A stretch of 64,000 bases of DNA from a virus (lineage: Duplodnaviria > Heunggongvirae > Uroviricota > Caudoviricetes). Positions 1-64,000 of this stretch are shown piece after piece; within the stretch, counting starts at the first letter, position 1, and each line of letters begins with the position of its first letter. The stretch is from positions 1 through 64,000 of IMG/VR virus record IMGVR_UViG_3300029696_000106; one strand, written 5' to 3'. The notes beneath the pieces were generated by a model, which had not been told where the DNA came from, did not search any database, and saw only the letters and a list, made by a program, of their open reading frames with translations. Position numbers and translations under genes: made by a program.

Positions 1-463
1 GCTTTCTCGCCCTGCCTGCAATCTGAAGGTCAGAATCACTCCCCAGATATGCCTGTATCGGGTCAATGACCACCAACCTTGGACGAAATTGTATAATCGC
101 CTTTCTGATACGTTCATCATCCAGCGTCAAGCCACTGTTCATTTCTTCATTTATAAAAGCTACATTCCTACAATCTGCTCCACACGTTTCCAATCTCGGC
201 TTGATGGTGTCTGAAGCATCATCTTCCGAACACTGGTAAATGACTTTCTGAGGCATTCCAATAGACTTTCCATCCGGCATAGTTCCACCCTTTGATAATT
301 CTGCAATCAGATTCATCATCATGGTAGACTTTCCATCGCCGGGGTCGCCTTGCAGCAATGTGATCTTCCCGACTGCAATGAACGGATACCACAGCCAGCG
401 AACAGCTGTTGCTTCTACATCACTATATAATGTGAAAATTCCTGTTTCCTCTTTGCCTGTCAT
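1..463 (-). CDS. AAA-family ATPase (RepA/AAA_25-like), 5' part only; the ORF runs off the window edge
   Basis: Minus-strand reading from ATG at 463 gives MTGKEETGIF...GKITLLQGDPGDGKSTMMMNL, with a Walker A P-loop; no stop before position 1; it is absent from the ORF track because it is open-ended. Confidence 0.55.
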   Translation of the reverse strand, partial: MTGKEETGIFTLYSDVEATAVRWLWYPFIAVGKITLLQGDPGDGKSTMMMNLIAELSKGGTMPDGKSIGMPQKVIYQCSEDDASDTIKPRLETCGADCRNVAFINEEMNSGLTLDDERIRKAIIQFRPRLVVIDPIQAYLGSDSDLQIAGRARK

Positions 464-529
464 TCCCTTTACCTTTCATTTGCAGTCTTTTACTACATTT
501 ATATTATAAGAGCTGCATGACATTTTGAC

Positions 530-582
530 TGCTACCTATCATGTAGCACGTTCCATGTTTTGCTACATAGTAGGTAGCAAAA
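530..582. promoter_or_regulatory. Two operator-like palindromes (TGCTAC-N6/7-GTAGCA) in the divergent region between the ATPase and XRE genes
   Basis: Seen directly: TGCTACCTATCATGTAGCA and TTTTGCTACATAGTAGGTAGCAAAA. Confidence 0.3.
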
Positions 583-715
583 TGGCCTTAGACCACACAG
601 CAGATAGGGGTGTGGCATTTTGCGGTCTTAAAAACCTCTCATATTCAGTTGCTATGTATTTTTCTCTGCGGGATAATCGTACCAGCCTTATGCGGGAAAA
701 CATAAGGAGGAACAC

Positions 716-1057
716 ATGGCTATTGATTATGAAGCCTTGGGCAAGCGTATTTCAAATGCCCGCAAACAAATTGGTATCACACAGGAGGCGCTCGGTGAAC
801 AACTTAACATGACCCGTAAACACATCAGTGTTATCGAAACTGCTATCAACCGTCCCAGCCTGGATACCCTGGTTGATATCGCAAATGCACTGAATGTATC
901 TGCAGATGACCTTCTCGTAGACAGCCTGACGCACTCGGCATCTACTGCAGATTCTGAGATTCACCGTCTGCTTTTGGACTGCAATACAACGGAACAGGAA
1001 ATTCTTACCCGCACCGTAAAGGAACTGAAAGCAATTTTGTATGGTTTAGGAATCTGA
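716..1057 (+). CDS. XRE-family helix-turn-helix transcriptional regulator
   Basis: N-terminal ISNARKQIGITQEALGEQLNMTRKHISVIE matches the Cro/C1-type HTH; an RBS AGGAGG lies upstream. Confidence 0.75.
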   Translation: MAIDYEALGKRISNARKQIGITQEALGEQLNMTRKHISVIETAINRPSLDTLVDIANALNVSADDLLVDSLTHSASTADSEIHRLLLDCNTTEQEILTRTVKELKAILYGLGI

Positions 1058-1221
1058 TTTTGTAACTCATTGACCACATAACAAAAGGCCCGCATAAGCC
1101 ACAGCTGCACTTCGGCTCACTCCGGGGTGCTGTCTGTGGTTCATGTGGGCAGGAGCAAAAAAGAAGCCCGCCAGCGTTCCATGTAGGATTTTACACAGTG
1201 CGCCAGCGGGCAGTCATTTAC

Positions 1222-1554
1222 TTACTTTTTCGGCTTAAACTTTGCGCTATAAGCATTTACTGCTGCATCGTGGATAAGCCATCCAAATTTTCTCAAAAAG
1301 TCCAATCGCTCTTCATCAGTCATCCATTTTGCAAGTGTATGAAGAGCTCCCTCGTATCGTTCATTTTCTTTTCCGTTAAAAAACTTACCTCCGGGTCCCT
1401 GCTTAAATCTGACAGGAATCCCATTTTTAATTATCGTCCAGACAGTTGAACCACCATCTGTCTGAAACATGTCCCCAACCATGCCGTCCAGTTCTCCGGC
1501 ATCCATTCTTTTTAGCAGTTCTCTTTCCTCACTCGTCATCTTCATCACCCCCAC
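1222..1554 (-). CDS. hypothetical protein
   Basis: 110-aa ORF with no recognisable motif; start position uncertain. Confidence 0.35.
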   Translation of the reverse strand: MGVMKMTSEERELLKRMDAGELDGMVGDMFQTDGGSTVWTIIKNGIPVRFKQGPGGKFFNGKENERYEGALHTLAKWMTDEERLDFLRKFGWLIHDAAVNAYSAKFKPKK

Positions 1555-2227
1555 AATCCTCTACTTTTATATCTTCCGAATCATACGCTCCCATTGGGTA
1601 TTCCCGAATCCAGCCTTCGATTTTTAATGTGTGGCCACATTCTGGACATTCATAGCAATCTTCAGAATTAAAGCTGTACACAAGATCCGGTCCCATACCA
1701 TTTTCTTTTTCGTAAGAGCTTTCATCATACATGAAGTCCTCAAGGTCAACATTTTCTTCATGACCGCAATGAGGGCATTTGACTGCTCTTTCCAGAGAAA
1801 CCGGCCGATATCCATACATATCCTCGATATCGATAAATTCTTCGCCTGCCGCTTCTTTTTCGCTGATGATGTCCCAATAATGCTGCGTCTGGAAAGTTTC
1901 AAATTCTGCGCTGTCATCCAGAAGGTTATCCAGCATTTTTAAGGCATTCCTCTTTCGTTCAAGTTCATCATTGATATACTGCTTCCGTTCACGGATTGCC
2001 TGTTCAAGATCAATTTCTCCTGCTTGAAGTTTTTTTATATCTCCACAGGTTAAGCCAGATTTTGTAAGGACAACAATCCTCTGCAGATTTTTGAAATCTG
2101 CTTCTGTATAATCCGTTGCCTTGTTTCCCACCGGCGGATGTTCTGGTTTGAAGATACCCTCACGCTTAAAGAGTTTTATGCGCTCTGCATCAATGCCTAA
2201 TTTTTCTTGTATTTCTTTTGGTCTCAT
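1529..2227 (-). CDS. MerR-family HTH regulator with a C-terminal double CxxC zinc ribbon
   Basis: MRPKEIQEKLGIDAERIKLFKREGIF is a MerR-type HTH; CPHCG...CPECG near the C-terminus; RBS AGGAGG 8 nt upstream of the ATG at 2227. Confidence 0.6.
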   Translation of the reverse strand: MRPKEIQEKLGIDAERIKLFKREGIFKPEHPPVGNKATDYTEADFKNLQRIVVLTKSGLTCGDIKKLQAGEIDLEQAIRERKQYINDELERKRNALKMLDNLLDDSAEFETFQTQHYWDIISEKEAAGEEFIDIEDMYGYRPVSLERAVKCPHCGHEENVDLEDFMYDESSYEKENGMGPDLVYSFNSEDCYECPECGHTLKIEGWIREYPMGAYDSEDIKVEDCGGDEDDE

Positions 2228-2337
2228 AACATTCGACCTCCTTTCTGAAACCGAGTATAGCACATAGGGACTTTGTCCCCGTCAAGCCCTAAATATCATT
2301 TTTTCTAGTTTTAAGGATACTCGATTCCAGTTTTATT

Positions 2338-2751
2338 TCAAAGCTTTTCTAAATGATTTGTATATTTCAGGCTTCGATATGCATCTCCAATAAAATTCAC
2401 AAATTCCGGACTCATTGTCTCAACCATACTCTTTCCCTCTACATTCTGCAAAACAGTAATACTGACTCCGGACATATCATCTTCCCTTACTTCCAGTTCT
2501 CGTATCGAATCCGCCACAGCCTCATCGATGAACGCAGCGAACTTTGCCCCATCAACATGACTTTGCACTGGCATCGGTGCGCCGCCTTCACCGAACAGCT
2601 GTATCACCTTCGGGTCAATGATGCTCTCCACCTTTTTCAATGCTTCTTTCTCTGACATCCGCCTCAGATAGCCTTTCATTGCACTTGCCACAATGATCTC
2701 CATCACTGTTGTTCCATAATCCTCAACGGACAGCCAAGCTAACTTTTTCAT
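2338..2751 (-). CDS. hypothetical protein
   Basis: Start refined to MKKLAWL, preceded by AGGAGTGATTGAC. Confidence 0.45.
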   Translation of the reverse strand: MKKLAWLSVEDYGTTVMEIIVASAMKGYLRRMSEKEALKKVESIIDPKVIQLFGEGGAPMPVQSHVDGAKFAAFIDEAVADSIRELEVREDDMSGVSITVLQNVEGKSMVETMSPEFVNFIGDAYRSLKYTNHLEKL

Positions 2752-2899
2752 GTCAATCACTCCTGCTATGTGTATTTCTGTATCCTCACCATATACCAAA
2801 ACTCTGCACATAGCAATATGTACGATAAAAAATCCGTACAAAGCAAAAAAGGGCCCTGCCGGTATGCATTTCCACACATCCGACAGGGCATTCTTTCCT

Positions 2900-5197
2900 T
2901 TATACAGCCTGCTCTCGTTTTGCTTTACTTCTCAGATATCTTCGGTACTGAACTGTGTTGTCATATACCCGGTACGGGGCATCAACCAGAGTCACCAGCC
3001 CGTCAAGACTGCATTTCTTAAATCCCAGAAAACTGGTCAGTGTCCTCTGATTTCCACAGGTGGGCAGCGTTACACCAAAATTCGTTTCATAAAGTACGAT
3101 GTCGCCTTTCACCGTTCCCTTTTTCATAAAAGCGCAGTAGATACCTTTTTCAAAATGGAGCAGGTCCGGTGCTTCCGCGATCCTCTCCGGCGTCATCTTC
3201 AATCGTCCTCTGTTCAAACTGGCGACCGCACCGTCAACCGGCTTTCCATCCACATCCCGAAACAGGCTGCCCTGCACATCCAGCCCATTCACCTTCAGCG
3301 GCATACCGGCGGCATTCTGTTCCGGCAGTTCTTTCAGGCAGGCAATGAAAAGGTCAAAATTCTTCTTCATAACCGTAAGGGCTCCCTGTTCCTGGCTCAG
3401 CGTTTCTTTTTCCTTTCGGAAACTCTCAATTCGCTGCCGGATATCCTTTGCCAGACTTGCATAGGCTTCGATTTCAGACCCTTCTTCATAGTCAGCATGG
3501 TAGAAGCTCGTACCAATATCATTTCCCGTCAGCCCATTTCGGATATCACTGTCAATCTCGTCCAATGTGATGTTGCCCTCCGCCAGTGATTCATTCAGTT
3601 CCAAATTCTGCTCCAGCACCGCATCCCGCATGGCCGTAACCTGACGGCCGATCGTCTCCTGCAGTTTTTCTTCCAGTTCCTTGATCTGGGCATCCAGCGT
3701 TTCCAGTCTTTCCACCGATACGCTGTTTCCTTTCATCTGCTGATACATCTGTTCACAGGCTTTATGAAAAAGTGTGCTGATTTCCGAAGCTTCATGATTT
3801 TTCTCATAATCCCGTTTCAGACGGTACAGCATTTCCATAAAGCTCTGCTCCAAGGCACATTCATGGATGCTTTCCGAAGGGCATCTTTCATTTGCTGCTT
3901 TTCTCTCGGCATCCGACAATCTCCCGTGTTTTTCCCTGCAGTACCGCTTCTGGTCCGGTGTGCCATTCTGTCTGGGCTTTTCGCCCTCACGCTTTCCCAT
4001 CTTCTGTTTGCACCGCCACACGGGATAAGCATATGCGTATTTTTCAAGGTAGATATCCGTATCGCCACCAGTTGCTGCAATGCTTCGGTCATCCGTGTAC
4101 CCGGTTGCCACACCTGTATAGGTCACACGGAAGAATCCCTCACCGCATTCTTTTCCGGCTCTTTCTCCATGTTCAAGAACCGCACCGCAAACTAGATTTC
4201 CAAATGGCGAGCCGGTGTATCCTCTCTTCTTCTTTTGAGCCGATACCGAATCTCCGACCTTGCTGGGCTTTTCATAAAGCATCGTCTGAGCCTTGTCCCA
4301 TGTACTGCGGTCAATGATGCCAACATGATGGTTTTCTACATAATAGCGAGGTGCCTCACCTTTGTTGATCGTGGACCGATGGGTCAGGAAATCCTTTGTG
4401 ATGGTCTTCTGCATCTCAATGTCACCCACATATTTTTCATTCCGAAGAACTGTGAGCACAGAACTTGCCGACCAGTTCTTTTTGTTCACCGTCTTTCTGC
4501 CAAGTTCATTCAGCTCCTTTGCAATACGGTTTGCCGTCTGTCCACATACATACCGTTCAAAAATATAGCGGACTGTTTTTGCCTGCTCCGGATTGATCAC
4601 CCACTCGCCGTTGGCACCCTTGTCGTATCCCAGCATCCGGTTCAGATCCACCTTGGGCTTGCCTGCCTGGAAATTCTTCTGGATTGACCAGCGGATGTTG
4701 TCCGAAATGGAACGGCTCTCATCCTGGGCCAGTGCGGAAAGAATGGTAAGGATCAATTCACCAGTCGCATCCAGCGTGTCGATATTCTCTTTTTCAAAGT
4801 AAACACCAACCGGCGGATTCTGCTGCCGAAGCTGGCGGACACAATTCAAGGTGTCCACCGTGTTTCTGGCAAATCGTGAAATCGACTTGGTCACGATATA
4901 ATCCAGCTTTCCGTCCAGGGCATCTGCCATCATGCGGTTAAAATCCTCACGGTGTTCCCTGCTGGTTCCTGATTTTGCCTCATCTGCATAAATGCCTGCA
5001 AATCTCCATCCGGGTTTGTTCGTGATCAGATTTGTGTAAAACGCTTTCTGTGTAGTGTAGGAAGTCTGCTGGCTTTCATCCCCCGTGGAGACTCGACAGT
5101 ATGCCGCCACACGGATATTGCTCTGCACCTTCAGCTGACCACCATTATGCACCGACCGCTTTGTAGCCGGTATCACTTCTACTTTTTTCTGTGTCAT
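2900..5197 (-). CDS. large serine recombinase (resolvase catalytic domain, recombinase domain, zinc-ribbon)
   Basis: VAAYCRVSTGDE catalytic Ser motif; KSISRFARNTVD; 765 aa. Confidence 0.85.
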   Translation of the reverse strand: MTQKKVEVIPATKRSVHNGGQLKVQSNIRVAAYCRVSTGDESQQTSYTTQKAFYTNLITNKPGWRFAGIYADEAKSGTSREHREDFNRMMADALDGKLDYIVTKSISRFARNTVDTLNCVRQLRQQNPPVGVYFEKENIDTLDATGELILTILSALAQDESRSISDNIRWSIQKNFQAGKPKVDLNRMLGYDKGANGEWVINPEQAKTVRYIFERYVCGQTANRIAKELNELGRKTVNKKNWSASSVLTVLRNEKYVGDIEMQKTITKDFLTHRSTINKGEAPRYYVENHHVGIIDRSTWDKAQTMLYEKPSKVGDSVSAQKKKRGYTGSPFGNLVCGAVLEHGERAGKECGEGFFRVTYTGVATGYTDDRSIAATGGDTDIYLEKYAYAYPVWRCKQKMGKREGEKPRQNGTPDQKRYCREKHGRLSDAERKAANERCPSESIHECALEQSFMEMLYRLKRDYEKNHEASEISTLFHKACEQMYQQMKGNSVSVERLETLDAQIKELEEKLQETIGRQVTAMRDAVLEQNLELNESLAEGNITLDEIDSDIRNGLTGNDIGTSFYHADYEEGSEIEAYASLAKDIRQRIESFRKEKETLSQEQGALTVMKKNFDLFIACLKELPEQNAAGMPLKVNGLDVQGSLFRDVDGKPVDGAVASLNRGRLKMTPERIAEAPDLLHFEKGIYCAFMKKGTVKGDIVLYETNFGVTLPTCGNQRTLTSFLGFKKCSLDGLVTLVDAPYRVYDNTVQYRRYLRSKAKREQAV

Positions 5198-5216
5198 ATG
5201 CTCTCCTCCGTTTCCT

Positions 5217-7208
5217 TCATATCTTTTTTCCGTTCCGACGCTTTCTATACTCTACTTGAACCGGTTCTCCAAGGATCTCTGCTTCATTCTCCGCAAACTT
5301 TGGTTTTCCATCTTTGCCATATACCCGATAATCCTTGAAGTCCTTTATAGTCCTTCTGGCTCCTGAAGCGATAAATTCCATTCCGTAAATGGTCCGGTAA
5401 TGGATCACATCTCCGTCCACTCTGCCAGATTCAATATTTACGGCATACATTTCCCGGCTGAAGGTTAGCATATCTGGTGTACTCAAGAACACACCCGATT
5501 CCGTCCACTGCGGTTCTTTATCATCCAGACCATGCACCACTAGCTTCTGTCCATAGCGGTTTTGCTCCGGCAGGGCCAGCAGTTCCTCCAGAAAATATTC
5601 GTACCTCTTTTTCAGAATGATACCGCCTTCACTGCTTTCTTCCAAAATGTGTAGTTCGTTTTCCAGTTCTTCTTTCCGCTTCAGAATATCCTTCAGCAGT
5701 TCATTGTACATTGCCTCGGCACTTCCGGCCGCAGGTGTGTAAACACCATCCACACGCTGTTGATCCATCCCCTCCATAATAGCGTCCATCTGAATGCTCC
5801 CATCCCGAATGGACTCCTGTAAGCTCTCCTGCAGGAAAACCCGTTCCTGCTCTGCCATTTTCTTCTGTGCTTCCATCTGCTTTTTCATAAGGCGTTTACA
5901 TTCCTGTTCCAGCTTCTGAAGCAGTTCCCTGAGTTCCAAAATCCGTCCTGAATGGTCTTCCGGCTCCCTCTGGCATTCACGGTATTTGACCGCCAGCTCC
6001 GACTGCTCTTTGTTTTCCTCGTAATCCCGTTTCAAGCGGTAAAGCATCTCCATAAAGCCTTGTTCAATAGCGACCTCATAAAGCTCCTCTGTGCAGTCTT
6101 TATCCGAACAGCGCATCTTCCCAACACCATAAATCGCAAGTCCCTGCCGTTCCTTGGTATCTTCAATGGACTCTGCATCCACCCAGTATGCGGCAATCTT
6201 TCTCCTCTTGTGGACCATCGTCTTTCCGCACGCTGGACACGAAAGGTTTACATAGCAGATATTGAGAGGATCACGGCTTAGTAGCGGCGGCCTCCGTTTC
6301 ATTTCACTTTGCACGATCAACCAGGTTGCCCGGTCGACGATCGGTGCGTGGTGGTCCCTGATGTAATACTTTGGAAGCTGCCCTCTGTTCGGAACCGCCT
6401 TATGGGAAAGAAAATTGCTGGTCACATATTTCTGCATTTCCAAATCGCCCACATACTTCTCATTTAGGATCACATTCGAGAAGCTGCTGGGGTTCCAGTC
6501 CGTGCCAGATACCGTTTTCCAGCCTCGCTCGTTCATCTCTTTAATGATAGTTGCACGGCCGGCTCCGCAGGCATATCTCCGAAAAAGGTAACGCACCGGT
6601 TCCGCCTGCTCTTCATTGATGATCCATTCTCCGTTTTCCCCTTTGTCATATCCGATCATCCGGCTTAGATGGACCATCGGCTTCCCTTCCTGGAACCGCT
6701 TCTGATAAGACCAGTGGATGTTATCCGAAATGGAATGGCTTTCTTCCTGGGCAAGTGCGGAGTAAATGGTCAGGATCACCTCACTGGTGGAATCCAGAGT
6801 GTTGATGTTTTCCTTTTCAAAAAAGATGCCCACAGGAGGTGTCAGCTGTTTCAGCTGTCTTGCGCAGTCGAGGGTGTCCACGGTATTCCTTGCGAATCTC
6901 GATATGGATTTTGTGACTATTAAATCGATTTTCCCATTTCTCGCATCCTCCAGCATCTGGTTGAACTCATCCCTATGCAGGCGGCTTGTTCCGGTGATTC
7001 CCTCATCTGCATAAATTCCTGCGAATGTCCAGCCCGGATGCCGCTGTATCATATCCGTGTAGAATGCCTTCTGGGTCCGGTAGGACGTTTTCTGTTCATC
7101 TGAATCTGTGGATACTCTGCAGTAAGCTGCCACCCTTAACCCCTTCGGCTTTTCCTGGGCAGCCTTTTGAGCCGCCGCTTCCTTTATCAATCGTAAAACC
7201 TCTGACAT
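5217..7208 (-). CDS. large serine recombinase, paralogue 2
   Basis: VAAYCRVSTDSDEQ; KSISRFARNTVDTLD; CPACG zinc ribbon; 663 aa. Confidence 0.85.
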   Translation of the reverse strand: MSEVLRLIKEAAAQKAAQEKPKGLRVAAYCRVSTDSDEQKTSYRTQKAFYTDMIQRHPGWTFAGIYADEGITGTSRLHRDEFNQMLEDARNGKIDLIVTKSISRFARNTVDTLDCARQLKQLTPPVGIFFEKENINTLDSTSEVILTIYSALAQEESHSISDNIHWSYQKRFQEGKPMVHLSRMIGYDKGENGEWIINEEQAEPVRYLFRRYACGAGRATIIKEMNERGWKTVSGTDWNPSSFSNVILNEKYVGDLEMQKYVTSNFLSHKAVPNRGQLPKYYIRDHHAPIVDRATWLIVQSEMKRRPPLLSRDPLNICYVNLSCPACGKTMVHKRRKIAAYWVDAESIEDTKERQGLAIYGVGKMRCSDKDCTEELYEVAIEQGFMEMLYRLKRDYEENKEQSELAVKYRECQREPEDHSGRILELRELLQKLEQECKRLMKKQMEAQKKMAEQERVFLQESLQESIRDGSIQMDAIMEGMDQQRVDGVYTPAAGSAEAMYNELLKDILKRKEELENELHILEESSEGGIILKKRYEYFLEELLALPEQNRYGQKLVVHGLDDKEPQWTESGVFLSTPDMLTFSREMYAVNIESGRVDGDVIHYRTIYGMEFIASGARRTIKDFKDYRVYGKDGKPKFAENEAEILGEPVQVEYRKRRNGKKI

Positions 7209-7214
7209 TTTTCC

Positions 7215-9644
7215 TCACCCTTTCTTTACATATTTTTTCCGGTAGCAGTTATCCCGCATGGCCTGTCCGTCAAAATAAGATGCCGTATACCGGTAATCTT
7301 CTATATTACTGTACATGACAACCTCTGTCCTTGTGTCATCATACCAGTGAACCGTATAGTTCAACGGGGAATGGACCGTAATAGAAAGGACAAATGCCTT
7401 GCAGTAATCTGAGGTCACTCCATTCAAAAACTGCACCACGCCATCCCTTCCTTTCGGAAGTTCCTTCATCCATTCAATTGCCCGTTCTCTTCTCTCGTGG
7501 TCAGTCTCCAAATCCTCCCAGTACCCTTCCAGATACTCCAACCGTTCTTCCAGATGCTTTTTCTCATCCATATCCCGGTCAAGTTTTTCTTTCAACCTTC
7601 TGATTTTCTCAGCATTGCTCTGAATGACTGCCTCGTCGATGCTCTCATCTCCCAGCAGTTCACGTCTGGTCTGCATCACATCGTTCTGGCTTTCCAGAAG
7701 GCGCAGTTTTTTCCCACTGCTTTCCATTCCAATCTGGAGGGTGGCAATCTGCCGTTTGTAAAAAGCACGGTCCCGTTCCATAAAATCAGTGTGCTGGATA
7801 TTCTCCAGTCTTTTGATCATCTGCGGAACAAAGTCATCAGCTTCCTTTGTAAAACCTTCAAACTGCTCTCCGTAACGGCCGCTCATGATATCTGCCACTC
7901 CCACATTGTCATGAATTGGCTGTGTGCTCAGCCGGAATCGTTCAATGATTGCTTTACGGAAAGCCCTCACAATCTGCTCTTCATAGATTTTCTCGCAGTG
8001 GCAGATTCTCTTTCCATTATCAATCTCAGCTGTTGGGCAGTACCAGATAGGATAGTTTTTTGAATTTCTCACTCGGAAGAATCTGCCGCATTCTCCACAC
8101 AGGATCCTTCTTGAAAATGGCTTTGATCCTTTCTTTACTCCCTTCTCTTTCTTGGCGGCATTGGCTCTGCGGATTTCCTGAACAGTTTCAAACAGTTCTT
8201 CGTCTATAATCGCCGGATGGTGGTTTTTTACCAGATACTGCGGAAGTTCTCCATTATTCCGCTGGGTGTTATGGTTCAGAAAGTCCACGGTGAATTTTTT
8301 CTGGATCAGGACAGCTCCCGTATATCGTTCCCTTTGTATCATCTGAGAGATAATCCTTCCAGTCCATCCTTCTTCCAGATCACTGTTCAGCTGTCCTTTC
8401 TTTGAGTTCTTTTTTCTGGCTTTGACCGCCACGGTCTCAGGAGCTGGAATCCGGTCAAAATTCAAACCTCTGGCAACATCTGTATAGGCAGTACCCTCTG
8501 CCACCTCCTGAAAAATCCGGCGCACGATTTTTGCTTCTTCTTCCACAATTTCGATATCCCTATACTGATATCCACTTTCTGTCGTGACCATCTTTCCATT
8601 GTAGCGATACCCATATATGACCATGTTCTTTACCTCACCTCTCGGATAGCGCATCTTATTTCCAAGATTGATGTTTCTGGAAATACTCCGGCTTTCTTCT
8701 TGGGCAATCGCCGCAAGTGTCGTAAGAATGAAATCACTGGTCGGATCAGCTGTGTCCAGATTTTCTTTCTCAAAAAGGATCGTCACATTGTTGTCATGCA
8801 AAATATTAAGGGCGGTCATAAAATCCGCCGTATTTCTGGAGAAACGGGAAATCGACTTGCATACAATACGGTCTATTTTCCCTTCCCTGCAGTGCCGCAG
8901 AAGTCTTTTGAATCCAACACGCTTATCCTTGACCGTTCCTGAAATTCCATAATCGGAGTAAACCCCGATTGAATTCCAGTCTGGATTGTTTTCGATCAGC
9001 TGATGAAAATACCGTTCCTGCGTTTCGTAGGAGTTTTCCTGGTCACTGGAATCAGTGGAAACTCGAATGTAAGCGGCTACGTTCAGATGCCCTTCCTTTT
9101 CCTTTGTCCTGCGAAAAGAAGCTGTGGAAATAAATTCATTTTCTTCTTTCATTGCTTCTGCCTGTGGCTGGAAGACCGCCTCGAACTCACTTCTCAGCCC
9201 ACCGACCCGTTCCATAACAGGAACTGCCTGCTGCATTTTCTCCTTTGCAGCCAACGCCTTCTGGATCAGGGAAGCAATTCCGGCATCTCCGTTTTCCTTG
9301 GATTCGGATAACGGCAACTTTGTCTTTTTCTCTTTTTGTTTGGTAGACATCTCTTGGCGCACAACGCTTTCCTGCAAAAAAGAAGATGCAGCCGCCTTCT
9401 TATCAGATAGATCAGCTGCACCACTTTTTTCCTTCACCGCTTCATGGGATTTCTTTTCCTGCACAGGCATCTGAGTCACAGATGTGGTTTCCGGCAGGAC
9501 AGATTCGCCCTGTCCGGTCGCTGCCATCAACATCTTTGAAAGCTCGGCTGCTGAAGCATTCGGGCGGCTTTTCTGTTTCTGCTGTACGGTACTTTTGACC
9601 GTTGCGCTCTGCAGTTTCTGCAAAAAATCATTTGCTGTACTCAT
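7215..9644 (-). CDS. large serine recombinase, paralogue 3, with a ~190-aa low-complexity N-terminal extension
   Basis: Catalytic motif VAAYIRVSTDSSDQ only at about residue 195; KSISRFSRNTADF; CGECG zinc ribbon. Confidence 0.8.
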   Translation of the reverse strand: MSTANDFLQKLQSATVKSTVQQKQKSRPNASAAELSKMLMAATGQGESVLPETTSVTQMPVQEKKSHEAVKEKSGAADLSDKKAAASSFLQESVVRQEMSTKQKEKKTKLPLSESKENGDAGIASLIQKALAAKEKMQQAVPVMERVGGLRSEFEAVFQPQAEAMKEENEFISTASFRRTKEKEGHLNVAAYIRVSTDSSDQENSYETQERYFHQLIENNPDWNSIGVYSDYGISGTVKDKRVGFKRLLRHCREGKIDRIVCKSISRFSRNTADFMTALNILHDNNVTILFEKENLDTADPTSDFILTTLAAIAQEESRSISRNINLGNKMRYPRGEVKNMVIYGYRYNGKMVTTESGYQYRDIEIVEEEAKIVRRIFQEVAEGTAYTDVARGLNFDRIPAPETVAVKARKKNSKKGQLNSDLEEGWTGRIISQMIQRERYTGAVLIQKKFTVDFLNHNTQRNNGELPQYLVKNHHPAIIDEELFETVQEIRRANAAKKEKGVKKGSKPFSRRILCGECGRFFRVRNSKNYPIWYCPTAEIDNGKRICHCEKIYEEQIVRAFRKAIIERFRLSTQPIHDNVGVADIMSGRYGEQFEGFTKEADDFVPQMIKRLENIQHTDFMERDRAFYKRQIATLQIGMESSGKKLRLLESQNDVMQTRRELLGDESIDEAVIQSNAEKIRRLKEKLDRDMDEKKHLEERLEYLEGYWEDLETDHERRERAIEWMKELPKGRDGVVQFLNGVTSDYCKAFVLSITVHSPLNYTVHWYDDTRTEVVMYSNIEDYRYTASYFDGQAMRDNCYRKKYVKKG

Positions 9645-9823
9645 CTTGTTCTCTCCTTTCCGCCCATCTGCTTTTCTCTTCGGGCAGTCACATATTCCCT
9701 CTACTGCGTGATATTATCAAGTAAATTCGGTGCAGAAAGACGGAGAATAATTCACCCGATTATTGTCCTATCTGCACCATCCAATATGTAAAGGCCCTGC
9801 CTGAAAAGACAGAGCCGCATCTT

Positions 9824-11302
9824 TTACAGTTTCTTGGCAAAATCAAGGCTGATCCAGCCATTACGCTTACCGGCATAGGCCTTCAGCAGACCCCAACGGG
9901 TTGCTCCCTCACCGTCTGCTTCCTCTACAATTGTAAATACGCCTTTTCCAGTGTACTGCCCGGTCTTAGCATAGTTCGTACCAGGTCCCTTACGGATATT
10001 AAGGTCACTGATTGAAACGCGTACCGCATACGGGCAGTTTGCCTTAACTTCCGGGTAGACTGCCTTACCCGCCGGGTCATAAACGAAATAGCCCGGATTG
10101 ACATCCGCACACTGCTTTGCGTAAGTCAGGTCATGGAAAGCACCCTTCTGAGAAGCCGCATTCTGCCAGCTTTTGCGGACACGGTACCAGCCGGAGATAA
10201 CCGTACCCTCAGAAGCCTTTGCCACATCATACTGCGTAAGGTTCCAACGCTCGATGATACTGCAAAGGTTCTGTACATAAGTGTGGCTGGTCGCATAACC
10301 ACCATCTTTGATCAGCTGTACCGCTTTCTTGTAATCCGTGCAGCCGGCCAGACCTTCATAGCGTTTCTTACTGCCGTTCATCGCACCGAGCAGATATGCG
10401 GCATGGTCGGTAATGGAATCCTCCACACAACTGTACTTTCGGAAGTCGGCTGTGATCGTGACCATCGAGCCATCGTCATTCTGCTCCTGTGTTTTCTTGG
10501 TATAGACAGACTTGCCATCCCAACTGCTGCCGCTCCAGCTGTTCCCGGAAAGCGAAGTCTTCATGCCAAAGCAGTTATTAGCATTCTGTGCCAGCTCAGA
10601 TTTACCGTAGCCGGACTCAAGAATGAACTGAGCCATTGACACGCAAGCAAGAATGCCAGTGGTTTTCTGGTTCGCAGTAAACAGCGGACCGATCTTTGCC
10701 ACAGCTTCTGCTTCCGAGAGATTTTTCAGCGAAGAAGCCTGCATGCCAGATGAGGATGAACCGCCCAGTGCTGCAGTCACCTTTGCGGCCAGATCACCCA
10801 TGCGGGCATACAGCCAGTTTCCAGGGCAGCTTTTGTTGGCAAACCAGCGGTGAACGGTCAGCACCATTTCATCTGCCGCCGGAGCATAGTTGAGTGTCTT
10901 ATTTTTATCACCCAGCCACAGGAGCTTCTTCTTCCCGTTACGCTTGCAGATATCGATACAGAGCTTGACGAGAGAGTCATATACAACACTGTTCATGGCA
11001 TACGGCTCATTCATGTCACTGGCACATTCGATGGTGACTGCTCTCTGGTCATTTTCCCTGCTGGACGAACACCAGCTGCGGTTCTTTTCCTCGACACAAA
11101 GCGACACACGACCGTCCGTACCGATGCCGTAGTTGCAGCTTGCCTGCCGAGATGAACTGATAAAGCAGCCGCAGATGCTTTCTGCAGAAAGCTGACCAAC
11201 CACGCAATGCGGAGTGATACGGTCGATGCTGTGGGTACGCTGCCCGGAATGGTTCGGGGAGAGTTTGGTGTAAACAACGAGTGGACTATTGGTATATCCC
11301 AT
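9824..11302 (-). CDS. multidomain endolysin: amidase_2, glucosaminidase, repeat motif, SH3b
   Basis: IDRITPHCVVGQ (amidase_2-like); FILESGYGKS...NNCFGMK (mannosyl-glycoprotein endo-beta-N-acetylglucosaminidase); GWYRVRKSWQNAASQKGAF repeat; C-terminal VRVSISDLNIRKGPG...GWISLD (SH3_3). Start set to MGYTNSPL from the GGAGG RBS. Confidence 0.8.
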   Translation of the reverse strand: MGYTNSPLVVYTKLSPNHSGQRTHSIDRITPHCVVGQLSAESICGCFISSSRQASCNYGIGTDGRVSLCVEEKNRSWCSSSRENDQRAVTIECASDMNEPYAMNSVVYDSLVKLCIDICKRNGKKKLLWLGDKNKTLNYAPAADEMVLTVHRWFANKSCPGNWLYARMGDLAAKVTAALGGSSSSGMQASSLKNLSEAEAVAKIGPLFTANQKTTGILACVSMAQFILESGYGKSELAQNANNCFGMKTSLSGNSWSGSSWDGKSVYTKKTQEQNDDGSMVTITADFRKYSCVEDSITDHAAYLLGAMNGSKKRYEGLAGCTDYKKAVQLIKDGGYATSHTYVQNLCSIIERWNLTQYDVAKASEGTVISGWYRVRKSWQNAASQKGAFHDLTYAKQCADVNPGYFVYDPAGKAVYPEVKANCPYAVRVSISDLNIRKGPGTNYAKTGQYTGKGVFTIVEEADGEGATRWGLLKAYAGKRNGWISLDFAKKL

Positions 11303-11365
11303 AATGATTTCCTCCATAAAAGAAAAGAGACCCGGATCACTCCGAGTCCCCTTTAGGTCTATTGG

Positions 11366-11668
11366 TTATTCTCTATTCCTGTCTGCTTCTTCCAATATCC
11401 TACAGACAAACTTCATGATTGACATCGGCTTTTCACCGCCTATCCCATTCACTTTCCATGCTACACTGGAAATTGTGGAAATGGCACTGAGGACACCGCT
11501 CTTCTTAACACCTTTCCTGTCTGCAACATACTGTAAGAGCTGACCTGGTTTCAGATCCGGCCGATGCCAATGCAGGACGATTGCATCCCTCAGATACTCA
11601 CATCCCTTATAGTACAGCGTAATGCCATACGGTCTTAACACATCTTCTGCCATGAGCTTTTCATTCAT
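11366..11668 (-). CDS. stand-alone Spo0A C-terminal (DNA-binding) domain-like protein
   Basis: YGITLYYKGCEYLRDAI...VAWKVNG aligns with Spo0A_C GVPAHIKGYLYLREAI...VAWSRGN; there is no receiver domain. Confidence 0.55.
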   Translation of the reverse strand: MNEKLMAEDVLRPYGITLYYKGCEYLRDAIVLHWHRPDLKPGQLLQYVADRKGVKKSGVLSAISTISSVAWKVNGIGGEKPMSIMKFVCRILEEADRNRE

Positions 11669-11747
11669 TTCCAACACTCTCCTTTTCCCAAGTATACCTT
11701 TCGTCATCAAGAAATTGAAGTCCTAAAAATGTGTCGAATTGCGCCGT

Positions 11748-12452
11748 TTAAGGGATCAGCAGTTTCATGCCGACCCGGATAGCGTTGGAAGTCAGCCCAT
11801 TCAGCACACGGATATCCGCACAGCGGCCGCCGCTCCCCAGTTCCCTTTCTGCGATCTTCCAGAGATTATCACCGGGAACCACAGTATAGATCTTGCTGGC
11901 TGTGAAGGCATAGGTATCCGCACTGTTAAGAACGTAGGCCAGACCACTCACCGCTTCCGGGCACTTTATTTTCAGCCAGCCCGCACAGAATTCCACGATT
12001 TCAATCAGTGCGTTCCTTTTGTAAACGGTCACGACTTCTGCGCCAGTGTCCGGCATCTCCCGGATATTCATGAGGGTCTTGAGTTTACCGTAGGCAATGG
12101 TTGCCGGAAGCTCCTCTGCAGTCGGGAACTCGTTCTCATCCACTTCAGCCTCTGCTTCTTTCTCCGCTGGGGTATCTTCCACAGGGGCTGTGGTTTCCGG
12201 CTTTTCTTCCGGGATATCGTCCACGACTGCTTTCTCTTCACTCTCATCTGCACCAGTATCTGGTACAGCCTCTTCCGGATAGATCACGTTGCCGTCATTG
12301 TCGAACACACGGCTGCCGGGGTTTTCATCACACTTGGCTTTTGCATTCGCCAGCAGACGGTACGCTCCCAACTGGGATGCCTCATCTTCCCAGACTTCAC
12401 GCACACGGTAATAGCCGTTTGTCAGCTTTGCGGGATACTCTTTCTTACTCAT
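11748..12452 (-). CDS. LysM-domain protein carrying the same YRVR cell-wall-binding-like motif as the endolysin
   Basis: N-terminal GYYRVREVWEDEASQLGAYRLLANAK; C-terminal YTVVPGDNLWKIAERELG...GMKLLIP (LysM); RBS AGGAGG. Confidence 0.6.
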   Translation of the reverse strand: MSKKEYPAKLTNGYYRVREVWEDEASQLGAYRLLANAKAKCDENPGSRVFDNDGNVIYPEEAVPDTGADESEEKAVVDDIPEEKPETTAPVEDTPAEKEAEAEVDENEFPTAEELPATIAYGKLKTLMNIREMPDTGAEVVTVYKRNALIEIVEFCAGWLKIKCPEAVSGLAYVLNSADTYAFTASKIYTVVPGDNLWKIAERELGSGGRCADIRVLNGLTSNAIRVGMKLLIP

Positions 12453-12505
12453 ATTGCTTTCCTCCTACTAATGAAGGAGAGGCTCATCACCTCTCCCCGT
12501 TTTCC

Positions 12506-12925
12506 TTACTCTTTGTTCTGCTTATCGCTCTTTTCTTCCTTCAGCTGTGCCAGCATCTCCTTCAGCTTATCCGGCACCGGAAGGCCAATGACAGCTGCAT
12601 TTTCAAGACAGCTCAGGCCCTCATTTGCCAAATAAAAAAATACCACTGCTGTACGGATGGCCGCTCCATTCTGAAGAATCTGCGTATCAATGATGTTGGC
12701 AATGCCAACCAGTACGAAGATGCACACCTTCTTGGCAATCCCCTTAAAGCCAACTTCAGAAGAAAGTTCATGCTTGATGGCTGCTGCCAGCACCCCGGTG
12801 AAGTAGTCGCAGACCACAAACACCACCAGTGCATAAAGGAAGCCATCAAATCCGCCGAAGAACCAGCCCAGGAAACCACCCAGACCTGCGAACATCCACT
12901 CAATCTTATCGATCACATTCTGCAT
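12506..12925 (-). CDS. phage holin
   Basis: 139 aa with three hydrophobic helices and a charged C-terminus; sits in the lysis cassette. Confidence 0.7.
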   Translation of the reverse strand: MQNVIDKIEWMFAGLGGFLGWFFGGFDGFLYALVVFVVCDYFTGVLAAAIKHELSSEVGFKGIAKKVCIFVLVGIANIIDTQILQNGAAIRTAVVFFYLANEGLSCLENAAVIGLPVPDKLKEMLAQLKEEKSDKQNKE

Positions 12926-12949
12926 AATCTTATCCTTTCCAGCCCCTTT

Positions 12950-12985
12950 GGGGCATAAAAAACAGGCGGTTTCTCTGCCGCCCTT
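12950..12985 (-). terminator. rho-independent terminator after the tail-fibre gene
   Basis: Minus-strand GGCGGCAGAGAAACCGCC followed by TGTTTTTTAT. Confidence 0.4.
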
Positions 12986-13063
12986 ACGAAAAAAATACTC
13001 CTTCTATAATGAACACCGTTTCACAGCAAATAACAGACACTTTGCGTGAAAATCAGTGGAAAT

Positions 13064-15712
13064 TTATTTTCCGAATGCCCGGATCACAGATCCTACCACA
13101 CATTCTCCGATTCTGGCGTAGCCCTCCGTACTGCAATGGAGCTGGTCGCCATTAAACGGATACGGCGAAGATCCCGTATATTTTTTCAGAATAATGCTGC
13201 CATTCCGCTTTTGGTAATATGACTGTCCGTTCACGTACCGCTGCGGTGCACTTCCAACCACCCTGCCGGATGCATCCATCTGATACTTGGCATACTGCTC
13301 GTTCACAGCATTCTTCTGTGCGCCAAAGACACTCCATGTCCTGCGGTTGATCCCGCTCTCATGCCAGAGATCACAGACTGCCACATTATTTGCCTGCGCC
13401 ACAGCCTTGATCGTATCTGACAGTTTTTCCATTGTCTGGCCAGTTCCGGTCGGATATTCTTCGTATCCGTCTGCATCCACATACGGATATTTGCCCGCAC
13501 AATGCGGCGTTGCCACCAGCACATGACATAGCAGATTCCCGGCATCCTCCAGTTCTTCATAGATGCGGTTCAAAAGATACTGGATTCGCCCGCAGATGGT
13601 TTCCTGTTCTGGATGACAGTCTCCGACCGAGCCAAGAACCGTTGCTCTTTCGTTGTAGGCCGGAAGCACCACGATCAAGCTGACGCCTTCCACGTCAGCG
13701 GCCATCAGCGGTCGCAGGACACCATTCTTATCCGTTTCTGCATTGTACGTTCCATCCAGACCGTTGTCACCGTCCGTCATCCGAAGGATTCCGATGCCGC
13801 CCTTTGCATGGGTAGCAACATTCATACCGAGCAATTCTTCCAGCTTCTTCTGCCATTTTCCAGCCGCCGTAATGCTGTCACCAATGACCAAAGCCTTCTT
13901 CCCTTTCCAGCTACCGGACAGTTCCGCATATCCGGCAGTAACAGCTTTCTCTGCGGTATCAGATGCCCCAGCATGATCTGCCTTTTTCGCTGTCTCCGCA
14001 TTTTCAGCATGATCCGCTTTTACTGCCACTTCCGCTTTTTCTGTAAGAATGGCGTGTGTCGCATTCTTCACAGCGGAAGCACGTTCCGTTATGCTGCTGT
14101 GACTGAGCGCCTCAATCTCCTCATTGGAAAGCCCGGTCACGTTCAGCACCCACATGGTCACAACAAAGGAAGTGTAATTGGAACCCGTCAGCTGCACCGC
14201 AAAATTCAGATTATCCTTTCCACCGGCATATTCATAAACCAGATTCATTTGAAACGGAAGCGTTGCTTTATTCAGTGTTCCACACGGCACACGCTTTGCC
14301 CAATTTGGAATGCCCGGTTCGATGATGCCAATGGATACCTCTCCCAGCTGTGTGTCATCCGTTTCTACAGATTTCACCCTGCCAAAGACAAGATACTTCC
14401 CGGCAGCCAGACCACTCAGCCGTACTCCGCCGAACACGCCCCAGTCTTCGTTGCGGGTCACGGCAGCCTTTACCCACGCATACATTGTGTCCTTTTCCTG
14501 AAACTTGCTGGAGAAAGGAATCATTTCAGAAAAGACAGGACATCCATATGCTACATTGCCCAGCATTTCCCGTGTCTGGTCTGAAATGCCGGTTCTGTCT
14601 GCATACGGAACGCTCATGACTTTTCCAGCAATGCCCCATGTGTCATAATACTGAAGGATGCTGTCTTCAACCGGACTGCTGCTGATCAGAGACAGAACTT
14701 TCTGCAATTCCTCATCGCTCTGCCCGGTCACATCCAACAGAACGCATCGGCTGTCACACTCTACCACGGCCTCCTTCCTTGCAACGCACGGCGAAATGTC
14801 CAGCCGGTATGCATTCTCCAGAATCTCTCCGAAGAATACTACATAGCTTTCACTTCCGTGGGCAACTCTTATCGCCTTCGTCACATGAGTATTCAGATTT
14901 GCACCTTTGGAATCGTACTGATAGCAGCTCACACCGGCACAGGAGCCGGAAATCTCCCGAATCTTGGAGATGAACAGATATTTTCGGAATTTGCCCATTA
15001 GCATATTGGTAAAGCGATGGTAGAACTGACCGTAATCCGTAGTTCCCGTGATCCGGTAATCCAGAAATTCTCCTGCTTCACATTTAGCCCCCAGCAGAGC
15101 CGGCATCGCAGCCTTTGGGAACACCTCACCCAGATTACCATTGGAACCGGCAAGTGCCAGCTTTGCTCCGGTGATCCCATTCTCCACAGCCAGACTGTAC
15201 TGCCCACGGATTGCTTCACCAGCGGACGGATACACCGTTCCATCCTGCCCAACCCGGACATCAACCAGTTCCGCCGCATAATCTGCCTTAGCGTCTGTAG
15301 AAGCTGTCACGTTTGCATCCAGCCGCTTGTTCATCTGTTCCACAGCTTTGTTCATGGCATCTTCTGTTTTCTGCATGGCAGACTGTGCATCGGATACTTT
15401 GGTGTTTACCCGGCTCTCTGCTTCCGATACTTCTTTGCTCATGGATGCTTTCGTTTCCGAAAGATCCTTGTGCATTCCTTCCACATCTTCTGCAACATCC
15501 GTTTCCAGTCTGTACATCTGGGCGTTGAAATGACTGCACAGGCTCCAATAATCCGTATCGGACAGCACTGTACCTGCAGGGACTGGCTTTCTGGAAATAT
15601 AACCATCCCCACTTTCCGCGTCCAGAACGATTGTCAGTTCCTCATATTCCTTTTTCTGATTCCATACGCCATCGTGTTTCGGAATGATCCGCTTACCCTT
15701 AAAAGTTCCCAT
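13064..15712 (-). CDS. tail fibre / receptor-binding protein with a C-terminal SGNH/GDSL hydrolase domain
   Basis: GKKALVIGDSITAAGKW (block I) and DQLHCST (block V) at the C-terminus; the N-terminal ~170 aa is paralogous to ORF 18701..19573. Confidence 0.75.
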   Translation of the reverse strand: MGTFKGKRIIPKHDGVWNQKKEYEELTIVLDAESGDGYISRKPVPAGTVLSDTDYWSLCSHFNAQMYRLETDVAEDVEGMHKDLSETKASMSKEVSEAESRVNTKVSDAQSAMQKTEDAMNKAVEQMNKRLDANVTASTDAKADYAAELVDVRVGQDGTVYPSAGEAIRGQYSLAVENGITGAKLALAGSNGNLGEVFPKAAMPALLGAKCEAGEFLDYRITGTTDYGQFYHRFTNMLMGKFRKYLFISKIREISGSCAGVSCYQYDSKGANLNTHVTKAIRVAHGSESYVVFFGEILENAYRLDISPCVARKEAVVECDSRCVLLDVTGQSDEELQKVLSLISSSPVEDSILQYYDTWGIAGKVMSVPYADRTGISDQTREMLGNVAYGCPVFSEMIPFSSKFQEKDTMYAWVKAAVTRNEDWGVFGGVRLSGLAAGKYLVFGRVKSVETDDTQLGEVSIGIIEPGIPNWAKRVPCGTLNKATLPFQMNLVYEYAGGKDNLNFAVQLTGSNYTSFVVTMWVLNVTGLSNEEIEALSHSSITERASAVKNATHAILTEKAEVAVKADHAENAETAKKADHAGASDTAEKAVTAGYAELSGSWKGKKALVIGDSITAAGKWQKKLEELLGMNVATHAKGGIGILRMTDGDNGLDGTYNAETDKNGVLRPLMAADVEGVSLIVVLPAYNERATVLGSVGDCHPEQETICGRIQYLLNRIYEELEDAGNLLCHVLVATPHCAGKYPYVDADGYEEYPTGTGQTMEKLSDTIKAVAQANNVAVCDLWHESGINRRTWSVFGAQKNAVNEQYAKYQMDASGRVVGSAPQRYVNGQSYYQKRNGSIILKKYTGSSPYPFNGDQLHCSTEGYARIGECVVGSVIRAFGK

Positions 15713-15872
15713 AAAAAATCTCCTTCCTGCCGGTGTTTATCCGGCTGTCCTCATAACAGTTTCGGATAGTCACCCGGTCAGGGAGGAGTTTTTTTCTTAT
15801 GGCGGTCAGGTTTTACCCCCCCCGAACATTTTTTCGATATACCGCTTTTTCTTCATTTTAGTGTCCTTTCTC

Positions 15873-18800
15873 TTACTGTTCCAAAATTCCAAGTTCGATC
15901 ATCTTCTTATACAGCATAGTTCCGATGACCGTCTTGGTTGCAGCTGTGTAATGAACGGAATCCGCCAGCAGTGTCTGCGGAACCTGTCCCTGTTTGATAC
16001 GCTCGATGTCCGCATCCGTGGGATCAAGGCCTGCATCGTCCAGACCATAGCAGCTGATGACCGTCTTGCCATCCGTGTCATACACCGGATGCGCCAGATA
16101 CTCTCTGAGGCTGACGAAACGTCTGCCAAACGCCTGCTTCATCTGCTTTTCATATTCTGCACGCTGGCTTTCCGTGCCAGACGAAAGGCCCAGCACCAGA
16201 TATTCTTTTCCTTTGAAGTGGCTGATCATCTGCTGGTGCATCCGAATCAGATCTGTAAGGTCTGCATAGCCACCATTCTGACCAATAAAAAGAATCATCA
16301 CTTCAGAAGGCTGATTGTGCAGCCGGTCAAATGCAGTACGGACCGCAGTCGGACGCTTAATTGTGACTGCTTCACCAGCGACAGAACGTGTAAACGTCCA
16401 GATGCCGTTGGTATCCGCATAGTTCGTGCCAGTCCAACGGAGCGTACCTTCCACCTCGCCGATCTTGACTGGATTGACATGGGCTCCGCCCTGCAAAAGT
16501 GGCGTCACCTTATAGCCTTCCTCTGTCAAGATACCAGAATCCGTTTTCCGCACGGCGATAGTTACCGGCTCACAGGTGGCCGGGATCGTGATATTATTGA
16601 CCAGCATCACATCAGCTCCCTGACGGGCAGCAATCGTTCTGGCATTCTCGCCACCGGTACCGCCGTTGTAGACCGGAATCCCGGACAGCTTCTGAAGAGT
16701 GGACGTCCATCCACCTCCTGCGGTAAGAGAATCGCCCCAACAGACAATGCCGGTCAGTGCCGTTGACGAATTTTCCAGCTTTTTGAGCCGTTCTTCCTGA
16801 CTGTTCACCGTTTCTTCCACTTTCTTCACATTGTTTCCCGTTTTTTCCACGTCTGCTGCCATCTGTTCCATGGAAGAATCCAATCTTGCAAATCGCTCTC
16901 TCAGTTTCCCATGGTTCACATAGGAGCCCCAATAAATGTATTTGCTCTGGAAATAGGTTGCCACTTCATCTGCTGAAAAACGTTCATCTGTGAAAACAAT
17001 ATCCTGCCAGTACCATTTCGGAGTCCACTCGACTGGTTCCTCACCAGAATATTTCAGCGTATTCCAGATACCAAACCATCCTGTCTTAAAAGTTCCAGCC
17101 GCTTCCTGTGCCTGAATCACATCCAGAATTTCCTGCGTGAAAGCAAACTTCCAGACATACATCCTGCGGTTTCCGTAAATGGTACGCTTCAATACGGGTG
17201 CGACATTGATTGGATTGGTAAACTTGCCGTCCAGATAATAGGCGATCAGCAAACGATTCTCATACGTACCACCCTGAACACCTTCCGGATGGTTCTCACA
17301 TTCCTCAATTTCACACAGATAGCAGTATTGGTATCCCTCCCTGAACTTCCGAAGCATATCATCAAACGAAATCATACCGGAAATTTCTTTTTTATACCCC
17401 TGATTGTGCGTCTGATCTGATTCTTTACTCAGTCCGATATGAAACTCGACCACTTGGTCAAATCCAGTTCCATTGATCTTCGCGCTTGCTCGATTGCCAG
17501 TACTCTGGAACCCATAGCGATAAGCATACGGATATTGATCCGGGTACTGCAGTGTATCCATTCCCGGAGAGTAACGTACTTTCTCTTGATTCAGAAGTTC
17601 GTCTGCCGGCACCATAAAGAAGTTATCTGCAACGACAGCACTCCCGGCGCTTCCGGCATACCCGGCTTTCTCTGCACTCTCAGCCTCCTTTGCATGGGTA
17701 GCACTTTCGGCTTCGTTAGCAAATGTCGCCGTTTCTGCACTGTCCGCACAGCTGATAAACGGAGTCAGAATGCCGGAGGAACGCTGATTCACAATGGAAA
17801 CGGTCAGGCAGACCTGTCCCAGATCCTTGACAACTGCGTTGTCCATGAAACTTCCGGCAAAAACGATATACAGCGGTCTTTCCTTTTCCAGAACCTTCTC
17901 CACCATCTCCTGCTCCAGATGATAGAACACCTTAGAGCCTACCGTGATCGGAACCACGACAGAGGGATTGACCGAAGATGCCCAGTTTCCCACACTGTTC
18001 ACATAGAACCGGGGATTCAGCACTTTTCCGGTCTGCTCCTTATTTCCTTCCTCGCCCACACCTTCAAAGAACAGTTCCAGGTACAGGCGATCTAGCCCCT
18101 TCAGCTTCATCATCTGCTCATAGGAAATACAGAACGCAAAATGCACCGAAGACCAGGCGGTCTGTTCGTACTCAGTCACATAGGCCGTATGGTCAAACTT
18201 AAACTGCACGTTCTCTCCCACTGCAGATACTCCCATCGCACCGGTTTTCAGTTCTCCGTTTGTATTGTCCCTCGGTGCAAAATAAGAACTTACCGGAAGT
18301 CTGGGAGCCGCCATCGCATCGAGCAGCTTTAAGCGGTCGGACAGGTTTTCATAAAGGATACCAGAAGAATCCGAGTGGCAGTCAGTCACCTCCTGCAGGA
18401 TAACTTCGTGTGCCCGAAGAAGCTGTGACAGGGAGGCTTCCCCACCTCTGGCATTGATGATCTCCTGCTCCAGAATCCGCAGACAGTCATGCTCAGAAAC
18501 ATATTTCCAGCCAAGATCCTTGACAGCTGTTGTTTCATACGCATACACATAAAACTCACTGTCCTGTGCAGCAGCTTTTTCCCTGCGGATACAGAAATAG
18601 AGTTTTCTGGATGCCGTGTACTTCGTCACAAACTCTTCCCAGCGGCTTTCGGAAAAATCCAGATCAAACGCTGCCAGATAGCCGTTTTCCTCATTCAGCT
18701 TTACTGCACTGAGGGGCATACAGCCAACTTTTCCATTATCACTGCCCCATGCATTCGGGGAGTTCTAGCCTGTCCTTCATACAGCACCTGATTGCTCAGA

Positions 18801-19540
18801 ATAACGACCCGGAATGACTTTTCTTTGCACTCTTCATAGGAACCGAAGAAGCCAAGAAAAGTTCCCGTGTAGCCAGAAACATGATGAACCAGGCAGCGAA
18901 CAGCTGAACCTTCCATACTATTCTGAACAGTATTCTCATTCCGGTATGCAGTTCCCATTTCTGCTGGAACAATTTTTCGTACCAGACCTGCTGTAATACT
19001 GCGCATGGCTTCCCCACTGCTTGAATAGGTGGTTCCTTCACTGTCCACTCTGGTATCCACCAGTTCTGCAGCATAGTCTGCCTTACTATCTGTAGAAGCT
19101 GTCACATTCGCATCCAGACGCTTATTCATCTGGGCGACTGCAGCATCCATGCTATTCTGAGTACTCTGCATAGCTTTTGTCGCCGCATTGACATTTGACG
19201 CTACACGATTCTCCGTTTCAGACAGTTCCTCCGCCATTTTCTGATGGGTCTGCGAAAGTTCCTCACTCATCGCAGACTTCGTATTAGCAAGGTCTGTGTG
19301 CATTCCTTCCACATCTTCTGCCACATTTGTTTCCAGACGGTGCATCTGGGCATTGAAATGACTGCACCTTGCCCAGTAGTGCTCGTTTGTGAGCAGGGTG
19401 CCTGCGGGAACATCATACCGGCTGATATAACCATCCCCCGTTTCCGGGTCAAGGACGATCATCAGCGGTTCATAACTTCTCGCCTTGTCCCAGTCTCCCT
19501 CATGCCGGGGAATGACTCTCTTTCCAAGAAATTCTCCCAT
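15873..19540 (-). pseudogene. second tail-fibre paralogue (SGNH esterase) split into two ORFs by a frameshift near 18765-18775
   Basis: ORF 18701..19540 matches the N-terminal anchor of 13064..15712. Homology continues in the 15873..18719 frame upstream of its ATG (GSDNGKVGC matches GSCAGVSCY) but is cut by TAG and TGA stops. A 1-nt indel within CAGGCTAG would fuse them into ~1240 aa. Confidence 0.5.
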
Positions 19541-19569
19541 TGTATCTCCTTCCTGCCGGATTTCCGGCA

Positions 19570-20331
19570 TCATTGTTCCTTTTCTTCTCCATACTGGATG
19601 ACCAGCTGTGATTCTTCATCCAAAGAAAAAATCAGCCCCAGATCATCCCAGGACTGAAAATTCAGATAGCCGTTTCCATCAATAGAACTGTTGACCATCT
19701 TGTCATACACATCTGCTGCCACCTTTTCCATCGTACTGGAATAAGAGCCCTTCATCAGACCCAGTTCATCGTCCGACTCCATGACGAGATATCCATCCTC
19801 AGAAATATAGAAGCCTTGAATGCCAGACATCGTTGCATCCACGCACTGCTTATAGGTCAGCGTTGCAATCTTCCGGTTCGTGATTGCTGCCCGTGCCACG
19901 TTCAGGGTCAGGTTGAACATTCCCAGTACATCCCCATCATCAGAAAGAAGGTAAATGTCAATTGGAAAACGGCCATACACTTCCGTCATAAAAGAAGTGA
20001 CGGTCAGGATGATCGTACCGGAATCCACAAACACAAGCTCCGGTCTGGATTCGCTGGAATACTGGAACACCGCTCCATCTGGCCTTGTACCCGAATAGCT
20101 GACGATGGTACCTTCCTGCACAACATATTCCACCGAATTCTGATATAGTCGACATCTGACTTTTCGTGCCTGATTGTCAAACTGTTTGACCGGAATCTGC
20201 ACCGGGATCAGATTTTCCGTGAAGGACAGTTCAATCTCCTGAAAGATCCGGACTGGTTTCTCTGTTGTCGCTGCCATCTCCTGTGCTTCCTTTGTCTGTG
20301 TTTCCACTATTTGTTTCCTCCTTACTGCCAT
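19570..20331 (-). CDS. phage tail/baseplate structural protein (hypothetical)
   Basis: Lies between the Tal-like and fibre genes. Start is uncertain: ATG 20331 or in-frame GTG 20307 after AGGAGG. It overlaps the upstream gene. Confidence 0.45.
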   Translation of the reverse strand: MAVRRKQIVETQTKEAQEMAATTEKPVRIFQEIELSFTENLIPVQIPVKQFDNQARKVRCRLYQNSVEYVVQEGTIVSYSGTRPDGAVFQYSSESRPELVFVDSGTIILTVTSFMTEVYGRFPIDIYLLSDDGDVLGMFNLTLNVARAAITNRKIATLTYKQCVDATMSGIQGFYISEDGYLVMESDDELGLMKGSYSSTMEKVAADVYDKMVNSSIDGNGYLNFQSWDDLGLIFSLDEESQLVIQYGEEKEQ

Positions 20332-30614: not shown

Positions 30615-30806
30615 TTAGAACCGGTCGAAATCCTCCTGCGAGGCCAGCTCTTTGTAGGGATAGTCGTCATTCTGCCGTTCTGTGAACATATCATTGACCA
30701 ACCCGATGGTCAGCAGGTCGAGGTCGGCGATGCTGATACCGAGCTGTACACAGCGCAGCAGAAAGAGCGGGGTGGTCATTTCCCGCTCACTTTTGCGAGG
30801 TTTTTT
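30615..30806 (-). CDS. gpT-like -1 frameshift extension of the tail chaperone (G-T fusion)
   Basis: Slippery heptamer A_AAA_AAC (minus strand, ~30800-30806) 8 codons before the G stop; the -1 frame continues KKPRKSEREMTTPLFLL... to 30615. Confidence 0.55.
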   Translation of the reverse strand, partial: KKPRKSEREMTTPLFLLRCVQLGISIADLDLLTIGLVNDMFTERQNDDYPYKELASQEDFDRF

Positions 30807-31156
30807 CTGGATTCCACCTCGGTCTGCACATTCAGACCCCACAGTTCGATCAGCTGGGGCAGAATCTGGTAGATGGAGAAGGTGTTGAACTGGTCCAGGA
30901 ACTCCTCTGGGCTGTCCGGCACATTCGCGGGGTCCGCATGGCGGGCCATCAGCCATGCCAGGTCCTCGAACATCTCCAGACTGAACAGATCAAGGTTGGA
31001 ATTGTCCTCATCGTTCTCTCCTACGCTCTTTTCCAGCTGACGCAGGTCCTTGTAAATGTCACGGCCAAACTTGATGCGGTACAGGCGGGGTACAGCGGCA
31101 CTTGCCTTAAAGGTAACTTCCTTGCCATCGATCTCGATTTTCTTTGTAACTGCCAT
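30776..31156 (-). CDS. tail assembly chaperone (gpG-like)
   Basis: Position between the major tail protein and the TMP; GGAGG RBS before MAVTKK; ends ...ESRKNLAKVSGK. Confidence 0.7.
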   Translation of the reverse strand: MAVTKKIEIDGKEVTFKASAAVPRLYRIKFGRDIYKDLRQLEKSVGENDEDNSNLDLFSLEMFEDLAWLMARHADPANVPDSPEEFLDQFNTFSIYQILPQLIELWGLNVQTEVESRKNLAKVSGK

Positions 31157-31225
31157 AATCGTAATCCTCCAAAATTTCATGTAAAATTGGCAGAGCCGAA
31201 GCCCTGCCGTGTGTCTGTTCTTCTA

Positions 31226-32053
31226 TTATTCTGCCGGGTCAATGCTCACCAGTGAATTACTGCCGCTCACAGTGGGCAGCTTTCCATCCCACTTCTGGAT
31301 CTTCTGGTAATCAATCAGCGTATCGGACAGGCTTTCTGCCAGTTTGCGGTTTGCCTCTGCCTGTGCATCTGCGGCAATGGAAGTTTTCTGGGCTTCCGCC
31401 TCTGCATTGGTGATCGCCACCTGCTTATCCGCTTCTGCCTTGGCAATGGCGGCTTCATTCTCGATCTTCTGCTTATCTGCATTCTGCTGTGCAATGGACT
31501 TCTGCTGGATGGCTTCGTTATAGGCATCCTCGAAATTCATGTCATTGATGACGACCTTATTCACGAACACAACGTCCTCACCATATTTCTGCACAAGGGA
31601 CTCTGCCAGCTTCTGCTGTGCCAGAGGTTCAATCTTGGTGCGGTTGGTCACCTCATTAGGGCCAAGTTCAGCCATTGCAGACTTGATTGCCGATGCTACT
31701 AGCTCGTCACCGACCAGATTCTTGATGTCGGACACATTCGCATACAGCCATGCACTCTTTTCAGGAAGCACCTGATAGGTCACGATGACATCAGCGGCAT
31801 ACACAGGGGTCTTGTCGGAGGCTTCGCCCCAGACCTGTGCTTCGATATGCTTATCCTGCTGCTTGTTGTTGACCTTGTGGATACTCTGCACAAAGGGAAT
31901 GCAGAAGTTGAGCTTGCCGCTCTGGATGGTGGTCTCCTGGATCTGGCCAAAGCTGGTCTTCACGCCCGTGTATCCGGTGGGGATGATGTGGAACGAGCAG
32001 ACAGCCAGCACCAGAACGATAATCACTGCGAACAAAGGAAAAATCTTCTTCAT
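31226..32053 (-). CDS. SPFH/band-7 (prohibitin-flotillin-HflK family) membrane protein
   Basis: N-terminal TM helix KKIFPLFAVIIVLVLAV, then GYTGVKTSFGQIQETTIQSGKLNFCIPFVQ...; C-terminal Ala/Gln/Glu-rich coiled coil. Confidence 0.65.
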   Translation of the reverse strand: MKKIFPLFAVIIVLVLAVCSFHIIPTGYTGVKTSFGQIQETTIQSGKLNFCIPFVQSIHKVNNKQQDKHIEAQVWGEASDKTPVYAADVIVTYQVLPEKSAWLYANVSDIKNLVGDELVASAIKSAMAELGPNEVTNRTKIEPLAQQKLAESLVQKYGEDVVFVNKVVINDMNFEDAYNEAIQQKSIAQQNADKQKIENEAAIAKAEADKQVAITNAEAEAQKTSIAADAQAEANRKLAESLSDTLIDYQKIQKWDGKLPTVSGSNSLVSIDPAE

Positions 32054-32115
32054 AATCATATACCTCTTTATAATAATGTAAGCAGAGCCGAAGCCCTGCA
32101 GTGTGTGTCGGTCAC

Positions 32116-32730
32116 TTAGCCCTGCGGCTCCTCGGTATGACCGGTGTCTTCGGTGTCCACAGCTTCCGCCTGCGGCTCGTAGACCGCATCGTACCACTTG
32201 TTATAGACATCATCGGTGGTGTTGGTGCCGGTCTTTGCCTTGACATAACCGTTTGCAAGAGGGGTTGCCTGCAGGTTCAGGGTGTCCGTCTTGACTTCCT
32301 TGCTGTCCTCGTTGGTCTCACCCTCGATGGACGGACGGCTTGCCACACAGTTGTACAGCACATGGTGGATGTGACGCTGGTCACCATCGAACTCGAACAG
32401 GAAGGCGAAATGTTCCAGTTCCACATTGGCGTTCTCAGCAAGCACGCCGTTGCCATCCAGCTCCTCGTGCATGATGTCCGTGAGGAAGCTCTCCGGGATC
32501 AGCGCGATCTCCAGATCACCCTCGTAGCCGGAGTTGTTATTCACGACATAGTAGGCGATGTTGTCTGCATAGAACGGTTCAATCTCGCCATTGGCATCCA
32601 TAGAAAGACTGACTGCACCGGGGATGCGGACCGGCTTTGCATAGGTGACACTGCCATCTTCGTCAAAGGTTGCCTTGGCATAATGGCAGTTTTTCAGGCC
32701 AAATTTGACCTTATTGCTTTTCTTCGACAT
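32116..32730 (-). CDS. major tail protein (phi13/TP901-1 family)
   Basis: MSKKSNKVKFGLKNCHYAKATFDEDGSVTYAKPVRIPGAVSLSMDANGE matches phi13-family major tail proteins. Confidence 0.7.
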   Translation of the reverse strand: MSKKSNKVKFGLKNCHYAKATFDEDGSVTYAKPVRIPGAVSLSMDANGEIEPFYADNIAYYVVNNNSGYEGDLEIALIPESFLTDIMHEELDGNGVLAENANVELEHFAFLFEFDGDQRHIHHVLYNCVASRPSIEGETNEDSKEVKTDTLNLQATPLANGYVKAKTGTNTTDDVYNKWYDAVYEPQAEAVDTEDTGHTEEPQG

Positions 32731-32764
32731 AGTGTTCCTCCCATAAAAATATCCCGCATGAGCA

Positions 32765-33082
32765 TCACACGGTCAGCTCATACAGGACTTCATACATTTT
32801 TTCGGTTTCGATCCAGACCTCGCTTTTCTCATAGTAGAGTTCGTGTGCGGTCAGGACTTCTTCAATATTTGCTTCCATATCCGGGTCTTTGTAATCGGTG
32901 TAGACCTCAATGTCCAGCCGGTTGAAATGGTGGTACACAAGGTTATCCGCACCGAAATTCTCGGCTTTCGGATACAGGAAGCAGATAAACGGTGGATCAG
33001 GACTCTCCCCTTCTGCGAAATGGTCATACGCATAAGGAAGCCCCATCTCCTCCACCAGAGCTTTTACTTCTTCGTGGGTCAT
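32765..33082 (-). CDS. head-tail joining / tail terminator protein (hypothetical)
   Basis: Assigned from position in the connector block only. Confidence 0.4.
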   Translation of the reverse strand: MTHEEVKALVEEMGLPYAYDHFAEGESPDPPFICFLYPKAENFGADNLVYHHFNRLDIEVYTDYKDPDMEANIEEVLTAHELYYEKSEVWIETEKMYEVLYELTV

Positions 33083-33092
33083 TGATTCCTCC

Positions 33093-33470
33093 TTACTTTA
33101 GTGCCTTTTTGATGAGGGACTGGAGCTGCTCGATGCCGGCCTGTTCAGCCGGAGCAATATGGGGTCTTCCTGCCACACGACCGCCGCCGCGTTTGGCATG
33201 ACCTTTTTCCAGCAGATGTGCCAGCTGGTAGCGGTTCTTGGAATGCACCACCATCTGAAGGCTCTGACTGGATTCGGACTGCTTGGTCGCCACCCAGCTT
33301 CCCTTGTACGCGCCCGTCCGGGACGGTGCATTGGCCGAGATCTGGTCTTTGACCGTTTTGGCAGACTTACGGACAGCACTCTTCACCTGCGTGGAAGCAA
33401 GGGTCGCATATTCTTTTAAGCCCTCATTGATGGCATCTGCCATCTCATCGATGCTGACGGTTCTGCTCAT
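33093..33470 (-). CDS. HK97 gp10-like tail-component protein
   Basis: Position and size; C-terminal KGHAKRGGGRVAGRPHIAPA. Confidence 0.5.
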   Translation of the reverse strand: MSRTVSIDEMADAINEGLKEYATLASTQVKSAVRKSAKTVKDQISANAPSRTGAYKGSWVATKQSESSQSLQMVVHSKNRYQLAHLLEKGHAKRGGGRVAGRPHIAPAEQAGIEQLQSLIKKALK

Positions 33471-33801
33471 CCGGCTGCCTCCTCTCCAGTCTGCAATGAA
33501 TTTTCAGTATCTTCTTCTGGTAGTTCATCGGGTCAACGGATTCAATATTGTAGAGCTGCTCCCGGAAGCGGATACGGTAACCAGTGGAAGTCAATCCTCT
33601 GGTCTCACTGCACCAGCGAACCGTAAACACCACGCTCTTCTGTTCGGCTGTGACCTCACCCTCTTCTTCCTGCGCCTGATAGGTCGAAGCGTAGGCAAAG
33701 CAGGTGAAATATTCCTCCCATGTGTTCCGATGGTTTCCGACCTTATCGGTCACGACCGTGCTTTTCTCGATCGTGATCCGCTCATTCAGTTTCTCGATCA
33801 T
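33445..33801 (-). CDS. head closure / head-tail adaptor protein
   Basis: Position; ~118 aa. Confidence 0.5.
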   Translation of the reverse strand: MIEKLNERITIEKSTVVTDKVGNHRNTWEEYFTCFAYASTYQAQEEEGEVTAEQKSVVFTVRWCSETRGLTSTGYRIRFREQLYNIESVDPMNYQKKILKIHCRLERRQPDEQNRQHR

Positions 33802-34139
33802 CAGAACACCCCCTCCCTCACAGCAAACAGAATAGAACGAAGCGTCAGCATCAGCTGCTTATGGTCAGCTTCGTCCCGGTGCTCATAGAGATACCCCAGC
33901 GCGTACAGAATCGCCACACGGCAGGTGCTGCGCAGGGCTTCCAGTTCCCTTGTAGGCTGTACTCCGTTCTCGGCATCCCGGTCAGCGGCATTGACTGCCT
34001 CCCACTGGTCTTCCGATAAACGGCCCACATCCTTACACATCTGCTCCGCAGAAGATAAAAGGATGCCGATCAGGGCATCCTCATCACTGCTGTCCACGCG
34101 GAGATAGGTCTTCGCTTCGTAAAGCGGGATCAGTGCCAT
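33801..34139 (-). CDS. gp6-like head-tail connector protein
   Basis: MALIPLYEAKTYLRVDSSDEDALIGILLSSAEQ is typical of Phage_connect_1. Confidence 0.6.
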   Translation of the reverse strand: MALIPLYEAKTYLRVDSSDEDALIGILLSSAEQMCKDVGRLSEDQWEAVNAADRDAENGVQPTRELEALRSTCRVAILYALGYLYEHRDEADHKQLMLTLRSILFAVREGVF

Positions 34140-34165
34140 AACCGGCTCCTCCTTTCCTGGCCTTC

Positions 34166-35371
34166 TTAGCCCTGCGGTGCCATCTGCAGAAGCTGTACGG
34201 CTTCAGGCAGGATCAGCTTGCCATCCACACGCTGGGTGGTCAGGAAGCCGACCTGATCAGTACGGGCATACAGCTCGTTCAGACGGCGGAAGGTGCGGTT
34301 CTGGCGGTCAGCCACCCAGTAGTAGCTGTAATCACCAAAAGCCATGACCTTGCTGCCGCCCTTGATCTCCGGCATGAAGGCGGAAGTCTTCAGCGGACGG
34401 TTCAGCAGGGTATCAGGCTTGCCGATCTCCAGACCCGGCTTCCAGATATAGTTGCCGTTGTTGTCCTTGATGGTCATCAGCTGCAGCACCAGGGCTTCGT
34501 TGCAGAGGAACTGTGCCTTCTTGCGGTACGGAGCCTTCAGTGCATAGTAGAGCTTGAAGATCTCATCGAAAGTAACGGCATCCTTCTGGGCAGCGGTCAC
34601 ACCGACCTTGGCACCACCGGTCTCAGCCAGCAGACCCAGAGGCTTGCCCACACCATCACCGGTGATAAAGGCGCGCTCCTCTGCGTTACCCATACGCACA
34701 CCGAAACGGCGGGCGATATAGGTGGCGAGATCGAAAGCGGAGTCGTTCAGCAGCTCATTGGAGATCTTGATCATAGTGCCCAGCTTGTACGCAGACAGCA
34801 TAGTCTGACCGAAAGTGGTATCGCTTTCCGGAATCTCCTCTCCTTCATCGATCCAGCTTGCCTCGCCGGTATCCTCCGCGATGGGAATCTTACGGGTACC
34901 GGAGCTGGTGCGGATGACAGTCGCCAGACCACGGAAGATGTTGTTTTCCTCCAGTGCCTCCACCAGCTTCTTCTCGAACTCATCGGGAACGGTAAAGCCG
35001 CCCTCGGTGTCCTCACCCACAGACAGGGCATTGCGAACCTCGCCGTAATGGCCACGGTTGCGGATCATGTTCCAGAAGTTCTCGGCATACTCGGCAGTGG
35101 CGGTCGGCTTGACATCCTTCTTGGCGCCGTTCTTCGGATCAGCGTGGACAGGACTGGAAGTCGGTGCGGACAGCTGTGCCTCGATCTGTGCCTGCTGTTC
35201 CAGACGCTCGATCTCTGCACCCAGGTCCTTGACCTCCTGTGCCATCTTGTTGTACTGCTCCACGGCCTCAGCCTTTACCAGACCGTTCTCGCCGCGGTTC
35301 TTCTCCAGAAAGTCCTTGGTCTGCTCCCAGAGAGTGTTGCGCTTGGTGCGCAGTTCCAGAATCTTACTCAT
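34166..35371 (-). CDS. major capsid protein, HK97 family
   Basis: 401 aa; N-terminal coiled-coil delta domain; downstream of the ClpP protease; GGAGG RBS. Confidence 0.85.
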   Translation of the reverse strand: MSKILELRTKRNTLWEQTKDFLEKNRGENGLVKAEAVEQYNKMAQEVKDLGAEIERLEQQAQIEAQLSAPTSSPVHADPKNGAKKDVKPTATAEYAENFWNMIRNRGHYGEVRNALSVGEDTEGGFTVPDEFEKKLVEALEENNIFRGLATVIRTSSGTRKIPIAEDTGEASWIDEGEEIPESDTTFGQTMLSAYKLGTMIKISNELLNDSAFDLATYIARRFGVRMGNAEERAFITGDGVGKPLGLLAETGGAKVGVTAAQKDAVTFDEIFKLYYALKAPYRKKAQFLCNEALVLQLMTIKDNNGNYIWKPGLEIGKPDTLLNRPLKTSAFMPEIKGGSKVMAFGDYSYYWVADRQNRTFRRLNELYARTDQVGFLTTQRVDGKLILPEAVQLLQMAPQG

Positions 35372-35428
35372 AGTGTTTTTCCTCCATAGATTGATTTGTG
35401 GTGATATGAAAAACAGCCTGAATGCACA

Positions 35429-36328
35429 TCACTTCATGCACTCAAGCTGCTTCATCAGGATATTGTAGGGGATACTGCCATCCTCGGTCTTGCCGTCCAT
35501 GTCAAGGACAGGGCCGGAATTAGCAGGTGGTTCTGCCGGAGGGGTCGGCTCTGCGGACGGTTTCGGGTTAGTAGGCGGCTCCTTCGGCTCAGTGTGTTTC
35601 TGACCCACATCTTCTGGTTTCACACCCAGACGGTTCAGAACGATTAAATCCATCTGACGGCTGGAGAAAAGGTGCCCTGCCGTATCCTTCTGGAACGGCT
35701 TCTTTTCTTCGCCCTCGCCCGGTTCACTGTCGGGGTCTTCTTCCGGATTCTCCGGGTCTGCCGGGTCACTGTCCGGCTCTTCCTCTTTCTTTGCAAAGAG
35801 GATCTCGTCTGCAAAGCCCAGCTCCACCGCCTTCTTCGCATTCATCCAGGTCTCATTGCTCATGAGGTTGGCGATACGGGCATGGCTGAGTCCACTCTTT
35901 GCAGCGTAGGCATTGATGATGCTCTCCTTGACTTCTGTCAGCACCTCGATGGCTTTCTCCATGTCCTTGGTATTGCCCATCGCAACGGTGCTGGGGTCAT
36001 GGATCATCAGCATGGCAACGGGACTCATCTGGACAGTATCACCGGCCATTGCCACAACGGATGCTGCCGAAGCTGCAATTGCATCGATCTTGACCGTGAT
36101 GCTTCCCTTGTAGTCCTTCAGCATGGTATAGATCTCGGCAGCGGCGAACACATTCCCGCCCGGAGAGTTGATCCAGACGGTCACATCCCCCTCACCGGAT
36201 TCCAGCTCATCCCGGAACATCTGCGGCGTGATCTCATCGCCCCAGAACGATTCCTCATCGATGGGACCTTCCAGCCGGAGGATTCTGGTATCGTCACTGT
36301 TTTTAATCCAGTTCCAGAATTTCTTCAT
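35429..36328 (-). CDS. prohead maturation protease, ClpP family
   Basis: VWINSPGGNVFAAAEIYTMLKDYKGSITVKIDAIAASAASVVAMAGD. Confidence 0.85.
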   Translation of the reverse strand: MKKFWNWIKNSDDTRILRLEGPIDEESFWGDEITPQMFRDELESGEGDVTVWINSPGGNVFAAAEIYTMLKDYKGSITVKIDAIAASAASVVAMAGDTVQMSPVAMLMIHDPSTVAMGNTKDMEKAIEVLTEVKESIINAYAAKSGLSHARIANLMSNETWMNAKKAVELGFADEILFAKKEEEPDSDPADPENPEEDPDSEPGEGEEKKPFQKDTAGHLFSSRQMDLIVLNRLGVKPEDVGQKHTEPKEPPTNPKPSAEPTPPAEPPANSGPVLDMDGKTEDGSIPYNILMKQLECMK

Positions 36329-37731
36329 CGGGTTCTCCTTCCATTTTTCCGTGGCTTACTCTCACTCAGCCGGTTATCGCTGTCAGGTTCTTCTTCCGGG
36401 TCTTGTTCCTCTGGCTGTGTCTGCTTGGGCTGATTCTGCTGGACGGCGGCCGCTTTGTTCTGCTGCGCCACCCCTGCATCCTTCAGCTTCACATAGCCGC
36501 CGTTCAGGTAGTAGTCGTCACCGCCCTCCTCTGCCGGGATGAGATCCATGTTCTCCAGCCGATGCACATCATTCGGAGAGAGAAACCCATTGCTGATGCC
36601 GGTCGCATAGCCGTTCATCCGGCTCTGGTAGTCGCCACGGAGCAGACCATCCACATTGAATTTTGGGAAGTAGGTATCCTGCTCCTCTTCCAGCAGCAGA
36701 TCCTTGATGATGCCCTGCTCAATGCGGACAAGCCACGGGGTCAGGGAGTGCATCACGAAGTTCAGCGACTGGTATTCAATGTTGGAGAATGTGGCTCTGG
36801 ACAGATCGGCTACCAGATGCGGAGGCACACGGAAGATACGGCAGATCTCCGTCACAGAAAACTGCTTCGTTTCAAGGAACTGACTGTCCTCTGGCGGCAG
36901 GGAGATCGGTTTGTAGGCCATGCCCTCTTCCAGCACAGCCACGCGATGGGCATTGGCTGCACCGCCATATGCTGCCTCCCAGTTATCCCGGACACGATTC
37001 GGGTCTTTTAAGACACCGGGGTGTTCCAGTACACCACTGGGCTGTGCGCCATTCTTGAAGAAGGAAGAACCATACTTATCCACAGCAATGGATGTGCCGA
37101 GACTGTTCTTCATCATGGCAATCGGTGAAAAACCGATTAGTCCATTGAATCCCAGTCCCGGCACATGGAAGATTTCGTCCCGGCGGAAGTAGATATCCTT
37201 ATTCTGCTCTCCCGGAACTTCATCCGTGTATGCGTGGTAAATATAGTAGAGCTCGCCGCTCTCATCCCGGTCGACTTCGACATTTTCCGGCAAAAGCGGA
37301 TACAGCCCCAGCACCGTGTTCTTGCCATCCCGGACGATCTGTGCGTAGGCGTTGCCCCAGAGGAGCAGGTGGGTCATCAATGTCTCCCAGAAGACAAAGG
37401 ATGTCGTCTCCGGGTTGGGCTGGCGATATAAAATCTTGTACAGCGGATGATCCCGCGCCTTTTCCTTGTTGCCATTATCGTCTGTCACCCGGTACAGATG
37501 CAGCGGCAGTGCCGCAATGGATTCCGCCAGCAGACGGACACAGGCATACACAGTCGGGATCTGCATGGCAGCTTTTTCATCCACCTGCTCCCCGGCATTG
37601 GAACGGCCAAACACAAAGGTCTGCCCGGAATCGCGGACATTATCCGTGACCTGCGGCAGACCTTCTTTTGGCTGTTCTGTTTTGGGAGAATCCCTTGGGT
37701 TCTCAAACCCCATCCATTCCCAGAATCCCAT
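36325..37731 (-). CDS. portal protein (HK97 family)
   Basis: 468 aa between terminase and protease; overlaps the protease start by 4 nt. Confidence 0.85.
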   Translation of the reverse strand: MGFWEWMGFENPRDSPKTEQPKEGLPQVTDNVRDSGQTFVFGRSNAGEQVDEKAAMQIPTVYACVRLLAESIAALPLHLYRVTDDNGNKEKARDHPLYKILYRQPNPETTSFVFWETLMTHLLLWGNAYAQIVRDGKNTVLGLYPLLPENVEVDRDESGELYYIYHAYTDEVPGEQNKDIYFRRDEIFHVPGLGFNGLIGFSPIAMMKNSLGTSIAVDKYGSSFFKNGAQPSGVLEHPGVLKDPNRVRDNWEAAYGGAANAHRVAVLEEGMAYKPISLPPEDSQFLETKQFSVTEICRIFRVPPHLVADLSRATFSNIEYQSLNFVMHSLTPWLVRIEQGIIKDLLLEEEQDTYFPKFNVDGLLRGDYQSRMNGYATGISNGFLSPNDVHRLENMDLIPAEEGGDDYYLNGGYVKLKDAGVAQQNKAAAVQQNQPKQTQPEEQDPEEEPDSDNRLSESKPRKNGRRTR

Positions 37732-37946
37732 TATGCCTTATCTCCCTTCTCCAGCTCCGGCAAACCGGCAAGGCTGGTACCAAGGGACGCAACACCTGCC
37801 ACGATCACTGCACTGCCGACCGCCGTCCAGTCCACAGTGCCTCCGGGCATCTGTGTCACGACCAGTGCCGCGCCGGTCTGGAACATCGTCTTTGCAGCAC
37901 GGATGCCGGCTGCCTTCCACCATTCTGCACTCATCAGATACTTCAT
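37731..37946 (-). CDS. small membrane protein (hypothetical)
   Basis: 71 aa with two hydrophobic segments. Confidence 0.35.
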   Translation of the reverse strand: MKYLMSAEWWKAAGIRAAKTMFQTGAALVVTQMPGGTVDWTAVGSAVIVAGVASLGTSLAGLPELEKGDKA

Positions 37947-37969
37947 AGCTTTTCCTCCAAATCTTCATA

Positions 37970-39595
37970 TCAAAAAACGATCATGTCACGTTCGTCATAG
38001 ACGCTTCCCTGCTGCTGACCTTCATTTCGGATACAGCGGTCCAGTGCCATGATTGCAGCGACGATACCATCGATCTTCTCCGGCGACTTCGCCTTGGTCG
38101 GCTTGATGTTGCCCGCCGGGTCGGTATCCACGACCACATTCCCCGCCATCCATGCCATGACCGGATTGCCGCCGTGGATGATCCTGCCTTCCATCAGGAG
38201 CTTGTAGAACTCCTTGGTAGGCGGGCTCATATCTTTGAAACCCTGTCCGAAAGGAACTACCGTGAAGCCCATCCCTTCAAGGTTCTGGGTCATCTGCACC
38301 GCTCCCCATCGGTCAAAGGCAATCTCTAAAATATGGTAGGTCTTGCCCAGTTCCTCGATAACTTTTTCGATAAAGCCGTAGTGGATGACATTGCCTTCTG
38401 TCGCCATCAGATACCCCTGCTGATACCAGACATCATACGGAACGGATGCCCTGCGCACACGCTGGGGGATCGTATCCTCCGGTATCCAGAAAAACGGAAG
38501 CATGATGTACTTCTCCTCTGGAACTCTGGGCGGGAACATCAGCACAAAAGCCGTGATGTCTCCGGTGCTGGACAAGTCCAGTCCTCCATAACAGTCACGG
38601 CCTTTAAGTGCTTCCATATCGATTGGCTGGTTGCCAAGGTTGTAGATGTGTTCCGGGATGAACCGGGTCAGCGAGGACACCCACATATTCAAACGAAGCT
38701 GCTTGAACACGTTCTCCTCTGCCGGGTTGTCCAGTGCTTCCTTGTATGCATCCCGGACACGCTGGATCTGGATAGTCTGGCCCAATGAGGGATTTGCCTT
38801 ATACCAGTTGGCTTCATCGTGCCAGTCATCTTCATCTGTCAGTCCATAGACCACGGGGTAAAAGGTGTGGTCGACCTTACGTCCGGCCAACAGGTCAAGT
38901 GCCTTCATGTGAAGCTCGTAACAGATGCTCTCCTTGTCCGTGCCGGCCGTGGTGATCTGGAAGAACAACGGCTGTTCACGGGCGTCACCGGAACCTTTGG
39001 TAAGGACATCGTAGAGTTTCCTGTTTGGCTGGGCATGAACCTCATCCAGAACAAGACCCGACACGTTCAAGCCATGCTTCGTGCCAACTTCGGCAGACAG
39101 AACCTGATAGAATCCTGCGTTCCCGTAGTTCACGATGCGCTTGGTGGCCGCCATGATCTTGCACCGTTTCAAAAGTGCCGGGGTCATCTGCACCATCTGA
39201 TGGGCGACATCAAAAACGATGGATGCCTGCTGGCGGTCAGCTGCAGCACCATAGACTTCGGCAGATGGCTCATTATCGGCAAAAAGCAGATACAAGGCTA
39301 CCGCAGCGGCAAGCTCGGATTTGCCGTTCTTCTTACCGATTTCGACATAAGCCGTGCGAAACTGACGATTTCCTTTTTCATCCACGATACCAAAAACATC
39401 CCGGATGATCTGCTCCTGCCAAGGAAGCAGCCAGAACCGTTTGCCCGCCCACTTGCCTTTGGTATGGCGCAGGTTTTCGATGAAAGTCACCGCCCGGTCT
39501 GCTTTTGCAGCATCGTAGTGGCAGGTCGGAAGCATGAACCGGCTTGGTTTATAATCCTTCAGTTTCGGATAGTTTTTGGGTCTGCACTCTGCCAT
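37970..39595 (-). CDS. terminase large subunit
   Basis: 541 aa; ATPase region, then GGLDLSSTGDITAFV nuclease region. Confidence 0.9.
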   Translation of the reverse strand: MAECRPKNYPKLKDYKPSRFMLPTCHYDAAKADRAVTFIENLRHTKGKWAGKRFWLLPWQEQIIRDVFGIVDEKGNRQFRTAYVEIGKKNGKSELAAAVALYLLFADNEPSAEVYGAAADRQQASIVFDVAHQMVQMTPALLKRCKIMAATKRIVNYGNAGFYQVLSAEVGTKHGLNVSGLVLDEVHAQPNRKLYDVLTKGSGDAREQPLFFQITTAGTDKESICYELHMKALDLLAGRKVDHTFYPVVYGLTDEDDWHDEANWYKANPSLGQTIQIQRVRDAYKEALDNPAEENVFKQLRLNMWVSSLTRFIPEHIYNLGNQPIDMEALKGRDCYGGLDLSSTGDITAFVLMFPPRVPEEKYIMLPFFWIPEDTIPQRVRRASVPYDVWYQQGYLMATEGNVIHYGFIEKVIEELGKTYHILEIAFDRWGAVQMTQNLEGMGFTVVPFGQGFKDMSPPTKEFYKLLMEGRIIHGGNPVMAWMAGNVVVDTDPAGNIKPTKAKSPEKIDGIVAAIMALDRCIRNEGQQQGSVYDERDMIVF

Positions 39596-40074
39596 CAGCT
39601 TCCACCTCCTCCCAGCAGATTCTCCATCTCATCGGCTGCATCCGCAGGACCACCGTCCGAAGCAATGATCCGGCTTCGTGAGGACGGGGTCAGACCGAAC
39701 TGCTCCGCGAACTTGTTCATGATCTTCAGATAAGTTTGGGCGATAGATACCTGCGGCACTTGCTGCCAGTACCCGGACGGAGTCTTGACGATGGTGCCGT
39801 GCTGGGTGATGAACTCCTCTGCCTCTTTCCATCGGGCATAGGCCTGACAGTAACCGGCAAAGGCAGCCATATCTACTTCGGTCAGGATGCCGATGGCTTC
39901 CATCTGTTTGGCCAGTCTGCGCCATTCCTTCTTTGCTTCCGGCTCCAGCCACTTCGGACAGGCCGGCGCTTTCTTGTTGGGCTTCGGTTCGCTGGTATTC
40001 AGCGGATGCTTGCCCGGATTGCCTTCCAGTTCCTTCATGGCGGTCGGCTTTGGTTTTCTGCCTCTGGTAGCCAT
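39595..40074 (-). CDS. terminase small subunit, P27 family
   Basis: MATRGRKPKPTAMKELEGNPGKHPLN; AGGAGG RBS. Confidence 0.75.
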   Translation of the reverse strand: MATRGRKPKPTAMKELEGNPGKHPLNTSEPKPNKKAPACPKWLEPEAKKEWRRLAKQMEAIGILTEVDMAAFAGYCQAYARWKEAEEFITQHGTIVKTPSGYWQQVPQVSIAQTYLKIMNKFAEQFGLTPSSRSRIIASDGGPADAADEMENLLGGGGS

Positions 40075-40202
40075 TGGCATCTCCTCCTTTCTGCAAAAAT
40101 GGGTAAAGAAAAAGGACCTCCGAAGAAGTCCTTGAAATCTATATAAAACACATCGGATACGAGGCACAGCCCCTTTTCGGGGCGTGTACCTTTTTGGTGC
40201 TG

Positions 40203-40580
40203 TTATGCGTTGGGGTTGGCTTCCTTCCAAGCCTCGTACTCATCAACCAGCTCCGCTTCCTCGATGACCTGCCAGACGCTGCAGAAGCGGATTCTTTGCT
40301 GCTCGATCTCCGCTGCTGTCCAGTCTTCCGGCTTGCGGCTCATGTCGTGGTAGGCATCCATCTCCGCTTTCGTCCGGAAGAAAAGGATCTGCTTCAGCTT
40401 CAGCGTCTCCTCGTTGTTCCGCAGGCTGTACCGCCTGTCCTCTGCCGCCCTGCAAAGGCTTCCGAGGTCGCTGCAGCTGAGGGTCATGTCCTGCTTGAAG
40501 GCGATCTCGACGTCGATCAGCTTCTTCTCGGTATCGGCTCCCTGAATGTTCTTAAGATAGGTTTTTGCTTTGTTCGTCAT
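40203..40580 (-). CDS. hypothetical early protein
   Basis: Start MTNKAKTYLK after GGAGG; preceded by promoter cassette 1. Confidence 0.5.
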   Translation of the reverse strand: MTNKAKTYLKNIQGADTEKKLIDVEIAFKQDMTLSCSDLGSLCRAAEDRRYSLRNNEETLKLKQILFFRTKAEMDAYHDMSRKPEDWTAAEIEQQRIRFCSVWQVIEEAELVDEYEAWKEANPNA

Positions 40581-40599
40581 GGTCTGTATCCTCCGTGTG

Positions 40600-40690
40600 T
40601 TTTGTTTTCCGTAGGGCTTTCCCCTTCGTTGTGACTGTATATTACCGTCACCGCCGGATACTATCAAGCGGCTATGCTGCACGATCATAT
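40600..40690 (-). promoter_or_regulatory. promoter-leader cassette, copy 1
   Basis: Minus strand: GCCGCTTGATAGT-N17-GGTAATATACAGTCAC, then GAAGGGGAAAGCCC leader. Confidence 0.5.
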
Positions 40691-40779
40691 ACACCTCTTT
40701 TTGTCGGATTTATGTGTATTTCCACACTGGAAGAATCCGCCACTACGAGCAAAAGCCCCCGAAGGAGCTCTGCCCTTTT

Positions 40780-41064
40780 TCAGTGTGCGTTCCTGATGCA
40801 CCACTCGATTGCGTGACCGGCATCCGTGTAGGTCTCATCGGAAATCTTCAGAAGTTCCAGCCGGCACTCAATCGGTGACCAGCCTTCCTCCGGGTCTTCC
40901 ACAAAGCCGTAAACTGCTCCTTCCAGCATACCATTCCAGTTCATCTGGGCAACCAGAACCCTGTCACCGAACTGCATGATGCTGTCGTAGCAAGGTCTGA
41001 GTCGGTCGTAGAAGCTCTCGATGCTGATGTTGTTTTCCGGGAAGTCGATCAAATGCTTTTTCAT
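40780..41064 (-). CDS. hypothetical protein
   Basis: GGAGG RBS before MKKHLIDF. Confidence 0.5.
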   Translation of the reverse strand: MKKHLIDFPENNISIESFYDRLRPCYDSIMQFGDRVLVAQMNWNGMLEGAVYGFVEDPEEGWSPIECRLELLKISDETYTDAGHAIEWCIRNAH

Positions 41065-41087
41065 GGTGAATTCCTCCGTGTTTTCGT

Positions 41088-41170
41088 TTTTCCCTTGGGG
41101 CTTTCCCCTTTCGGTATGTGCATATTACCGTCAGGTGCAGAGGATAGCAAGCGGCTAAAGTACACGATCT
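41088..41170 (-). promoter_or_regulatory. promoter-leader cassette, copy 2
   Basis: GCCGCTTGCTATC-N-CTGACGGTAATATGCACATACCGAAAGGGGAAAGCCCCAAGGG. Confidence 0.5.
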
Positions 41171-41199
41171 TCCGTCTGGAATACCGGGCAGAATGTACA

Positions 41200-41439
41200 T
41201 CACTCTGCATCCTGCTCCATGAGTTCCACAATGGTGTCGTAGAAGAACTGCGGGTCATATGCCAGCGGTTCCCGTCCGGCTTCCTTATCCATCCTGATCT
41301 GGTCTTCCACCATATCCTCGGCATCCTCCAGCGTAAAAGCATCCTTATCGCTGTCATCCATGTGGTTGTAGATTTCCACGATGACATCCATCATCCGCTC
41401 TTCCATGTGCTTCTCCTTCTGGCGCATCCACGCCGCCAC
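41200..41439 (-). CDS. small acidic protein (hypothetical)
   Basis: 79 aa, Asp/Glu-rich. Confidence 0.4.
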   Translation of the reverse strand: MAAWMRQKEKHMEERMMDVIVEIYNHMDDSDKDAFTLEDAEDMVEDQIRMDKEAGREPLAYDPQFFYDTIVELMEQDAE

Positions 41440-41477
41440 ATCTGCCCCTGTGTGGGGCTGTGTCGGGGGCTGTCGGT

Positions 41478-41669
41478 TTATCTGGTCATCCGTCCCAGCA
41501 GGTAGGCTTCTTCCATTGCTTTCTGGATGCCCCAGACCGGAACCTCAATGAAGTCCTCGCTGTCATTGTCGCGGGCTTCGAGGTCACCCCGGCTGTCTAC
41601 CGCTACCATCAGGCGCTTGGCGATCTCCAACAGGGCTTTTTCCTCTTCCTTGGTGATGTTCTTCTTCAT
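41478..41669 (-). CDS. hypothetical protein
   Basis: GGAGG RBS before MKKNITKEE. Confidence 0.45.
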   Translation of the reverse strand: MKKNITKEEEKALLEIAKRLMVAVDSRGDLEARDNDSEDFIEVPVWGIQKAMEEAYLLGRMTR

Positions 41670-41695
41670 GATGGTTTCCTCCGTTTTTCTTGGTT

Positions 41696-41760
41696 TTCCG
41701 TTTCGGTATGTGCATATTACCGTCTATGCCACACACTATCAAGCGGCTATACTACACAAA
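41696..41760 (-). promoter_or_regulatory. promoter-leader cassette, copy 3 (shortened leader)
   Basis: GCCGCTTGATAGTGTGTGGCATAGACGGTAATATGCACATACCGAAACGG. Confidence 0.45.
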
Positions 41761-41839
41761 GATAGCCACCCGGAACTGTGCGTATTACGGCAGAAGAAAA
41801 GGGCCGCCGTTTCCGGCAAGCCCCGTGTGTTTCTCTGGC

Positions 41840-42286
41840 TTAGTAGTCTTCTTCCTCGTCGTAGTCCTCTTCGTCCCAGTCATCTTCCTCTTCATCCCAG
41901 CTGTCATCCTGGTCTTCTTCCTCATCTTTGAAGTCCCACATATCTTCAGTCGGCTGGGTTCTAAGGTCTGGATTCTGCTCGACATAATCGACAACCGCTC
42001 CGCAAAGGATATCCATGACCTTTTCGTAGGCGTCCTCGCTGAAGATCTCCCAAAGCCCTGCGGTCAGGCAGCTGACCTCTGCGTTACCCTTTGCGATCAG
42101 GAATCGGGCTGCCGGGTTGCAGGTTTCCTTGCCGTAGGCAATGTTCACCATGTCACCATCGTTGTAAAAGCGGTAGGCGATGCGGCTCATTGCCCTTACC
42201 AGTTCCCCTGCAAGGCTGTCTGCCTTGCCCGTCTCCGGTACCAGTTCCTTGAAAAGTTTATTGATGCGGTCTTCGTTCTTCGTCAT
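41840..42286 (-). CDS. acidic protein with a poly-D/E/W C-terminal tail (DNA-mimic-like)
   Basis: C-terminus DEEEDQDDSWDEEEDDWDEEDYDEEEDY. Confidence 0.5.
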   Translation of the reverse strand: MTKNEDRINKLFKELVPETGKADSLAGELVRAMSRIAYRFYNDGDMVNIAYGKETCNPAARFLIAKGNAEVSCLTAGLWEIFSEDAYEKVMDILCGAVVDYVEQNPDLRTQPTEDMWDFKDEEEDQDDSWDEEEDDWDEEDYDEEEDY

Positions 42287-42310
42287 TGTCATATCCTCCA
42301 TTTTTGTTGT

Positions 42311-42392
42311 TTCCCTTGGGGCTGTTCCCCTTTCGGTGACTGTATATTACCGTCACCCTGGAACACTATCAAGCGGCTAAACTACACGATCA
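42311..42392 (-). promoter_or_regulatory. promoter-leader cassette, copy 4
   Basis: GCCGCTTGATAGTGTTCCAGGGTGACGGTAATATACAGTCACCGAAAGGGGAACAGCCCCAAGGG. Confidence 0.5.
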
Positions 42393-42501
42393 TCAAGCCC
42401 TTTAATTGTCATATTTATGTGCTTTTTACGCCATCTTTCGGAAGACCAACACGAGCAAAAGGCTGGTCATTTCCAGCCCCTTGCGCCTGTCGGTCTTGCC
42501 T

Positions 42502-42762
42502 TTAGCGGATGATTTCGAGGTAGCTTATGTTACCCCAGCAGTCCGTTCCCTTGAAGCGGATGTGCTTGTCGTTTTCCCTGTCGAGGGTGAATTTCCGCAG
42601 GAGCTTCATCTTCTGGATGCGGTTCAGAAGATCCTTGCCGTTCTTCGCATCCTCAACGGCATCCCTGATCTCGACCACCGCACTGTCGCTTCCGTACCAG
42701 AGGTTGCTGAGTGCCTCTGGAATTCCGTTTGCAAGGTAAAGGCTGATTTTTGTGTAAGTCAT
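42502..42762 (-). CDS. hypothetical protein
   Basis: RBS GAGAGGAG. Confidence 0.45.
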   Translation of the reverse strand: MTYTKISLYLANGIPEALSNLWYGSDSAVVEIRDAVEDAKNGKDLLNRIQKMKLLRKFTLDRENDKHIRFKGTDCWGNISYLEIIR

Positions 42763-42777
42763 GTTTTTGTTCTCCTC

Positions 42778-42984
42778 TCAGAATGTCATCGTTTCCAGAA
42801 TCTCATCCGCGCCTGTTTCCCAGTCGTGGCGGCTAAGTTCGATTTTGCTGTACATCTCTGCGCTGTCCGGCTCATCGAAAAGCCGGAAGCATTCTCTTGC
42901 CAGCTCCTCGCTGGTGTGCTGTTGGATTTCATCTGGCTGTCCATCCAGCCGTGTAAAGGTGATCTCGTAAGTGTAGCGTTCCAT
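42778..42984 (-). CDS. hypothetical protein
   Basis: 68 aa, acidic. Confidence 0.45.
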   Translation of the reverse strand: MERYTYEITFTRLDGQPDEIQQHTSEELARECFRLFDEPDSAEMYSKIELSRHDWETGADEILETMTF

Positions 42985-42995
42985 GTTCTTTGCCC

Positions 42996-43065
42996 CTTTC
43001 GTTTTGGTAGCTGTATATTACCGTCACTGCCGGACACTATCAAGCGGCTAAAGTACACGATCATC
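42996..43065 (-). promoter_or_regulatory. promoter-leader cassette, copy 5
   Basis: GCCGCTTGATAGTGTCCGGCAGTGACGGTAATATACAGCTACC. Confidence 0.5.
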
Positions 43066-43124
43066 TGCGCCCTGAACTGGTGGATTTATGTGTTTATCCG
43101 GGGAGGTTTCCCTCCCCATTTTTC

Positions 43125-43301
43125 TTAGCTGAACATCTCTGCCGTGTCATCGTCGATCCAGAGGTGCATGCCGTCTGCTTCCATGATTGCGTGGTCTTCA
43201 TGAACCTCGGTGATGATTCCTTCCCGGCTTCCGCTACCATCAAATTCGTTCCAGTGCCATGTTGTCTTTCTTCCTTTTTTCCATGTTCTCCAATCAGTCA
43301 T
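43125..43301 (-). CDS. hypothetical protein
   Basis: Start MTDWRTWKKG after AAGGAGG; the longer ORF-track version translates the promoter cassette. Confidence 0.4.
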   Translation of the reverse strand: MTDWRTWKKGRKTTWHWNEFDGSGSREGIITEVHEDHAIMEADGMHLWIDDDTAEMFS

Positions 43302-43320
43302 TCTGCTGTCCTCCTTTGCT

Positions 43321-43385
43321 TTTTGTAGCTGTATATTACCGTCACTGCCCTGTGATAGCAAGGCCATAAAACGTCATATTATCAA
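43321..43385 (-). promoter_or_regulatory. promoter-leader cassette, copy 6 (variant -35 region)
   Basis: TTATGGCCTTGCTATCACAGGGCAGTGACGGTAATATACAGCTACA. Confidence 0.45.
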
Positions 43386-43510
43386 CGATCTTCCCCCTTC
43401 ATGTTTGGTACATATATGACCCCTGATTGACTTGCTATATATGTGTTTCTGCGGCATTATACACACAACGAAAGCAAAGAAAACCAAACCAAAAACGGAG
43501 GACAAAAACC

Positions 43511-43762
43511 ATGAAAAAGACCATTACAGAAGTTGAAACCGCAATCGAAAACCGCATCGCAGAGCTTGAAGAAGAATACGAGCTGGACATTTACGACCGC
43601 AACGACATCCGGGAAGAAGAATACCAGAAAGCCGGATGGCGGCACGACCCTTTCCCAGAGGAGCTTGAGGAAGAGGACGAAGAAGAGGAAGAGGATTGGC
43701 ACTACCACAGCATAGAGGAACGACTGAACGAGGTCGGCATGAGCATGAGGGATTTCTTCTAA
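43511..43762 (+). CDS. small acidic protein on the plus strand (hypothetical)
   Basis: GGAGG RBS before MKKTITEVE; EELEEEDEEEEEDWHYH. Confidence 0.45.
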   Translation: MKKTITEVETAIENRIAELEEEYELDIYDRNDIREEEYQKAGWRHDPFPEELEEEDEEEEEDWHYHSIEERLNEVGMSMRDFF

Positions 43763-43962
43763 GGAATCCCCAGAGAGGCTCCCCAGCAGAGGCTGGGGCT
43801 CTGCCTCGTATCCCCCGTTTTGGTTTGGTATGATATGCAAAACCGCTGCCAGATGTTTGTGTACATTATGGCGGCGGTTCTCCTTGCTATTGTTGCTTTC
43901 CAGAGGTAATATACAGTAAACTGGAAGGGGGTTCTCATTCTTTTGAGGCCCCCATTTTCCGT

Positions 43963-44154
43963 CTAATCGGCTTCGCCCTGCATTGCCTGATGCATCACCC
44001 TGCGGTTATGCGCTATGGCTTTCTTTTTCAGGTCCCTTTTCCATCTGCGGATGGTTACTGCCTTGCAGTGATTTCTCGACCATTCGTATTCATCCAGAAT
44101 GTATCTGCCGCCGTGTTCCCTCTCGCCATAAGCCGGCATCTTTCTGTGTCCCAT
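43963..44154 (-). CDS. small basic protein (hypothetical)
   Basis: AGGAGG RBS; 63 aa. Confidence 0.4.
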   Translation of the reverse strand: MGHRKMPAYGEREHGGRYILDEYEWSRNHCKAVTIRRWKRDLKKKAIAHNRRVMHQAMQGEAD

Positions 44155-44226
44155 AGGCTCCTCCTGTTAAACTAAGCCCTCCCGGTCTTTTCTGGCCGAG
44201 AGGGTATTTTTTCTAATTGTGGTATC

Positions 44227-44598
44227 TTATTCCGGCTTCGTTCCGTCATCCATCTGGATGACTGCCATCTGCTCGAATATGCTGACGAATGCCTCCGGCA
44301 CCCAGAATCGTTCCCTGAATTTCTGGATAAGGTCTTGGGGCAGCTCTGCGAAATCCTCCTCTCCCAGTCCGCAGATGAAGAAGTTTCCCTTGATGGGCTG
44401 CTCCAGTTCCGGGATGTATCTGCTGAATGGCTTCTCGGTGAACAGCCCGTTGTCATCGGTGACCAGGGCGGCGCGTTCTTCCCACGGGTATGTGGCTGTG
44501 ATGCAGTCGCAGTCGAGGATGCGATAGAACTCTTTCAGGGAGTTTTCAATGTCCACCACCTGCGGATGCTCCATCGGCTTGATCAGAAGGACTTTCAT
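44227..44598 (-). CDS. DUF3846-domain protein
   Basis: MKVLLIKPMEHPQVVDIENSLKEFYRIL...GNFFICGL pattern is typical of DUF3846 on ICEs and phages. Confidence 0.55.
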   Translation of the reverse strand: MKVLLIKPMEHPQVVDIENSLKEFYRILDCDCITATYPWEERAALVTDDNGLFTEKPFSRYIPELEQPIKGNFFICGLGEEDFAELPQDLIQKFRERFWVPEAFVSIFEQMAVIQMDDGTKPE

Positions 44599-45062
44599 TC
44601 GACCCAGCCCCCTTTCACGATTGCCCAGTCTGCAAGATGCATCTTCTGCTGTCCGCTCCATGCAATGTCCTCTAACGCTTCCTCAGTTCCGCAGCGGTTG
44701 CAGATCTGAATGTCCGCCCTTCGGCTGAGTGCCTGCTGCTGATGGTCGTAGCAGTCAGGCTTTGCTCCGCACCTGGGGCAACGTGGGCCGGTCTGTCGCG
44801 TTTTACCAAGGCGGTCGAGCGACACCTTGACCTCGGCATCCGTTGCCACACGGTGGCAACTGTCCGCACCGTAGGAAACGTTCAGATGGCTTCTGGTATC
44901 CCAGCTCACTAAGATGTTTCCGGCATCATCGACCCCGTTGCAGGTTCCCTGCGTTCCGATGGGCGGTGCCTGCCTGTCATCCATCTCATCGAGGACGATC
45001 CGGCATCCGACCGGGAACTCTTTTCTCAACTTCTTGACCGTTTTCTGATCTGCGAAATTCAT
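44595..45062 (-). CDS. DUF4314-domain protein with a C-terminal Cys4 zinc ribbon
   Basis: FPVGCRIVLDEMDDRQAPPIGTQGTCNGVDDAGNILVSWD; CPRCG...CNRCG. Confidence 0.6.
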   Translation of the reverse strand: MNFADQKTVKKLRKEFPVGCRIVLDEMDDRQAPPIGTQGTCNGVDDAGNILVSWDTRSHLNVSYGADSCHRVATDAEVKVSLDRLGKTRQTGPRCPRCGAKPDCYDHQQQALSRRADIQICNRCGTEEALEDIAWSGQQKMHLADWAIVKGGWVE

Positions 45063-45538
45063 GCCTGCACCTCCTCGATCATCCGCTGGGCGGCATCCTT
45101 ATCCATGCATTCCTTCAGCGCACCTTCGAGGATGTGCATCGGGAAGCGGAATGCCTTATAGCCGTCATGCAGGACTTTGTAGTAATACCGGCTCGGTGCG
45201 CGGTGTCCAAAGTCGTTCTCCATGATGTAGACCATTGCGGTCACCATCTCCGGCTCTGCCCCTTCCCGGAGCAGTTCGATGTTCAGGTCTTCCTTGCGGT
45301 AGTAGTTCGGGTAGCCCTCATAGAGGTCGAGGTTCTCTTCGTCCCTTTCCGAGATCTCCCACACCAGAACCGGCGTGTTCTTCTTCGGGTTCGGTGCGAT
45401 GGTGGCGCAGCCGCGGAACAAAAGCTCCCAGCCTGCCAGCACCGCCTGTCCTGCAATTTTTGCATCCGGGCATCGGTCTGCCATCTGCTCCACCGACAGG
45501 TTGCTGCCGTAGGCGATGTAATATTTCTTGTTCTTCAT
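45059..45538 (-). CDS. gamma-glutamyl cyclotransferase-like (AIG2/GGCT fold) protein
   Basis: YYIAYGSNLSVEQMADRCPDA...YEGYPNYY; start refined to MKNKKYY. Confidence 0.6.
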   Translation of the reverse strand: MKNKKYYIAYGSNLSVEQMADRCPDAKIAGQAVLAGWELLFRGCATIAPNPKKNTPVLVWEISERDEENLDLYEGYPNYYRKEDLNIELLREGAEPEMVTAMVYIMENDFGHRAPSRYYYKVLHDGYKAFRFPMHILEGALKECMDKDAAQRMIEEVQA

Positions 45539-45577
45539 TTGAATCTCTCCCTTCGGTTTTCTCCGCTCTTGTCTGGC

Positions 45578-45640
45578 GGTATGGTATATATCACTCTTTT
45601 GCCCTGATTTATCAAGGCCGATGTGCATCATATACTGCAC
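45578..45640 (-). promoter_or_regulatory. promoter cassette, copy 8 (variant)
   Basis: CCTTGATAAATCAGGGCAAAAGAGTGATATATACCATACC. Confidence 0.4.
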
Positions 45641-45668
45641 AATGTTTTTTGCTTTTGATCGTGTACTC

Positions 45669-46190
45669 TTACATCATCTGCCGCTTCTTCAGATACCGGA
45701 CGGCTTCCGTCCTTCCGATACTGGCTGCCAGTCCACGCTTCAGTGTGTCCAGCGGAAATCCCCAGTCGCTGTATCCGCCGTGCAGCAGTTCAAAATACTC
45801 GGCATCCGGGCAGCCAAGCCGCCGGTCCTCGTGCATCACATAAGCGATGCAGGGCTTTGCCTTTTTCATGCGGTTCCCGTTCAGGTTCCAGACCGGAAGC
45901 TGGAACTGCTTCTTGTAGTAGTATCGTGGGCAGCCCTCGTACCGGTCCAGCAGGAGCTCATCGTATTCTGAGAGCTTCCAGACCACTGCTGGTACGCTTT
46001 CATTGGCATCCTGCTCGATGGTGGCATAGCAGCCGGTCTTACTCTTTTTGAACAGGAGCCGGTAGCCCTTGATCTCGGTCGTGCCGACCACCACAGCGTA
46101 AGGGCATCTCTTTCCCATCCGCTCCATGTCGAGGTTGCTTCCGTAGGCAAGGTAATATCTGGATGGGACTCGGCTAATCAGTTCAAACAT
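45669..46190 (-). CDS. gamma-glutamyl cyclotransferase-like protein, paralogue 2
   Basis: YYLAYGSNLDMERMGKRCPYA...YEGCPRYYY. Confidence 0.6.
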   Translation of the reverse strand: MFELISRVPSRYYLAYGSNLDMERMGKRCPYAVVVGTTEIKGYRLLFKKSKTGCYATIEQDANESVPAVVWKLSEYDELLLDRYEGCPRYYYKKQFQLPVWNLNGNRMKKAKPCIAYVMHEDRRLGCPDAEYFELLHGGYSDWGFPLDTLKRGLAASIGRTEAVRYLKKRQMM

Positions 46191-46419
46191 CCGCCTCACC
46201 GTCCTCCCTGCCAGTGAATTCCACACCCTGGAAATCCTCCGTCCCAAGCTCGATCTGGCTGTCCTGCCACCAGTCCTCTGCCACACGCTGGGCTTCCTCC
46301 ACGGTCGGCTCTTTCATTTCGGATTCATAAATGGTCACCGTTCTCTGGTAGGTCTCAGTGATGGTCACCTTAAAGGCCCTGCCTCCCGGTGTGTTTTCAT
46401 TTTTTAACGTGCTTTTCAT
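46183..46419 (-). CDS. hypothetical protein
   Basis: 78 aa. Confidence 0.4.
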   Translation of the reverse strand: MKSTLKNENTPGGRAFKVTITETYQRTVTIYESEMKEPTVEEAQRVAEDWWQDSQIELGTEDFQGVEFTGREDGEADV

Positions 46420-46486
46420 AAACCTGCACCTCCTTCTACCACCTCAAGGGCGGTTGCCCGCCCAAAAGGTGCCCGTGCATCCCGGC

Positions 46487-47425
46487 TTATTTGTTCCGCC
46501 AGGATGCGTTGCCCTCCATGTTCCGCAGAAGGATCTCCCTTGCCGTTGCAAATTCATCCCCGATGAATCCCAGCCTCAGCATCCAGCACCGCATGGCGTA
46601 CTTTTCGTTGTCGGTCTGCTGGGGCTTCGGGCTTGCCGTTCTGACCATCTTAGCAAGCTGGCTCATTGCGAGGCAAAGCTGGATGTAGGCTTTCATCTCA
46701 CCGGCGTGCAGTCCGTTGCGCCTTCCGTCCGCTGGGTCTGCGAATTGGAAAAGGCGGAATTCAATGGTCCCTTTTGTGAAGGTGGCATGGAGGTTCAGCA
46801 TATGGTACCGGCTTGAATTGTAGTGGGCATTCCGGTTTTCCCAGCTGGAACCGTTGCCTTCGTACCAGATGTCTTCCAGCTTGCGCATGGTGGTCGGCTT
46901 CTCGCGGTTCAGCCGGTCGAGGAAGCGGTGGTTGACCACCTGGCAATATTGTCCGGTGCGCCCTGCATCGATCCGGATGGCTCTGCCGATCTGCTGTTCG
47001 TGCGCCGCCATGATGTTCACAAGGTTGCGGATGGTCTTTGCGGTGTGGTCGCCTTTGCCGATGTGGATGTGGACCCCGCATCCGCGGCTTGGGCCGCTCT
47101 TTGCGCCTGCCTTGCGGAGCAGCCGGATGATTTCCTGCAGGGGTTCGATGTCGTCGTAGGTGAGGATCGGGGTGACCAGTTCGCATTTTTCTGCGTCCGG
47201 TCCGTAGATGCTCACATTCCTCTGGAATTTCCAAACCCTGCCCTGCTGGTCCTTGCAAGCCCAGCTGTAATATCCGTACTCGCCAGCGGCGTTCCATGCT
47301 CTGGTTCCGAAGTACTCAGCGACCTTTCTTGCCGCTTTTTCTCTGGTGATGTTGTTCATCTCGATCTCAACTCCGATGGTCTGGTTCTTCATGGCTTCAA
47401 TCTGCTCTCTTGTTTTATCGTTCAT
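46487..47425 (-). CDS. putative amidoligase (GS/GCS2-like, Amidoligase_2 family)
   Basis: IGVEIEMNN...GCGVHIHIG...TIEFRLFQF motifs; start MNDKTREQ after AAAGGAG. Confidence 0.55.
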   Translation of the reverse strand: MNDKTREQIEAMKNQTIGVEIEMNNITREKAARKVAEYFGTRAWNAAGEYGYYSWACKDQQGRVWKFQRNVSIYGPDAEKCELVTPILTYDDIEPLQEIIRLLRKAGAKSGPSRGCGVHIHIGKGDHTAKTIRNLVNIMAAHEQQIGRAIRIDAGRTGQYCQVVNHRFLDRLNREKPTTMRKLEDIWYEGNGSSWENRNAHYNSSRYHMLNLHATFTKGTIEFRLFQFADPADGRRNGLHAGEMKAYIQLCLAMSQLAKMVRTASPKPQQTDNEKYAMRCWMLRLGFIGDEFATAREILLRNMEGNASWRNK

Positions 47426-47451
47426 GGTATGTTCTCCTTTGTTTTTTCCTT

Positions 47452-47522
47452 GTTTTCCCTTTCGGTATGTGCATATTACCGTCAGGTGCACATAATAGCA
47501 AGGCCATAAAAGAACATATATT
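47452..47522 (-). promoter_or_regulatory. promoter-leader cassette, copy 7
   Basis: TTATGGCCTTGCTATTATGTGCACCTGACGGTAATATGCACATACCGAAAGGG. Confidence 0.45.
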
Positions 47523-47657
47523 CGACAAATATCGAGAGGAATGATCGTGTACATTTCTGCGGTTTATCCGCTTGATAATGTACATTTTCAGAGTTAATAT
47601 CGGTACAATGGAAGAGAGGCTCGCATATTTTCCGGCCCCCATTGGGGGCTTGGGAGC

Positions 47658-48785
47658 TTACGCTCCCGCCTCCAGCATCTGCGCCGTGTCTGCCCCACAG
47701 TCGGGCTGTGTCGGCTCGGCATCTGCCGATGCGATCATTTTCCCAGGGGAGGCACTGCCCTCCTGCGCCGCCTGTTTCGCGGCTTTCAGGGCATCACGCT
47801 TTGCCTTTTCCCTTGCAAGGAACTTCTGTGCTTCCTCATCCGTGCGGAAAGCCGCATGGCCGGAAAGGTTCTCCATCAAAATCTTTCTGGTCTGCTTGAA
47901 GTCCGGGCCATTCATGCCAAGGCGCAGAAGCCAAGTTCGCAAAGCGTATTTCTCATTGGAATCGTTCACCTCTTTTGCCTGAATCCGCTTCTGGCTGATA
48001 GCCTGCTGGTTCATCAGAATCGCAAGGTGTCCGAATGCAGTCAGGTGGTCATAATCCGGTGCCATCGGGAAACCTGTAAAGGTAACTTTCTCATCTGTGA
48101 TCGTCAAGCCTTCCAGGGAAGCACCATGCTGTTCTTCATACTCTTTGAGCGCATGAATGAAATTTGCTACCGCATAAGTGCAGCTGTCATCTTTCAAGGC
48201 ATCCACCAGCCCCTTATCGGCAAGGAAAATGCCGTCCGTTGCCTTGCTGACGAGTTCCCCTCTGCTGTAGATCAGATTGACCAGGTTGCGAAGCGATACG
48301 CCGTTATGCTGACTGATCGGGAAAGAAAAATCCGCATCCAGAGGGATTGCTTCCTCTGCCACAGGCTGTTCCCCACCTTCTTCCGATGGGATTTGCTCTG
48401 CACTCTCCATTTCGGATTCCCCATCTTCCTCGGCTTCTTCTGAATCCCCTTCACAGGTCTCCTGCTCATTTGGATCTACTGCCGGAATCATCTGGACACC
48501 CTCGGCAAGGTCTACCGCAGGCTGTTCGTCTGCAGTTTCCTGCAAAGTCTCTGCATCCACATCCTCGCCGCCACGGATCAGGCCTTCATTCATCAGCGTA
48601 GTCAGCAATTCCAGATCTGCATTTTCCGCCTCCACCAGCAGGTTGCCATCCCGGTCAATGGTGTAATTTCCGATGTCATACGCATACCGAGGGGCCTTGG
48701 TGTAGTAAGGATGAATGCCTGTCAGCTCCTCCATCCGCTTTGCCAGTGTTTTGCGCTCCTCTACATTTAGTTCAAACTTCAACAT
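47658..48785 (-). CDS. amidoligase-related paralogue with a divergent N-terminal half and an acidic insert
   Basis: Shares SLRNLVNLIYSRGELV and C-terminal NEKYALRTWLLRLGMNGPDFKQTRKILMENLSGHAAFR with 46487..47425, but lacks the GVEIE motif. Confidence 0.5.
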   Translation of the reverse strand: MLKFELNVEERKTLAKRMEELTGIHPYYTKAPRYAYDIGNYTIDRDGNLLVEAENADLELLTTLMNEGLIRGGEDVDAETLQETADEQPAVDLAEGVQMIPAVDPNEQETCEGDSEEAEEDGESEMESAEQIPSEEGGEQPVAEEAIPLDADFSFPISQHNGVSLRNLVNLIYSRGELVSKATDGIFLADKGLVDALKDDSCTYAVANFIHALKEYEEQHGASLEGLTITDEKVTFTGFPMAPDYDHLTAFGHLAILMNQQAISQKRIQAKEVNDSNEKYALRTWLLRLGMNGPDFKQTRKILMENLSGHAAFRTDEEAQKFLAREKAKRDALKAAKQAAQEGSASPGKMIASADAEPTQPDCGADTAQMLEAGA

Positions 48786-48827
48786 GATTCATCGCTCCTT
48801 TTTCATTATTTTGTTTTTATGCATCCC

Positions 48828-48895
48828 GATGTTTTTTTCGGTAGCACATATATCACTCTGAACCGGGCAAATAGCAAGTCCATTTCCGAATAATC
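48828..48895 (-). promoter_or_regulatory. promoter cassette, copy 9 (variant)
   Basis: ACTTGCTATTTGCCCGGTTCAGAGTGATATATGTGCTACC. Confidence 0.4.
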
Positions 48896-49010
48896 TTTAT
48901 GTTCGACCCTTTACACAATGAGATGCTAACTCATTTGTGTAAATAGGCCCGATATGTAAGCCCGCCATATCACTTGGTAGCCTTTCTACCTTGTAATATA
49001 GCGGGCCATT

Positions 49011-51131
49011 TTATTCTTCCAGACCTGCGCACCATGCAATGCCGGCGAGAACAAAGTATACACACGGAAGTGCGACACCGTTGCCCCAGAGCTTGTACTC
49101 TGCTGCATCCGAATACGGATCAGCCAGCCATTTTCGCAGCTGTTTCTCTGTCTTCTGCTTCTTAGCCTGTGTCACGATCCGTCTGTGGGTTTCAAACACA
49201 TCTGCCCAGAAAGTGAGTTCTTCCTCAGTCGGATTTTCTGTTCCAAGGTCTCTGCACCACCAGTCCGGGAAGCCTTGCAGTCTGGCACACTCGGTTGGTG
49301 TCAGGCGGCGGACGGTATAGGTCACTGGCGTGGACTGTACTTCTGGGTTGTCGATGACCAGACGGTCATTGAAAGCATCCTGCCCATTAAAGCCGCTGGG
49401 ATGTGCCCCAGTCGCCACCGTTCCCATAACTCCCTCGTTCAGATGCGGTGCCGGTGCGATGGTGGTCGGGTCTTTGTAATCCCGTGCCATCAAAGTCGGT
49501 GCAACTTCTTTCTCCACCTGCATATAGGAACCAGTTGTCATGGCATACACACTTTCTGGTGCGCAGACTGCATGGCGGTCTGTCGCATCTAAGGTGAAGC
49601 AGACATCCTCATTGACACCATCCCCCTGCGGACCATTCTCATCCTTACGGCCAATCATGTTGCCCTGCAGGACGAAGGTCTGCTGCTTCATCCCTAGCTC
49701 TGCTGCAAGTGCTGCTGACTTCTCTCCCAGATCCCGGACTTCATCCCTCTGATTCTGTGTAAAAGCAACCGGCTCTACTACACAGATGCCGCCCTGGTTA
49801 CAGGTCGGGTCTCCACCACTGCGGTCAAGAGTCCGGGATGTATCTGCTTCATAAAAACCGCTATGCGGATTATCGGACATCATGGAATGACTGGCTTTAG
49901 AGCAGACACCGTAGCATTTCGGAACGAACAGCGTCTGGTCGTTGTTGCAGCCGAGGGTGGCTGACTTTTCTTCCTGCCAGATGGCTCCCTTGCCGCCGCC
50001 CTCACATCCGGAGCGGATCTTCAATGTGACTGCCGGGGAGTTCTCAACATCTTTCACCGGGCTTTCCACCGACTTTTCAACACCATCCATGACCAGTGGA
50101 ACATTGCCGCCACCCGTACCACACCGGCTGGTCAGGGTCTGCACCTTGCCATCCTCGGAAATCTTCACCCGGCTGTCTGCAGGATGGTTTTCCAAAGCAA
50201 TAGCGGCAGGCACAACACCAGCCCGGAGAGTTGGTGACCGTTCCTCTTCATACCCGATGCTTCTTGCGTTGGCAGAGTGTTCCGTGCAGAAACCGGCTGC
50301 TTCCAGAACACACGGAGGATGGTGTGCTTCTGCTCGAAGCGTTGATGTCACTTCCTTTGTCACATCCATTCTCTCCCCATCCTGATCATTCAGGCAGATT
50401 CTTCCTGTGCCGCCTGCCTTTCCAGTGCTGCTTTCAACACAGGTGGCAGCTCTTTGCCACGCACGGAAGCTCTCCGCAGAATACCGAGACACGCCTTCGG
50501 ACTCAAATAATACTTTTGGGGCACTCTGGTCTGCAAAATCTGCGACAAGGAAGATTCGTTTTCTACGCTGGGGCACGCCCCACCACTGTGCATCAAGGAC
50601 TCGATACGCGACACTCCATCCGTCTCCCAAATAGTAGTCAGCATCCGGCCATCCCTTTTTCTCAGGCGCAGGCACCTGGGCAGACGGTTCTTTAACACCG
50701 ATGACGGCTTCGAGGACTGCCTTGAAGTCCTGTCCTTTGTTTGAGGAGAAGGCCCCTGGCACATTCTCCCACACGATAAATCTTGGTTTTTCTCCATTGG
50801 TCTTACACCTCATTTCCTTCACGATTCGGATTGCTTCGTAAAACAGGCTGGACCGTGAACCATCCAGACCGTCCCGCTTACCGGCGATAGACATATCCTG
50901 ACAGGGACTTCCAAAAGTAATGATGTCAACAGGCGGCAAGTCCGCACCGCTGATGGCAGACACATCACCATAGTGCCTCACCCACGGCAGGCGCTTGGTC
51001 GTGACTCGGATGGCAAAGGGCTCCACCTCGCTGCTCCACAGCGGAGTGATCTGCCCGGTCAAAAGTCCACCCAACGGGAAACCCCCGGAACCATCAAAGA
51101 GGCTGCCGAGTGTCAGCTGTTTATTCTCCAT
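49011..51131 (-). CDS. DNA (cytosine-5) methyltransferase with an unusually long variable region (~705 aa)
   Basis: LFDGSGGF (motif I), GSPCQDMS (PC motif), ENVPG (ENV motif), C-terminal GNGVALP. Confidence 0.85.
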   Translation of the reverse strand: MENKQLTLGSLFDGSGGFPLGGLLTGQITPLWSSEVEPFAIRVTTKRLPWVRHYGDVSAISGADLPPVDIITFGSPCQDMSIAGKRDGLDGSRSSLFYEAIRIVKEMRCKTNGEKPRFIVWENVPGAFSSNKGQDFKAVLEAVIGVKEPSAQVPAPEKKGWPDADYYLGDGWSVAYRVLDAQWWGVPQRRKRIFLVADFADQSAPKVLFESEGVSRYSAESFRAWQRAATCVESSTGKAGGTGRICLNDQDGERMDVTKEVTSTLRAEAHHPPCVLEAAGFCTEHSANARSIGYEEERSPTLRAGVVPAAIALENHPADSRVKISEDGKVQTLTSRCGTGGGNVPLVMDGVEKSVESPVKDVENSPAVTLKIRSGCEGGGKGAIWQEEKSATLGCNNDQTLFVPKCYGVCSKASHSMMSDNPHSGFYEADTSRTLDRSGGDPTCNQGGICVVEPVAFTQNQRDEVRDLGEKSAALAAELGMKQQTFVLQGNMIGRKDENGPQGDGVNEDVCFTLDATDRHAVCAPESVYAMTTGSYMQVEKEVAPTLMARDYKDPTTIAPAPHLNEGVMGTVATGAHPSGFNGQDAFNDRLVIDNPEVQSTPVTYTVRRLTPTECARLQGFPDWWCRDLGTENPTEEELTFWADVFETHRRIVTQAKKQKTEKQLRKWLADPYSDAAEYKLWGNGVALPCVYFVLAGIAWCAGLEE

Positions 51132-52392
51132 CGGCATCCTCGCTTTCCGGCTCGAAGGTTGCCACTTCCTCGAACTTCAGCTTCTGACCGTCGCGGATAA
51201 CAAACACATCATCGTAGTGGCCTTCGCTGTGTTCGATGTACCGCTTCACGATAACATCCACGAACTTCGGATCAAGCTCGATGCCCCGACACACACGGTC
51301 CGTTTCCTCACAGGCGATCAATGTCGAGCCGCTACCAAGGAACGGATCGAGGACGATGCCGTTGGTCATAGTTGAGTTGCGGATTGGATAGCTCATCAGG
51401 CCGATGGGCTTCATGGTCGGATGATCCTTGTTGGACTTCGGCCGGTCATACTCCCAGATGGTCGTCTGCTTTCGGTCGGAATACCACTGGTGCTTCCCCT
51501 TCTGCTTCCAACCGTAAAGACACGGTTCGTGCTGCCACTGGTAAGGACTGCGCCCCAGCACCAGAGCATTCTTCTTCCAAATACAGCACCCAGACAGGTA
51601 GAACCCGGCATCCTTGAATGCCTTTCTAAAGTTCAGCCCTTCCGTATCTGCATGGAAGATGTAGATGGAGCCGTCATCCGCCAGATGACCGTGCATCTGC
51701 TGGAACGCTGCCAGAAGGAACTGGTAGAATTCCGAATCGCCCATGTTGTCATTCATGATCTTACCGGCCGTTTCTTCCACATCCACATTGTAAGGAGGAT
51801 CGGAAAGAACCAGATTTGCCTTGGTACCTTCCATCAGGGTATCGTAGCATTCTGCCTTAGTGGAATCGCCGCACAGAACGATGTGCTTTCCCAGATGCCA
51901 GAGGTCGCCCTCTTTGGAGAAGCACGGCTGCTTCAGCTCGGATTCCACATCGAAGTCATCTTCCTTGACCTCTTTGCTGTGGACCTTGTTGAACAGCGTC
52001 TCGATCTCAGGCGGGTCAAAGCCTGTCTTGCCGAGGTCGAAGTTGGAATCTTCGATGTCCTTGAGCAGGTCAGCCAGCAGAGAATCATCCCATGCACCCG
52101 TAATCTTGTTAAGTGCGATGTTCAGAGCTTTTTCTCTGGTCTTGTCGATGTCCACCACCGCACAAGGCACTTCTGTGTATCCCAGTTCCATTGCAACAGT
52201 CAGTCTCTGATGGCCGCCGATGATCGTCATGTCGGCATTGACCACCAAAGGATCTGCGAAGCCGAACTCCGTGATGGAGTTCTTGATTTTCTCGTACTCT
52301 TTATCCCCCGGCTTCAACTTTTTCCGGGGATTGTATGCAGCCGGCTTGAGTACGGACACCGGCAGCATCTTTAGTTCAGCAGTCGCTTTCAT
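51121..52392 (-). CDS. ParB-like nuclease domain fused to an N6A/N4C amino-methyltransferase (beta class)
   Basis: N-terminal ParB fold, then SDPPYNV and later DPFLGSGST. Confidence 0.8.
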   Translation of the reverse strand: MKATAELKMLPVSVLKPAAYNPRKKLKPGDKEYEKIKNSITEFGFADPLVVNADMTIIGGHQRLTVAMELGYTEVPCAVVDIDKTREKALNIALNKITGAWDDSLLADLLKDIEDSNFDLGKTGFDPPEIETLFNKVHSKEVKEDDFDVESELKQPCFSKEGDLWHLGKHIVLCGDSTKAECYDTLMEGTKANLVLSDPPYNVDVEETAGKIMNDNMGDSEFYQFLLAAFQQMHGHLADDGSIYIFHADTEGLNFRKAFKDAGFYLSGCCIWKKNALVLGRSPYQWQHEPCLYGWKQKGKHQWYSDRKQTTIWEYDRPKSNKDHPTMKPIGLMSYPIRNSTMTNGIVLDPFLGSGSTLIACEETDRVCRGIELDPKFVDVIVKRYIEHSEGHYDDVFVIRDGQKLKFEEVATFEPESEDADGE

Positions 52393-52413
52393 GTAAGCCC
52401 TCCCGTTTTAGAT

Positions 52414-52641
52414 TCACATGCGTATGACCCCGGAGAACGGCACGAAAAAGGAGCCGAACAAAAAGCCCGACTCCATTTCACTACCATCTTCTTCTGGCTG
52501 CGGTTTCTCTGCCATCTCGCACCATTCCGGGTTTTCCCCGTTCACAGATGCCAGGACCTTATCTTCCGCAAAGTCGATTGCATGTACACAAATACCCCCG
52601 GTGTTGAACAACGGGTACACACCGATCACCTTTTCACTCAT
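52414..52641 (-). CDS. hypothetical protein
   Basis: GGAGG RBS; 75 aa. Confidence 0.4.
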   Translation of the reverse strand: MSEKVIGVYPLFNTGGICVHAIDFAEDKVLASVNGENPEWCEMAEKPQPEEDGSEMESGFLFGSFFVPFSGVIRM

Positions 52642-53137
52642 GCTCCTTCGCCTCCTTCATTCCATATCGAAATTCAAAATAACAATTTCTGCTGCAGAAC
52701 ATCCGCTGACTCCTGCTTTCGCAGATTGCCGTAAACGGACGGCCACAGTTCTGACAGAATGCTACCCTGCCAGCCTTTTCCCGTTTATAATTCCTTCGTT
52801 CATATTCGGCATAGCATTCATCCGAACAATATTTTCTCGGTGCACCTCTTCCACTCTGCCCGATGATTCTTCCACAGACTGGACATCTGCGTTCTTTCAT
52901 TCGGCCCGGCGGCACCAGATGGCAGCTTCCCATTTCCGGCAATCCCAGTTCCCGGCAGTAATCCATCACCTGTTCCACAGGCATTCCCGTCTGCTCTGCG
53001 ATCTGAGAAAGTTTCGTTCCAGAAAGCCGCAGCGTCCTCACCTGCTCCCTGGCCGCATCAAACGCCATTCCTTCAAAAACACAATCCATACGGATGCCAT
53101 TTCTTCTGACATCCCGTTCAATACTCAATGGCTGCAT
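52634..53137 (-). CDS. HTH plus double zinc-ribbon protein
   Basis: LSQIAEQTGMPVEQVMDYCRELGL is a HTH; two CPVCG/CQNCG...YCS/FCS..C repeats. Confidence 0.45.
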   Translation of the reverse strand: MQPLSIERDVRRNGIRMDCVFEGMAFDAAREQVRTLRLSGTKLSQIAEQTGMPVEQVMDYCRELGLPEMGSCHLVPPGRMKERRCPVCGRIIGQSGRGAPRKYCSDECYAEYERRNYKREKAGRVAFCQNCGRPFTAICESRSQRMFCSRNCYFEFRYGMKEAKEHE

Positions 53138-53426
53138 CTTTTGCCTCCTTTCCTCTGCCCCGGTTGGCACAAGCCCGACTGCAATATTTCCGTTCCAACC
53201 CGTACTGGTGCCGGTAGGAAAACTCCCTACCACACACCGGGCAAATCTTGGAGCGTACCGTTTTCCAGTTCTCCGGCTTCGGATGGGTGTTGTTCCATCG
53301 TGACCGGCATTCCGGTGAGCAGAACTTCCGGGGTCTGCCTTTGTGGTTTGGTATGATTGCCGTGCCGCACTGAGGACAGAACGAAAACGCCATGTCCTTG
53401 ATCATCTCAGCCGTGTAGTCTTCCAT
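53118..53426 (-). CDS. double zinc-ribbon protein, paralogous to the C-terminus of 52634..53137
   Basis: CPQCG...RPRKFCSPEC and CPVCGREF...RKYCSRAC. Confidence 0.45.
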   Translation of the reverse strand: MEDYTAEMIKDMAFSFCPQCGTAIIPNHKGRPRKFCSPECRSRWNNTHPKPENWKTVRSKICPVCGREFSYRHQYGLERKYCSRACANRGRGKEAKDAAIEY

Positions 53427-53826
53427 CTGCCCTCACCTCACTCTCATTTTTCGCCGTTTCTTCGGCGGTTTCTTAGAAAAATCTCATAATTCATACGAAA
53501 AGCGGCGAAGTGGAAATCGGCACCGCCCCGCCAGGTTGGTTTGTTATTGCAGCGGCCGATTCCCGCTCGCCCTCGCTCCTCCCGGAACAAGCTAAAATGT
53601 GCGAAAGTTCCCTGTTTACGAGAGGTTTCACACACTTTGGTTCATTTCGGGGAAAAAGAATGGCACCGGAACCGAAGCTCCGATGCCTGTACATTTTCCT
53701 GTTTCATTTTGCGCCGTTAATCCTCTGACCCCCGGCCTATCAATTTTGCGGTTTTTCACAGAAAAGGGCGCACCGGTCTCCGTGTGACTTCACCGTAGAG
53801 AAGCGACCCCGGCCCCGGTGGGGGTG

Positions 53827-54186
53827 TCAGTAGGTGTAGGTCGGGTTGATGTCCTCAGTCAACGTCTTCTGATCGTGGCAGCTCTTGCAGAGCGACTGCC
53901 AGTTATTCTGGTCCCAAAAAAGTTTCTGGTCACCACGGTGCGGAATGATGTGATCCACCACCGTTGCCCGGACGTACTTGCCCTGCTTGGCGCACTGCAC
54001 ACATAACGGATGTGCTTCGAGATACGACTTCCTGGCTTTCTGCCAACGTCTGTTGTATCCACGCTTACCCGCTGGGCGTGTAACTTCCGGGTGAAGAGAC
54101 AGGTGCTTCTCACAGTAGAGCCGGTCGGGTTCCACCAGCTCAGGGCAGCCGGGGTGATGGCACGGTGTCTTTGGTCTGTACGGCAT
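53827..54186 (-). CDS. HNH endonuclease
   Basis: CVQCAKQGK...VDHIIPHRGDQKLFWDQNNWQSLCKSCHDQKT. Confidence 0.8.
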   Translation of the reverse strand: MPYRPKTPCHHPGCPELVEPDRLYCEKHLSLHPEVTRPAGKRGYNRRWQKARKSYLEAHPLCVQCAKQGKYVRATVVDHIIPHRGDQKLFWDQNNWQSLCKSCHDQKTLTEDINPTYTY

Positions 54187-54189
54187 GGG

Positions 54190-55257
54190 TCAGTCCTCCC
54201 ACGGAAGACCAGCCTTGCCGAAGTGACCGTAAGCACTGACCTTGTTGTAGTCTACGTCCAGCAGGCCCAGCCGCTTGATGATACCCTGTGGGGTCAGGTC
54301 ATAGCTGTCATGAACATAGGCTTCAATGAAGTCGAGGGACTGGTGCTCCGTACCGAAGCACTCCACAGCCACACCCACCGGCTGTACCACACCGATGGCG
54401 TAAGCCAGCTGGACTTCGCACTTGTCAGCGTAGCCCGCCTGCACGATGTCCTTGGCAATCTTCCTCGCCATGTATGCTGCAGAGCGGTCTACCTTGGTCG
54501 GGTCTTTGCCGCTCAGAGCACCGCCGCCCATGCGGCCGATACCGCCGTAGGTGTCGCACGCCAGCTTCCGGCCAGTCACACCACAGTCGGCGTAGCTGCC
54601 GCCCAGCACGAAACGGCCGGTCGGGTTGACCAGCTTCGTGAAGTCACCGTCCAGACCATACTCGCAGGCGGCCAGCACCATCATGGATTCGATGATGTGC
54701 CGGAAGTCGCTGACCTCCACATCCGGGCTGTGCTGCACAGAGCAGAGGAACGTAGTGATTCGGCCGGTGTCGTAATCGTAGCTGACCTGTGCCTTGGCAT
54801 CTGCCCGGAACATCTTGGACGGATGGTTCTTCAACAGCTGCAGAAACTTGGTAGCGACCATGTAGGGAATCGGCATCTGCTCTGCCGTCTCGTTGGTGGC
54901 ATAGCCATACATGATTCCCTGGTCACCGGCACCGCCCTTGTCCACACCCAGTGCAATATCTGGCGACTGCTTGTCCACCAGAATGCCGATGCGAAGAAGC
55001 TCAGTCAGGTTCCACCCCAGCTTTTCGGCACCGATGCGGTTGAACACATCGTGGACAATCTGGTGGTAGTTTGGCTGGTAATCGGTAGTAACTTCGCCTG
55101 CAATAAAAAGCTGGCTCTTTTTCAGCAGACACTCAATCGCCACACGGGCGTGCTTGTCATGCTGAAGGATGTCGATCACAATGGCATCTGCGATCTGGTC
55201 ACAGATTTTGTCGGGATGGCCGTTGCTGACCTGTTCACAAGTGATGATCTTACTCAT
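54190..55257 (-). CDS. metK: S-adenosylmethionine synthetase
   Basis: GHPDKICDQIADAI, GAGDQGIMYGYA, DTYGG and GKDPTKVDRSAAY signatures; aligns along its whole length with bacterial MetK. Confidence 0.9.
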   Translation of the reverse strand: MSKIITCEQVSNGHPDKICDQIADAIVIDILQHDKHARVAIECLLKKSQLFIAGEVTTDYQPNYHQIVHDVFNRIGAEKLGWNLTELLRIGILVDKQSPDIALGVDKGGAGDQGIMYGYATNETAEQMPIPYMVATKFLQLLKNHPSKMFRADAKAQVSYDYDTGRITTFLCSVQHSPDVEVSDFRHIIESMMVLAACEYGLDGDFTKLVNPTGRFVLGGSYADCGVTGRKLACDTYGGIGRMGGGALSGKDPTKVDRSAAYMARKIAKDIVQAGYADKCEVQLAYAIGVVQPVGVAVECFGTEHQSLDFIEAYVHDSYDLTPQGIIKRLGLLDVDYNKVSAYGHFGKAGLPWED

Positions 55258-55672
55258 TGGTTTTTTCCTCCATTTCCGTCCAGCCAAGCACTTTATTCCC
55301 ACAAGAGCAGGTGTAGTAAAGTGTGCTTAGATCGTATTCCTCCATATACGGGTGCATCTTCTTATTGCACTTCGGACAATGTCGGACAGGAATCACAGAG
55401 CCCCGCATATCAATGCCACCGTCACAGGAAAGGTCAAAAGGATAAATCTCTGTTCGTCCTTCTCCATCTTCCGTCAGTACCAAACAATAGGGTCTTGAAA
55501 CCTCATTGCATTCCCGCATGACCACATTGTCATCATCATCCACATCGACTGCCATGACCGTAGTTCCAATCGGCAACGGCATCATCTGCTTGATGCTGAG
55601 ATTTTCATATCCAGCCGTATTCCTCCCAAGCCAGTGCATCCCCATATTTTTGTTCACAGTCTTTTCCATCAT
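55250..55672 (-). CDS. zinc-ribbon protein (hypothetical)
   Basis: CPKCNKK...CSCGNK. Confidence 0.4.
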   Translation of the reverse strand: MMEKTVNKNMGMHWLGRNTAGYENLSIKQMMPLPIGTTVMAVDVDDDDNVVMRECNEVSRPYCLVLTEDGEGRTEIYPFDLSCDGGIDMRGSVIPVRHCPKCNKKMHPYMEEYDLSTLYYTCSCGNKVLGWTEMEEKTNE

Positions 55673-55789
55673 GTTTTCCCCTCTTTCATGTAATATCAAA
55701 GCAGGTACCCTTTGCTCTGGCTCCGCCCTGTCATTTCCCACAAAGCAAGCCCTCGCAAAAGATACCCACAAAGATTCGTGTCTGTTCTC

Positions 55790-56135
55790 GTTTTTTCTAC
55801 CCTGTAGATGTTGTAGATGCTGATTTTGGTTTTTCTTATACGAGATTTATATTTTTTATTTAACCTTTTTATCTTCTACATCATCTACAAGAAGGAACAA
55901 AAGCAATAAAGAAGTACAGAAAACCGCTTAAAAACGTGCTTTCTGCATTTCACGCACCTCAATTTTTGTAGAAGCTCTGTAGAAGCAAAATTCGGTCATT
56001 TTGCATCGAAAAGGCAATTTTGTTCTTTTCCGAATGTCGGCAGCACTTAAAAATCAGGGTTCCACATCTACAAAATATCAAATCTGTAGGTGCTTTTCCC
56101 CATTTTGTAGATGCTCTGATGTGAGCATCATCTAC
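55790..56135. repeat. iteron-like array of TGTAGA(T/A)G / CATCTACA motifs in both orientations
   Basis: About 10 copies in ~350 nt of AT-rich intergenic DNA next to the primase-helicase gene, including the near-palindrome TGTAGATGCTCTGATGTGAGCATCATCTACA. Confidence 0.45.
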
Positions 56136-56138
56136 AGC

Positions 56139-58595
56139 TTAGGTTTCAGAAAATTCGGTGACCTGTGTCTTCTGGATCAACCTCTCGATGTGTTCCGGAG
56201 CAGAATCAGACAGAACGTCTGTATCCTCTTCTTCCTCCTGTGCCCAAGCACAATCATTCAGAAAAGTAGTTGCATTGCCTTTTTCTTTCCACGGTCTGCG
56301 CACCTCGTAAACATACCTCTGCTCCATCTCCTTTTTGAAGTTTGGCTGGCTCAGAGCTTTGATGTTGTTTGCTTCGCACCACCGCTTGTAGATATCGAAC
56401 ACCGCTACACTACGCAGTTCTTCTCCTTTGGCATGACGCAGACAGAGACTGGCAAACTGACCGACTTTGTCGGACTCCAACTCATAATCTGCCGTGGCCT
56501 CCTTGACTGCCTGCGGCATTTCCAATCCTTCTTTGAGGAACAGCTTGAAGCCCTCATACACCCAATTGAAAATGCCCGCCATATTTTCCGGCTCTGCAAA
56601 CTGAGCCTTCAAGCCTCGATCCTGCTCGTTTTCCTTAAAATGCCGATTGAAAGGAATCATTTTCACGCGGCCAGAGTGGAACAAGGTCAGATCCGTAATG
56701 TTGGGCCGGTAGTTCGTGTTAATGAAGATTTTGAATCCAGCACGGAACTCGAAGCTGTTCTCGTGCAGATATCGGGCAGTGATCGTGTCATTGCCAGTCA
56801 ATCGCTTAGTAAGTGCTGCATCAATGGTCAGCTTCTTCTCCGGCTCAGAGATATTGACAAAACGGGAACCGGCAAGACGCGCCAGTTCCTCGGTAGGTCC
56901 ATTGCTCTGCGCATTGAATTTCATGGCAAGCAGCACTGGGTCAGCATTTCTGCCGTAATCGCCCATAAGCCGCAGAAAAGATTCCATCAGCGTACCTTTG
57001 CCATTTCGGGAAGTAGCACCGTACAGGATAAAGAAACATTCCATCCGGGTATCACCGGACAGCGCATAACCCAGAGCTTTCTGTGTGTACCGGATAGTAT
57101 CCTTATCCCCCATCATGACTTCATCCATGAACTTGATAAATCGGTCGCATTTGGCATCCGGATCATATTCTACCGGAGACACCTTTGTGAGAAAGTCCTC
57201 CGGTCTGTGTTCCCGGAACTCACCAGTTCGCAGGTCGAGCGTACCATTTGCCATGTTAAAAAGATAAATGTCACGGTCAAAATTCTTCATCGCCAGCGGA
57301 AATACAGACTTCGCATCCTTGATCATGGTGTCACGGTTTCTGCGAAGCTGAAGTTTCCTTACACGGTCAATAAAACGCTTTCGGGCATCTTCCTCCGTGA
57401 TCGTCAAAGCAAATACATACAGCTTGTCCGCCAGCAGCTTTGCCAGTTCTGCCACTCGCAAATTTTCAGCGTCTGCTCTCCAGACAGAACCATCATAGAC
57501 ATACCAGATACCTCGCTCACTGTTGTATCTGGCAATAGGCTTAAAGTAGTCAGCGAAGGCGTTACCCATGCCGATTTCTTCTCTGCCATATCGTGGGTTT
57601 GAGTGCGGAGCCATCTCCTCCAAGGTCAGAGTGATCTTGGAAATGTCCGGCTGATATTCTTCATCCTCATCCAGCTTGGAAAATTCCTCATCCACAATGT
57701 CCTGCGCATTGACCGGCATATAGACAGCCGAACAGGTATTGACGGTATTGCGGATGGAAATCGCACCGTAGGTCGAACCAGCCTGCTTGCGATCCCACTT
57801 ATCACGCATCAAGCCCGATGTACGGAAGATGCGGTCCATCTGCTCCTCATCGCAGCCACACCAGAATGCCAAAATGGACAGTAACGCCATATCTGCATCC
57901 GACTGGCTGCCGTAGAGATCTTCCCAGTCACCGGCAAAGAGTTTTTTGAACTTTTCCGAATTGCTGGCTTCATTGGCGTGTGCGATGACAGCCTCATCAT
58001 CCAGATACGAATGGTGCTGGAAATGGGTCTGCTGCACCTGCTTGTTTCGCTTCATCAGCGTATCCAGCAGTGTTGTCATTGCCGTTTCATCGTTCGGGAT
58101 CTCACCTGTGCGGTAAACATCTCCCGTTACGGTGACGAAGCGGTTCGTCGCACCGGGCATATACACTTCCAGACCTTTGCTACGGTTATTGATGTAGTAG
58201 ACTGTCTTGTCGTAGACGTAGTCTTCCGGCACACAGAAGAAACCTCGCAGTCCTTTCCCGGATGGAGATTTTTCCACGTAAGCCGTAGGAAAGATGGAAA
58301 GGACAGTATCCGCTGTATCGTTCAGTGTACCATCCTCCCGGATACAGTGGTCGATATCAAAAGCACCGATGCCGTTTCCGACTGCGATGCCGATTCCGTC
58401 ATAACCGCCCATCGCATAGGTAACGAGGGTATTCTTGAAATCTGAAAATGTACGCAGGTCATTGATCTTTGCCCGTTCTCCCGTTGCCGGGTTAAACGGC
58501 ATCTTGGTCTTCTGTCCATTGCGCTTTTCAAACTTCCAGACACAGAAGCTGCAGGTCGTTTTCAGCTTGCCCGGAATGTTCTTGATGTCCATCAT
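56139..58595 (-). CDS. bifunctional prim-pol / SF3 helicase (phage-plasmid primase, D5/P4 family)
   Basis: N-terminal prim-pol region (GIGIAVGNGIGAFDIDH), Walker A ILYGATSRNGKGTL, D5_N-like region. Confidence 0.85.
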   Translation of the reverse strand: MMDIKNIPGKLKTTCSFCVWKFEKRNGQKTKMPFNPATGERAKINDLRTFSDFKNTLVTYAMGGYDGIGIAVGNGIGAFDIDHCIREDGTLNDTADTVLSIFPTAYVEKSPSGKGLRGFFCVPEDYVYDKTVYYINNRSKGLEVYMPGATNRFVTVTGDVYRTGEIPNDETAMTTLLDTLMKRNKQVQQTHFQHHSYLDDEAVIAHANEASNSEKFKKLFAGDWEDLYGSQSDADMALLSILAFWCGCDEEQMDRIFRTSGLMRDKWDRKQAGSTYGAISIRNTVNTCSAVYMPVNAQDIVDEEFSKLDEDEEYQPDISKITLTLEEMAPHSNPRYGREEIGMGNAFADYFKPIARYNSERGIWYVYDGSVWRADAENLRVAELAKLLADKLYVFALTITEEDARKRFIDRVRKLQLRRNRDTMIKDAKSVFPLAMKNFDRDIYLFNMANGTLDLRTGEFREHRPEDFLTKVSPVEYDPDAKCDRFIKFMDEVMMGDKDTIRYTQKALGYALSGDTRMECFFILYGATSRNGKGTLMESFLRLMGDYGRNADPVLLAMKFNAQSNGPTEELARLAGSRFVNISEPEKKLTIDAALTKRLTGNDTITARYLHENSFEFRAGFKIFINTNYRPNITDLTLFHSGRVKMIPFNRHFKENEQDRGLKAQFAEPENMAGIFNWVYEGFKLFLKEGLEMPQAVKEATADYELESDKVGQFASLCLRHAKGEELRSVAVFDIYKRWCEANNIKALSQPNFKKEMEQRYVYEVRRPWKEKGNATTFLNDCAWAQEEEEDTDVLSDSAPEHIERLIQKTQVTEFSET

Positions 58596-59161
58596 GCCTG
58601 TGCCTCCCTTCCCGTACAAGCCTGCATCGCAAACTGCTTCTTAACAGCAGCTTCGATCTCCTGCTTTTTCTTGGCCGAAGTCACACGGCAGAGCCGATTG
58701 CACAGAACCATCTTGTCAATAGTCGTGATCTGCTCCACCAGCAGAATGGATTCTTCCAGACACTCATCCCGGAGCATTTCGCAGTCTCTCCCGGTGACCG
58801 GAATGTGTACCGGCAGCTCCAGCTTCTTCAGCTTGGAACTCATCGGGATCACCGTGATGATCGGAGAATTGCGGTTTGCCATATCGTTGCTGATGACCAG
58901 CACCGGGCGGTTTCCGCTCTGCACCGAAGTACCATAATGATTCCCCAGTTCTGCAAACCAGATCTCATACTGCTTCGGTATCTTTTGTACCGGCCACTGA
59001 TCAGCTATCATCTCGTGAAACTGAGGTTCTTTCGATGTCAGCTTACAGGATGCCTCTGATCTGCGGTGCGGCTTCGTTTTTCCACGCTGGTTGATGTATT
59101 TATTGACATGGATCTTGCGGCCGCGCTCTACCGGCCGGGCATTACTTTTCTTTCGTCCCAT
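58592..59161 (-). CDS. MazF/PemK (EndoA-like) endoribonuclease-fold protein with a ~50-aa basic N-terminal extension
   Basis: MIADQ...IWFAELGNHYGTSVQSGNRPVLVISNDMANRNSPIITVIPMSSKLKKLELPVHIPV closely follows B. subtilis EndoA; a strong GGAGGT RBS sits only at the upstream ATG. Confidence 0.65.
   Translation of the reverse strand: MGRKKSNARPVERGRKIHVNKYINQRGKTKPHRRSEASCKLTSKEPQFHEMIADQWPVQKIPKQYEIWFAELGNHYGTSVQSGNRPVLVISNDMANRNSPIITVIPMSSKLKKLELPVHIPVTGRDCEMLRDECLEESILLVEQITTIDKMVLCNRLCRVTSAKKKQEIEAAVKKQFAMQACTGREAQA

Positions 59162-64000: not shown

Follow-up and report, generated by a model that had tools for sequence, protein, structure and literature searches.

The window, a 64,000-nt stretch comprising positions 1 to 64,000 of the IMG/VR record IMGVR_UViG_3300029696_000106, is best explained as a temperate siphovirus-type prophage of Blautia. 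Its lysis region is encoded on the minus strand in the order holin, LysM protein, Spo0A_C homologue and endolysin, and contains the following features:

12925..12506, minus strand: holin (Phage_holin_4_1; Pfam E 4e-45, TIGR01593 E 1e-31, phrog_199 holin)
12452..11748, minus strand: LysM protein of 234 aa (Pfam LysM)
11669..11747, minus strand: 5' part of an insertion, absent in sister phages
11668..11366, minus strand: receiver-less Spo0A_C homologue of 100 aa (Pfam PF08769; ATG at 11668)
11323..11354, minus strand: stem-loop with T-run, called as terminator-like, directly in front of the ribosome-binding site of the endolysin
11302..9824, minus strand: endolysin of 492 aa (Amidase_2 E 5e-13, Glucosaminidase E 1e-30, 'YRVR' module, and SH3b with 26.3 bits to SH3_3)

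The original prediction for this region had located the LysM and Spo0A_C-like ORFs correctly, both on the minus strand, and its placement of the latter between the holin and the endolysin is borne out by the gene order. The endolysin ORF spans 9824..11317, and the gene calls in 10 identical loci are of 492 aa; the true start is probably the ATG at 11302, which gives a protein of that length. The view that the cassette harbours 'two extra genes' holds for the Spo0A_C-like gene, which is an accessory insertion, but not for the LysM gene, which is constant in the cassette of this phage group. The native lysis cassette is best explained as three genes, namely those for the holin, a wall-binding protein without a catalytic domain and a two-enzyme endolysin.

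The LysM protein consists of a 'YRVR' module (residues 10–60), a variable acidic linker, an SH3b-like region (approximately residues 126–176) and a LysM domain (residues 189–234). The last of these matches Pfam LysM (PF01476) with 40.1 bits (E 4e-10; cut-off 20.9), and residues 129–176 match SH3_3 with 20.4 bits, which is below the cut-off. Residues 10–60 are 47% identical over 51 aa to residues 373–423 of the endolysin (BLASTP E 1e-12); both the LysM domain and the YRVR motif common to the two proteins had been predicted, and both were found. Searches of Pfam, NCBIfam and PHROGs gave no match to a catalytic domain, and the PHROG 'endolysin' matches are confined to the YRVR and LysM parts. In other gut phages, a YRVR module together with LysM makes up the C-terminal, wall-binding half of Amidase_2 endolysins (e.g. 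XTK83357). Judged by its domain content, the LysM protein corresponds to an endolysin's wall-binding half, with the catalytic domain missing, and the suggestion that it is an accessory cell-wall-binding protein is supported to the extent that it appears to be a non-catalytic wall-binding protein sharing a module with the endolysin. It is also a conserved core component of the cassette: the gene is present in all relatives examined, and its dN/dS is 0.073 overall, 0.03–0.06 in the domains and 0.11 in the linker. The protein has 740 homologues; among the matches listed, these are stand-alone proteins of ∼200–242 aa.

Most likely, the LysM protein would be released as a wall-binding partner of the endolysin; it would pass through the holin lesion to the wall and there bind peptidoglycan, either beside the endolysin or as a complex of the two. 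Multi-polypeptide endolysins are described in PMC4777826, PMC7098653 and PMC9430671: the catalytic and wall-binding products of PlyC are encoded by separate genes, and an extra wall-binding domain is produced from an internal start in CTP1L, Lys170 and LysIME-EF1. The LysM protein resembles such systems in being a non-catalytic wall-binding polypeptide that accompanies a full endolysin and shares a homologous module with it. It differs from them in that it has its own gene, which lies upstream of that for the endolysin, carries an extra LysM domain and shares 47% identity with the endolysin in one module only; a complex of the two is hypothetical. As a conserved gene between holin and endolysin, the LysM gene is a candidate for a third component of phage lysis in Gram-positive hosts, here the Clostridia of the gut, and its product is relevant to endolysin engineering.

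The relatives L026–L030 possess a holin–LysM–endolysin cassette in which ∼70 bp separate the LysM gene from the endolysin and no Spo0A_C gene is found. When the two forms are aligned, the Spo0A_C gene and its upstream region are cleanly present or absent, with boundaries at the stop codon of the LysM gene and at the stop codon of the Spo0A_C gene itself. Since these sister phages lack the gene, it constitutes, together with its ∼80-bp upstream region, a clean insertion of ∼380 bp. The terminator-like hairpin at 11323..11354 (14 pairs, -23 kcal/mol, z -2.8) is found in phages both with and without the Spo0A_C gene, and RNAalifold recovers an 11-bp stem with compensatory changes in four pairs. 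Its presence in insert-free phages on the alignment rules it out as the insert's own terminator; it is a resident cassette element of terminator- or attenuator-like character.

Morons are accessory gene units placed between conserved phage genes. The Spo0A_C-like unit resembles them in that it is an insertion polymorphism at one precise site between collinear phages and in that promoter-like hexamers are found upstream, and a hairpin with a T-run downstream, of the gene. Unlike in morons, the downstream hairpin belongs to the cassette and was not imported, and the promoter is only a candidate. It appears that in one sub-lineage a moron-like accessory unit of ∼380 bp, now seen as upstream region, ORF and downstream hairpin, was inserted exactly after the LysM stop codon, upstream of the resident hairpin. 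We are highly confident of the anatomical and evolutionary description of the Spo0A_C-like gene locus given here.

The upstream region contains an 0A-box-like sequence, TTCGACA, at 11732-11738 (TGTCGAA on the plus strand), followed by a candidate weak promoter composed of TTCAAT (11714-11719), a spacer of 17 nt and TATACT (11691-11696). The consensus promoter scan gave no call at the latter position, because the -35 hexamer matches at three of six positions; the candidate promoter would leave a very short leader. TTCGAC, TTCAAT and TATACT are invariant between lineages with a coding dS of 0.83, across which the 17-nt spacer has diverged, this comparison being one of essentially two lineages. 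The 0A-like box amounts to one 7-mer, for which the second lineage has CGTCGAA (6/7). TGTCGAA shows no enrichment across the window, with 10 matches where 8.6 are expected, and the conserved upstream block occurs there once. The Spo0A_C-like gene could also be co-transcribed with the late lysis operon.

The small ORF had been predicted to be a stand-alone homologue of the Spo0A effector domain, with comparison to the profile PF08769 proposed as the check. A match was found (26.6 bits, E 6.3e-6, profile positions 3–71 of 104), which exceeds the gathering cut-off of 25 bits by a narrow margin. The ORF has no receiver domain; its ATG at 11668 is preceded at a distance of 8 nt by the ribosome-binding site AAGGAGAG (11677-11684), and 79 nt upstream of the ORF the stop codon of the preceding gene is reached. 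Against the full-length Spo0A equivalog model TIGR02875 it scores 16.2 bits, where the cut-off is 200, and is not classed as an orthologue. An AlphaFold2 model of the protein (pLDDT 88.7) contains five helices (residues 3–14, 21–35, 41–52, 56–74 and 84–99). The top seven Foldseek matches of this model in the PDB are all chains of 1LQ1 or 1FC3 (TMq 0.74–0.78) and the next-best match has a TMq of 0.42, albeit the match to the Spo0A_C fold is partly built in, since the AlphaFold input alignment was dominated by true Spo0A. The phage protein has in common with the Spo0A effector domain (1LQ1, 1FC3) a helical fold with a helix-turn-helix, the core positions KGxxYLRxAI, VAW and KP..F, and a basic character (pI 9.2, compared with 8.9 for Spo0A-C). 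An identical protein is labelled at NCBI as 'Spo0A C-terminal domain-containing protein [Blautia faecis]'. Our best explanation of the model is that the product adopts a minimal five-helix Spo0A effector-domain fold in which the helix-turn-helix scaffold is kept.

Genuine Spo0A has a receiver domain, helix alpha-E and a canonical recognition helix, none of which is found in the phage protein. The recognition-helix motif SRVERAIRHAIEVAW is invariant in 60 of 60 genuine Spo0A sequences, and the phage protein has SGVLSAISTISSVAW in its place. Over the entire stretch, the Spo0A consensus S-R-V-E-R-A-I-R-H-A-I-E-V-A-W corresponds to S-G-V-L-S-A-I-S-T-I-S-S-V-A-W in the phage protein, so that R, E, R, R, H, A, I and E are replaced; all eight differing positions are invariant in Spo0A, and they include every invariant polar or charged residue of its recognition helix. 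Zhao and colleagues reportedly showed in 2002 that E213, R214 and R217 of Spo0A (B. subtilis numbering) make base contacts; the identities of the base-contacting residues were not found in the literature that we searched. Opposite the B. subtilis segment DSISSLFGYTVS, which is helix alpha-E, the sigma-A-activating region, the phage protein has a gap of 12 residues, and the AlphaFold2 model has at this site merely a 9-residue loop between helices 56–74 and 84–99. A further 4 residues are deleted in the B–C loop relative to the Spo0A effector domain. Activation of the Spo0A type is unlikely given the deletion of alpha-E and, with the recognition residues lost as well, the phage protein is probably not a simple 'always-on Spo0A'. 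The part of the original prediction that envisaged a constitutively DNA-binding Spo0A mimic acting on host 0A boxes is accordingly not supported.

Receiver-less spo0A genes on phages have been described before. Schwartz et al. (2023, mBio, PMC10294663) reported truncated spo0A on phages and proposed that it acts constitutively, and Spo0A_C (PF08769) is enriched on mobile elements of gut Firmicutes (Jiang et al., bioRxiv 10.1101/214213). The gene of Schwartz et al. encodes the effector domain alone and belongs to a human-gut phage with a Clostridia host, as is the case here. The gene at hand is a variant that lacks both the recognition residues and alpha-E. Further phage Spo0A_C loci were sought by a degenerate-motif scan. 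The receiver-less copies in the IMG/VR phages L035, L037 and L041/L042 all keep the SRVER..RHA recognition helix and, by our own reading of the sequences, the alpha-E segment is of full length in L035 and L041/L042 and shortened in L037. Relative to these copies, the gene at 11366..11668 has lost both elements. The idea of a mimic therefore fits the other phage copies better, as they keep the recognition helix and two of the three have a full alpha-E. The only viral fold neighbours of the protein are five uncultivated gut-phage proteins of 98–163 aa named 'Spo0A C terminal'. A tblastn search of the phage collection with B. subtilis Spo0A-C also retrieved 14 stool contigs labelled 'UNVERIFIED Bacteriophage sp.'; these were rejected as phage examples, as the two that were inspected look bacterial (one with a recN-spoIVB-spo0A locus, the other with oxidoreductase and LysR neighbours).

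The Spo0A_C-like gene is under purifying selection (dN/dS 0.147 at dS 0.83), and each of the 12 full-length variants, which range down to 80% identity, retains an intact ORF. Of the 19 positions of the putative recognition helix, 7 vary within the lineage. The segment of alpha-A, loop and alpha-B varies at 3 of 30 positions, compared with 29 of 70 elsewhere (Fisher p 0.002), in a sample that is small and phylogenetically non-independent. A variable recognition helix combined with conserved alpha-A and alpha-B fits contact with a protein at least as well as it fits the reading of DNA. The loci L011/L012, considered as an example of a cassette free of endolysin, proved to be a deletion derivative in which the 5' half of the gene is fused to an out-of-frame endolysin remnant. 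By sequence, the protein is close to an orphan: a phmmer search of 1.84 billion representatives returned only its own lineage and a few weak matches, namely a stand-alone relative of 117 aa (39% identity) and multi-domain proteins with tandem Spo0A_C. None of 50,697 deposited phage genomes searched by tblastn matched the 100-aa protein, and PHROGs and PADLOC hold no family for it.

We infer the expression timing, DNA binding, targets and effect on sporulation or lysis of the Spo0A_C-like gene from these features. The reading that we tentatively adopt, as possible rather than probable, is that of a small helix-turn-helix regulator retargeted away from the canonical 0A box, whose own weak promoter would drive its production in the lysogen, not just together with the late lysis genes. 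This promoter may respond to host Spo0A~P via the conserved upstream TTCGAC. With the activation surface missing, the product could act only as a repressor or blocker, and its presumed purpose would be to adjust stationary-phase or sporulation decisions of the host, or decisions of the prophage. Sporulation of the host is uncertain: ethanol-treated stool has yielded Blautia (PMC7801112), but Lachnospirales MAGs were predicted to be non-sporulating by one tool (PMC12536801). [quoted passage not shown] We nevertheless consider it quite unlikely, given that all invariant polar or charged recognition-helix residues are replaced, that the sigma-A-activating helix is deleted, that L035, L037 and L041 retain the recognition helix that this protein has lost, and that the DNA-facing helix is variable among close relatives.

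The loss of the DNA-reading residues, the purifying selection, the conserved TTCGAC upstream and the low variability of alpha-A/loop/alpha-B next to a varying helix-turn-helix would all suit a protein-contact decoy, or anti-Spo0A, which reads no DNA and damps or delays sporulation by binding a partner of the effector domain through its alpha-A/alpha-B/alpha-F surface. The partner might be the receiver domain of Spo0A or a further effector domain, or else RNA polymerase, a phosphorelay component or a regulatory protein, and the gene itself might be induced by Spo0A~P via the upstream box. The partner is, however, only hypothetical, the sample behind the difference in variability is small and phylogenetically non-independent, and the alpha-A/alpha-B residues KG..YLR.AI are the fold core in all Spo0A, so that their conservation may be structural; such a decoy is unlikely, although worth keeping in mind. 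There is a slim chance of the more specific course in which Spo0A~P induces the gene via TTCGAC at the commitment to sporulation and the decoy, reading no 0A boxes and contacting no sigma-A, would bind the receiver domain, a neighbouring effector domain or RNA polymerase and thereby veto or delay sporulation. If so, the prophage would not be locked in the spore, or could be induced first. Regulation within the lytic cycle, with the product co-expressed with the holin and endolysin and tuning endolysin expression (e.g. at the hairpin) or lysis timing, would agree with the position of the gene inside the cassette, on the strand of the late genes and directly upstream of the conserved terminator-like hairpin in front of the ribosome-binding site of the endolysin. 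It is nonetheless improbable: sister phages do without the gene although their holin, LysM gene, hairpin and endolysin are the same, so that lysis needs no such gene, and a helix-turn-helix fold is atypical for an RNA antiterminator. It is hardly conceivable that we are dealing with a decaying, functionless fragment of a captured host spo0A. The receiver domain, alpha-E and the recognition residues have indeed been lost and deletion derivatives do exist (the out-of-frame fusion in L011/L012), but a dN/dS of 0.147 at dS 0.83, an intact ORF in 12 of 12 full-length variants down to 80% identity, a good ribosome-binding site and a confidently folded model all speak against decay.

Receiver-less phage spo0A has been proposed as a takeover of host sporulation by gut phages, and we know of no instance in which this was tested. 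It appears that 'truncated Spo0A' is not a uniform class: some phage copies are fully equipped for DNA reading and activation, whereas that at 11366..11668 is a scaffold only. Counting all of them as 'constitutive Spo0A', be it in experiments or in metagenomic inference, would therefore mislead. According to NCBI names, the hosts of the gene are Blautia faecis or Blautia spp. One scan of the GTDB species-representative genomes retrieved no relative of the protein, which indicates that the prophage is strain-variable. The identical protein is present in cultured Blautia genomes, and the index of the assembly collection, which is counted in blocks, lists it for more than 6000 of these. One lysogen is the strain of AP028156.1. 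Human gut assemblies contain this prophage extremely often, and its natural forms with and without the Spo0A_C gene provide a convenient natural comparison.

All genes of the lysis region lie on the minus strand and are arranged as follows.

Genes of the lysis region and its flanks
15712..13064, minus strand: tail-fibre-like protein of 882 aa with a C-terminal GDSL/SGNH esterase domain (domain match)
12925..12506, minus strand: holin, Phage_holin_4_1 (E 4e-45)
12452..11748, minus strand: LysM protein of 234 aa (LysM, E 4e-10)
11668..11366, minus strand: Spo0A_C-like ORF of 100 aa (Pfam Spo0A_C)
11317/11302..9824, minus strand: endolysin with Amidase_2, Glucosaminidase and SH3 domains (domain matches)
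9644..2900, minus strand: three large serine recombinases in a row, directly 3' of the endolysin gene

The small gene starts at ATG 11668, preceded by AAGGAGAG, and its product matches the Pfam Spo0A_C profile by a narrow margin (26.6 bits against a curated threshold of 25). A 100-aa ORF has no space for a receiver domain, and the original prediction of a stand-alone Spo0A_C homologue at these positions was thus correct. The protein is found in more than 6000 blocks of an assembly collection (indexed and read in blocks, which are what is counted), complete Blautia genomes included, and every time in the same cassette. In sequence it is a near-orphan: phmmer searches against 1.84 billion representatives retrieved nothing beyond its own lineage except a single stand-alone relative of 117 aa and some proteins with Spo0A_C domains in tandem. 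Two proteins of this tandem kind, P0034 (439 aa) and P0031 (372 aa), carry three or four such domains and no receiver domain; VERAIR..AIEVAW is retained in some of their repeats and not in others.

In an alignment with 60 genuine Spo0A sequences and the Spo0A-C of B. subtilis, the protein spans the entire domain apart from two deletions, one of 4 residues in the B-C loop and one of 12 residues facing DSISSLFGYTVS, the segment that forms the sigma-A-activating helix alpha-E. Core positions G15, K21, G22, Y25, L26, R27, A29, I30, L44, A49, V59, I63, W71, K80, P81 and F87 are held in common with Spo0A. The recognition helix, SRVERAIRHAIEVAW in all 60 Spo0A sequences, reads SGVLSAISTISSVAW in the small protein, which is basic (pI 9.2). 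Five helices are seen in an AlphaFold2 model (pLDDT 88.7), where a short loop takes the place of alpha-E; good PDB matches to the model were limited to the Spo0A effector-domain structures 1LQ1 and 1FC3 (TMq 0.74–0.78; next 0.42). Since the input alignment consisted mostly of Spo0A, this fold is partly built in; the Pfam match does not depend on that alignment. The protein therefore has the Spo0A fold without the receiver, the activation helix or the invariant reading residues.

Receiver-less spo0A genes of human-gut phages are known and have been proposed to act independently of host signals (PMC10294663), and PF08769 is enriched on mobile elements of gut Firmicutes (bioRxiv 214213). The only viral fold matches of the small protein, in BFVD, are five gut-phage proteins of 98–163 aa named 'Spo0A C terminal'. 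Scanning IMG/VR with KGxxYLR[DE]AI, a motif chosen to leave the recognition helix out, returned the lineage itself (10 contigs), several full-length spo0A genes and three other receiver-less genes: L035, which adjoins an integrase/XRE switch, L041/L042, which adjoins lysis genes, and L037. Unlike the small protein, all three retain SRVER..RHA in the recognition helix; their alpha-E segment, deleted in the small protein, is full-length in L035 and L041/L042 and shortened in L037. Judged by sequence, the idea of a constitutive Spo0A suits these three genes, and the one in the window is a stripped-down variant. The gene kind is thus published and this exact protein has been named by NCBI; new are its loss of the Spo0A working parts, which sets it apart from other phage copies, and its insertion into the lysis cassette.

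The full-length genes, with receiver domain, on 'viral' contigs L033, L045, L046, L048, L049, L050 and L056 are probably host DNA beside prophages or mis-assigned contigs, and could inflate counts of 'phage spo0A'. The bacterial-looking stool contig MT835614.1 ('UNVERIFIED Bacteriophage sp.') carries, within 667–3842, a 113-aa receiver-less Spo0A_C ORF after recN and spoIVB, the usual place of spo0A; its recognition helix is partly degenerate (TVEKDVQNAISAAW). This would mean a truncated Spo0A in the chromosome, at the native locus.

Five sister phages (L026–L030) lack the small gene, and their cassette is holin-LysM-endolysin with ∼70 bp separating the last two genes. Alignment with and without the insert showed that the small gene and 79 nt 5' of it (∼380 bp) come or go as one block, which begins directly after the LysM stop codon. 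The gene is a discrete accessory insertion into a three-gene lysis cassette. A stem-loop with a T-run (11354..11323, minus strand; −23 kcal/mol) lies right before the endolysin ribosome-binding site, with compensatory changes in four base pairs. It is kept in all relatives (L013, L020, L021, L025–L028), with and without the insert, and is therefore resident rather than imported; read-through or antitermination at this point may be required for the endolysin to be expressed. A second terminator-like hairpin (12983..12964) is found between the tail-fibre and holin genes. In a natural prophage deletion derivative without endolysin (L011, 3213–3533, and L012), the 5' half of the small gene is joined, but not in frame, to what remains of the endolysin gene, and the recombinase gene follows directly.

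Two insert lineages (80% protein identity, dS 0.83) share invariant TTCGAC(A/G), TTCAAT and TATACT, whereas the 17-nt spacer between the latter two has diverged, as would be expected if they made up a weak promoter and a site upstream of it. That site matches the 0A box perfectly in the window (TGTCGAA, 11732–11738); the other lineage has CGTCGAA, retaining G2, C4 and G5, the positions reported to be specifically contacted (PMC3485338). This candidate promoter was absent from the calls of a consensus promoter scan, and transcripts from it would have a very short leader. The window shows no enrichment of TGTCGAA. Three exact copies occur in 193 bp (23986–24178, minus strand) inside a 1984-aa ORF (23034..28988), presumed from size and position to encode the tape-measure protein, and probably just reflect repeats in the coding sequence.

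The LysM protein carries, as originally predicted and at the predicted position, a LysM domain (SH3b is below threshold) and a motif common to the endolysin: its N-terminal YRVR module is 47% identical to endolysin residues 373–423 (E 1e-12). In other phages of gut Clostridia, Amidase_2 endolysins have YRVR and then LysM as their C-terminal half, which binds the wall (e.g. XTK83357 of phage NatCom_21982); the window protein is that half alone, plus an SH3b-like domain. No catalytic domain was matched in Pfam, NCBIfam or PHROGs, and the N-terminus, read directly, has no hydrophobic stretch and hence no signal peptide. The protein was found in every relative examined, and its homologues (740 matches) greatly exceed those of the small protein in number and diversity. 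Most likely it is an accessory wall-binding component that works with the endolysin and reaches the wall via the holin lesion, comparable in form to PlyC or to endolysins whose wall-binding domain is also produced in free form.

The dN/dS values of the small gene (0.147) and the LysM gene (0.073; domains 0.03–0.06, linker 0.11) indicate that both are functional. The inserted small gene has therefore been retained by selection, making a dead remnant less likely. A faithful Spo0A mimic, as originally proposed, is less likely as well; that part of the prediction was not borne out, with the activation helix deleted and invariant recognition-helix residues replaced, and sequence and model together suggest that the protein cannot work as Spo0A does. 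Hence the observation stands and its interpretation is supported in part only. Regulation of lysis, to which the location in the cassette might point, is also less likely: sister phages with the same holin, LysM gene, hairpin and endolysin do without the small gene, and a helix-turn-helix fold is not typical of RNA antiterminators. We infer expression in the lysogen, since a regulator that appeared only shortly ahead of lysis, by minutes, could control very little; the promoter may respond to host Spo0A~P. The product would be a small regulator of the helix-turn-helix type whose target has changed and which could block but not activate. The main rival is a decoy acting through protein contacts. 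It is mildly favoured by variability among 12 intact variants, in which alpha-A/loop/alpha-B varies at 3/30 positions against 29/70 elsewhere (p 0.002) and the putative recognition helix at 7/19, a contrast that is no more than a hint, given the small number of sequences and their relatedness.

The remaining window content is that of a phage (terminase, portal, capsid, primase, methylases and more). The tail-fibre GDSL/SGNH protein, in an arrangement also seen in relatives, possibly has receptor-modifying or depolymerising activity. The first serine recombinase (809 aa) has a ∼185-aa low-complexity extension ahead of its resolvase domain; beyond the recombinases lie a MerR-like gene (1529..2263) and an XRE-type helix-turn-helix gene (716..1057, plus strand). 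A cluster at 44227–47554 (minus strand) comprises Amidoligase_2 (46487..47554), two GGACT/AIG2-like gamma-glutamyl cyclotransferase ORFs (45669..46286 and 45059..45640), DUF4314 and DUF3846. Also on the minus strand are a 708-aa C5 methylase (49011..51137), an N6/N4 methylase fused to ParB_N (51121..52392), a complete S-adenosylmethionine synthetase (54190..55302) and a PemK/MazF-like toxin bearing an N-terminal extension (58592..59161).

What the first reader, a model, noticed from the sequence alone, without database searches (positions are those of the whole stretch)
40600..48895. Nine or more near-identical promoter-leader cassettes, one before nearly every small gene or gene pair of the accessory region
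A ~70-90-nt element recurs upstream of consecutive minus-strand gene starts at 40600, 41088, 41696, 42311, 42996, 43321, 45578, 47452 and 48828. Read on the minus strand, each contains a conserved GCCGCTTGATAGT (-35-like TTGATA/TTGCTA), a 17-nt spacer and GGTAATAT(A/G)CA (-10 TAATAT). In four copies an inverted repeat GTGAC-N11-GTCAC brackets the -10. A conserved leader GAAAGGGGAA(A/C)AGCCCC(AAGGG) forms a short GGGG/CCCC hairpin before the RBS. The ORF track shows the same element as recurring pseudo-peptides (GDGNIQ, HLTVICTYRKGK) at several ORF 5' ends. I do not know of a temperate phage with this many near-identical early promoters carrying a shared operator-like inverted repeat. It implies one factor, either a repressor or one of the two sigma-region-4/ArpU-like proteins at 59389..60361, switching the whole accessory arsenal at once.
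Basis: seen in the sequence. Interest (0 to 1): 0.7.

Follow-up and report, generated by a model that had tools for sequence, protein, structure and literature searches.

The report
Repeated promoter cassettes that shuffle phage genes
A common human-gut prophage puts nearly the same short promoter-plus-leader sequence in front of each small accessory gene, and related phages have gained, lost and reordered those genes by recombining between the copies, as the PeSL cassettes of T4-like phages do.

Summary
The repeat is real. Seven tight minus-strand copies share CTTGMTA-N12-GACGGTAATAT, where none is expected by chance. Three more copies lie on the plus strand, and a tenth-type copy sits before the prophage's serine-integrase operon. 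"Near-identical" applies only to the core: paralogues are about 58% identical over 100 nt.

Among 237 non-redundant copies from related gut Clostridia prophages, only the -35 and extended -10 blocks are invariant, with a 17-nt spacer. 97% of copies precede an RBS and ORF. 48% follow a terminator-like hairpin. These are host sigma-A-type promoter–leader modules heading self-contained one- or two-gene units.

Relatives differ by presence, replacement and order of units. At least three chimeric cassettes show crossovers inside the shared core. This works like the PeSL "mobile regulatory cassettes" of T4-like phages, so it is a new variant of a known kind.

The "operator-like" inverted repeat is perfect in two window copies and is not conserved across the family. 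The proposed sigma/ArpU-like proteins match no such profile. The same promoter class precedes serine-integrase genes in many divergent Clostridia phages, and a conserved terminator separates the last cassette from terS. Both argue against a late-promoter reading. The invariant GACGG/AGAG bases and a helically phased upstream box remain unexplained.

The parts
40620..40692 (-). Cassette 1 (tight): -35 TTGATA, 17-nt spacer, GACGGTAATAT, perfect GTGAC/GTCAC inverted repeat. Heads the p125 gene (40203-40580).
41102..41173 (-). Cassette 2 (tight): TTGCTA -35, leader with GGGG-AAAG-CCCC hairpin. Heads the Nmad4 gene (40780-41064).
41694..41765 (-). Cassette 3 (tight). Heads DUF6900 (41478-41669) and a 68-aa gene (41200-41406).
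42325..42396 (-). Cassette 4 (tight): perfect GTGAC/GTCAC inverted repeat and GGGG/CCCC leader hairpin. Heads a 148-aa acidic protein gene (41840-42286).
42997..43068 (-). Cassette 5 (tight). Heads a 68-aa gene (42778-42984) and an 86-aa gene (42502-42762).
43317..43386 (-). Cassette 6 (tight, subtype with upstream region 10 nt longer). Heads a 58-aa gene (43125-43301).
47453..47526 (-). Cassette 7 (tight, subtype with upstream region 10 nt longer). Heads the long unit Amidoligase_2 (46487-47425), DpnD/PcfM (46183-46419) and GGACT (45669-46190).
45581..45640 (-). Looser cassette: GTGCAG box 25 nt upstream of TTGATA (45610-45615), AGAGTGATATAT -10 region. Heads the second GGACT (45059-45538), DUF4314 (44595-45062), DUF3846 (44227-44598) and a 63-aa gene (43963-44154).
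48841..48880 (-). Looser cassette: TTGCTA (48872-48877), CAGAGTGATATAT -10 region. Heads a 375-aa amidoligase-associated gene (47658-48785).
43427..43475 (+). Plus-strand cassette relative (CTTGCTAT-N-GCGGCATTATACAC, leader ACAACGAAAGCAAAG). Drives the plus-strand 83-aa acidic protein gene 43511-43762.
43853..43915 (+). 'Orphan' plus-strand promoter copy (TTGCTA-17-TAATAT, CAGAGG class). Points into the 3' end of the minus-strand operon and is followed by a bidirectional terminator-like hairpin (43926-43952).
47541..47600 (+). 'Orphan' plus-strand promoter copy (TTGATA-17-TAATAT), back to back with cassette 7. Hexamers invariant in all 16 distinct relatives examined.
40748..40770 (-). Terminator-like hairpin plus T-tract closing the Nmad4 unit.
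   Evidence: read directly; class statistics
41791..41824 (-). Terminator-like hairpin plus T-run closing the 148-aa gene unit.
42452..42478 (-). Terminator-like hairpin plus T-run closing the 68-aa/86-aa unit.
40112..40133 (-). Strong intrinsic terminator (9-bp stem, TTCG loop, T-run) between the last cassette unit (p125) and the terS RBS. TerS reads 39595-40080.
   Evidence: position conserved in 55 distinct relatives, with compensatory stem changes
9692..9720 (-). Promoter of the same class (ACTTGATA-N12-AGAGGGAATATGTGAC), directly upstream of three tandem large serine recombinase genes (7215-9644, 5217-7208, 2900-5197).

Best explanation
Each copy is a compact regulatory module read by the host RNA polymerase with its housekeeping (sigma-A-type) sigma factor. 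The module has four parts in order:
- an upstream GTGYAS box, set 15 or 25 nt before the -35;
- a -35 element, CTTG(A/C)TA;
- a 17-nt spacer of free sequence;
- an extended -10, (T)GACGG-TAATAT or AGAG-N-TAATAT.

The transcript probably starts at the conserved ACCGAAAGGG. A purine-rich leader of 20-80 nt runs to a strong RBS.

Together with the terminator of the preceding unit, this makes each accessory gene or gene pair an autonomous, insulated transcription unit, like a moron (a gene carrying its own promoter and terminator). All units share one promoter design, so they are expressed as one class. That class most likely also contains the integrase operon, which would make it an early/establishment or prophage-expressed class and not the late class. 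A conserved terminator keeps this transcription out of terS and the structural genes.

The modules also share 24-30 nt of identical core and about 60-130 nt of similarity. They therefore serve as portable homology. Recombination between two copies deletes, inserts, replaces or reorders the units between them without breaking genes or their expression.

Shown here, from sequence: the repeat, its conservation pattern, its position relative to genes and terminators, the variable unit content among relatives, and the chimeric cassettes.

Inferred: promoter activity, the sigma factor used, the transcription start, the timing of expression, and that the recombination is homologous rather than site-specific.
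For: - Chance is excluded.
- The element is family-wide. It occurs in at least 119 viral-contig stretches and 103 genome stretches, with up to 7 copies per locus. These include isolates of Blautia, Faecalibacterium intestinale and Clostridium fessum, on contigs of 0.2-1 Mb, so these are prophages.
- In 237 non-redundant copies the information content is about 2 bits at CTTG.TA and GACGGTAATAT and about 0-0.5 bits in the spacer.
- When copies are anchored on the -35 alone, the -10 position shows TAATAT, TATAAT, TATACT and similar forms, which is TAnnnT behaviour.
- 389 of 402 distinct copies are followed by an RBS and ORF starting 18-78 nt (median 44) after the -10. 192 of 402 are preceded by a hairpin plus T-run, against 24-37 in shuffles.
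- The proteins of different units are unrelated to one another, so only the regulatory part is repeated.
- Unit content and order differ among 71 multi-cassette loci.
- The L161 junction cassette has the 5' half of window cassette 3 and the leader of cassette 2. The crossover lies in the shared GACGGTAATATGCACATACCGAAA and exactly removes the DUF6900 unit.
- Further chimeras occur in L028/L054, L123 and L173.
- Orthologous cassettes are more alike (77%) than paralogues (58%), so each cassette travels with its gene.
- The same promoter class sits before serine recombinase genes in the window and in many divergent phages.
- A conserved terminator lies before terS.
- The closest precedent, the PeSL, has the same anatomy and behaviour (PMC2839356; PMC4122927).
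Against: - There are no transcript data, so promoter activity, start site and timing are inferred.
- The bases GACGG (or AGAG-N) just upstream of the -10 and the GTGYAS box are conserved more strongly than a plain sigma-A promoter needs. An additional or different reader of the motif is therefore possible.
- Part of that apparent invariance is built into how the copies were collected. The search pattern required GACGGTAATAT, although and the unbiased integrase set show related forms.
- No separate promoter for terS and the late operon was found downstream of the terminator. How late genes are transcribed is therefore unexplained, and the last cassette could contribute.
- Some indel breakpoints among relatives lie at RBS/ATG positions rather than in cassettes. 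Cassette recombination is thus not the only source of variation.
Confidence: 0.6

Rival explanations
1. The cassettes are promoters that depend on, or are shut off by, one dedicated DNA-binding factor. This could be a repressor or activator, phage-encoded or a conserved host regulator. It would recognise the extended -10 (GACGG/AGAG) and/or the upstream GTGYAS box, so that integrase and the accessory genes form one switchable regulon. This is the first reader's idea in generalised form, and it is compatible with the recombination role.
For: - Conservation goes beyond the sigma-A hexamers.
- The upstream box sits at two discrete distances 10 nt apart, 15 or 25 nt, which is one helical turn and suggests contact on one face of the DNA.
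- The window encodes several HTH proteins: 716-1057 HTH_3 and 1529-2227 MerR, and 59843-60361 with a weak KorA-like HTH match.
- In L189 an HTH_38/Sigma70_r4_2-like gene lies directly upstream of the promoter.
Against: - The inverted repeat proposed as operator is not conserved.
- GACGGTAATAT never occurs outside a promoter context in the window.
- The motif is kept across phages whose integrases are only 36-58% identical and across host families. Immunity repressors and their operators usually diverge fast (own knowledge).
- The 15/25-nt phasing is also what the proximal and distal UP-element subsites for the RNA polymerase alpha subunit would give (own knowledge).
- No candidate protein could be tied to the motif.
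Confidence: 0.25
2. The cassettes are late-class promoters that need a phage late activator or sigma-like protein of the RinA/ArpU/Ltr type, such as the proteins at 59389-60361. The last copy would be the promoter of the packaging and structural operon.
For: - In every relative a cassette lies one or two small genes upstream of terS.
- No other promoter for terS was found.
- Ltr-type activators act just upstream of terS in many Firmicutes phages (PMC3753634).
- Homologues of the 172-aa protein occur on many of the viral contigs that carry cassettes.
Against: - A strong terminator, conserved in position, lies between the last cassette unit and the terS RBS in all relatives.
- The same promoter class drives serine-integrase genes, which are not late genes.
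- The hexamers and spacing are those of the housekeeping sigma.
- The candidate proteins match no sigma, ArpU or RinA profile.
Confidence: 0.07
3. The conserved core is a site for site-specific recombination. The three tandem large serine recombinases, whose own promoter carries the motif, would move units in and out in an integron-like way.
For: - Clean cassette-to-cassette junctions exist.
- The motif is associated with serine recombinase genes.
- Some copies have partial dyad symmetry around TAATAT.
Against: - Dyad symmetry is absent from most copies.
- Crossovers fall in the longest block of identity, as homologous recombination predicts, and other breakpoints lie outside the cassettes.
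- The motif's position and orientation relative to each ORF fit a promoter.
- Nothing distinguishes a fixed crossover dinucleotide.
Confidence: 0.04
4. The element acts as a folded RNA or single-stranded DNA structure, a hairpin with the conserved GGTAATAT in its loop. It could be a processing site or a single-strand promoter of the kind found in plasmid leading regions.
For: - Some copies have complementary arms of different sequence around the -10: GTGAC/GTCAC and TATGTGCA/TGCACATA.
- There is modest enrichment of inverted repeats.
- The gene families (Amidoligase_2, DUF3846, DUF4314, DpnD/PcfM) are typical of conjugative-element leading regions (own knowledge).
Against: - Three quarters of copies lack an inverted repeat of 5 bp or more.
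- There are no Rfam matches.
- Leader folding energy is only slightly below that of shuffles.
- The -35 and -10 lie on one strand at duplex-promoter spacing.
- The element is in a tailed prophage with terminase, portal, capsid, tail and lysis genes.
Confidence: 0.03

Closest known systems
PeSLs (promoter-early stem-loops), the 'mobile regulatory cassettes' of T4-like myoviruses (Arbiol et al. 2010, PMC2839356; Comeau et al. 2014, PMC4122927)
   Same: - Both are repeated intergenic modules of about 100 nt made of a housekeeping-sigma-type promoter, a stem-loop or terminator, an SD sequence and a start codon.
- Both are concentrated in a hyperplastic region of small accessory genes of unknown function.
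- In both, stem-loops may lie upstream of, between or over the hexamers, and often use G-run/C-run stems.
- In both, closely related phages differ by indels and replacements whose junctions lie inside the modules.
   Different: - There is no sequence homology between the two.
- The host and phage type differ: a temperate siphovirus-like prophage of gut Clostridia here, lytic myoviruses of Gram-negative bacteria for PeSLs.
- The stem-loop component here is less regular. A terminator is upstream in 48% of copies, and an inverted repeat over the -10 in about 27%.
- An extended -10 and a phased upstream box are conserved here.
- The same promoter class also drives the integrase operon.
- Promoter and terminator activity and mini-circles are shown experimentally for PeSLs only.
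Morons of lambdoid and other temperate phages (gene plus own promoter and terminator; Hendrix and colleagues; discussed in PMC2839356)
   Same: - Both are autonomous promoter-gene-terminator units.
- Both are inserted between core modules of a temperate phage, here between the DNA-methylase/replication genes and terS.
   Different: Classical morons have unrelated regulatory sequences and are thought to arrive by illegitimate recombination. Here the units share one regulatory module, and that module itself is the recombination substrate.
Late-operon promoters controlled by Ltr-superfamily activators (RinA, ArpU, LtrA/B/C) upstream of terS in Firmicutes phages (PMC3152322, PMC3753634)
   Same: - Both are regulatory sequences lying upstream of terS in a Firmicutes temperate phage.
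- Small HTH proteins are encoded in the early region in both cases.
   Different: - Ltr systems have one promoter, with activator-binding repeats, directly before terS.
- Here there are at least 10 copies, a terminator lies between the last copy and terS, the same class sits at the integrase, and no Ltr-family protein is detectable.
Stoperators and start-associated sequences of mycobacteriophages (Cluster A L5-type repressor sites; Cluster K SAS) (own knowledge)
   Same: Both are a short asymmetric motif repeated many times in intergenic positions, in one orientation relative to transcription.
   Different: - Stoperators are repressor sites scattered through the genome and are mostly not promoters.
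- Here the motif is always the -10 region of a complete promoter.
- Here the motif is conserved across very divergent phages.
Host-takeover module of Bacillus phage SPO1 and the early regions of T5/T7 (own knowledge)
   Same: Both have many strong, similar host-polymerase promoters packed in front of small early genes.
   Different: Those are lytic phages, and no role of the promoters in gene shuffling has been described for them.

Membership tests
PeSL-type mobile regulatory cassette | Housekeeping-sigma-like -35/-10 promoter with optimal spacing, repeated in many intergenic sites | tested here: met
   TTGMTA-17-TAATAT occurs 9 times exactly in the window against 0.2 expected. The hexamers are invariant and the spacer free in 237 copies. 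The -10 varies in the TAnnnT manner. This is sequence-level evidence only.
PeSL-type mobile regulatory cassette | Associated stem-loop acting as terminator or attenuator | tested here: inconclusive
   A hairpin plus T-run lies upstream in 192 of 402 copies, against 24-37 in shuffles. An inverted repeat of 5 bp or more over the -10 occurs in 65 of 237 copies. A leader GGG..CCC hairpin occurs in 77 of 237. The feature is present in many copies but not all, and activity was not tested.
PeSL-type mobile regulatory cassette | SD sequence and start codon of a small accessory ORF immediately downstream, clustered in a variable (hyperplastic) region | tested here: met
   389 of 402 copies have an RBS and ORF 18-78 nt downstream. 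All tight window copies lie in 40.6-47.6 kb.
PeSL-type mobile regulatory cassette | Related phages differ by indels or replacements whose junctions lie in the cassettes | tested here: met
   Unit content and order vary in 71 loci. Chimeric junction cassettes occur in L161/L123, L028/L054 and L173.
PeSL-type mobile regulatory cassette | Excised mini-circles; measured promoter and terminator activity | not testable with these tools
   Needs inverse PCR and reporter assays.
PeSL-type mobile regulatory cassette | Descent: T4-like myovirus, homologous motif | tested here: not met
   The window is a siphovirus-like temperate prophage with P27-family TerS, TerL, tail endopeptidase, lysis genes and serine integrases. 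The motif is unrelated in sequence. It works like a PeSL but is not a member by descent.
Ltr (RinA/ArpU/LtrA-C)-dependent late promoter | Phage encodes an Ltr-superfamily activator | tested here: not met
   The proteins at 59389-59841 and 59843-60361 gave no ArpU, RinA, Sigma70_r4 or DUF1492 hit in Pfam, PHROGs or NCBIfam, or in 25 remote homologues. Only KorA at E=0.005, below cut-off. The structure models were too poor to use.
Ltr (RinA/ArpU/LtrA-C)-dependent late promoter | Single promoter directly upstream of terS, restricted to the late operon | tested here: not met
   There are at least 10 copies. A conserved terminator lies between the last copy and terS. The same class precedes integrase genes.
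Integron cassette array (attC sites) | Adjacent integron integrase, promoterless cassettes, attC with conserved imperfect palindrome | tested here: not met
   No tyrosine integron integrase was found. The integrases are large serine recombinases 31 kb away. Each unit has its own promoter. Dyad symmetry is not conserved.
Repressor 'stoperator'-type sites | Motif also occurs away from promoters and is bound by the immunity repressor | tested here: not met
   GACGGTAATAT occurs only inside the 7 complete promoters. Binding is not testable here.
Moron | Gene flanked by its own promoter and terminator within a phage operon context | tested here: met
   Units at 40780-41173, 41840-42396 and 42502-43068 each have a cassette upstream and a hairpin plus T-run downstream.

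The most novel reading that the evidence does not exclude
The shared core is not only a promoter. It would also be the recognition site of a dedicated recombination system. The prophage's three tandem large serine recombinases, whose own operon is headed by the same motif, would excise and insert promoter-gene units site-specifically. That would make the accessory region an integron-like, self-expressing cassette array in a temperate phage. A less radical version is that a conserved, still unknown factor reads the extended -10 and the phased upstream box and co-switches integrase and the accessory/anti-defence genes as one 'establishment regulon' across Clostridia phages.
Probability: 0.05. 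Interest if true: 0.9.

Novelty: new variant of a known kind. Interest (0 to 1): 0.5.

Why it matters
1. It extends promoter-mediated modular shuffling, so far described for lytic T4-like phages of Gram-negative bacteria, to a very common lineage of temperate phages of human-gut Clostridia. That lineage occurs in Blautia, Faecalibacterium, Clostridium fessum, Mediterraneibacter and hundreds of metagenome contigs. It gives a concrete mechanism for how their accessory, probably anti-defence or DNA-modification, genes turn over.

2. It defines a compact promoter architecture of box, -35 and extended -10. This architecture is conserved in front of accessory genes and serine-integrase genes in hundreds of Clostridia phages. 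Either it shows what a strong promoter looks like in these poorly studied bacteria, or it marks an undiscovered regulator.

3. The roughly 240 natural variants of promoter plus 5' leader form a ready-made parts list for gene expression in gut Clostridia, for which genetic tools are scarce.

Tried and rejected
- Rfam, gathering threshold on the whole window and E<=1 on 39.5-49.2 kb: no RNA family matched.
- Hairpin or operator idea. Complementary arms around the -10 looked like covariation in the window. In 237 copies the enrichment is small, 65 against 44, and most copies have no such repeat. Rejected as a family feature.
- Concerted evolution. Paralogues within a genome are less alike than orthologues between genomes, so there is no genome-wide homogenisation.
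- Identity of the putative sigma/ArpU proteins. These searches gave nothing beyond a sub-threshold KorA-type HTH:
  - Pfam at E<=10, PHROGs and NCBIfam;
  - PDB sequence and profile searches;
  - a 5.8-billion-protein search, which found only unnamed close homologues;
  - an exhaustive HMMER search, which found 88 representatives, followed by Pfam on 25 remote homologues.
- Single-sequence AlphaFold models had pLDDT 70 and 55 with implausibly long helices. They were not used for fold search.
- Co-occurrence of the 172-aa protein with cassettes. They occur together in the core lineage, but this cannot be separated from shared ancestry.
- The GenBank phage collection gave only one unannotated 11-kb fragment similar to the region.
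- Literature searches for the motif strings GACGGTAATAT and AGAGGTAATAT and for DUF3846/DUF4314 found nothing relevant.
- Sporulation or alternative sigma consensus sequences (sigma-E, -K, -H, -D), compared by eye from memory, did not fit the spacing. This was not a formal test.

Full report
**Context.** The window is a tailed prophage with nearly all genes on the minus strand.
- From high to low coordinates it carries:
  - a primase/helicase (56139-58595);
  - HNH genes;
  - a ParB-N6/N4 methylase (51121-52392) and a 706-aa C5 methylase (49011-51131);
  - the accessory region (48785-40203);
  - a P27-family TerS (39595-40080) and TerL (37970-39595);
  - head and tail genes;
  - holin (12506-12925) and endolysin (9824-11302);
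  - three tandem large serine recombinases (9644-2900);
  - MerR and HTH_3 regulators.
- The accessory genes include Amidoligase_2, DpnD/PcfM, two GGACT, DUF4314, DUF3846, DUF6900, Nmad4 and several small ORFs with no family.
- Near-identical regions lie in contigs of 0.2-1 Mb from Faecalibacterium intestinale, Blautia spp. and Clostridium fessum isolates. The element is therefore temperate.

- CTTGMTA-N12-GACGGTAATATRCA has seven exact minus-strand matches where none is expected.
- The bare TTGMTA-N17-TAATAT has nine exact matches, all between 40.6 and 47.6 kb, against 0.2 expected.
- A profile built from related copies recovers the same seven sites and no others.
They keep the -35 and the position of the -10 but carry AGAGTGATATAT in place of GACGGTAATAT.
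- Three further copies are on the plus strand.
  - One drives the only plus-strand gene of the region (43511-43762).
  - Two 'orphans' (43884-43912, 47572-47600) point into the 3' ends of the upstream minus-strand genes.
- 'Near-identical' is too strong. Over 100 nt the seven tight copies are 42-74% identical.
- The GTGAC-N11-GTCAC repeat is perfect in two copies. The GGGG/CCCC leader hairpin is present in two or three.

**What the wider family shows.** Pattern scans retrieved at least 119 viral-contig stretches and 103 genome stretches, with up to seven copies each. From 519 profile hits I derived 237 non-redundant copies.
- Conservation is concentrated in CTTG(A/C)TA and (T)GACGGTAATAT, about 2 bits per position.
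  - The 12 spacer positions between them carry almost no information.
  - The first transcribed bases (ACCGAAAGGG) and an upstream stretch are moderately conserved.
- The search pattern required GACGGTAATAT, so I re-anchored on the -35 alone.
  - The -10 position then shows TAATAT, TATAAT, TATACT and GATATA forms.
  - These are preceded by GACGG, NATGG or AGAG-N.
  - This is how a housekeeping -10 hexamer varies.
- 97% of distinct copies are followed by an RBS and an ORF starting 18-78 nt (median 44) after the hexamer.
- 48% are preceded within 115 nt by a hairpin plus T-run, against about 7% in shuffles.
- The element is therefore a composite of terminator, promoter and leader. Each unit it heads is a self-contained transcription unit.

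**The proposed operator.** An inverted repeat of at least 5 bp bracketing the -10 occurs in 65 of 237 copies. Permuting left and right halves gives 44 on average, with a maximum of 56 in 200 permutations.
- The enrichment is small, and related copies are not independent.
- The right arm lies in poorly conserved columns.
- It is a feature of one subfamily and not a shared operator.
- The leader hairpin is likewise present in about a third of copies.
- No Rfam family matches.

**The cassettes are recombination substrates.**
- I called the genes between successive cassettes in 71 loci with three or more copies and clustered their products.
- The units have unrelated proteins, so only the regulatory part is repeated.
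- Relatives differ by:
  - presence or absence of units, for example the 58-aa, 68-aa and DUF6900 units;
  - replacement, for example DUF6900 plus the 68-aa gene versus cluster c11;
  - extra cassettes splitting a two-gene unit;
  - changed order, for example L180 versus L220, and L035/L138 versus the window.
- In L161 a single cassette stands where the window has cassettes 3 and 2 with the DUF6900 unit between them.
  - Its upstream flank, -35 and spacer are those of cassette 3, and its leader is that of cassette 2.
  - The switch lies inside the shared GACGGTAATATGCACATACCGAAA.
- A systematic comparison of 5' halves and leaders found further chimeras.
  - L028/L054 join the 5' half of cassette 6 to the leader of cassette 5, which deletes the 58-aa unit.
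  - L123 is of the same type as L161.
  - L173 is a third type.
- Orthologous cassettes (same downstream gene, different phage) are 77% identical and paralogues 58%. Each cassette normally travels with its gene, and exchanges are occasional events.
- Some breakpoints lie at RBS/ATG positions instead.

**Which polymerase or factor, and when?** This part is inference.
- Evidence against a late-promoter reading:
  - A strong intrinsic terminator (40112-40133) sits between the last cassette unit and the terS RBS. There is no room for a promoter after it.
  - Its position is conserved in 55 distinct relatives, while the stem sequence changes in a compensatory way. Cassette transcription is thus insulated from the late operon.
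  - A promoter of the same design (ACTTGATA-N12-AGAGGGAATATGTGAC) lies directly upstream of the first serine recombinase gene of the window.
  - 24 single-copy hits of the strict pattern elsewhere also precede large serine recombinases that are only 36-58% identical to one another.
- An unbiased sample of 72 distinct upstream regions of this recombinase family supports the same architecture.
  - 35 contain GGTAATAT.
  - The common form is GTGYAGTATAT - (A/G)CTTGMTA or CTGGATA - spacer - (T)AGAG(G)TAATATGTCAC - SD.
- The GTGYAS box sits 15 nt or 25 nt before the -35, one helical turn apart, in both accessory and integrase promoters.
- Three observations point to conserved host machinery, most simply sigma-A holoenzyme, rather than an immunity repressor or a phage-specific sigma:
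  - the hexamers match the housekeeping consensus;
  - the motif persists across very divergent phages and across host families;
  - it drives integrase.
- The box phasing could reflect alpha-subunit UP subsites (own knowledge).
- The extra conserved bases are not explained, so a dedicated factor remains possible. I give that 0.25.

**The candidate regulators.** The proteins at 59389-59841 and 59843-60361 have C-terminal segments that look HTH-like by eye.
- No library or PDB profile identifies them as sigma region 4, ArpU or RinA.
- They are not similar to each other.
- 25 remote homologues add only a sub-threshold KorA match.
- Structure models without an informative alignment were unreliable.

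**Comparison with known systems.**
- The closest match in anatomy and behaviour is the PeSL of T4-like phages. A PeSL has these features (PMC2839356; PMC4122927):
  - it combines a sigma-70-like promoter, a stem-loop, an SD sequence and a start codon;
  - it is repeated in hyperplastic regions;
  - it mediates indels and replacements;
  - it has been shown experimentally to form mini-circles.
- In the searched library PeSLs are reported only for T4-like phages.
- The present element is unrelated in sequence and lies in a temperate Firmicutes phage. It works like a PeSL but is not a member by descent.
- The units also fit the definition of morons.
- They do not fit Ltr-controlled late promoters, integron attC arrays or stoperators (see the membership table).

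**Verdict.**
- The 'promoter-leader cassette' reading is well supported at sequence level.
- The operator and sigma-factor parts of the interpretation are not supported.
- The main new point is that the cassettes double as recombination modules, and that their promoter design is shared with the integrase genes of many Clostridia phages.
- This is a new variant of a known kind and of moderate interest.

Noticed in passing
window 40112-40133 (-), with 40080 terS start: A strong intrinsic terminator lies about 30 nt before the terS RBS. Its position is conserved in 55 distinct relatives, with compensatory stem changes, and no promoter follows it. Late-operon transcription must therefore read through it by antitermination, or start in an unrecognised way. 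Some relatives carry an extra element of about 70 nt just upstream of it.
   Followed up: partly
window 9692-9720 (-); 2900-9644 (-): Three tandem large serine recombinase genes of 809, 663 and 765 aa follow the lysis genes. They are headed by a promoter of the same class as the accessory cassettes (AGAGGGAATAT form).
   Followed up: partly
L267-L346, L008, L021, L048, L189 and others: A conserved architecture precedes about 430-aa serine recombinase genes in hundreds of Clostridia phage contigs: GTGYAGTATAT box, then (A/G)CTTGMTA, then (T)AGAG(G)TAATATGTCAC. The box sits 15 or 25 nt from the -35, one helical turn apart. I found no description of this motif in the searched literature.
   Followed up: partly
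window 43884-43912 (+) and 47572-47600 (+): Two complete promoter copies point into the 3' ends of the upstream minus-strand genes. The first is followed by a bidirectional terminator-like hairpin, which would give a transcript of about 45 nt. The hexamers of the second are invariant in all 16 distinct relatives, including L215, where the upstream gene differs. They may produce antisense or insulating transcripts.
   Followed up: partly
window 40155-40173 (-) and 43795-43813 (+): A second repeat, GGGGCT(G/C)TGCCTCGTATCC, follows a GC hairpin at the 3' end of p125 and, inverted, at the 3' end of the plus-strand gene 43511-43762. None is expected by chance. Its function is unknown.
   Followed up: no
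window 58592-59161 (-): A 189-aa protein with a PemK/MazF-like toxin domain is encoded immediately upstream of, and overlapping, the D5-type primase/helicase gene (56139-58595).
   Followed up: no
window 59389-60361 (-): Two adjacent small proteins of 150 and 172 aa have HTH-like C-termini. They belong to a small family with no annotation (88 representatives in 1.8 billion proteins). They co-occur with the cassette-bearing phage lineage.
   Followed up: partly
window 29098-30502 (+): A plus-strand island of four genes, DUF3791, DUF3990 and two unknowns, sits inside the minus-strand tail region. It looks like another moron-type insertion without the cassette promoter.
   Followed up: no
window 40203-40580 (-): p125 is the gene that always lies between the last cassette and terS in the core lineage. 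It has no detectable family in Pfam, PHROGs or NCBIfam.
   Followed up: partly

What the first reader, a model, noticed from the sequence alone, without database searches (positions are those of the whole stretch)
45059..48785. Amidoligase system: two GGCT/AIG2-fold paralogues, a GS-like amidoligase and a diverged amidoligase paralogue
45059..45538 and 45669..46190 both carry the YxAYGSNL...YEGxP(R/N)YY signature of the gamma-glutamyl cyclotransferase fold. 46487..47425 has GVEIEM / GVHIHIG / TIEFR motifs, consistent with the GCS2/glutamine-synthetase-like Amidoligase_2 family. 47658..48785 shares the central and C-terminal regions of that protein but has lost the N-terminal catalytic motif and gained an acidic insert. 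Computational surveys of amidoligases have noted such amidoligase-plus-GGCT linkages on phages and predicted that they make or remove gamma-glutamyl-type peptide tags or small metabolites; to my knowledge none has been characterised experimentally. Here each gene has its own promoter cassette and they sit among likely anti-restriction genes, which suggests a host-manipulation or anti-defence role.
Basis: partly seen in the sequence, partly recalled or inferred. Interest (0 to 1): 0.7.

Follow-up and report, generated by a model that had tools for sequence, protein, structure and literature searches.

The report
Phage amidoligase–cyclotransferase module with dead paralogue
A temperate gut-bacterial phage carries an ATP-dependent amide-forming enzyme hard-wired to two enzymes that break the same kind of bond, plus a catalytically dead copy of the first enzyme; this pairing was already predicted by computer surveys and is very common, but nobody knows what it acts on.

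Summary
All four ORFs lie on the minus strand at the stated coordinates. A and B are GGCT/AIG2-family proteins with the YGSNL motif and the catalytic Glu. C is a strong Amidoligase_2 member, and its model matches glutamate-cysteine ligases, Pup ligase/Dop and glutamine synthetases. D is homologous to C (hhalign 99.6%) but has lost every catalytic residue and carries a disordered acidic linker.

- A fifth gene, DpnD/PcfM-like, sits between C and B.
- There are three promoter-like sites, not four.
- D is not a dedicated part of the system. D-like proteins follow ParB-type DNA methylases in Streptococcus, Erysipelothrix and Clostridium phages that lack C and GGCT.

The C–GGCT link is real. 66 of 66 species-representative genome loci have a GGCT directly after C, and distant Bacillus phages keep the pair. 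Arthrobacter phages pair the amidoligase with a class-II glutamine amidotransferase instead.

The window is a Ca. Heliusvirales-type prophage of Lachnospiraceae. My best reading is a make-and-break cycle on a gamma-glutamyl-type amide of unknown target. I found no experimental characterisation. It is a new member of a computationally known, uncharacterised kind, of moderate interest.

The parts
47658..48785 (-). D: catalytically dead amidoligase-derived protein. N-terminal beta-alpha-beta subdomain at residues 1-75; disordered acidic linker at 76-148; core at 149-315, homologous to C residues 117-312; basic helical tail.
46487..47425 (-). C: Amidoligase_2, an ATP-dependent carboxylate-amine ligase with a GS/GCL fold. 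Predicted active.
46183..46419 (-). DpnD/PcfM-like small protein (78 aa). Its stop overlaps the start of B, which suggests translational coupling.
   Evidence: PF14207 E 6.5e-7, 29.7 bits against a cut-off of 25. Sequence read. Present in the two-GGCT clade. The C-terminus is not conserved.
45669..46190 (-). B: gamma-glutamyl cyclotransferase-fold protein. It is the first of the two paralogues in every two-GGCT locus.
   Evidence: PF06094 E 3.9e-9 and PHROG 2520 E 6.4e-37. YGSNL and E85 are conserved. Paralogue order.
45059..45538 (-). A: gamma-glutamyl cyclotransferase-fold protein, the second paralogue. Its stop overlaps the start of the DUF4314 gene.
   Evidence: PF06094 E 8.7e-12 and PF13772 E 6.8e-7. 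Human GGCT 2pn7 E 1e-4, with E74 at the Glu98 position. Conservation.
44595..45062 (-). DUF4314 protein with a C-terminal CxxC...CxxC zinc-ribbon-like region. In most related elements a short DUF4314 sits between D and C.
   Evidence: PF14192 E 9.6e-25. Context. Sequence.
44227..44661 (-). DUF3846 protein, a frequent downstream neighbour.
   Evidence: PF12957 E 6.8e-24. Context.
47473..47501 (-). Promoter-like site upstream of C (TTGCTA, 17 nt, TAATAT). It lies inside one copy of the roughly 80-nt cassette that occurs 7 times.
   Evidence: Repeat families D1, D3 and D4. TGACGGTAATATRCA has 7 matches against 0.11 expected, all on the minus strand at 40.6-47.5 kb. Alignment.
48847..48877 (-). 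Promoter-like site upstream of D (TTGCTA ... TGATATAT). It is not a member of the 7-copy cassette.
   Evidence: Read from the sequence and the alignment. The consensus scan did not list it.
45585..45615 (-). Promoter-like site upstream of A (TTGATA ... TGATATATA, an extended -10).
   Evidence: Read from the sequence and the alignment. A GTACACGATCA motif lies just upstream at 45655-45666.
49011..52392 (-). Upstream neighbours: a C5 cytosine DNA methylase (49011-51137) and a ParB-N-domain/N6_N4 DNA methylase (51121-52392). These are the conserved partners of D.
   Evidence: PF00145 E 4.2e-41; PF01555 E 4e-28 plus PF02195. A ParB-methylase lies upstream in 45/47 loci.

Best explanation
This is the Firmicute-phage version of the Amidoligase_2 module, carried by a Ca. 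Heliusvirales-type temperate phage of Lachnospiraceae.

C is an active ligase with a GS/GCL/PafA-type fold. By analogy with all its structural relatives, it uses ATP to phosphorylate a glutamate-type gamma-carboxylate and joins it to an amine, making a gamma-glutamyl amide. This step is inferred.

A and B are catalytically intact gamma-glutamyl cyclotransferases. This enzyme class cleaves exactly that kind of bond by cyclising the glutamyl part to 5-oxoproline and releasing the amine. This step is also inferred.

The ligase and the cyclotransferase(s) would therefore form an obligate make-and-break pair (writer/eraser or protect/deprotect) acting on an amine-bearing target that is still unknown. 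The pair is expressed from its own sigma-70-like promoters, in the accessory block between the DNA methylases and the terminase.

D is not an enzyme. It is an amidoligase-derived pseudoenzyme that keeps the non-catalytic surfaces it shares with C: the H-x5-RNLVN helix and the C-terminal NEKYAxRxWLxRLG..G.E.K..R two-helix unit. It has a disordered acidic linker of variable length. It most likely acts as a binding or adaptor protein. Its primary linkage is to the ParB-type methylase and DUF4314, not to C.

Shown: folds, families, residue conservation or loss, and gene linkage. Inferred: the chemistry, the target, and the biological role (host manipulation or counter-defence).
For: - A and B: Pfam and PHROG hits; alignment to human GGCT with the catalytic Glu; YGSNL and Glu kept in 181-183 of 184 distinct sequences.
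- Linkage: 66/66 species-representative loci have a GGCT immediately after C, and 17 have two.
- The pair recurs in Bacillus phages 035JT001 and PBC5 at 25-28% identity to C.
- In Arthrobacter phage Laroye the partner is a class-II GATase starting MCGI, with RYxT, NG and DSE motifs. From my knowledge these are the canonical glutamine-site motifs, so this too would be an enzyme that splits a gamma-glutamyl amide.
- D: hhalign 99.6% to C, with H119->D, H121->S, E222->T and R224->T; the E82 strand-helix is replaced by the linker.
- D occurs without C in other phage groups.
Against: - No substrate, product or phenotype is known for any member, and I found none in the library.
- If ligase and cyclotransferase act on the same free small molecule, the pair is a futile cycle.
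- No conserved tag-like C-terminus was found on the neighbouring small proteins.
- FP_Taranis has the amidoligase without a recognisable GGCT.
- Some phages keep an A-type GGCT with D but without C, so the GGCT can be retained on its own.
- The 66/66 figure comes from the 80 loci most similar to C (at least 63% identity), so it describes one subfamily.
- My mapping of C's conserved residues onto the GS/GCL catalytic residues is by motif position, not by a residue-level structural superposition.
Confidence: 0.5

Rival explanations
1. Amidotransferase model. The cyclotransferase is the nitrogen-donor subunit. It cyclises glutamine (itself a gamma-glutamyl amide) or a gamma-glutamyl amine to 5-oxoproline and hands the released ammonia or amine to C. 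C then amidates a different carboxylate, for example on a cell-wall precursor, a protein or a nucleotide. GGCT would be a non-homologous replacement of the class-II glutamine amidotransferase partner seen in other phages.
For: - The partner is swapped between lineages: GGCT in Firmicute phages and a canonical Ntn glutaminase (MCGI..., RYxT, NG, DSE) in Arthrobacter phage Laroye.
- Amidoligase plus GATase is also reported in OM43 phages (PMC10580990).
- The tight adjacency is typical of glutaminase/synthase pairs (established knowledge of amidotransferases).
Against: - To my knowledge, no GGCT-fold enzyme is known to use free glutamine.
- All close structural relatives of C activate a glutamyl gamma-carboxylate, so a same-bond make/break reading needs fewer assumptions.
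- Two divergent GGCT paralogues are hard to explain as simple ammonia donors.
Confidence: 0.2
2. Metabolic drain or host takeover. C makes a gamma-glutamyl amino acid from free glutamate. The GGCTs convert it at once to 5-oxoproline and regenerate the amino acid. The result is a catalytic cycle that burns ATP and glutamate or accumulates 5-oxoproline, like the futile gamma-glutamyl cycle of glutathione-synthetase deficiency.
For: C's best structural matches are glutamate-cysteine ligases. A aligns over its full length with human GGCT, which acts on gamma-glutamyl amino acids (the substrate is from my knowledge). The obligate pairing gives exactly the two enzymes this cycle needs.
Against: There is no obvious benefit to a temperate phage. 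It does not explain two specialised GGCT paralogues, or the replacement of the partner by a glutaminase in other phages, which would regenerate glutamate rather than 5-oxoproline.
Confidence: 0.1
3. Cell-envelope modification for superinfection exclusion. The ligase adds or amidates a residue on peptidoglycan or teichoic-acid precursors, which contain gamma-D-glutamyl bonds, and the GGCT trims it. This is the reading that later papers attribute to Iyer et al. 2009 for phage phiEco32.
For: Two papers cite it as the proposed role of phage amidoligase/GATase pairs (PMC11318856; PMC10580990). Having its own promoters would allow expression in the lysogen.
Against: The first-listed ORF translations of A-D and DpnD show no obvious N-terminal hydrophobic segment on reading; no signal-peptide or transmembrane predictor was run. 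The module sits in the lytic-cycle gene stream between replication and packaging genes, on the same strand. There is no direct evidence.
Confidence: 0.07
4. DNA or nucleotide modification. The module works with the adjacent methylases to decorate phage DNA, or a nucleotide precursor, with an amino-acid-type group that blocks restriction.
For: A ParB-type N6 methylase lies upstream in 45/47 loci and a C5 methylase is usually present. SAM synthetase and HNH genes occur in relatives. An Nmad4 ('nucleotide modification associated') protein lies at 40780-41064. C and D share a C-terminal helical unit of unknown function that could bind nucleic acid; this last point is speculation.
Against: None of the genes scanned at 39.6-52.4 kb is a base-hydroxymethylase, a kinase or a DpdA-type enzyme. 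The Bacillus phage pairs are not next to methylases. The methylase linkage is explained by D, which occurs without C.
Confidence: 0.05
5. No system at all: the genes are merely syntenic neighbours in one phage lineage.
For: Most loci examined are related Heliusvirales-type phages, so shared order could be inherited. D is demonstrably separable from C and GGCT.
Against: The C-GGCT proximity survives in unrelated Bacillus phages with a different gene order. It also survives architectural rearrangement, with D-DUF4314-C-GGCT in some loci and D-C-DpnD-B-A in others.
Confidence: 0.05

Closest known systems
Amidoligase_2 (Pfam PF12224) conserved neighbourhoods of Iyer, Abhiman, Burroughs & Aravind 2009 (Mol Biosyst 5:1636). 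I could not read the paper here. As I recall it and the Pfam family description, the family is linked to a GAT-like thiol peptidase in Proteobacteria or to an AIG2 cyclotransferase in Firmicutes.
   Same: A GS-like amidoligase sits next to an AIG2/GGCT protein on a Firmicute phage. The same families (PHROG 2443 and 2520) are annotated in C. clostridioforme LM41 prophages, as two 'amidoligases' plus a GGCT (PMC11318856).
   Different: This locus has two old GGCT paralogues and a DpnD-like gene. One of the two 'amidoligases' is a pseudoenzyme with its own, wider distribution. As far as I could find, that distinction is not made in the annotations.
Pupylation enzymes PafA (ligase) and Dop (deamidase/depupylase)
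   Different: There is no Pup-like tag with a conserved C-terminal Gln or Glu. D lacks all catalytic residues, whereas Dop is active. The eraser here has a GGCT fold. The hosts are Firmicutes, not Actinobacteria.
Gamma-glutamylation pathways for amines: PuuA/PuuD in E. coli putrescine catabolism, GmaS, gamma-glutamylanilide and naphthylamine synthetases (from my knowledge)
   Different: Those pathways have oxidising steps between ligation and removal, and they use a hydrolase that regenerates glutamate. Here no intermediate enzymes are conserved, and removal would give 5-oxoproline.
Butirosin BtrJ/BtrG protect-deprotect pair (from my knowledge)
   Same: An ATP-dependent ligase adds a gamma-glutamyl group and a GGCT-fold enzyme (BtrG) removes it. 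This is the one characterised case I know of a ligase paired with a cyclotransferase.
   Different: BtrJ is an ATP-grasp enzyme, not GS-like. Its substrates are carrier-protein bound. No carrier protein or biosynthetic genes were found among the neighbours scanned.
'Virulence-related protein' of Streptococcus (Javan), Erysipelothrix phi1605 and Clostridium CWou-2020b phages
   Same: They are D-family members: my D-family HMM scores E 1e-41 to 1e-47. They sit in the same position, after the adenine methylase and before the terminase. The Streptococcus and Erysipelothrix ones are followed by DUF4314; in Clostridium CWou-2020b no DUF4314 was detected.
   Different: They are shorter (216-240 aa, with little or no acidic linker) and are not accompanied by C or a GGCT.

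Membership tests
Amidoligase_2 / GS-GCL-like carboxylate-amine ligases (protein C) | Match to the family HMM above the curated threshold | tested here: met
   PF12224 scores 181.6 bits against a cut-off of 22, E 3.1e-53, covering profile positions 1-244 of 245.
Amidoligase_2 / GS-GCL-like carboxylate-amine ligases (protein C) | GS/GCL-type fold | tested here: met
Amidoligase_2 / GS-GCL-like carboxylate-amine ligases (protein C) | Conserved acidic, His and Arg residues of the metal/ATP site | tested here: met
   E20, E22, E82, H119, H121, E222 and R224 are invariant in three alignments. Their equivalence to the GS/GCL catalytic residues is inferred from motif position.
Amidoligase_2 / GS-GCL-like carboxylate-amine ligases (protein C) | ATP-dependent amide-bond formation | not testable with these tools
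   Requires an enzyme assay.
Amidoligase_2 (protein D) | Match to the family HMM above threshold | tested here: not met
   No Pfam hit for the whole protein or for its segments. Only the broader PHROG 2443 matches, E 4.5e-37.
Amidoligase_2 (protein D) | Homology to bona fide members | tested here: met
Amidoligase_2 (protein D) | Catalytic residues present | tested here: not met
   H119->D152, H121->S154, E222->T235 and R224->T237. The E82 segment is replaced by the acidic linker. The H201-H213 segment of C has no counterpart in D in the hhalign alignment. The N-terminal ExE is not conserved across the family.
GGCT/AIG2 (GGACT) fold cyclotransferases (proteins A and B) | Match to the family HMM above the curated threshold | tested here: met
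   PF06094 scores 46.1 bits (A) and 37.6 bits (B) against a cut-off of 22.8. PHROG 2520 E 1.5e-41 and 6.4e-37.
GGCT/AIG2 (GGACT) fold cyclotransferases (proteins A and B) | YGSNL substrate-binding loop and the catalytic Glu (Glu98 of human GGCT) | tested here: met
   Alignment to 2pn7. The motif and the Glu are kept in 181-183 of 184 distinct homologues.
GGCT/AIG2 (GGACT) fold cyclotransferases (proteins A and B) | GGCT fold in three dimensions | not tested
Amidoligase plus AIG2 neighbourhood of Firmicute mobile elements (Iyer et al. 2009) | Conserved adjacency of the two genes across divergent elements | tested here: met
   66/66 loci. Bacillus phages 035JT001 and PBC5 carry Pfam-confirmed Amidoligase_2 and GGACT within about 1 kb of each other.
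Pupylation-like tagging system | Small tag protein with a conserved C-terminal Gln or Glu next to the ligase | tested here: not met
   The C-termini of the neighbouring DpnD-like and short DUF4314 proteins are variable.
GATase-coupled phage amidoligase pair | Class-II glutamine amidotransferase encoded next to the amidoligase | tested here: not met
   None among the genes scanned at 39.6-52.4 kb. It is present in Arthrobacter phage Laroye.
Known anti-phage defence systems and known anti-restriction families | Match to a curated defence or anti-restriction model | tested here: not met
   No PADLOC hit for 8 proteins of the block. No NCBIfam hit. No ArdA/Ocr-type Pfam family. A dedicated anti-defence library was not available.

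The most novel reading that the evidence does not exclude
The module is a phage-encoded reversible gamma-glutamylation system that acts on a macromolecule: lysines of a host immune or DNA-binding protein, or an amino group on nucleic acid. C is the writer. The two diverged GGCTs are erasers or proof-readers with different specificities. D is a ligase-derived decoy or adaptor that works with the ParB-type methylase on incoming or replicating phage DNA. That would be a new class of viral post-translational or post-replicative modification in some of the most prevalent human gut phages. An equally unexcluded variant is a new kind of amidotransferase in which a GGCT-fold protein replaces the glutaminase subunit.
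Probability: 0.15. Interest if true: 0.8.

Novelty: new member of a known kind. Interest (0 to 1): 0.4.

Why it matters
The amidoligase-GGCT pair has been an unexplained prediction since 2009. It turns out to be a standard accessory module of Ca. Heliusvirales-type phages, reported as a widespread lineage of human gut phages (PMC11283538). The C family alone gave more than 8000 database hits, and 307 loci were confirmed in a scan of one representative genome per species.

Knowing its substrate would tell us what these phages do to their Clostridia hosts between replication and packaging.

This analysis adds three practical points:
- The minimal unit to test is C plus one GGCT.
- D should be treated as a separate, non-enzymatic protein tied to the ParB-type methylase and DUF4314.
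- The swap between GGCT and glutaminase partners narrows the chemistry to cleavage of a gamma-glutamyl amide.

Tried and rejected
- Pup-like tag: I looked for a conserved C-terminal Glu or Gln on the small neighbouring proteins and found none.
- Known defence or anti-defence families: no PADLOC or NCBIfam hits.
- Structured RNA in the intergenic cassettes: no Rfam match at gathering score over 39.5-53.5 kb.
- Conjugative-plasmid origin, my first guess from DpnD/PcfM, DUF4314 and ParB-methylase: rejected. The window has terminase, portal, tail, lysin and serine recombinase genes. Megablast found nothing in plasmids. tblastn with C found only 7 plasmid records, all non-mobilizable.
- Pfam scan of D's separate segments at E up to 10: only a sub-threshold DUF2773 hit on the N-terminal segment (18.5 bits against a cut-off of 25), which I disregarded.
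- Sequence search of PDB with C and D: nothing meaningful.
The afdb50 library was unavailable.
- Iyer et al. 2009 (PMC3268129) is not held, so what I say about it rests on memory and on how later papers cite it.
- A literature search for Nmad domains gave nothing useful.
- My own HMMs for GGCT were too narrow to detect the Bacillus phage GGCTs, so I used Pfam for those.

Full report
**1. What is in the sequence**

All genes of the region are on the minus strand.

- A (45059-45538, 159 aa) and B (45669-46190, 173 aa) pass the Pfam GGACT threshold (46.1 and 37.6 bits against 22.8). They match PHROG 2520 'gamma-glutamyl cyclotransferase' at E 1.5e-41 and 6.4e-37. They are 35% identical to each other.
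- A aligns over its full length to human gamma-glutamyl cyclotransferase (2pn7, E 1e-4). The YGSNL loop aligns, and A-E74 and B-E85 sit at the position of the catalytic Glu98 (the role of Glu98 is from my knowledge of the human enzyme).
- C (46487-47425, 312 aa) is a strong Amidoligase_2 member (PF12224, E 3.1e-53; PHROG 2443, E 3.9e-103).
- D (47658-48785, 375 aa) has no Pfam, NCBIfam or PADLOC match. It does match PHROG 2443 (E 4.5e-37) and C itself (BLASTP E 5e-13).

It is a 78-aa DpnD/PcfM-like protein (PF14207, E 6.5e-7), and its stop codon overlaps B's start (ATGTTTGA). A's stop likewise overlaps the start of a DUF4314 gene (44595-45062), which is followed by a DUF3846 gene.

**2. Structures**

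E20, E22 (GVEIE), E82, H119, H121 (GVHIHIG), E222 and R224 (TIEFR) are invariant in all my alignments.

Profile-profile comparison of the D and C families gives 99.6% probability (E 2.6e-24) over C 117-312 and D 150-317. In that alignment:
- H119 becomes D, H121 becomes S, E222 becomes T and R224 becomes T.
- The C segment H201-H213 has no counterpart in D.
- The strand-helix carrying E82 is replaced by the linker.
- The N-terminal ExE is not conserved across the D family.

D is therefore a pseudoenzyme. What it retains in common with C is non-catalytic: H127/H160 followed by (S/T)LRNLVN, and a C-terminal unit NEKYAxRxWLxRLG..G.E.K..R..L that lies outside the Pfam domain.

**3. The element and the neighbourhood**

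The window encodes terminase large and small subunits, portal, tail and lysin proteins, three large serine recombinases, and a D5-type primase. It is a temperate siphovirus-like prophage.

Near-identical modules are found in Blautia faecis and other Clostridia. The GenBank relatives are Ca. Heliusvirales phages, a lineage described as widespread in the human gut (PMC11283538).

Directly upstream of D are a C5 DNA methylase and a ParB-N/N6 DNA methylase. Downstream, towards the terminase, are small genes. Only DUF6900 and Nmad4 are recognisable among them. No known anti-restriction family was found.

A cassette of about 80 nt occurs seven times, all on the minus strand between 40.6 and 47.5 kb. 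Its core TGACGGTAATATRCA has 7 matches against 0.11 expected. The cassette contains TTGMTA, 17 nt, TAATAT and a conserved leader. One copy precedes C. D and A have different promoter-like sites with a TG-extended -10. DpnD and B have none.

The likely units are therefore D | C-DpnD-B | A-DUF4314-DUF3846. The promoters are inferred, not shown.

**4. Is it a system?**

I annotated 167 related loci with HMMs built from the window's proteins.

Among species-representative genomes:
- 66 of 66 loci with a complete C and enough flank have a GGCT immediately downstream, and 17 have two.
- 47 of 59 have D upstream.
- 45 of 47 have the ParB-type methylase upstream.
- The commonest architecture is methylase(s)-D-short DUF4314-C-GGCT.
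- The window's clade has D-C-DpnD-B-A-DUF4314-DUF3846.

In two-GGCT loci the first gene is always B-type and the second A-type. Single GGCTs are equidistant from both, at about 40% identity. The duplication is therefore old, and both copies keep their catalytic residues.

These loci are the most C-like 80, so I looked for independent cases.
- Bacillus phages 035JT001 and PBC5 (25-28% identity to C) carry Pfam-confirmed Amidoligase_2 and GGACT genes about 1 kb apart, in a different gene context.
- Arthrobacter phage Laroye pairs its amidoligase with a class-II glutamine amidotransferase that begins MCGI and has RYxT, NG and DSE motifs. From my knowledge these are the canonical glutamine-site motifs.

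The C-GGCT link is therefore functional and not merely syntenic.

D behaves differently.
- D-family proteins, often annotated 'virulence-related protein', sit after the adenine methylase and before the terminase in Streptococcus Javan phages, Erysipelothrix phi1605 and Clostridium CWou-2020b.
- In the Streptococcus and Erysipelothrix phages they are followed by DUF4314, and none of these phages has C or a GGCT.
- Some gut phages have D plus an A-type GGCT without C, or D alone.
- The D family is large (2277 cluster representatives at E up to 1e-3). It evolves faster than C (39-100% against 63-100% identity in the same loci). Its linker varies from 0 to about 130 residues.

**5. Mechanism**

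Shown:
- a catalytically intact GS/GCL-fold ligase;
- two catalytically intact GGCT-family proteins;
- obligate pairing of the ligase with a GGCT;
- a dead paralogue with independent distribution.

Inferred:
- From my knowledge of these enzymes, the characterised structural relatives of C act on a glutamate gamma-carboxyl(amide) group (the ligases activate it; Dop cleaves at it), so C most likely makes a gamma-glutamyl amide.
- GGCT-fold enzymes cleave gamma-glutamyl amides that have a free alpha-amino group, giving 5-oxoproline and the amine.
- In other lineages the partner is a glutaminase, which also splits a gamma-glutamyl amide.

I therefore commit to a make-and-break cycle (writer/eraser or protect/deprotect) on an amine-bearing target of unknown identity, with confidence of about 0.5.

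The rivals, with approximate confidence, are:
- an amidotransferase in which the GGCT supplies ammonia or an amine (0.2);
- a futile glutamate/ATP to 5-oxoproline drain (0.1);
- cell-envelope modification (0.07);
- DNA or nucleotide modification with the methylases (0.05);
- no functional link at all (0.05, already contradicted for C-GGCT).

A Pup-like protein tag is not supported, because the neighbouring small proteins have variable C-termini.

For D, I infer a binding or adaptor role tied to the ParB-type methylase and DUF4314. I cannot say more.

**6. Comparison with what is known, and novelty**

As I recall them, Iyer et al. 2009 and the Pfam description of PF12224 record the linkage of this amidoligase family with a GAT-like protein (Proteobacteria) or an AIG2 cyclotransferase (Firmicutes). 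The paper itself is not held.

Later papers only cite its prediction of cell-wall modification in phiEco32 or of secondary-metabolite synthesis. A prophage survey of C. clostridioforme lists exactly 'amidoligase x2 + gamma-glutamyl cyclotransferase'.

I found no experimental work on any member.

The locus is therefore a new member of a computationally known, experimentally uncharacterised kind. The incremental findings are three:
- the pseudoenzyme status of D and its independent, methylase-linked distribution;
- the old A/B duplication;
- the GGCT-glutaminase partner swap seen across phage lineages.

**7. Verdict**

- A specialist would not be surprised by the pairing. The module is nevertheless abundant in prevalent gut phages and its substrate is an open, testable question.
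- Interest: 0.4.

Noticed in passing
window 40621-40703, 41104-41186, 41696-41778, 42326-42408, 42997-43079, 43319-43386, 47459-47526 (minus strand): A conserved cassette of about 80 nt occurs seven times: TTGMTA, 17 nt, TAATAT, plus a conserved purine-rich leader. Each copy lies in front of a gene: six in front of small genes and one in front of C. The core TGACGGTAATATRCA has 7 matches against 0.11 expected. It looks like a reiterated phage promoter with a shared operator or leader. There is no Rfam match.
   Followed up: partly
window 41160-41171, 42382-42393, 43053-43064 (+); 45655-45666, 47541-47552 (-): The 12-nt motif GTACACGATCAT (up to 1 mismatch) occurs 5 times against 0.21 expected. 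Every copy is just upstream of a promoter-like site, including those of A and C, and it appears in both orientations. It may be a regulator-binding site.
   Followed up: no
window 47658-47840 (3' end of D) and 41434-41466: The last 60 or so residues of D are almost invariant among 22 homologues that otherwise differ by 15-30%. A 33-nt stretch inside this region (47682-47714) is repeated at 79% identity in the intergenic region at 41434-41466. This suggests a constraint at the DNA or RNA level, or recent recombination.
   Followed up: no
window 2900-9644 (minus strand): Three large serine recombinase genes lie in tandem (765, 663 and 809 aa; Resolvase plus Recombinase domains) at the end of the prophage.
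   Followed up: no
L088, L089, L090: The module is 97-98% identical (C protein) in cultured isolates assigned to different families: Blautia faecis, Faecalibacterium intestinale and Clostridium fessum. This could mean a very broad host range, recent transfer, or misassigned or contaminated assemblies.
   Followed up: no
L081 1289-2041 and 5431-5742; L009 7232-8300; L153 4298-5323; L073/L076: In several related phages the amidoligase gene is split. L081 has an insertion of about 3.4 kb, and the others have frameshifts or truncations. The GGCT genes remain intact.
   Followed up: no
L023, L027, L052: Phage variants with D followed directly by an A-type GGCT, DUF4314 and DUF3846. They have no C, DpnD or B. 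The GGCT is therefore retained without its ligase.
   Followed up: partly
window 41840-42301 (minus strand): A 153-aa protein whose C-terminal 45 residues are almost entirely Asp, Glu, Trp and Tyr (…DEEEDQDDSWDEEEDDWDEEDYDEEEDY). It has no Pfam or PADLOC match. The tail resembles a DNA mimic.
   Followed up: no
window 43427-43762 (+ strand): A candidate gene on the opposite strand in this block: an acidic protein of about 84-111 aa. A gene in the equivalent position and opposite orientation is called in the related loci L001-L004.
   Followed up: no
window 23034-28988 (minus strand): A 1984-aa ORF in the tail region. I did not examine it. It could be a tape-measure protein or a polyvalent protein.
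   Followed up: no
L168 (Faecalibacterium phage FP_Taranis) 1462-3520: An isolated phage has the amidoligase (37.7% identity to C) followed by two proteins of about 130 aa with no Pfam match, and then a zinc-ribbon protein that resembles the C-terminal half of the window's DUF4314 protein. There is no recognisable GGCT.
   Followed up: partly

What the first reader, a model, noticed from the sequence alone, without database searches (positions are those of the whole stretch)
49011..55302. Phage-encoded SAM synthetase (metK) next to two DNA methyltransferases and an HNH nuclease
54190..55257 is a full-length, apparently intact MetK. It lies a few genes downstream of a ParB-fused beta-class amino-MTase and an unusually long (~705 aa) C5-MTase whose extended variable region suggests multiple target-recognition domains. 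Phage-borne metK is uncommon. It could supply SAM for rapid self-methylation against host restriction-modification, or counter host SAM-depletion strategies. Together with the acidic DNA-mimic-like proteins, DUF4314 and DUF3846, this forms an extended anti-restriction island.
Basis: partly seen in the sequence, partly recalled or inferred. Interest (0 to 1): 0.6.

Follow-up and report, generated by a model that had tools for sequence, protein, structure and literature searches.

The report
Phage SAM synthetase beside DNA methyltransferases
A common human-gut phage carries its own intact enzyme for making the methyl donor SAM, free of the host's feedback switch and next to two DNA-methylating enzymes; this gene module and its proposed role were already published for related phages, so it is a real but largely known feature.

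Summary
Window 49011-55302 (minus strand) encodes, in transcription order, an intact MetK (54190-55257), a small HNH nuclease, three small proteins, a ParB-fused beta-class amino-methyltransferase and a 708-aa C5-cytosine methyltransferase. All lie inside a siphovirus-type (pro)phage of gut Clostridia.

It is not new. The same MetK-HNH-ParB-MTase-C5-MTase order is in Streptococcus phage phi1207.3, where MetK was proposed in 2014 to supply the methyl donor. In Ca. Heliusvirales gut phages, SAM synthetase is reported in 58.9% of genomes. The window's TerL ties it to both groups.

What I add:
- Viral MetK forms clades separate from cellular MetK.
- It is under purifying selection (dN/dS 0.03-0.18).
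- It lacks the SAM-I riboswitch found upstream of all 8 cellular Bacillota metK loci tested (0 of 14 viral loci).
- Its constant neighbours are the ParB-MTase and the HNH (39 of 41 viral loci each). The C5-MTase is less constant (29 of 41).
- The HNH is of the packaging type, not an anti-restriction nuclease.
- The "DNA-mimic" protein is amidoligase-related.
- The C5-MTase has about four times M.HhaI's variable region, with 9 TL-anchored modules. Multispecificity is plausible but unproven.

Verdict: new member of a known kind, modest interest.

The parts
55250..55771 (-). ORF of 139-173 aa (start uncertain) with a C-terminal CxxC...CxC zinc-ribbon-like motif; function unknown
   Evidence: No Pfam, PHROG or NCBIfam hit. 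Its stop overlaps the MetK start (ATGAGTAA), which suggests translational coupling. Public gene calls give 139-163 aa.
54190..55257 (-). MetK, methionine adenosyltransferase (SAM synthetase), short viral type, 355 aa
   Evidence: Domains and scores. PHROG 1569, E 3e-133. Catalytic motifs GHPDK13, E42, E55, KQSPDI96, GAGDQG109, DAKAQ153, NPTGRF211, ADCGVTGRK223, DTYGG235 and GGGALSGKDPTKVDRS244 are all kept. dN/dS 0.03-0.18. No SAM riboswitch upstream.
53827..54186 (-). HNH endonuclease, 119 aa, two CxxC zinc sites, packaging-associated type
   Evidence: Pfam HNH, E 8e-10. PHROG 144, E 2.7e-37. Best solved structure is the phage GVE2 HNH, 5h0m, E 2.5e-14. Its ATG lies 3 nt after the MetK stop.
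53662..53687 (-). Terminator-like GC-rich hairpin (11 pairs) followed by a T-run, inside the 400-nt non-coding gap 53427-53826
   Evidence: This is a consensus match only. It may separate a MetK-HNH transcription unit from the methyltransferase unit.
53118..53426 (-). Zinc-ribbon protein, 102 aa (two CxxC...RK[FY]CSxxC units)
   Evidence: PHROG 2308, E 3e-17; only weak Pfam zinc-ribbon hits. Conserved at this position in relatives.
52634..53137 (-). Protein of about 167 aa with a helix-turn-helix-like segment and zinc-ribbon units; function unknown, possibly a regulator
   Evidence: PHROG 2308, E 6e-22. Public gene calls give 167 aa. The longest ORF runs to 53233.
52414..52641 (-). Small acidic protein, 75 aa, pI 4.2; function unknown
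   Evidence: No family hit. Charge. Conserved just upstream of the ParB-MTase in relatives.
51121..52392 (-). ParB_N-fused beta-class N6-adenine/N4-cytosine DNA methyltransferase, 423 aa
   Evidence: Pfam ParB_N (residues 6-89) and N6_N4_Mtase (193-382). PHROG 498, E 8e-188. GGHQR59, DPPY198 and FLGSG351. Best solved structure is H. pylori DpnA-like adenine MTase 5hek.
49011..51137 (-). C5-cytosine DNA methyltransferase, 708 aa, with a variable region of about 410 aa (residues about 195-609) holding 9 TL-anchored modules
   Evidence: Its start overlaps the ParB-MTase stop by 17 nt. A 100%-identical protein is on 46 contigs, and a 91%-identical one is named from Blautia obeum.

Best explanation
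The region is the methylation module of a temperate siphovirus of gut Clostridia. By TerL it belongs to or sits close to Ca. Heliusvirales, and it also groups with the Streptococcus phi1207.3/Javan prophages.

MetK is an active SAM synthetase of a viral clade. It sits in a co-directional run of phage genes between the replication genes and the methyltransferase and packaging genes. Unlike the host's metK it has no SAM-I riboswitch, so its expression should not be shut off when SAM rises.

During lytic growth it would raise or sustain the SAM pool. This would let the two phage methyltransferases modify many newly replicated genomes before packaging, and so protect progeny DNA from restriction in the next host. 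One of these is a ParB-fused amino-MTase. The other is a C5-MTase that probably recognises several target sequences.

MetK is an optional booster, not a required part, because related phages keep the HNH and both methyltransferases without it. The HNH is most likely part of the cos/terminase packaging machinery.

Shown here: gene identities, intact motifs, purifying selection, absence of the riboswitch, conserved linkage. Inferred: enzyme activity, timing of expression, SAM limitation, the protective effect.
For: 1. MetK is intact and under selection.
2. It is tightly packed with its neighbours. Its start overlaps the stop of the upstream ORF. The HNH start lies 3 nt after its stop. The ParB-MTase and C5-MTase genes overlap by 17 nt.
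3. The same gene order is kept in relatives whose MetK is 57-99% identical to the window's, in Lachnospiraceae and Oscillospiraceae phages and in Streptococcus phages.
4. Of 41 IMG/VR loci with at least 7 kb on both sides, 39 carry a ParB-N6_N4 MTase, 39 an HNH and 29 a C5-MTase within 10 kb.
5. Viral MetK clades other than the window's have the ParB-MTase in other positions: directly upstream in L157, L164 and L165, and directly downstream in L169-L172. This argues for functional linkage rather than inherited gene order alone.
6. Background rates are low. Full-length ParB-MTase homologues occur in 308 of 50,697 phage records and in 0 of 70 cellular metK loci.
7. A SAM-I riboswitch (RF00162) lies 100-300 nt upstream of metK in 8 of 8 cellular Bacillota loci. 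It is absent from all 14 viral loci tested. By hand, Fisher's exact P is about 3e-6, ignoring relatedness.
8. GC3 of metK (0.73) matches that of the capsid gene (0.73). No promoter-like site lies in front of metK. Both fit a lytic-operon gene rather than a moron.
9. The same role was proposed for phi1207.3 orf29 (PMC4260502). Co-occurrence of metK with dcm on viral genomes is reported (10.1101/2021.01.05.425418).
10. My estimate from general knowledge: the window holds 31,372 A and 32,628 C counting both strands. Broad-specificity methylation of about 100 progeny genomes would then need roughly 10^5-10^6 methyl groups. That is comparable to or above a bacterial SAM pool of about 10^5 molecules.
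Against: - No experiment shows activity, timing of expression or SAM limitation.
- Relatives without MetK keep both methyltransferases, so MetK is dispensable for methylation.
- Much of the co-occurrence may reflect shared ancestry, because most loci belong to one broad phage lineage.
- A terminator-like hairpin lies between the MetK-HNH pair and the methyltransferase genes, so they may not form one transcript.
- The only genetic study of a homologous prophage metK reported a host aggregation and biofilm phenotype, with inconsistent complementation. It did not report a methylation phenotype (PMC8223999).
- The methyltransferase specificities are unknown, so the size of the SAM demand is a guess.
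Confidence: 0.6

Rival explanations
1. MetK is an auxiliary metabolic or lysogenic-conversion gene. Expressed from the prophage, it changes host methionine/SAM metabolism (methylation, polyamines, quorum signals, organosulfur flux) to the benefit of the lysogen, and is not mainly for phage DNA methylation.
For: - Viral metK is classed as an organosulfur AMG, with conserved residues and dN/dS below 1 (10.1101/2021.01.05.425418).
- Deleting the prophage metK region in S. agalactiae changed aggregation, glycocalyx and biofilm. Plasmid-borne metK partly restored these traits (PMC8223999).
- The phage is temperate: it has three serine recombinases and a 97%-identical copy integrated in Clostridium fessum.
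Against: - The gene sits inside a co-directional lytic gene run. It overlaps its neighbours, has no promoter-like site of its own, and has neighbour-like GC3.
- This reading does not explain the near-constant ParB-MTase and HNH neighbours across different arrangements.
- Complementation in the S. agalactiae study was inconsistent and confounded by secondary mutations.
Confidence: 0.15
2. MetK is a counter-measure against SAM loss. It would restore SAM when the host, a resident prophage or a co-infecting phage destroys SAM or blocks the host MetK, as T3-type SAM lyases do.
For: - A divergent viral MetK clade (44-50% identical to cellular enzymes) could escape inhibitors aimed at the host enzyme.
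- T3 SAMase is reported both to cleave SAM and to inhibit its synthesis by host MetK (10.1101/2023.02.27.530186).
- The absence of the riboswitch also fits an emergency supply.
Against: - The literature searches turned up no host SAM-depletion defence.
- No SAM-lyase-like gene or other sign of such a conflict was found among the ORFs I annotated in the window. Not every ORF was scanned.
- The idea is not needed to explain the linkage to methyltransferases.
Confidence: 0.08
3. MetK feeds another SAM-consuming phage process encoded nearby. Candidates are an uncharacterised DNA or protein modification involving the Nmad4 protein or the amidoligase/GGACT cluster.
For: - An Nmad4 (nucleotide-modification-associated) domain protein lies next to TerS.
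- An amidoligase, two GGACT proteins and a DpnD/PcfM protein follow the methyltransferases here and in relatives.
Against: - None of these families is known to use SAM (my knowledge; not checked here).
- No radical-SAM or other SAM-dependent enzyme apart from the two methyltransferases was found among the ORFs scanned.
- The Streptococcus loci examined show no amidoligase homologue yet keep MetK with the methyltransferases.
Confidence: 0.07
4. The metK gene is a host gene at or near a prophage border, or a non-functional remnant.
For: Some MetK hits in the phage database are of this kind. The Helicobacter records carry host metK beside the prophage integration site (PMC11321410). One hit is a Salmonella genome contig.
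Against: - Phage genes flank it on both sides for tens of kilobases.
- The same position is kept in complete phage genomes and in IMG/VR contigs.
- It belongs to a clade distinct from cellular MetK and lacks the riboswitch.
- Purifying selection is strong.
Confidence: 0.01

Closest known systems
Streptococcus pyogenes phage phi1207.3, orf29-orf33 (SAM synthetase, HNH, orf31, ParB-DNA methylase, C5 methylase), and the related Javan / S. agalactiae group-A prophages
   Same: - Same order: primase, SNF2 helicase, MetK, HNH, small ORF, ParB-N6_N4 MTase, C5-MTase, TerS, TerL, portal, ClpP.
- MetK is 56-58% identical to the window's and shares the short-type indels.
- TerL is 74-76% identical.
- MetK was already proposed to provide the methyl donor for the methylase (PMC4260502).
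   Different: - The Streptococcus C5-MTases are 388-417 aa with a variable region of about 200 aa, against 708 aa and about 415 aa here.
- No amidoligase homologue was found in those loci.
- The hosts are in a different class (Bacilli versus Clostridia).
Ca. Heliusvirales gut phages (de Jonge et al., Nat Commun 2024)
   Same: - TerL is 77-83% identical to NatCom members.
- Same module, including the long C5-MTase, amidoligase and GGACT.
- SAM synthetase is reported in 58.9% and dcm in 67% of genomes.
- Human-gut origin: the exact MetK protein occurs in 147 sample blocks.
   Different: - I did not test all nine marker genes of the order.
- The window shows a D5-type primase-helicase, whereas the Evtepia phage region has a DNA polymerase and a separate helicase.
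- The published work lists the genes as auxiliary metabolic genes, with no analysis of mechanism.
Multispecific C5-MTases of Bacillus phages (M.SPRI, M.Phi3TI, M.Rho11sI, M.H2I) and M.BssHII
   Same: One catalytic core with an enlarged variable region between motifs VIII and IX, which in those enzymes holds several tandem target-recognition domains of about 40-50 aa, each with a T-L/V/I signature (my knowledge of the Trautner-laboratory literature). Here there are 9 TL anchors, mostly 23-37 residues apart, and whole modules are present or absent among relatives.
   Different: - No detectable sequence similarity to Bacillus phage enzymes.
- The variable region is roughly twice as long.
- No methylation data exist.
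- The structure prediction failed.
Phage ParB-fused N6_N4 methyltransferases, and the non-specific prophage adenine MTases Hia5, Hin1523 and M.EcoGII
   Same: - The ParB_N + N6_N4 fusion is enriched in phages and prophages and is thought to act in anti-defence (PMC12704722).
- Beta-class motif order.
- Prophage-borne orphan methyltransferases that protect DNA broadly (PMC3299994, PMC7544214).
   Different: - Specificity here is unknown.
- I could not show that Hia5 or M.EcoGII carry a ParB domain; neither paper mentions ParB.
- The best solved-structure match is a sequence-specific H. pylori DpnA-like enzyme.
Phage T3 SAM lyase (SAMase)
   Same: A phage enzyme that manipulates the host SAM pool in the conflict with SAM-dependent restriction and BREX systems (10.1101/2023.02.27.530186).
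   Different: The strategy is the opposite. T3 destroys SAM and blocks host MetK to disable defence. This phage makes SAM, presumably to methylate itself.

Membership tests
Methionine adenosyltransferase (MetK, TIGR01034; Pfam PF00438/PF02772/PF02773) | Three-domain architecture covering the whole protein | tested here: met
   All three domains match end to end. The alignment to E. coli MetK covers residues 4-354.
Methionine adenosyltransferase (MetK, TIGR01034; Pfam PF00438/PF02772/PF02773) | Score above the curated equivalog cut-off | tested here: met
   393.3 bits against a cut-off of 309.4.
Methionine adenosyltransferase (MetK, TIGR01034; Pfam PF00438/PF02772/PF02773) | Conserved substrate- and metal-binding motifs (GHPDK, E42, E55, QSPDI, GAGDQG, DAK, TGRK, SGKD, KVDRS) | tested here: met
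   All are present. The only notable change is F to L in GGGA(F/L)SGKD, which is shared with close relatives.
Methionine adenosyltransferase (MetK, TIGR01034; Pfam PF00438/PF02772/PF02773) | Makes SAM from ATP and methionine | not testable with these tools
   Needs an enzyme assay or genetic complementation.
Short viral-type MetK clade (PHROG 1569) | Length 344-360 aa, shared deletions before the DAK motif and in the following hairpin, and a C-terminus ending at PWE | tested here: met
   Alignment, neighbour-joining tree, PHROG 1569 at E 3e-133. The clade is not purely viral: Oribacterium parvum has a chromosomal copy controlled by a riboswitch.
Short viral-type MetK clade (PHROG 1569) | No SAM-I riboswitch upstream (my working criterion for the viral copies) | tested here: met
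   0 of 14 viral loci against 8 of 8 cellular loci.
C5-cytosine DNA methyltransferase (PF00145) | Motifs I (FxGxG), IV (PCQ), VI (ENV), VIII (QxRxR), IX and X (GNG) in canonical order | tested here: met
   Found at residues 14, 78, 124, 190, 610 and 685.
Multispecific C5-MTase (Bacillus phage SPR/phi3T type) | Several tandem target-recognition domains between motifs VIII and IX | tested here: inconclusive
   - 408 aa between the landmarks, against 99 aa in M.HhaI.
- 9 TL dipeptides against 1.56 +/- 1.18 in shuffles, 0 of 20,000 shuffles reaching 9.
- Weak internal similarity, top score 45 against 32 +/- 3 in shuffles.
- Whole modules gained or lost among relatives.
- The structure prediction was unusable, pLDDT 29.
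Multispecific C5-MTase (Bacillus phage SPR/phi3T type) | Sequence relatedness to the characterised Bacillus phage enzymes | tested here: not met
   tblastn with the variable region against 50,697 phage records found no Bacillus phage hit at E up to 1e-3.
Multispecific C5-MTase (Bacillus phage SPR/phi3T type) | Methylates several unrelated target sequences | not testable with these tools
   Needs methylome sequencing.
ParB-fused beta-class amino-MTase | N-terminal ParB/Srx fold plus an N6_N4 MTase domain with motif IV (DPPY) before motif I (FxGxG) | tested here: met
   Pfam domains. GGHQR59, DPPY198 and FLGSG351.
Packaging-associated phage HNH (HK97 gp74 / GVE2 type) | Small HNH with two CxxC zinc sites and similarity to known members | tested here: met
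   CVQC62, CKSC100 and the H79...N95...H104 signature. Match to 5h0m at E 2.5e-14. PHROG 144.
Packaging-associated phage HNH (HK97 gp74 / GVE2 type) | Gene lies next to the terminase genes or the cos site | tested here: inconclusive
   Here it is 13.6 kb from TerS, with the methyltransferases and cargo genes between. In NatCom_6392 it directly follows TerL. The cos site is unknown.
Ca. Heliusvirales | TerL homology to the order's TerL | tested here: met
   76.8% identical to NatCom_42228 and 83% over the part of the Evtepia phage TerL held in L001.
Ca. Heliusvirales | Presence of the nine marker genes | not tested
   The window ends at 64 kb, probably before the end of the phage. I saw TerL, portal, Clp protease, capsid and helicase-type genes but did not check the marker list.
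Anti-restriction DNA mimics (Ocr / ArdA type) | Recognisable Ocr/ArdA family membership, or a small, uniformly acidic protein | tested here: not met
   The 375-aa protein at 47658-48785 has a net charge of -39. It has no Pfam hit, and PHROG 2443 "amidoligase enzyme" matches its residues 2-340 at E 4.5e-37.

The most novel reading that the evidence does not exclude
The trio MetK, ParB-fused amino-MTase and HNH, together with the C5-MTase of about 9 modules, forms a broad-spectrum methylation machine that supplies its own SAM and works in step with packaging.

- MetK, free of riboswitch control, floods the cell with SAM.
- The ParB domain loads the amino-MTase onto replicating or packaging DNA.
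- The C5 enzyme methylates many more target sequences than the five or so known for any single multispecific enzyme.

The result would be progeny protected against a wide range of restriction systems. That could help explain why this lineage is among the most widespread in the human gut.
Probability: 0.22. Interest if true: 0.6.

Novelty: new member of a known kind. Interest (0 to 1): 0.35.

Why it matters
This phage lineage is reported in most human guts: Heliusvirales TerL genes were found in 82% of 5,441 individuals (PMC11283538). Its methylation module may help set which bacteria it can move between.

If the SAM-supply model holds, it is the mirror image of the T3 SAM-destroying strategy. 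It would also be a clear case of a phage escaping host metabolite feedback by dropping a riboswitch.

The long C5-methyltransferases, up to 802 aa in relatives, could be a source of enzymes with many specificities. As it stands, the gene module and the hypothesis are already in the literature, so the finding mainly confirms and sharpens known biology.

Tried and rejected
1. AlphaFold2 model of the C5-MTase from a 24-sequence alignment. Mean pLDDT was 29 and pTM 0.23, so the model was unusable and I ran no fold search.
2. Similarity of the variable region to the multispecific Bacillus phage MTases. None was found.
3. An inserted mobile element with a hidden out-of-frame HNH gene, as in the "ShiLan domain" of actinophage methylases (PMC11855218). 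The only sizeable same-strand overlapping ORF (50390-50797) lies over the catalytic N-terminal part rather than the variable region. Pfam finds no extra domain.
4. A SAM riboswitch or other known RNA element in the window. There were no hits at gathering thresholds. The permissive scan of 53300-56300 gave only a chance-level greA-leader match, E 0.29.
5. A host origin for metK. Rejected on context and phylogeny.
6. Reading the acidic protein as a DNA mimic. Rejected, as it is amidoligase-related.
7. Sigma-70-type promoter scan of 47.5-59.5 kb. It found no more sites than in shuffled sequence (9 against 9.0 +/- 3.4), so it says nothing about transcription starts.
8. Counts of GATC, GGCC, CCGG, GCGC and similar motifs. 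These do not reveal the methyltransferase specificities.

Full report
**1. What is there**

All genes in the window run on the minus strand. The window is a siphovirus-type temperate phage:
- three serine recombinases (2900-9644) and an endolysin (9824-11317);
- a tail protein, a 1,984-aa tape measure (23034-28988) and an HK97-type capsid (34166-35371);
- ClpP protease, portal, TerL (37970-39595) and P27-type TerS (39595-40230);
- a cargo and early region with an Nmad4 protein, DUF3846, DUF4314, two GGACT proteins, DpnD/PcfM, an amidoligase, the module under study, a D5/NrS-1-type primase-helicase, a PemK toxin and an SNF2 helicase.

In transcription order the module reads:
- an ORF of 139-173 aa (55250-55771);
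- MetK (54190-55257);
- HNH (53827-54186);
- a 400-nt gap containing a terminator-like hairpin (53662-53687);
- three small proteins (53426-52414);
- the ParB-fused N6_N4 methyltransferase (51121-52392);
- the C5 methyltransferase (49011-51137).

The genes are tightly packed. The MetK ATG overlaps the upstream stop codon (ATGAGTAA) and follows a GGAGGA site. The HNH ATG lies 3 nt after the MetK stop. The two methyltransferase genes overlap by 17 nt.

**2. MetK is intact, phage-borne and of a distinct clade**

- It has the three MetK domains end to end and passes the TIGR01034 equivalog cut-off, 393 against 309 bits.
- It aligns to E. coli MetK structures at E 2.8e-92.
- It keeps every substrate- and metal-binding motif.
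- dN/dS against relatives whose MetK is 61-97.5% identical is 0.03-0.18.
- Its GC3 (0.73) equals that of the capsid gene.

In an alignment and neighbour-joining tree, the window protein groups with MetKs of Heliusvirales phages and Streptococcus prophages and with IMG/VR sequences.
- Members of this group are 54-62% identical to each other and 344-360 aa long.
- They share deletions and end at PWE.
- Cellular MetKs from many phyla are 57-68% identical to the E. coli enzyme but only 44-50% identical to the viral type.

A scan of one genome per species showed the same gap. The short type lies at 53-97% identity, and then the longer cellular enzymes begin at 49% or below. The best genomic match (97%) is a prophage in Clostridium fessum SNUG30386. 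The exact protein occurs in 147 sample blocks of human-gut metagenomes. The C5-MTase is 91% identical to a Blautia obeum protein. The host is therefore probably a Lachnospiraceae bacterium.

**3. The module and the idea are already known**

- Streptococcus phage phi1207.3 has the same gene order. [quoted passage not shown] They also listed orf30 as an HNH and orf32 as ParB plus DNA methylase (PMC4260502).
- The window's TerL is about 76% identical to TerL of the metK-carrying Streptococcus Javan prophages and of Heliusvirales phage NatCom_42228.
- For Ca. Heliusvirales, SAM synthetase (K00789) is reported in 58.9% of genomes and dcm in 67% (PMC11283538).
- Kieft et al. described viral metK as a conserved auxiliary gene. 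They reported that it forms clades apart from bacteria and co-occurs with dcm.
- ParB-N6_N4 MTase fusions are reported as enriched in phages and prophages (PMC12704722).
- PHROGs already holds the family as phrog_1569, labelled "unknown function".

**4. What the comparison adds**

(a) Linkage.
- Among 80 IMG/VR loci encoding MetK relatives, 41 have at least 7 kb on both sides. Of these, 39 carry a ParB-N6_N4 MTase, 39 an HNH and 29 a C5-MTase within 10 kb.
- Further viral MetK clades sit directly after the ParB-MTase (L157, L164, L165) or directly before it (L169-L172).
- Full-length ParB-MTase homologues occur in only 308 of 50,697 phage records and in none of 70 cellular metK loci.
- The constant partner is therefore the ParB-MTase, with the HNH. 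The C5 enzyme that earlier authors named is less constant.

(b) Dispensability. Heliusvirales phages NatCom_991, NatCom_11393 and NatCom_28274 have HNH, ParB-MTase and the long C5-MTase with no MetK. NatCom_2329 likewise has both methyltransferases and no MetK. MetK is an add-on.

(c) Regulation.
- All seven cellular Bacillota metK loci tested carry a SAM-I riboswitch 100-300 nt upstream.
- None of 14 viral loci does, the window included.
- The library search found no paper that links this riboswitch to phage metK.

(d) Origin. Oribacterium parvum has a short-type MetK in an ordinary chromosomal setting (TrkAH, PGK) with a SAM riboswitch. A Clostridia MAG has one in a polysaccharide gene cluster. 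The short type is therefore not confined to phages, and the direction of transfer is open.

**5. The C5 methyltransferase**

- Between motif VIII and motif IX it has 408 aa, where M.HhaI has 99.
- This region holds 9 TL dipeptides, against 1.56 +/- 1.18 in shuffles; 0 of 20,000 shuffles reached 9. Most are 23-37 residues apart.
- Internal similarity is weak but above shuffled controls.
- Relatives range from 601 to 802 aa. The modules keep the same order and are 53-97% identical. Individual modules are missing or added in some relatives.
- This is what a tandem array of target-recognition domains would look like, as in the multispecific Bacillus phage enzymes.
- However, there is no sequence similarity to those enzymes, the structure prediction failed, and no methylation data exist.

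I rate multispecificity as likely but unproven.

**6. The other claims**

- The HNH matches the GVE2 phage HNH and the PHROG families of small phage HNH proteins. Such proteins are known parts of cos-type packaging machines next to terminase genes (PMC5304195, PMC3592412). In NatCom_6392 it directly follows TerL.
- The acidic 375-aa protein (net charge -39) is amidoligase-related.
- Nothing here tests whether DUF3846 and DUF4314 have an anti-restriction role.
- I found no evidence for a host SAM-depletion defence.

**7. Most likely mechanism (confidence about 0.6)**

During lytic growth the phage expresses a feedback-free SAM synthetase. This keeps SAM available and SAH relatively low while the two methyltransferases modify many new genomes before packaging.

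The window has 31,372 adenines and 32,628 cytosines counting both strands. With broad specificities and about 100 progeny, demand could reach 10^5-10^6 methyl groups. That is comparable to a typical bacterial SAM pool (my estimate from general knowledge).

Rival readings are lysogenic conversion (0.15), countering SAM destruction (0.08), feeding another modification pathway (0.07) and a host gene (0.01).

**8. Verdict**

It is a new member of a known kind. The riboswitch loss, the tight ParB-MTase/HNH linkage and the very long C5 variable region are useful refinements that make the hypothesis testable.

Noticed in passing
window 40780-41064 (-): A 94-aa protein with an Nmad4 domain (nucleotide-modification-associated domain 4, Pfam E 5.9e-20) lies just upstream of TerS. 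It hints at a further DNA-modification function in this phage.
   Followed up: no
window 45059-48785 (-): A cluster follows the methyltransferases, in order: an acidic amidoligase-like protein, Amidoligase_2, DpnD/PcfM and two GGACT (gamma-glutamyl cyclotransferase-like) proteins. Amidoligase and GGACT genes follow the methyltransferases in most Clostridia-phage relatives examined. No amidoligase homologue was found in the Streptococcus loci. Function unknown.
   Followed up: partly
L011 9787-11056 (Oribacterium parvum ACB1): A short, viral-type MetK sits in a housekeeping context (TrkH/TrkA, phosphoglycerate kinase) with a SAM-I riboswitch upstream. This clade therefore also serves as a cellular metK, so either it was the donor or the host gene was replaced by a phage one.
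   Followed up: partly
window 2900-9644 (-): Three large serine recombinases in tandem (765, 663 and 809 aa) near one end of the phage.
   Followed up: no
window 58592-59161 (-): A PemK/MazF-like toxin domain with an N-terminal extension of about 60 aa. Its gene overlaps the start of the primase-helicase gene. No antitoxin was evident. A PemK gene sits just before the primase-helicase in the closer relatives (L002-L007), and a MazF-like gene lies upstream of metK in the Evtepia phage.
   Followed up: no
L002/L003 4274-6060 and 11083-12557: In an 80%-identical relative, defence or toxin-type genes (AbiEii upstream of PemK; SymE toxin after HNH) and a Fusobacteriales-1 RNA motif (RF02920, 93 bits, L002 11650-11767) are inserted around MetK and HNH. 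This part of the genome is a hot spot for cargo insertion.
   Followed up: no
L091 3350-7218 (Christensenellales phage NatCom_6392): Here the long C5-MTase (601 aa) lies between the portal and head-protease genes, and the HNH directly follows TerL. This unusual placement ties both to the packaging module.
   Followed up: no
window 53427-53826: A 400-nt non-coding gap after the HNH contains a strong terminator-like hairpin (53662-53687). A similar gap is present in relatives. It could hold a late promoter or even the cos site.
   Followed up: partly
proteins P0001, P0002, P0013: Some metagenome gene calls fuse MetK with other domains: HNH + MetK (476 aa), TerL_nuclease + MetK (429 aa), and a 599-aa form. 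These may be real fusions, frameshifts or gene-calling artefacts.
   Followed up: no
INPHARED hits: Several "phage" records with MetK hits are not phage genes. The Helicobacter prophage records include the host metK at the integration site, and one record is a Salmonella genome contig.
   Followed up: yes
window 31226-32197 (-): An SPFH/Band-7 family protein is encoded within the structural-gene region of the phage.
   Followed up: no
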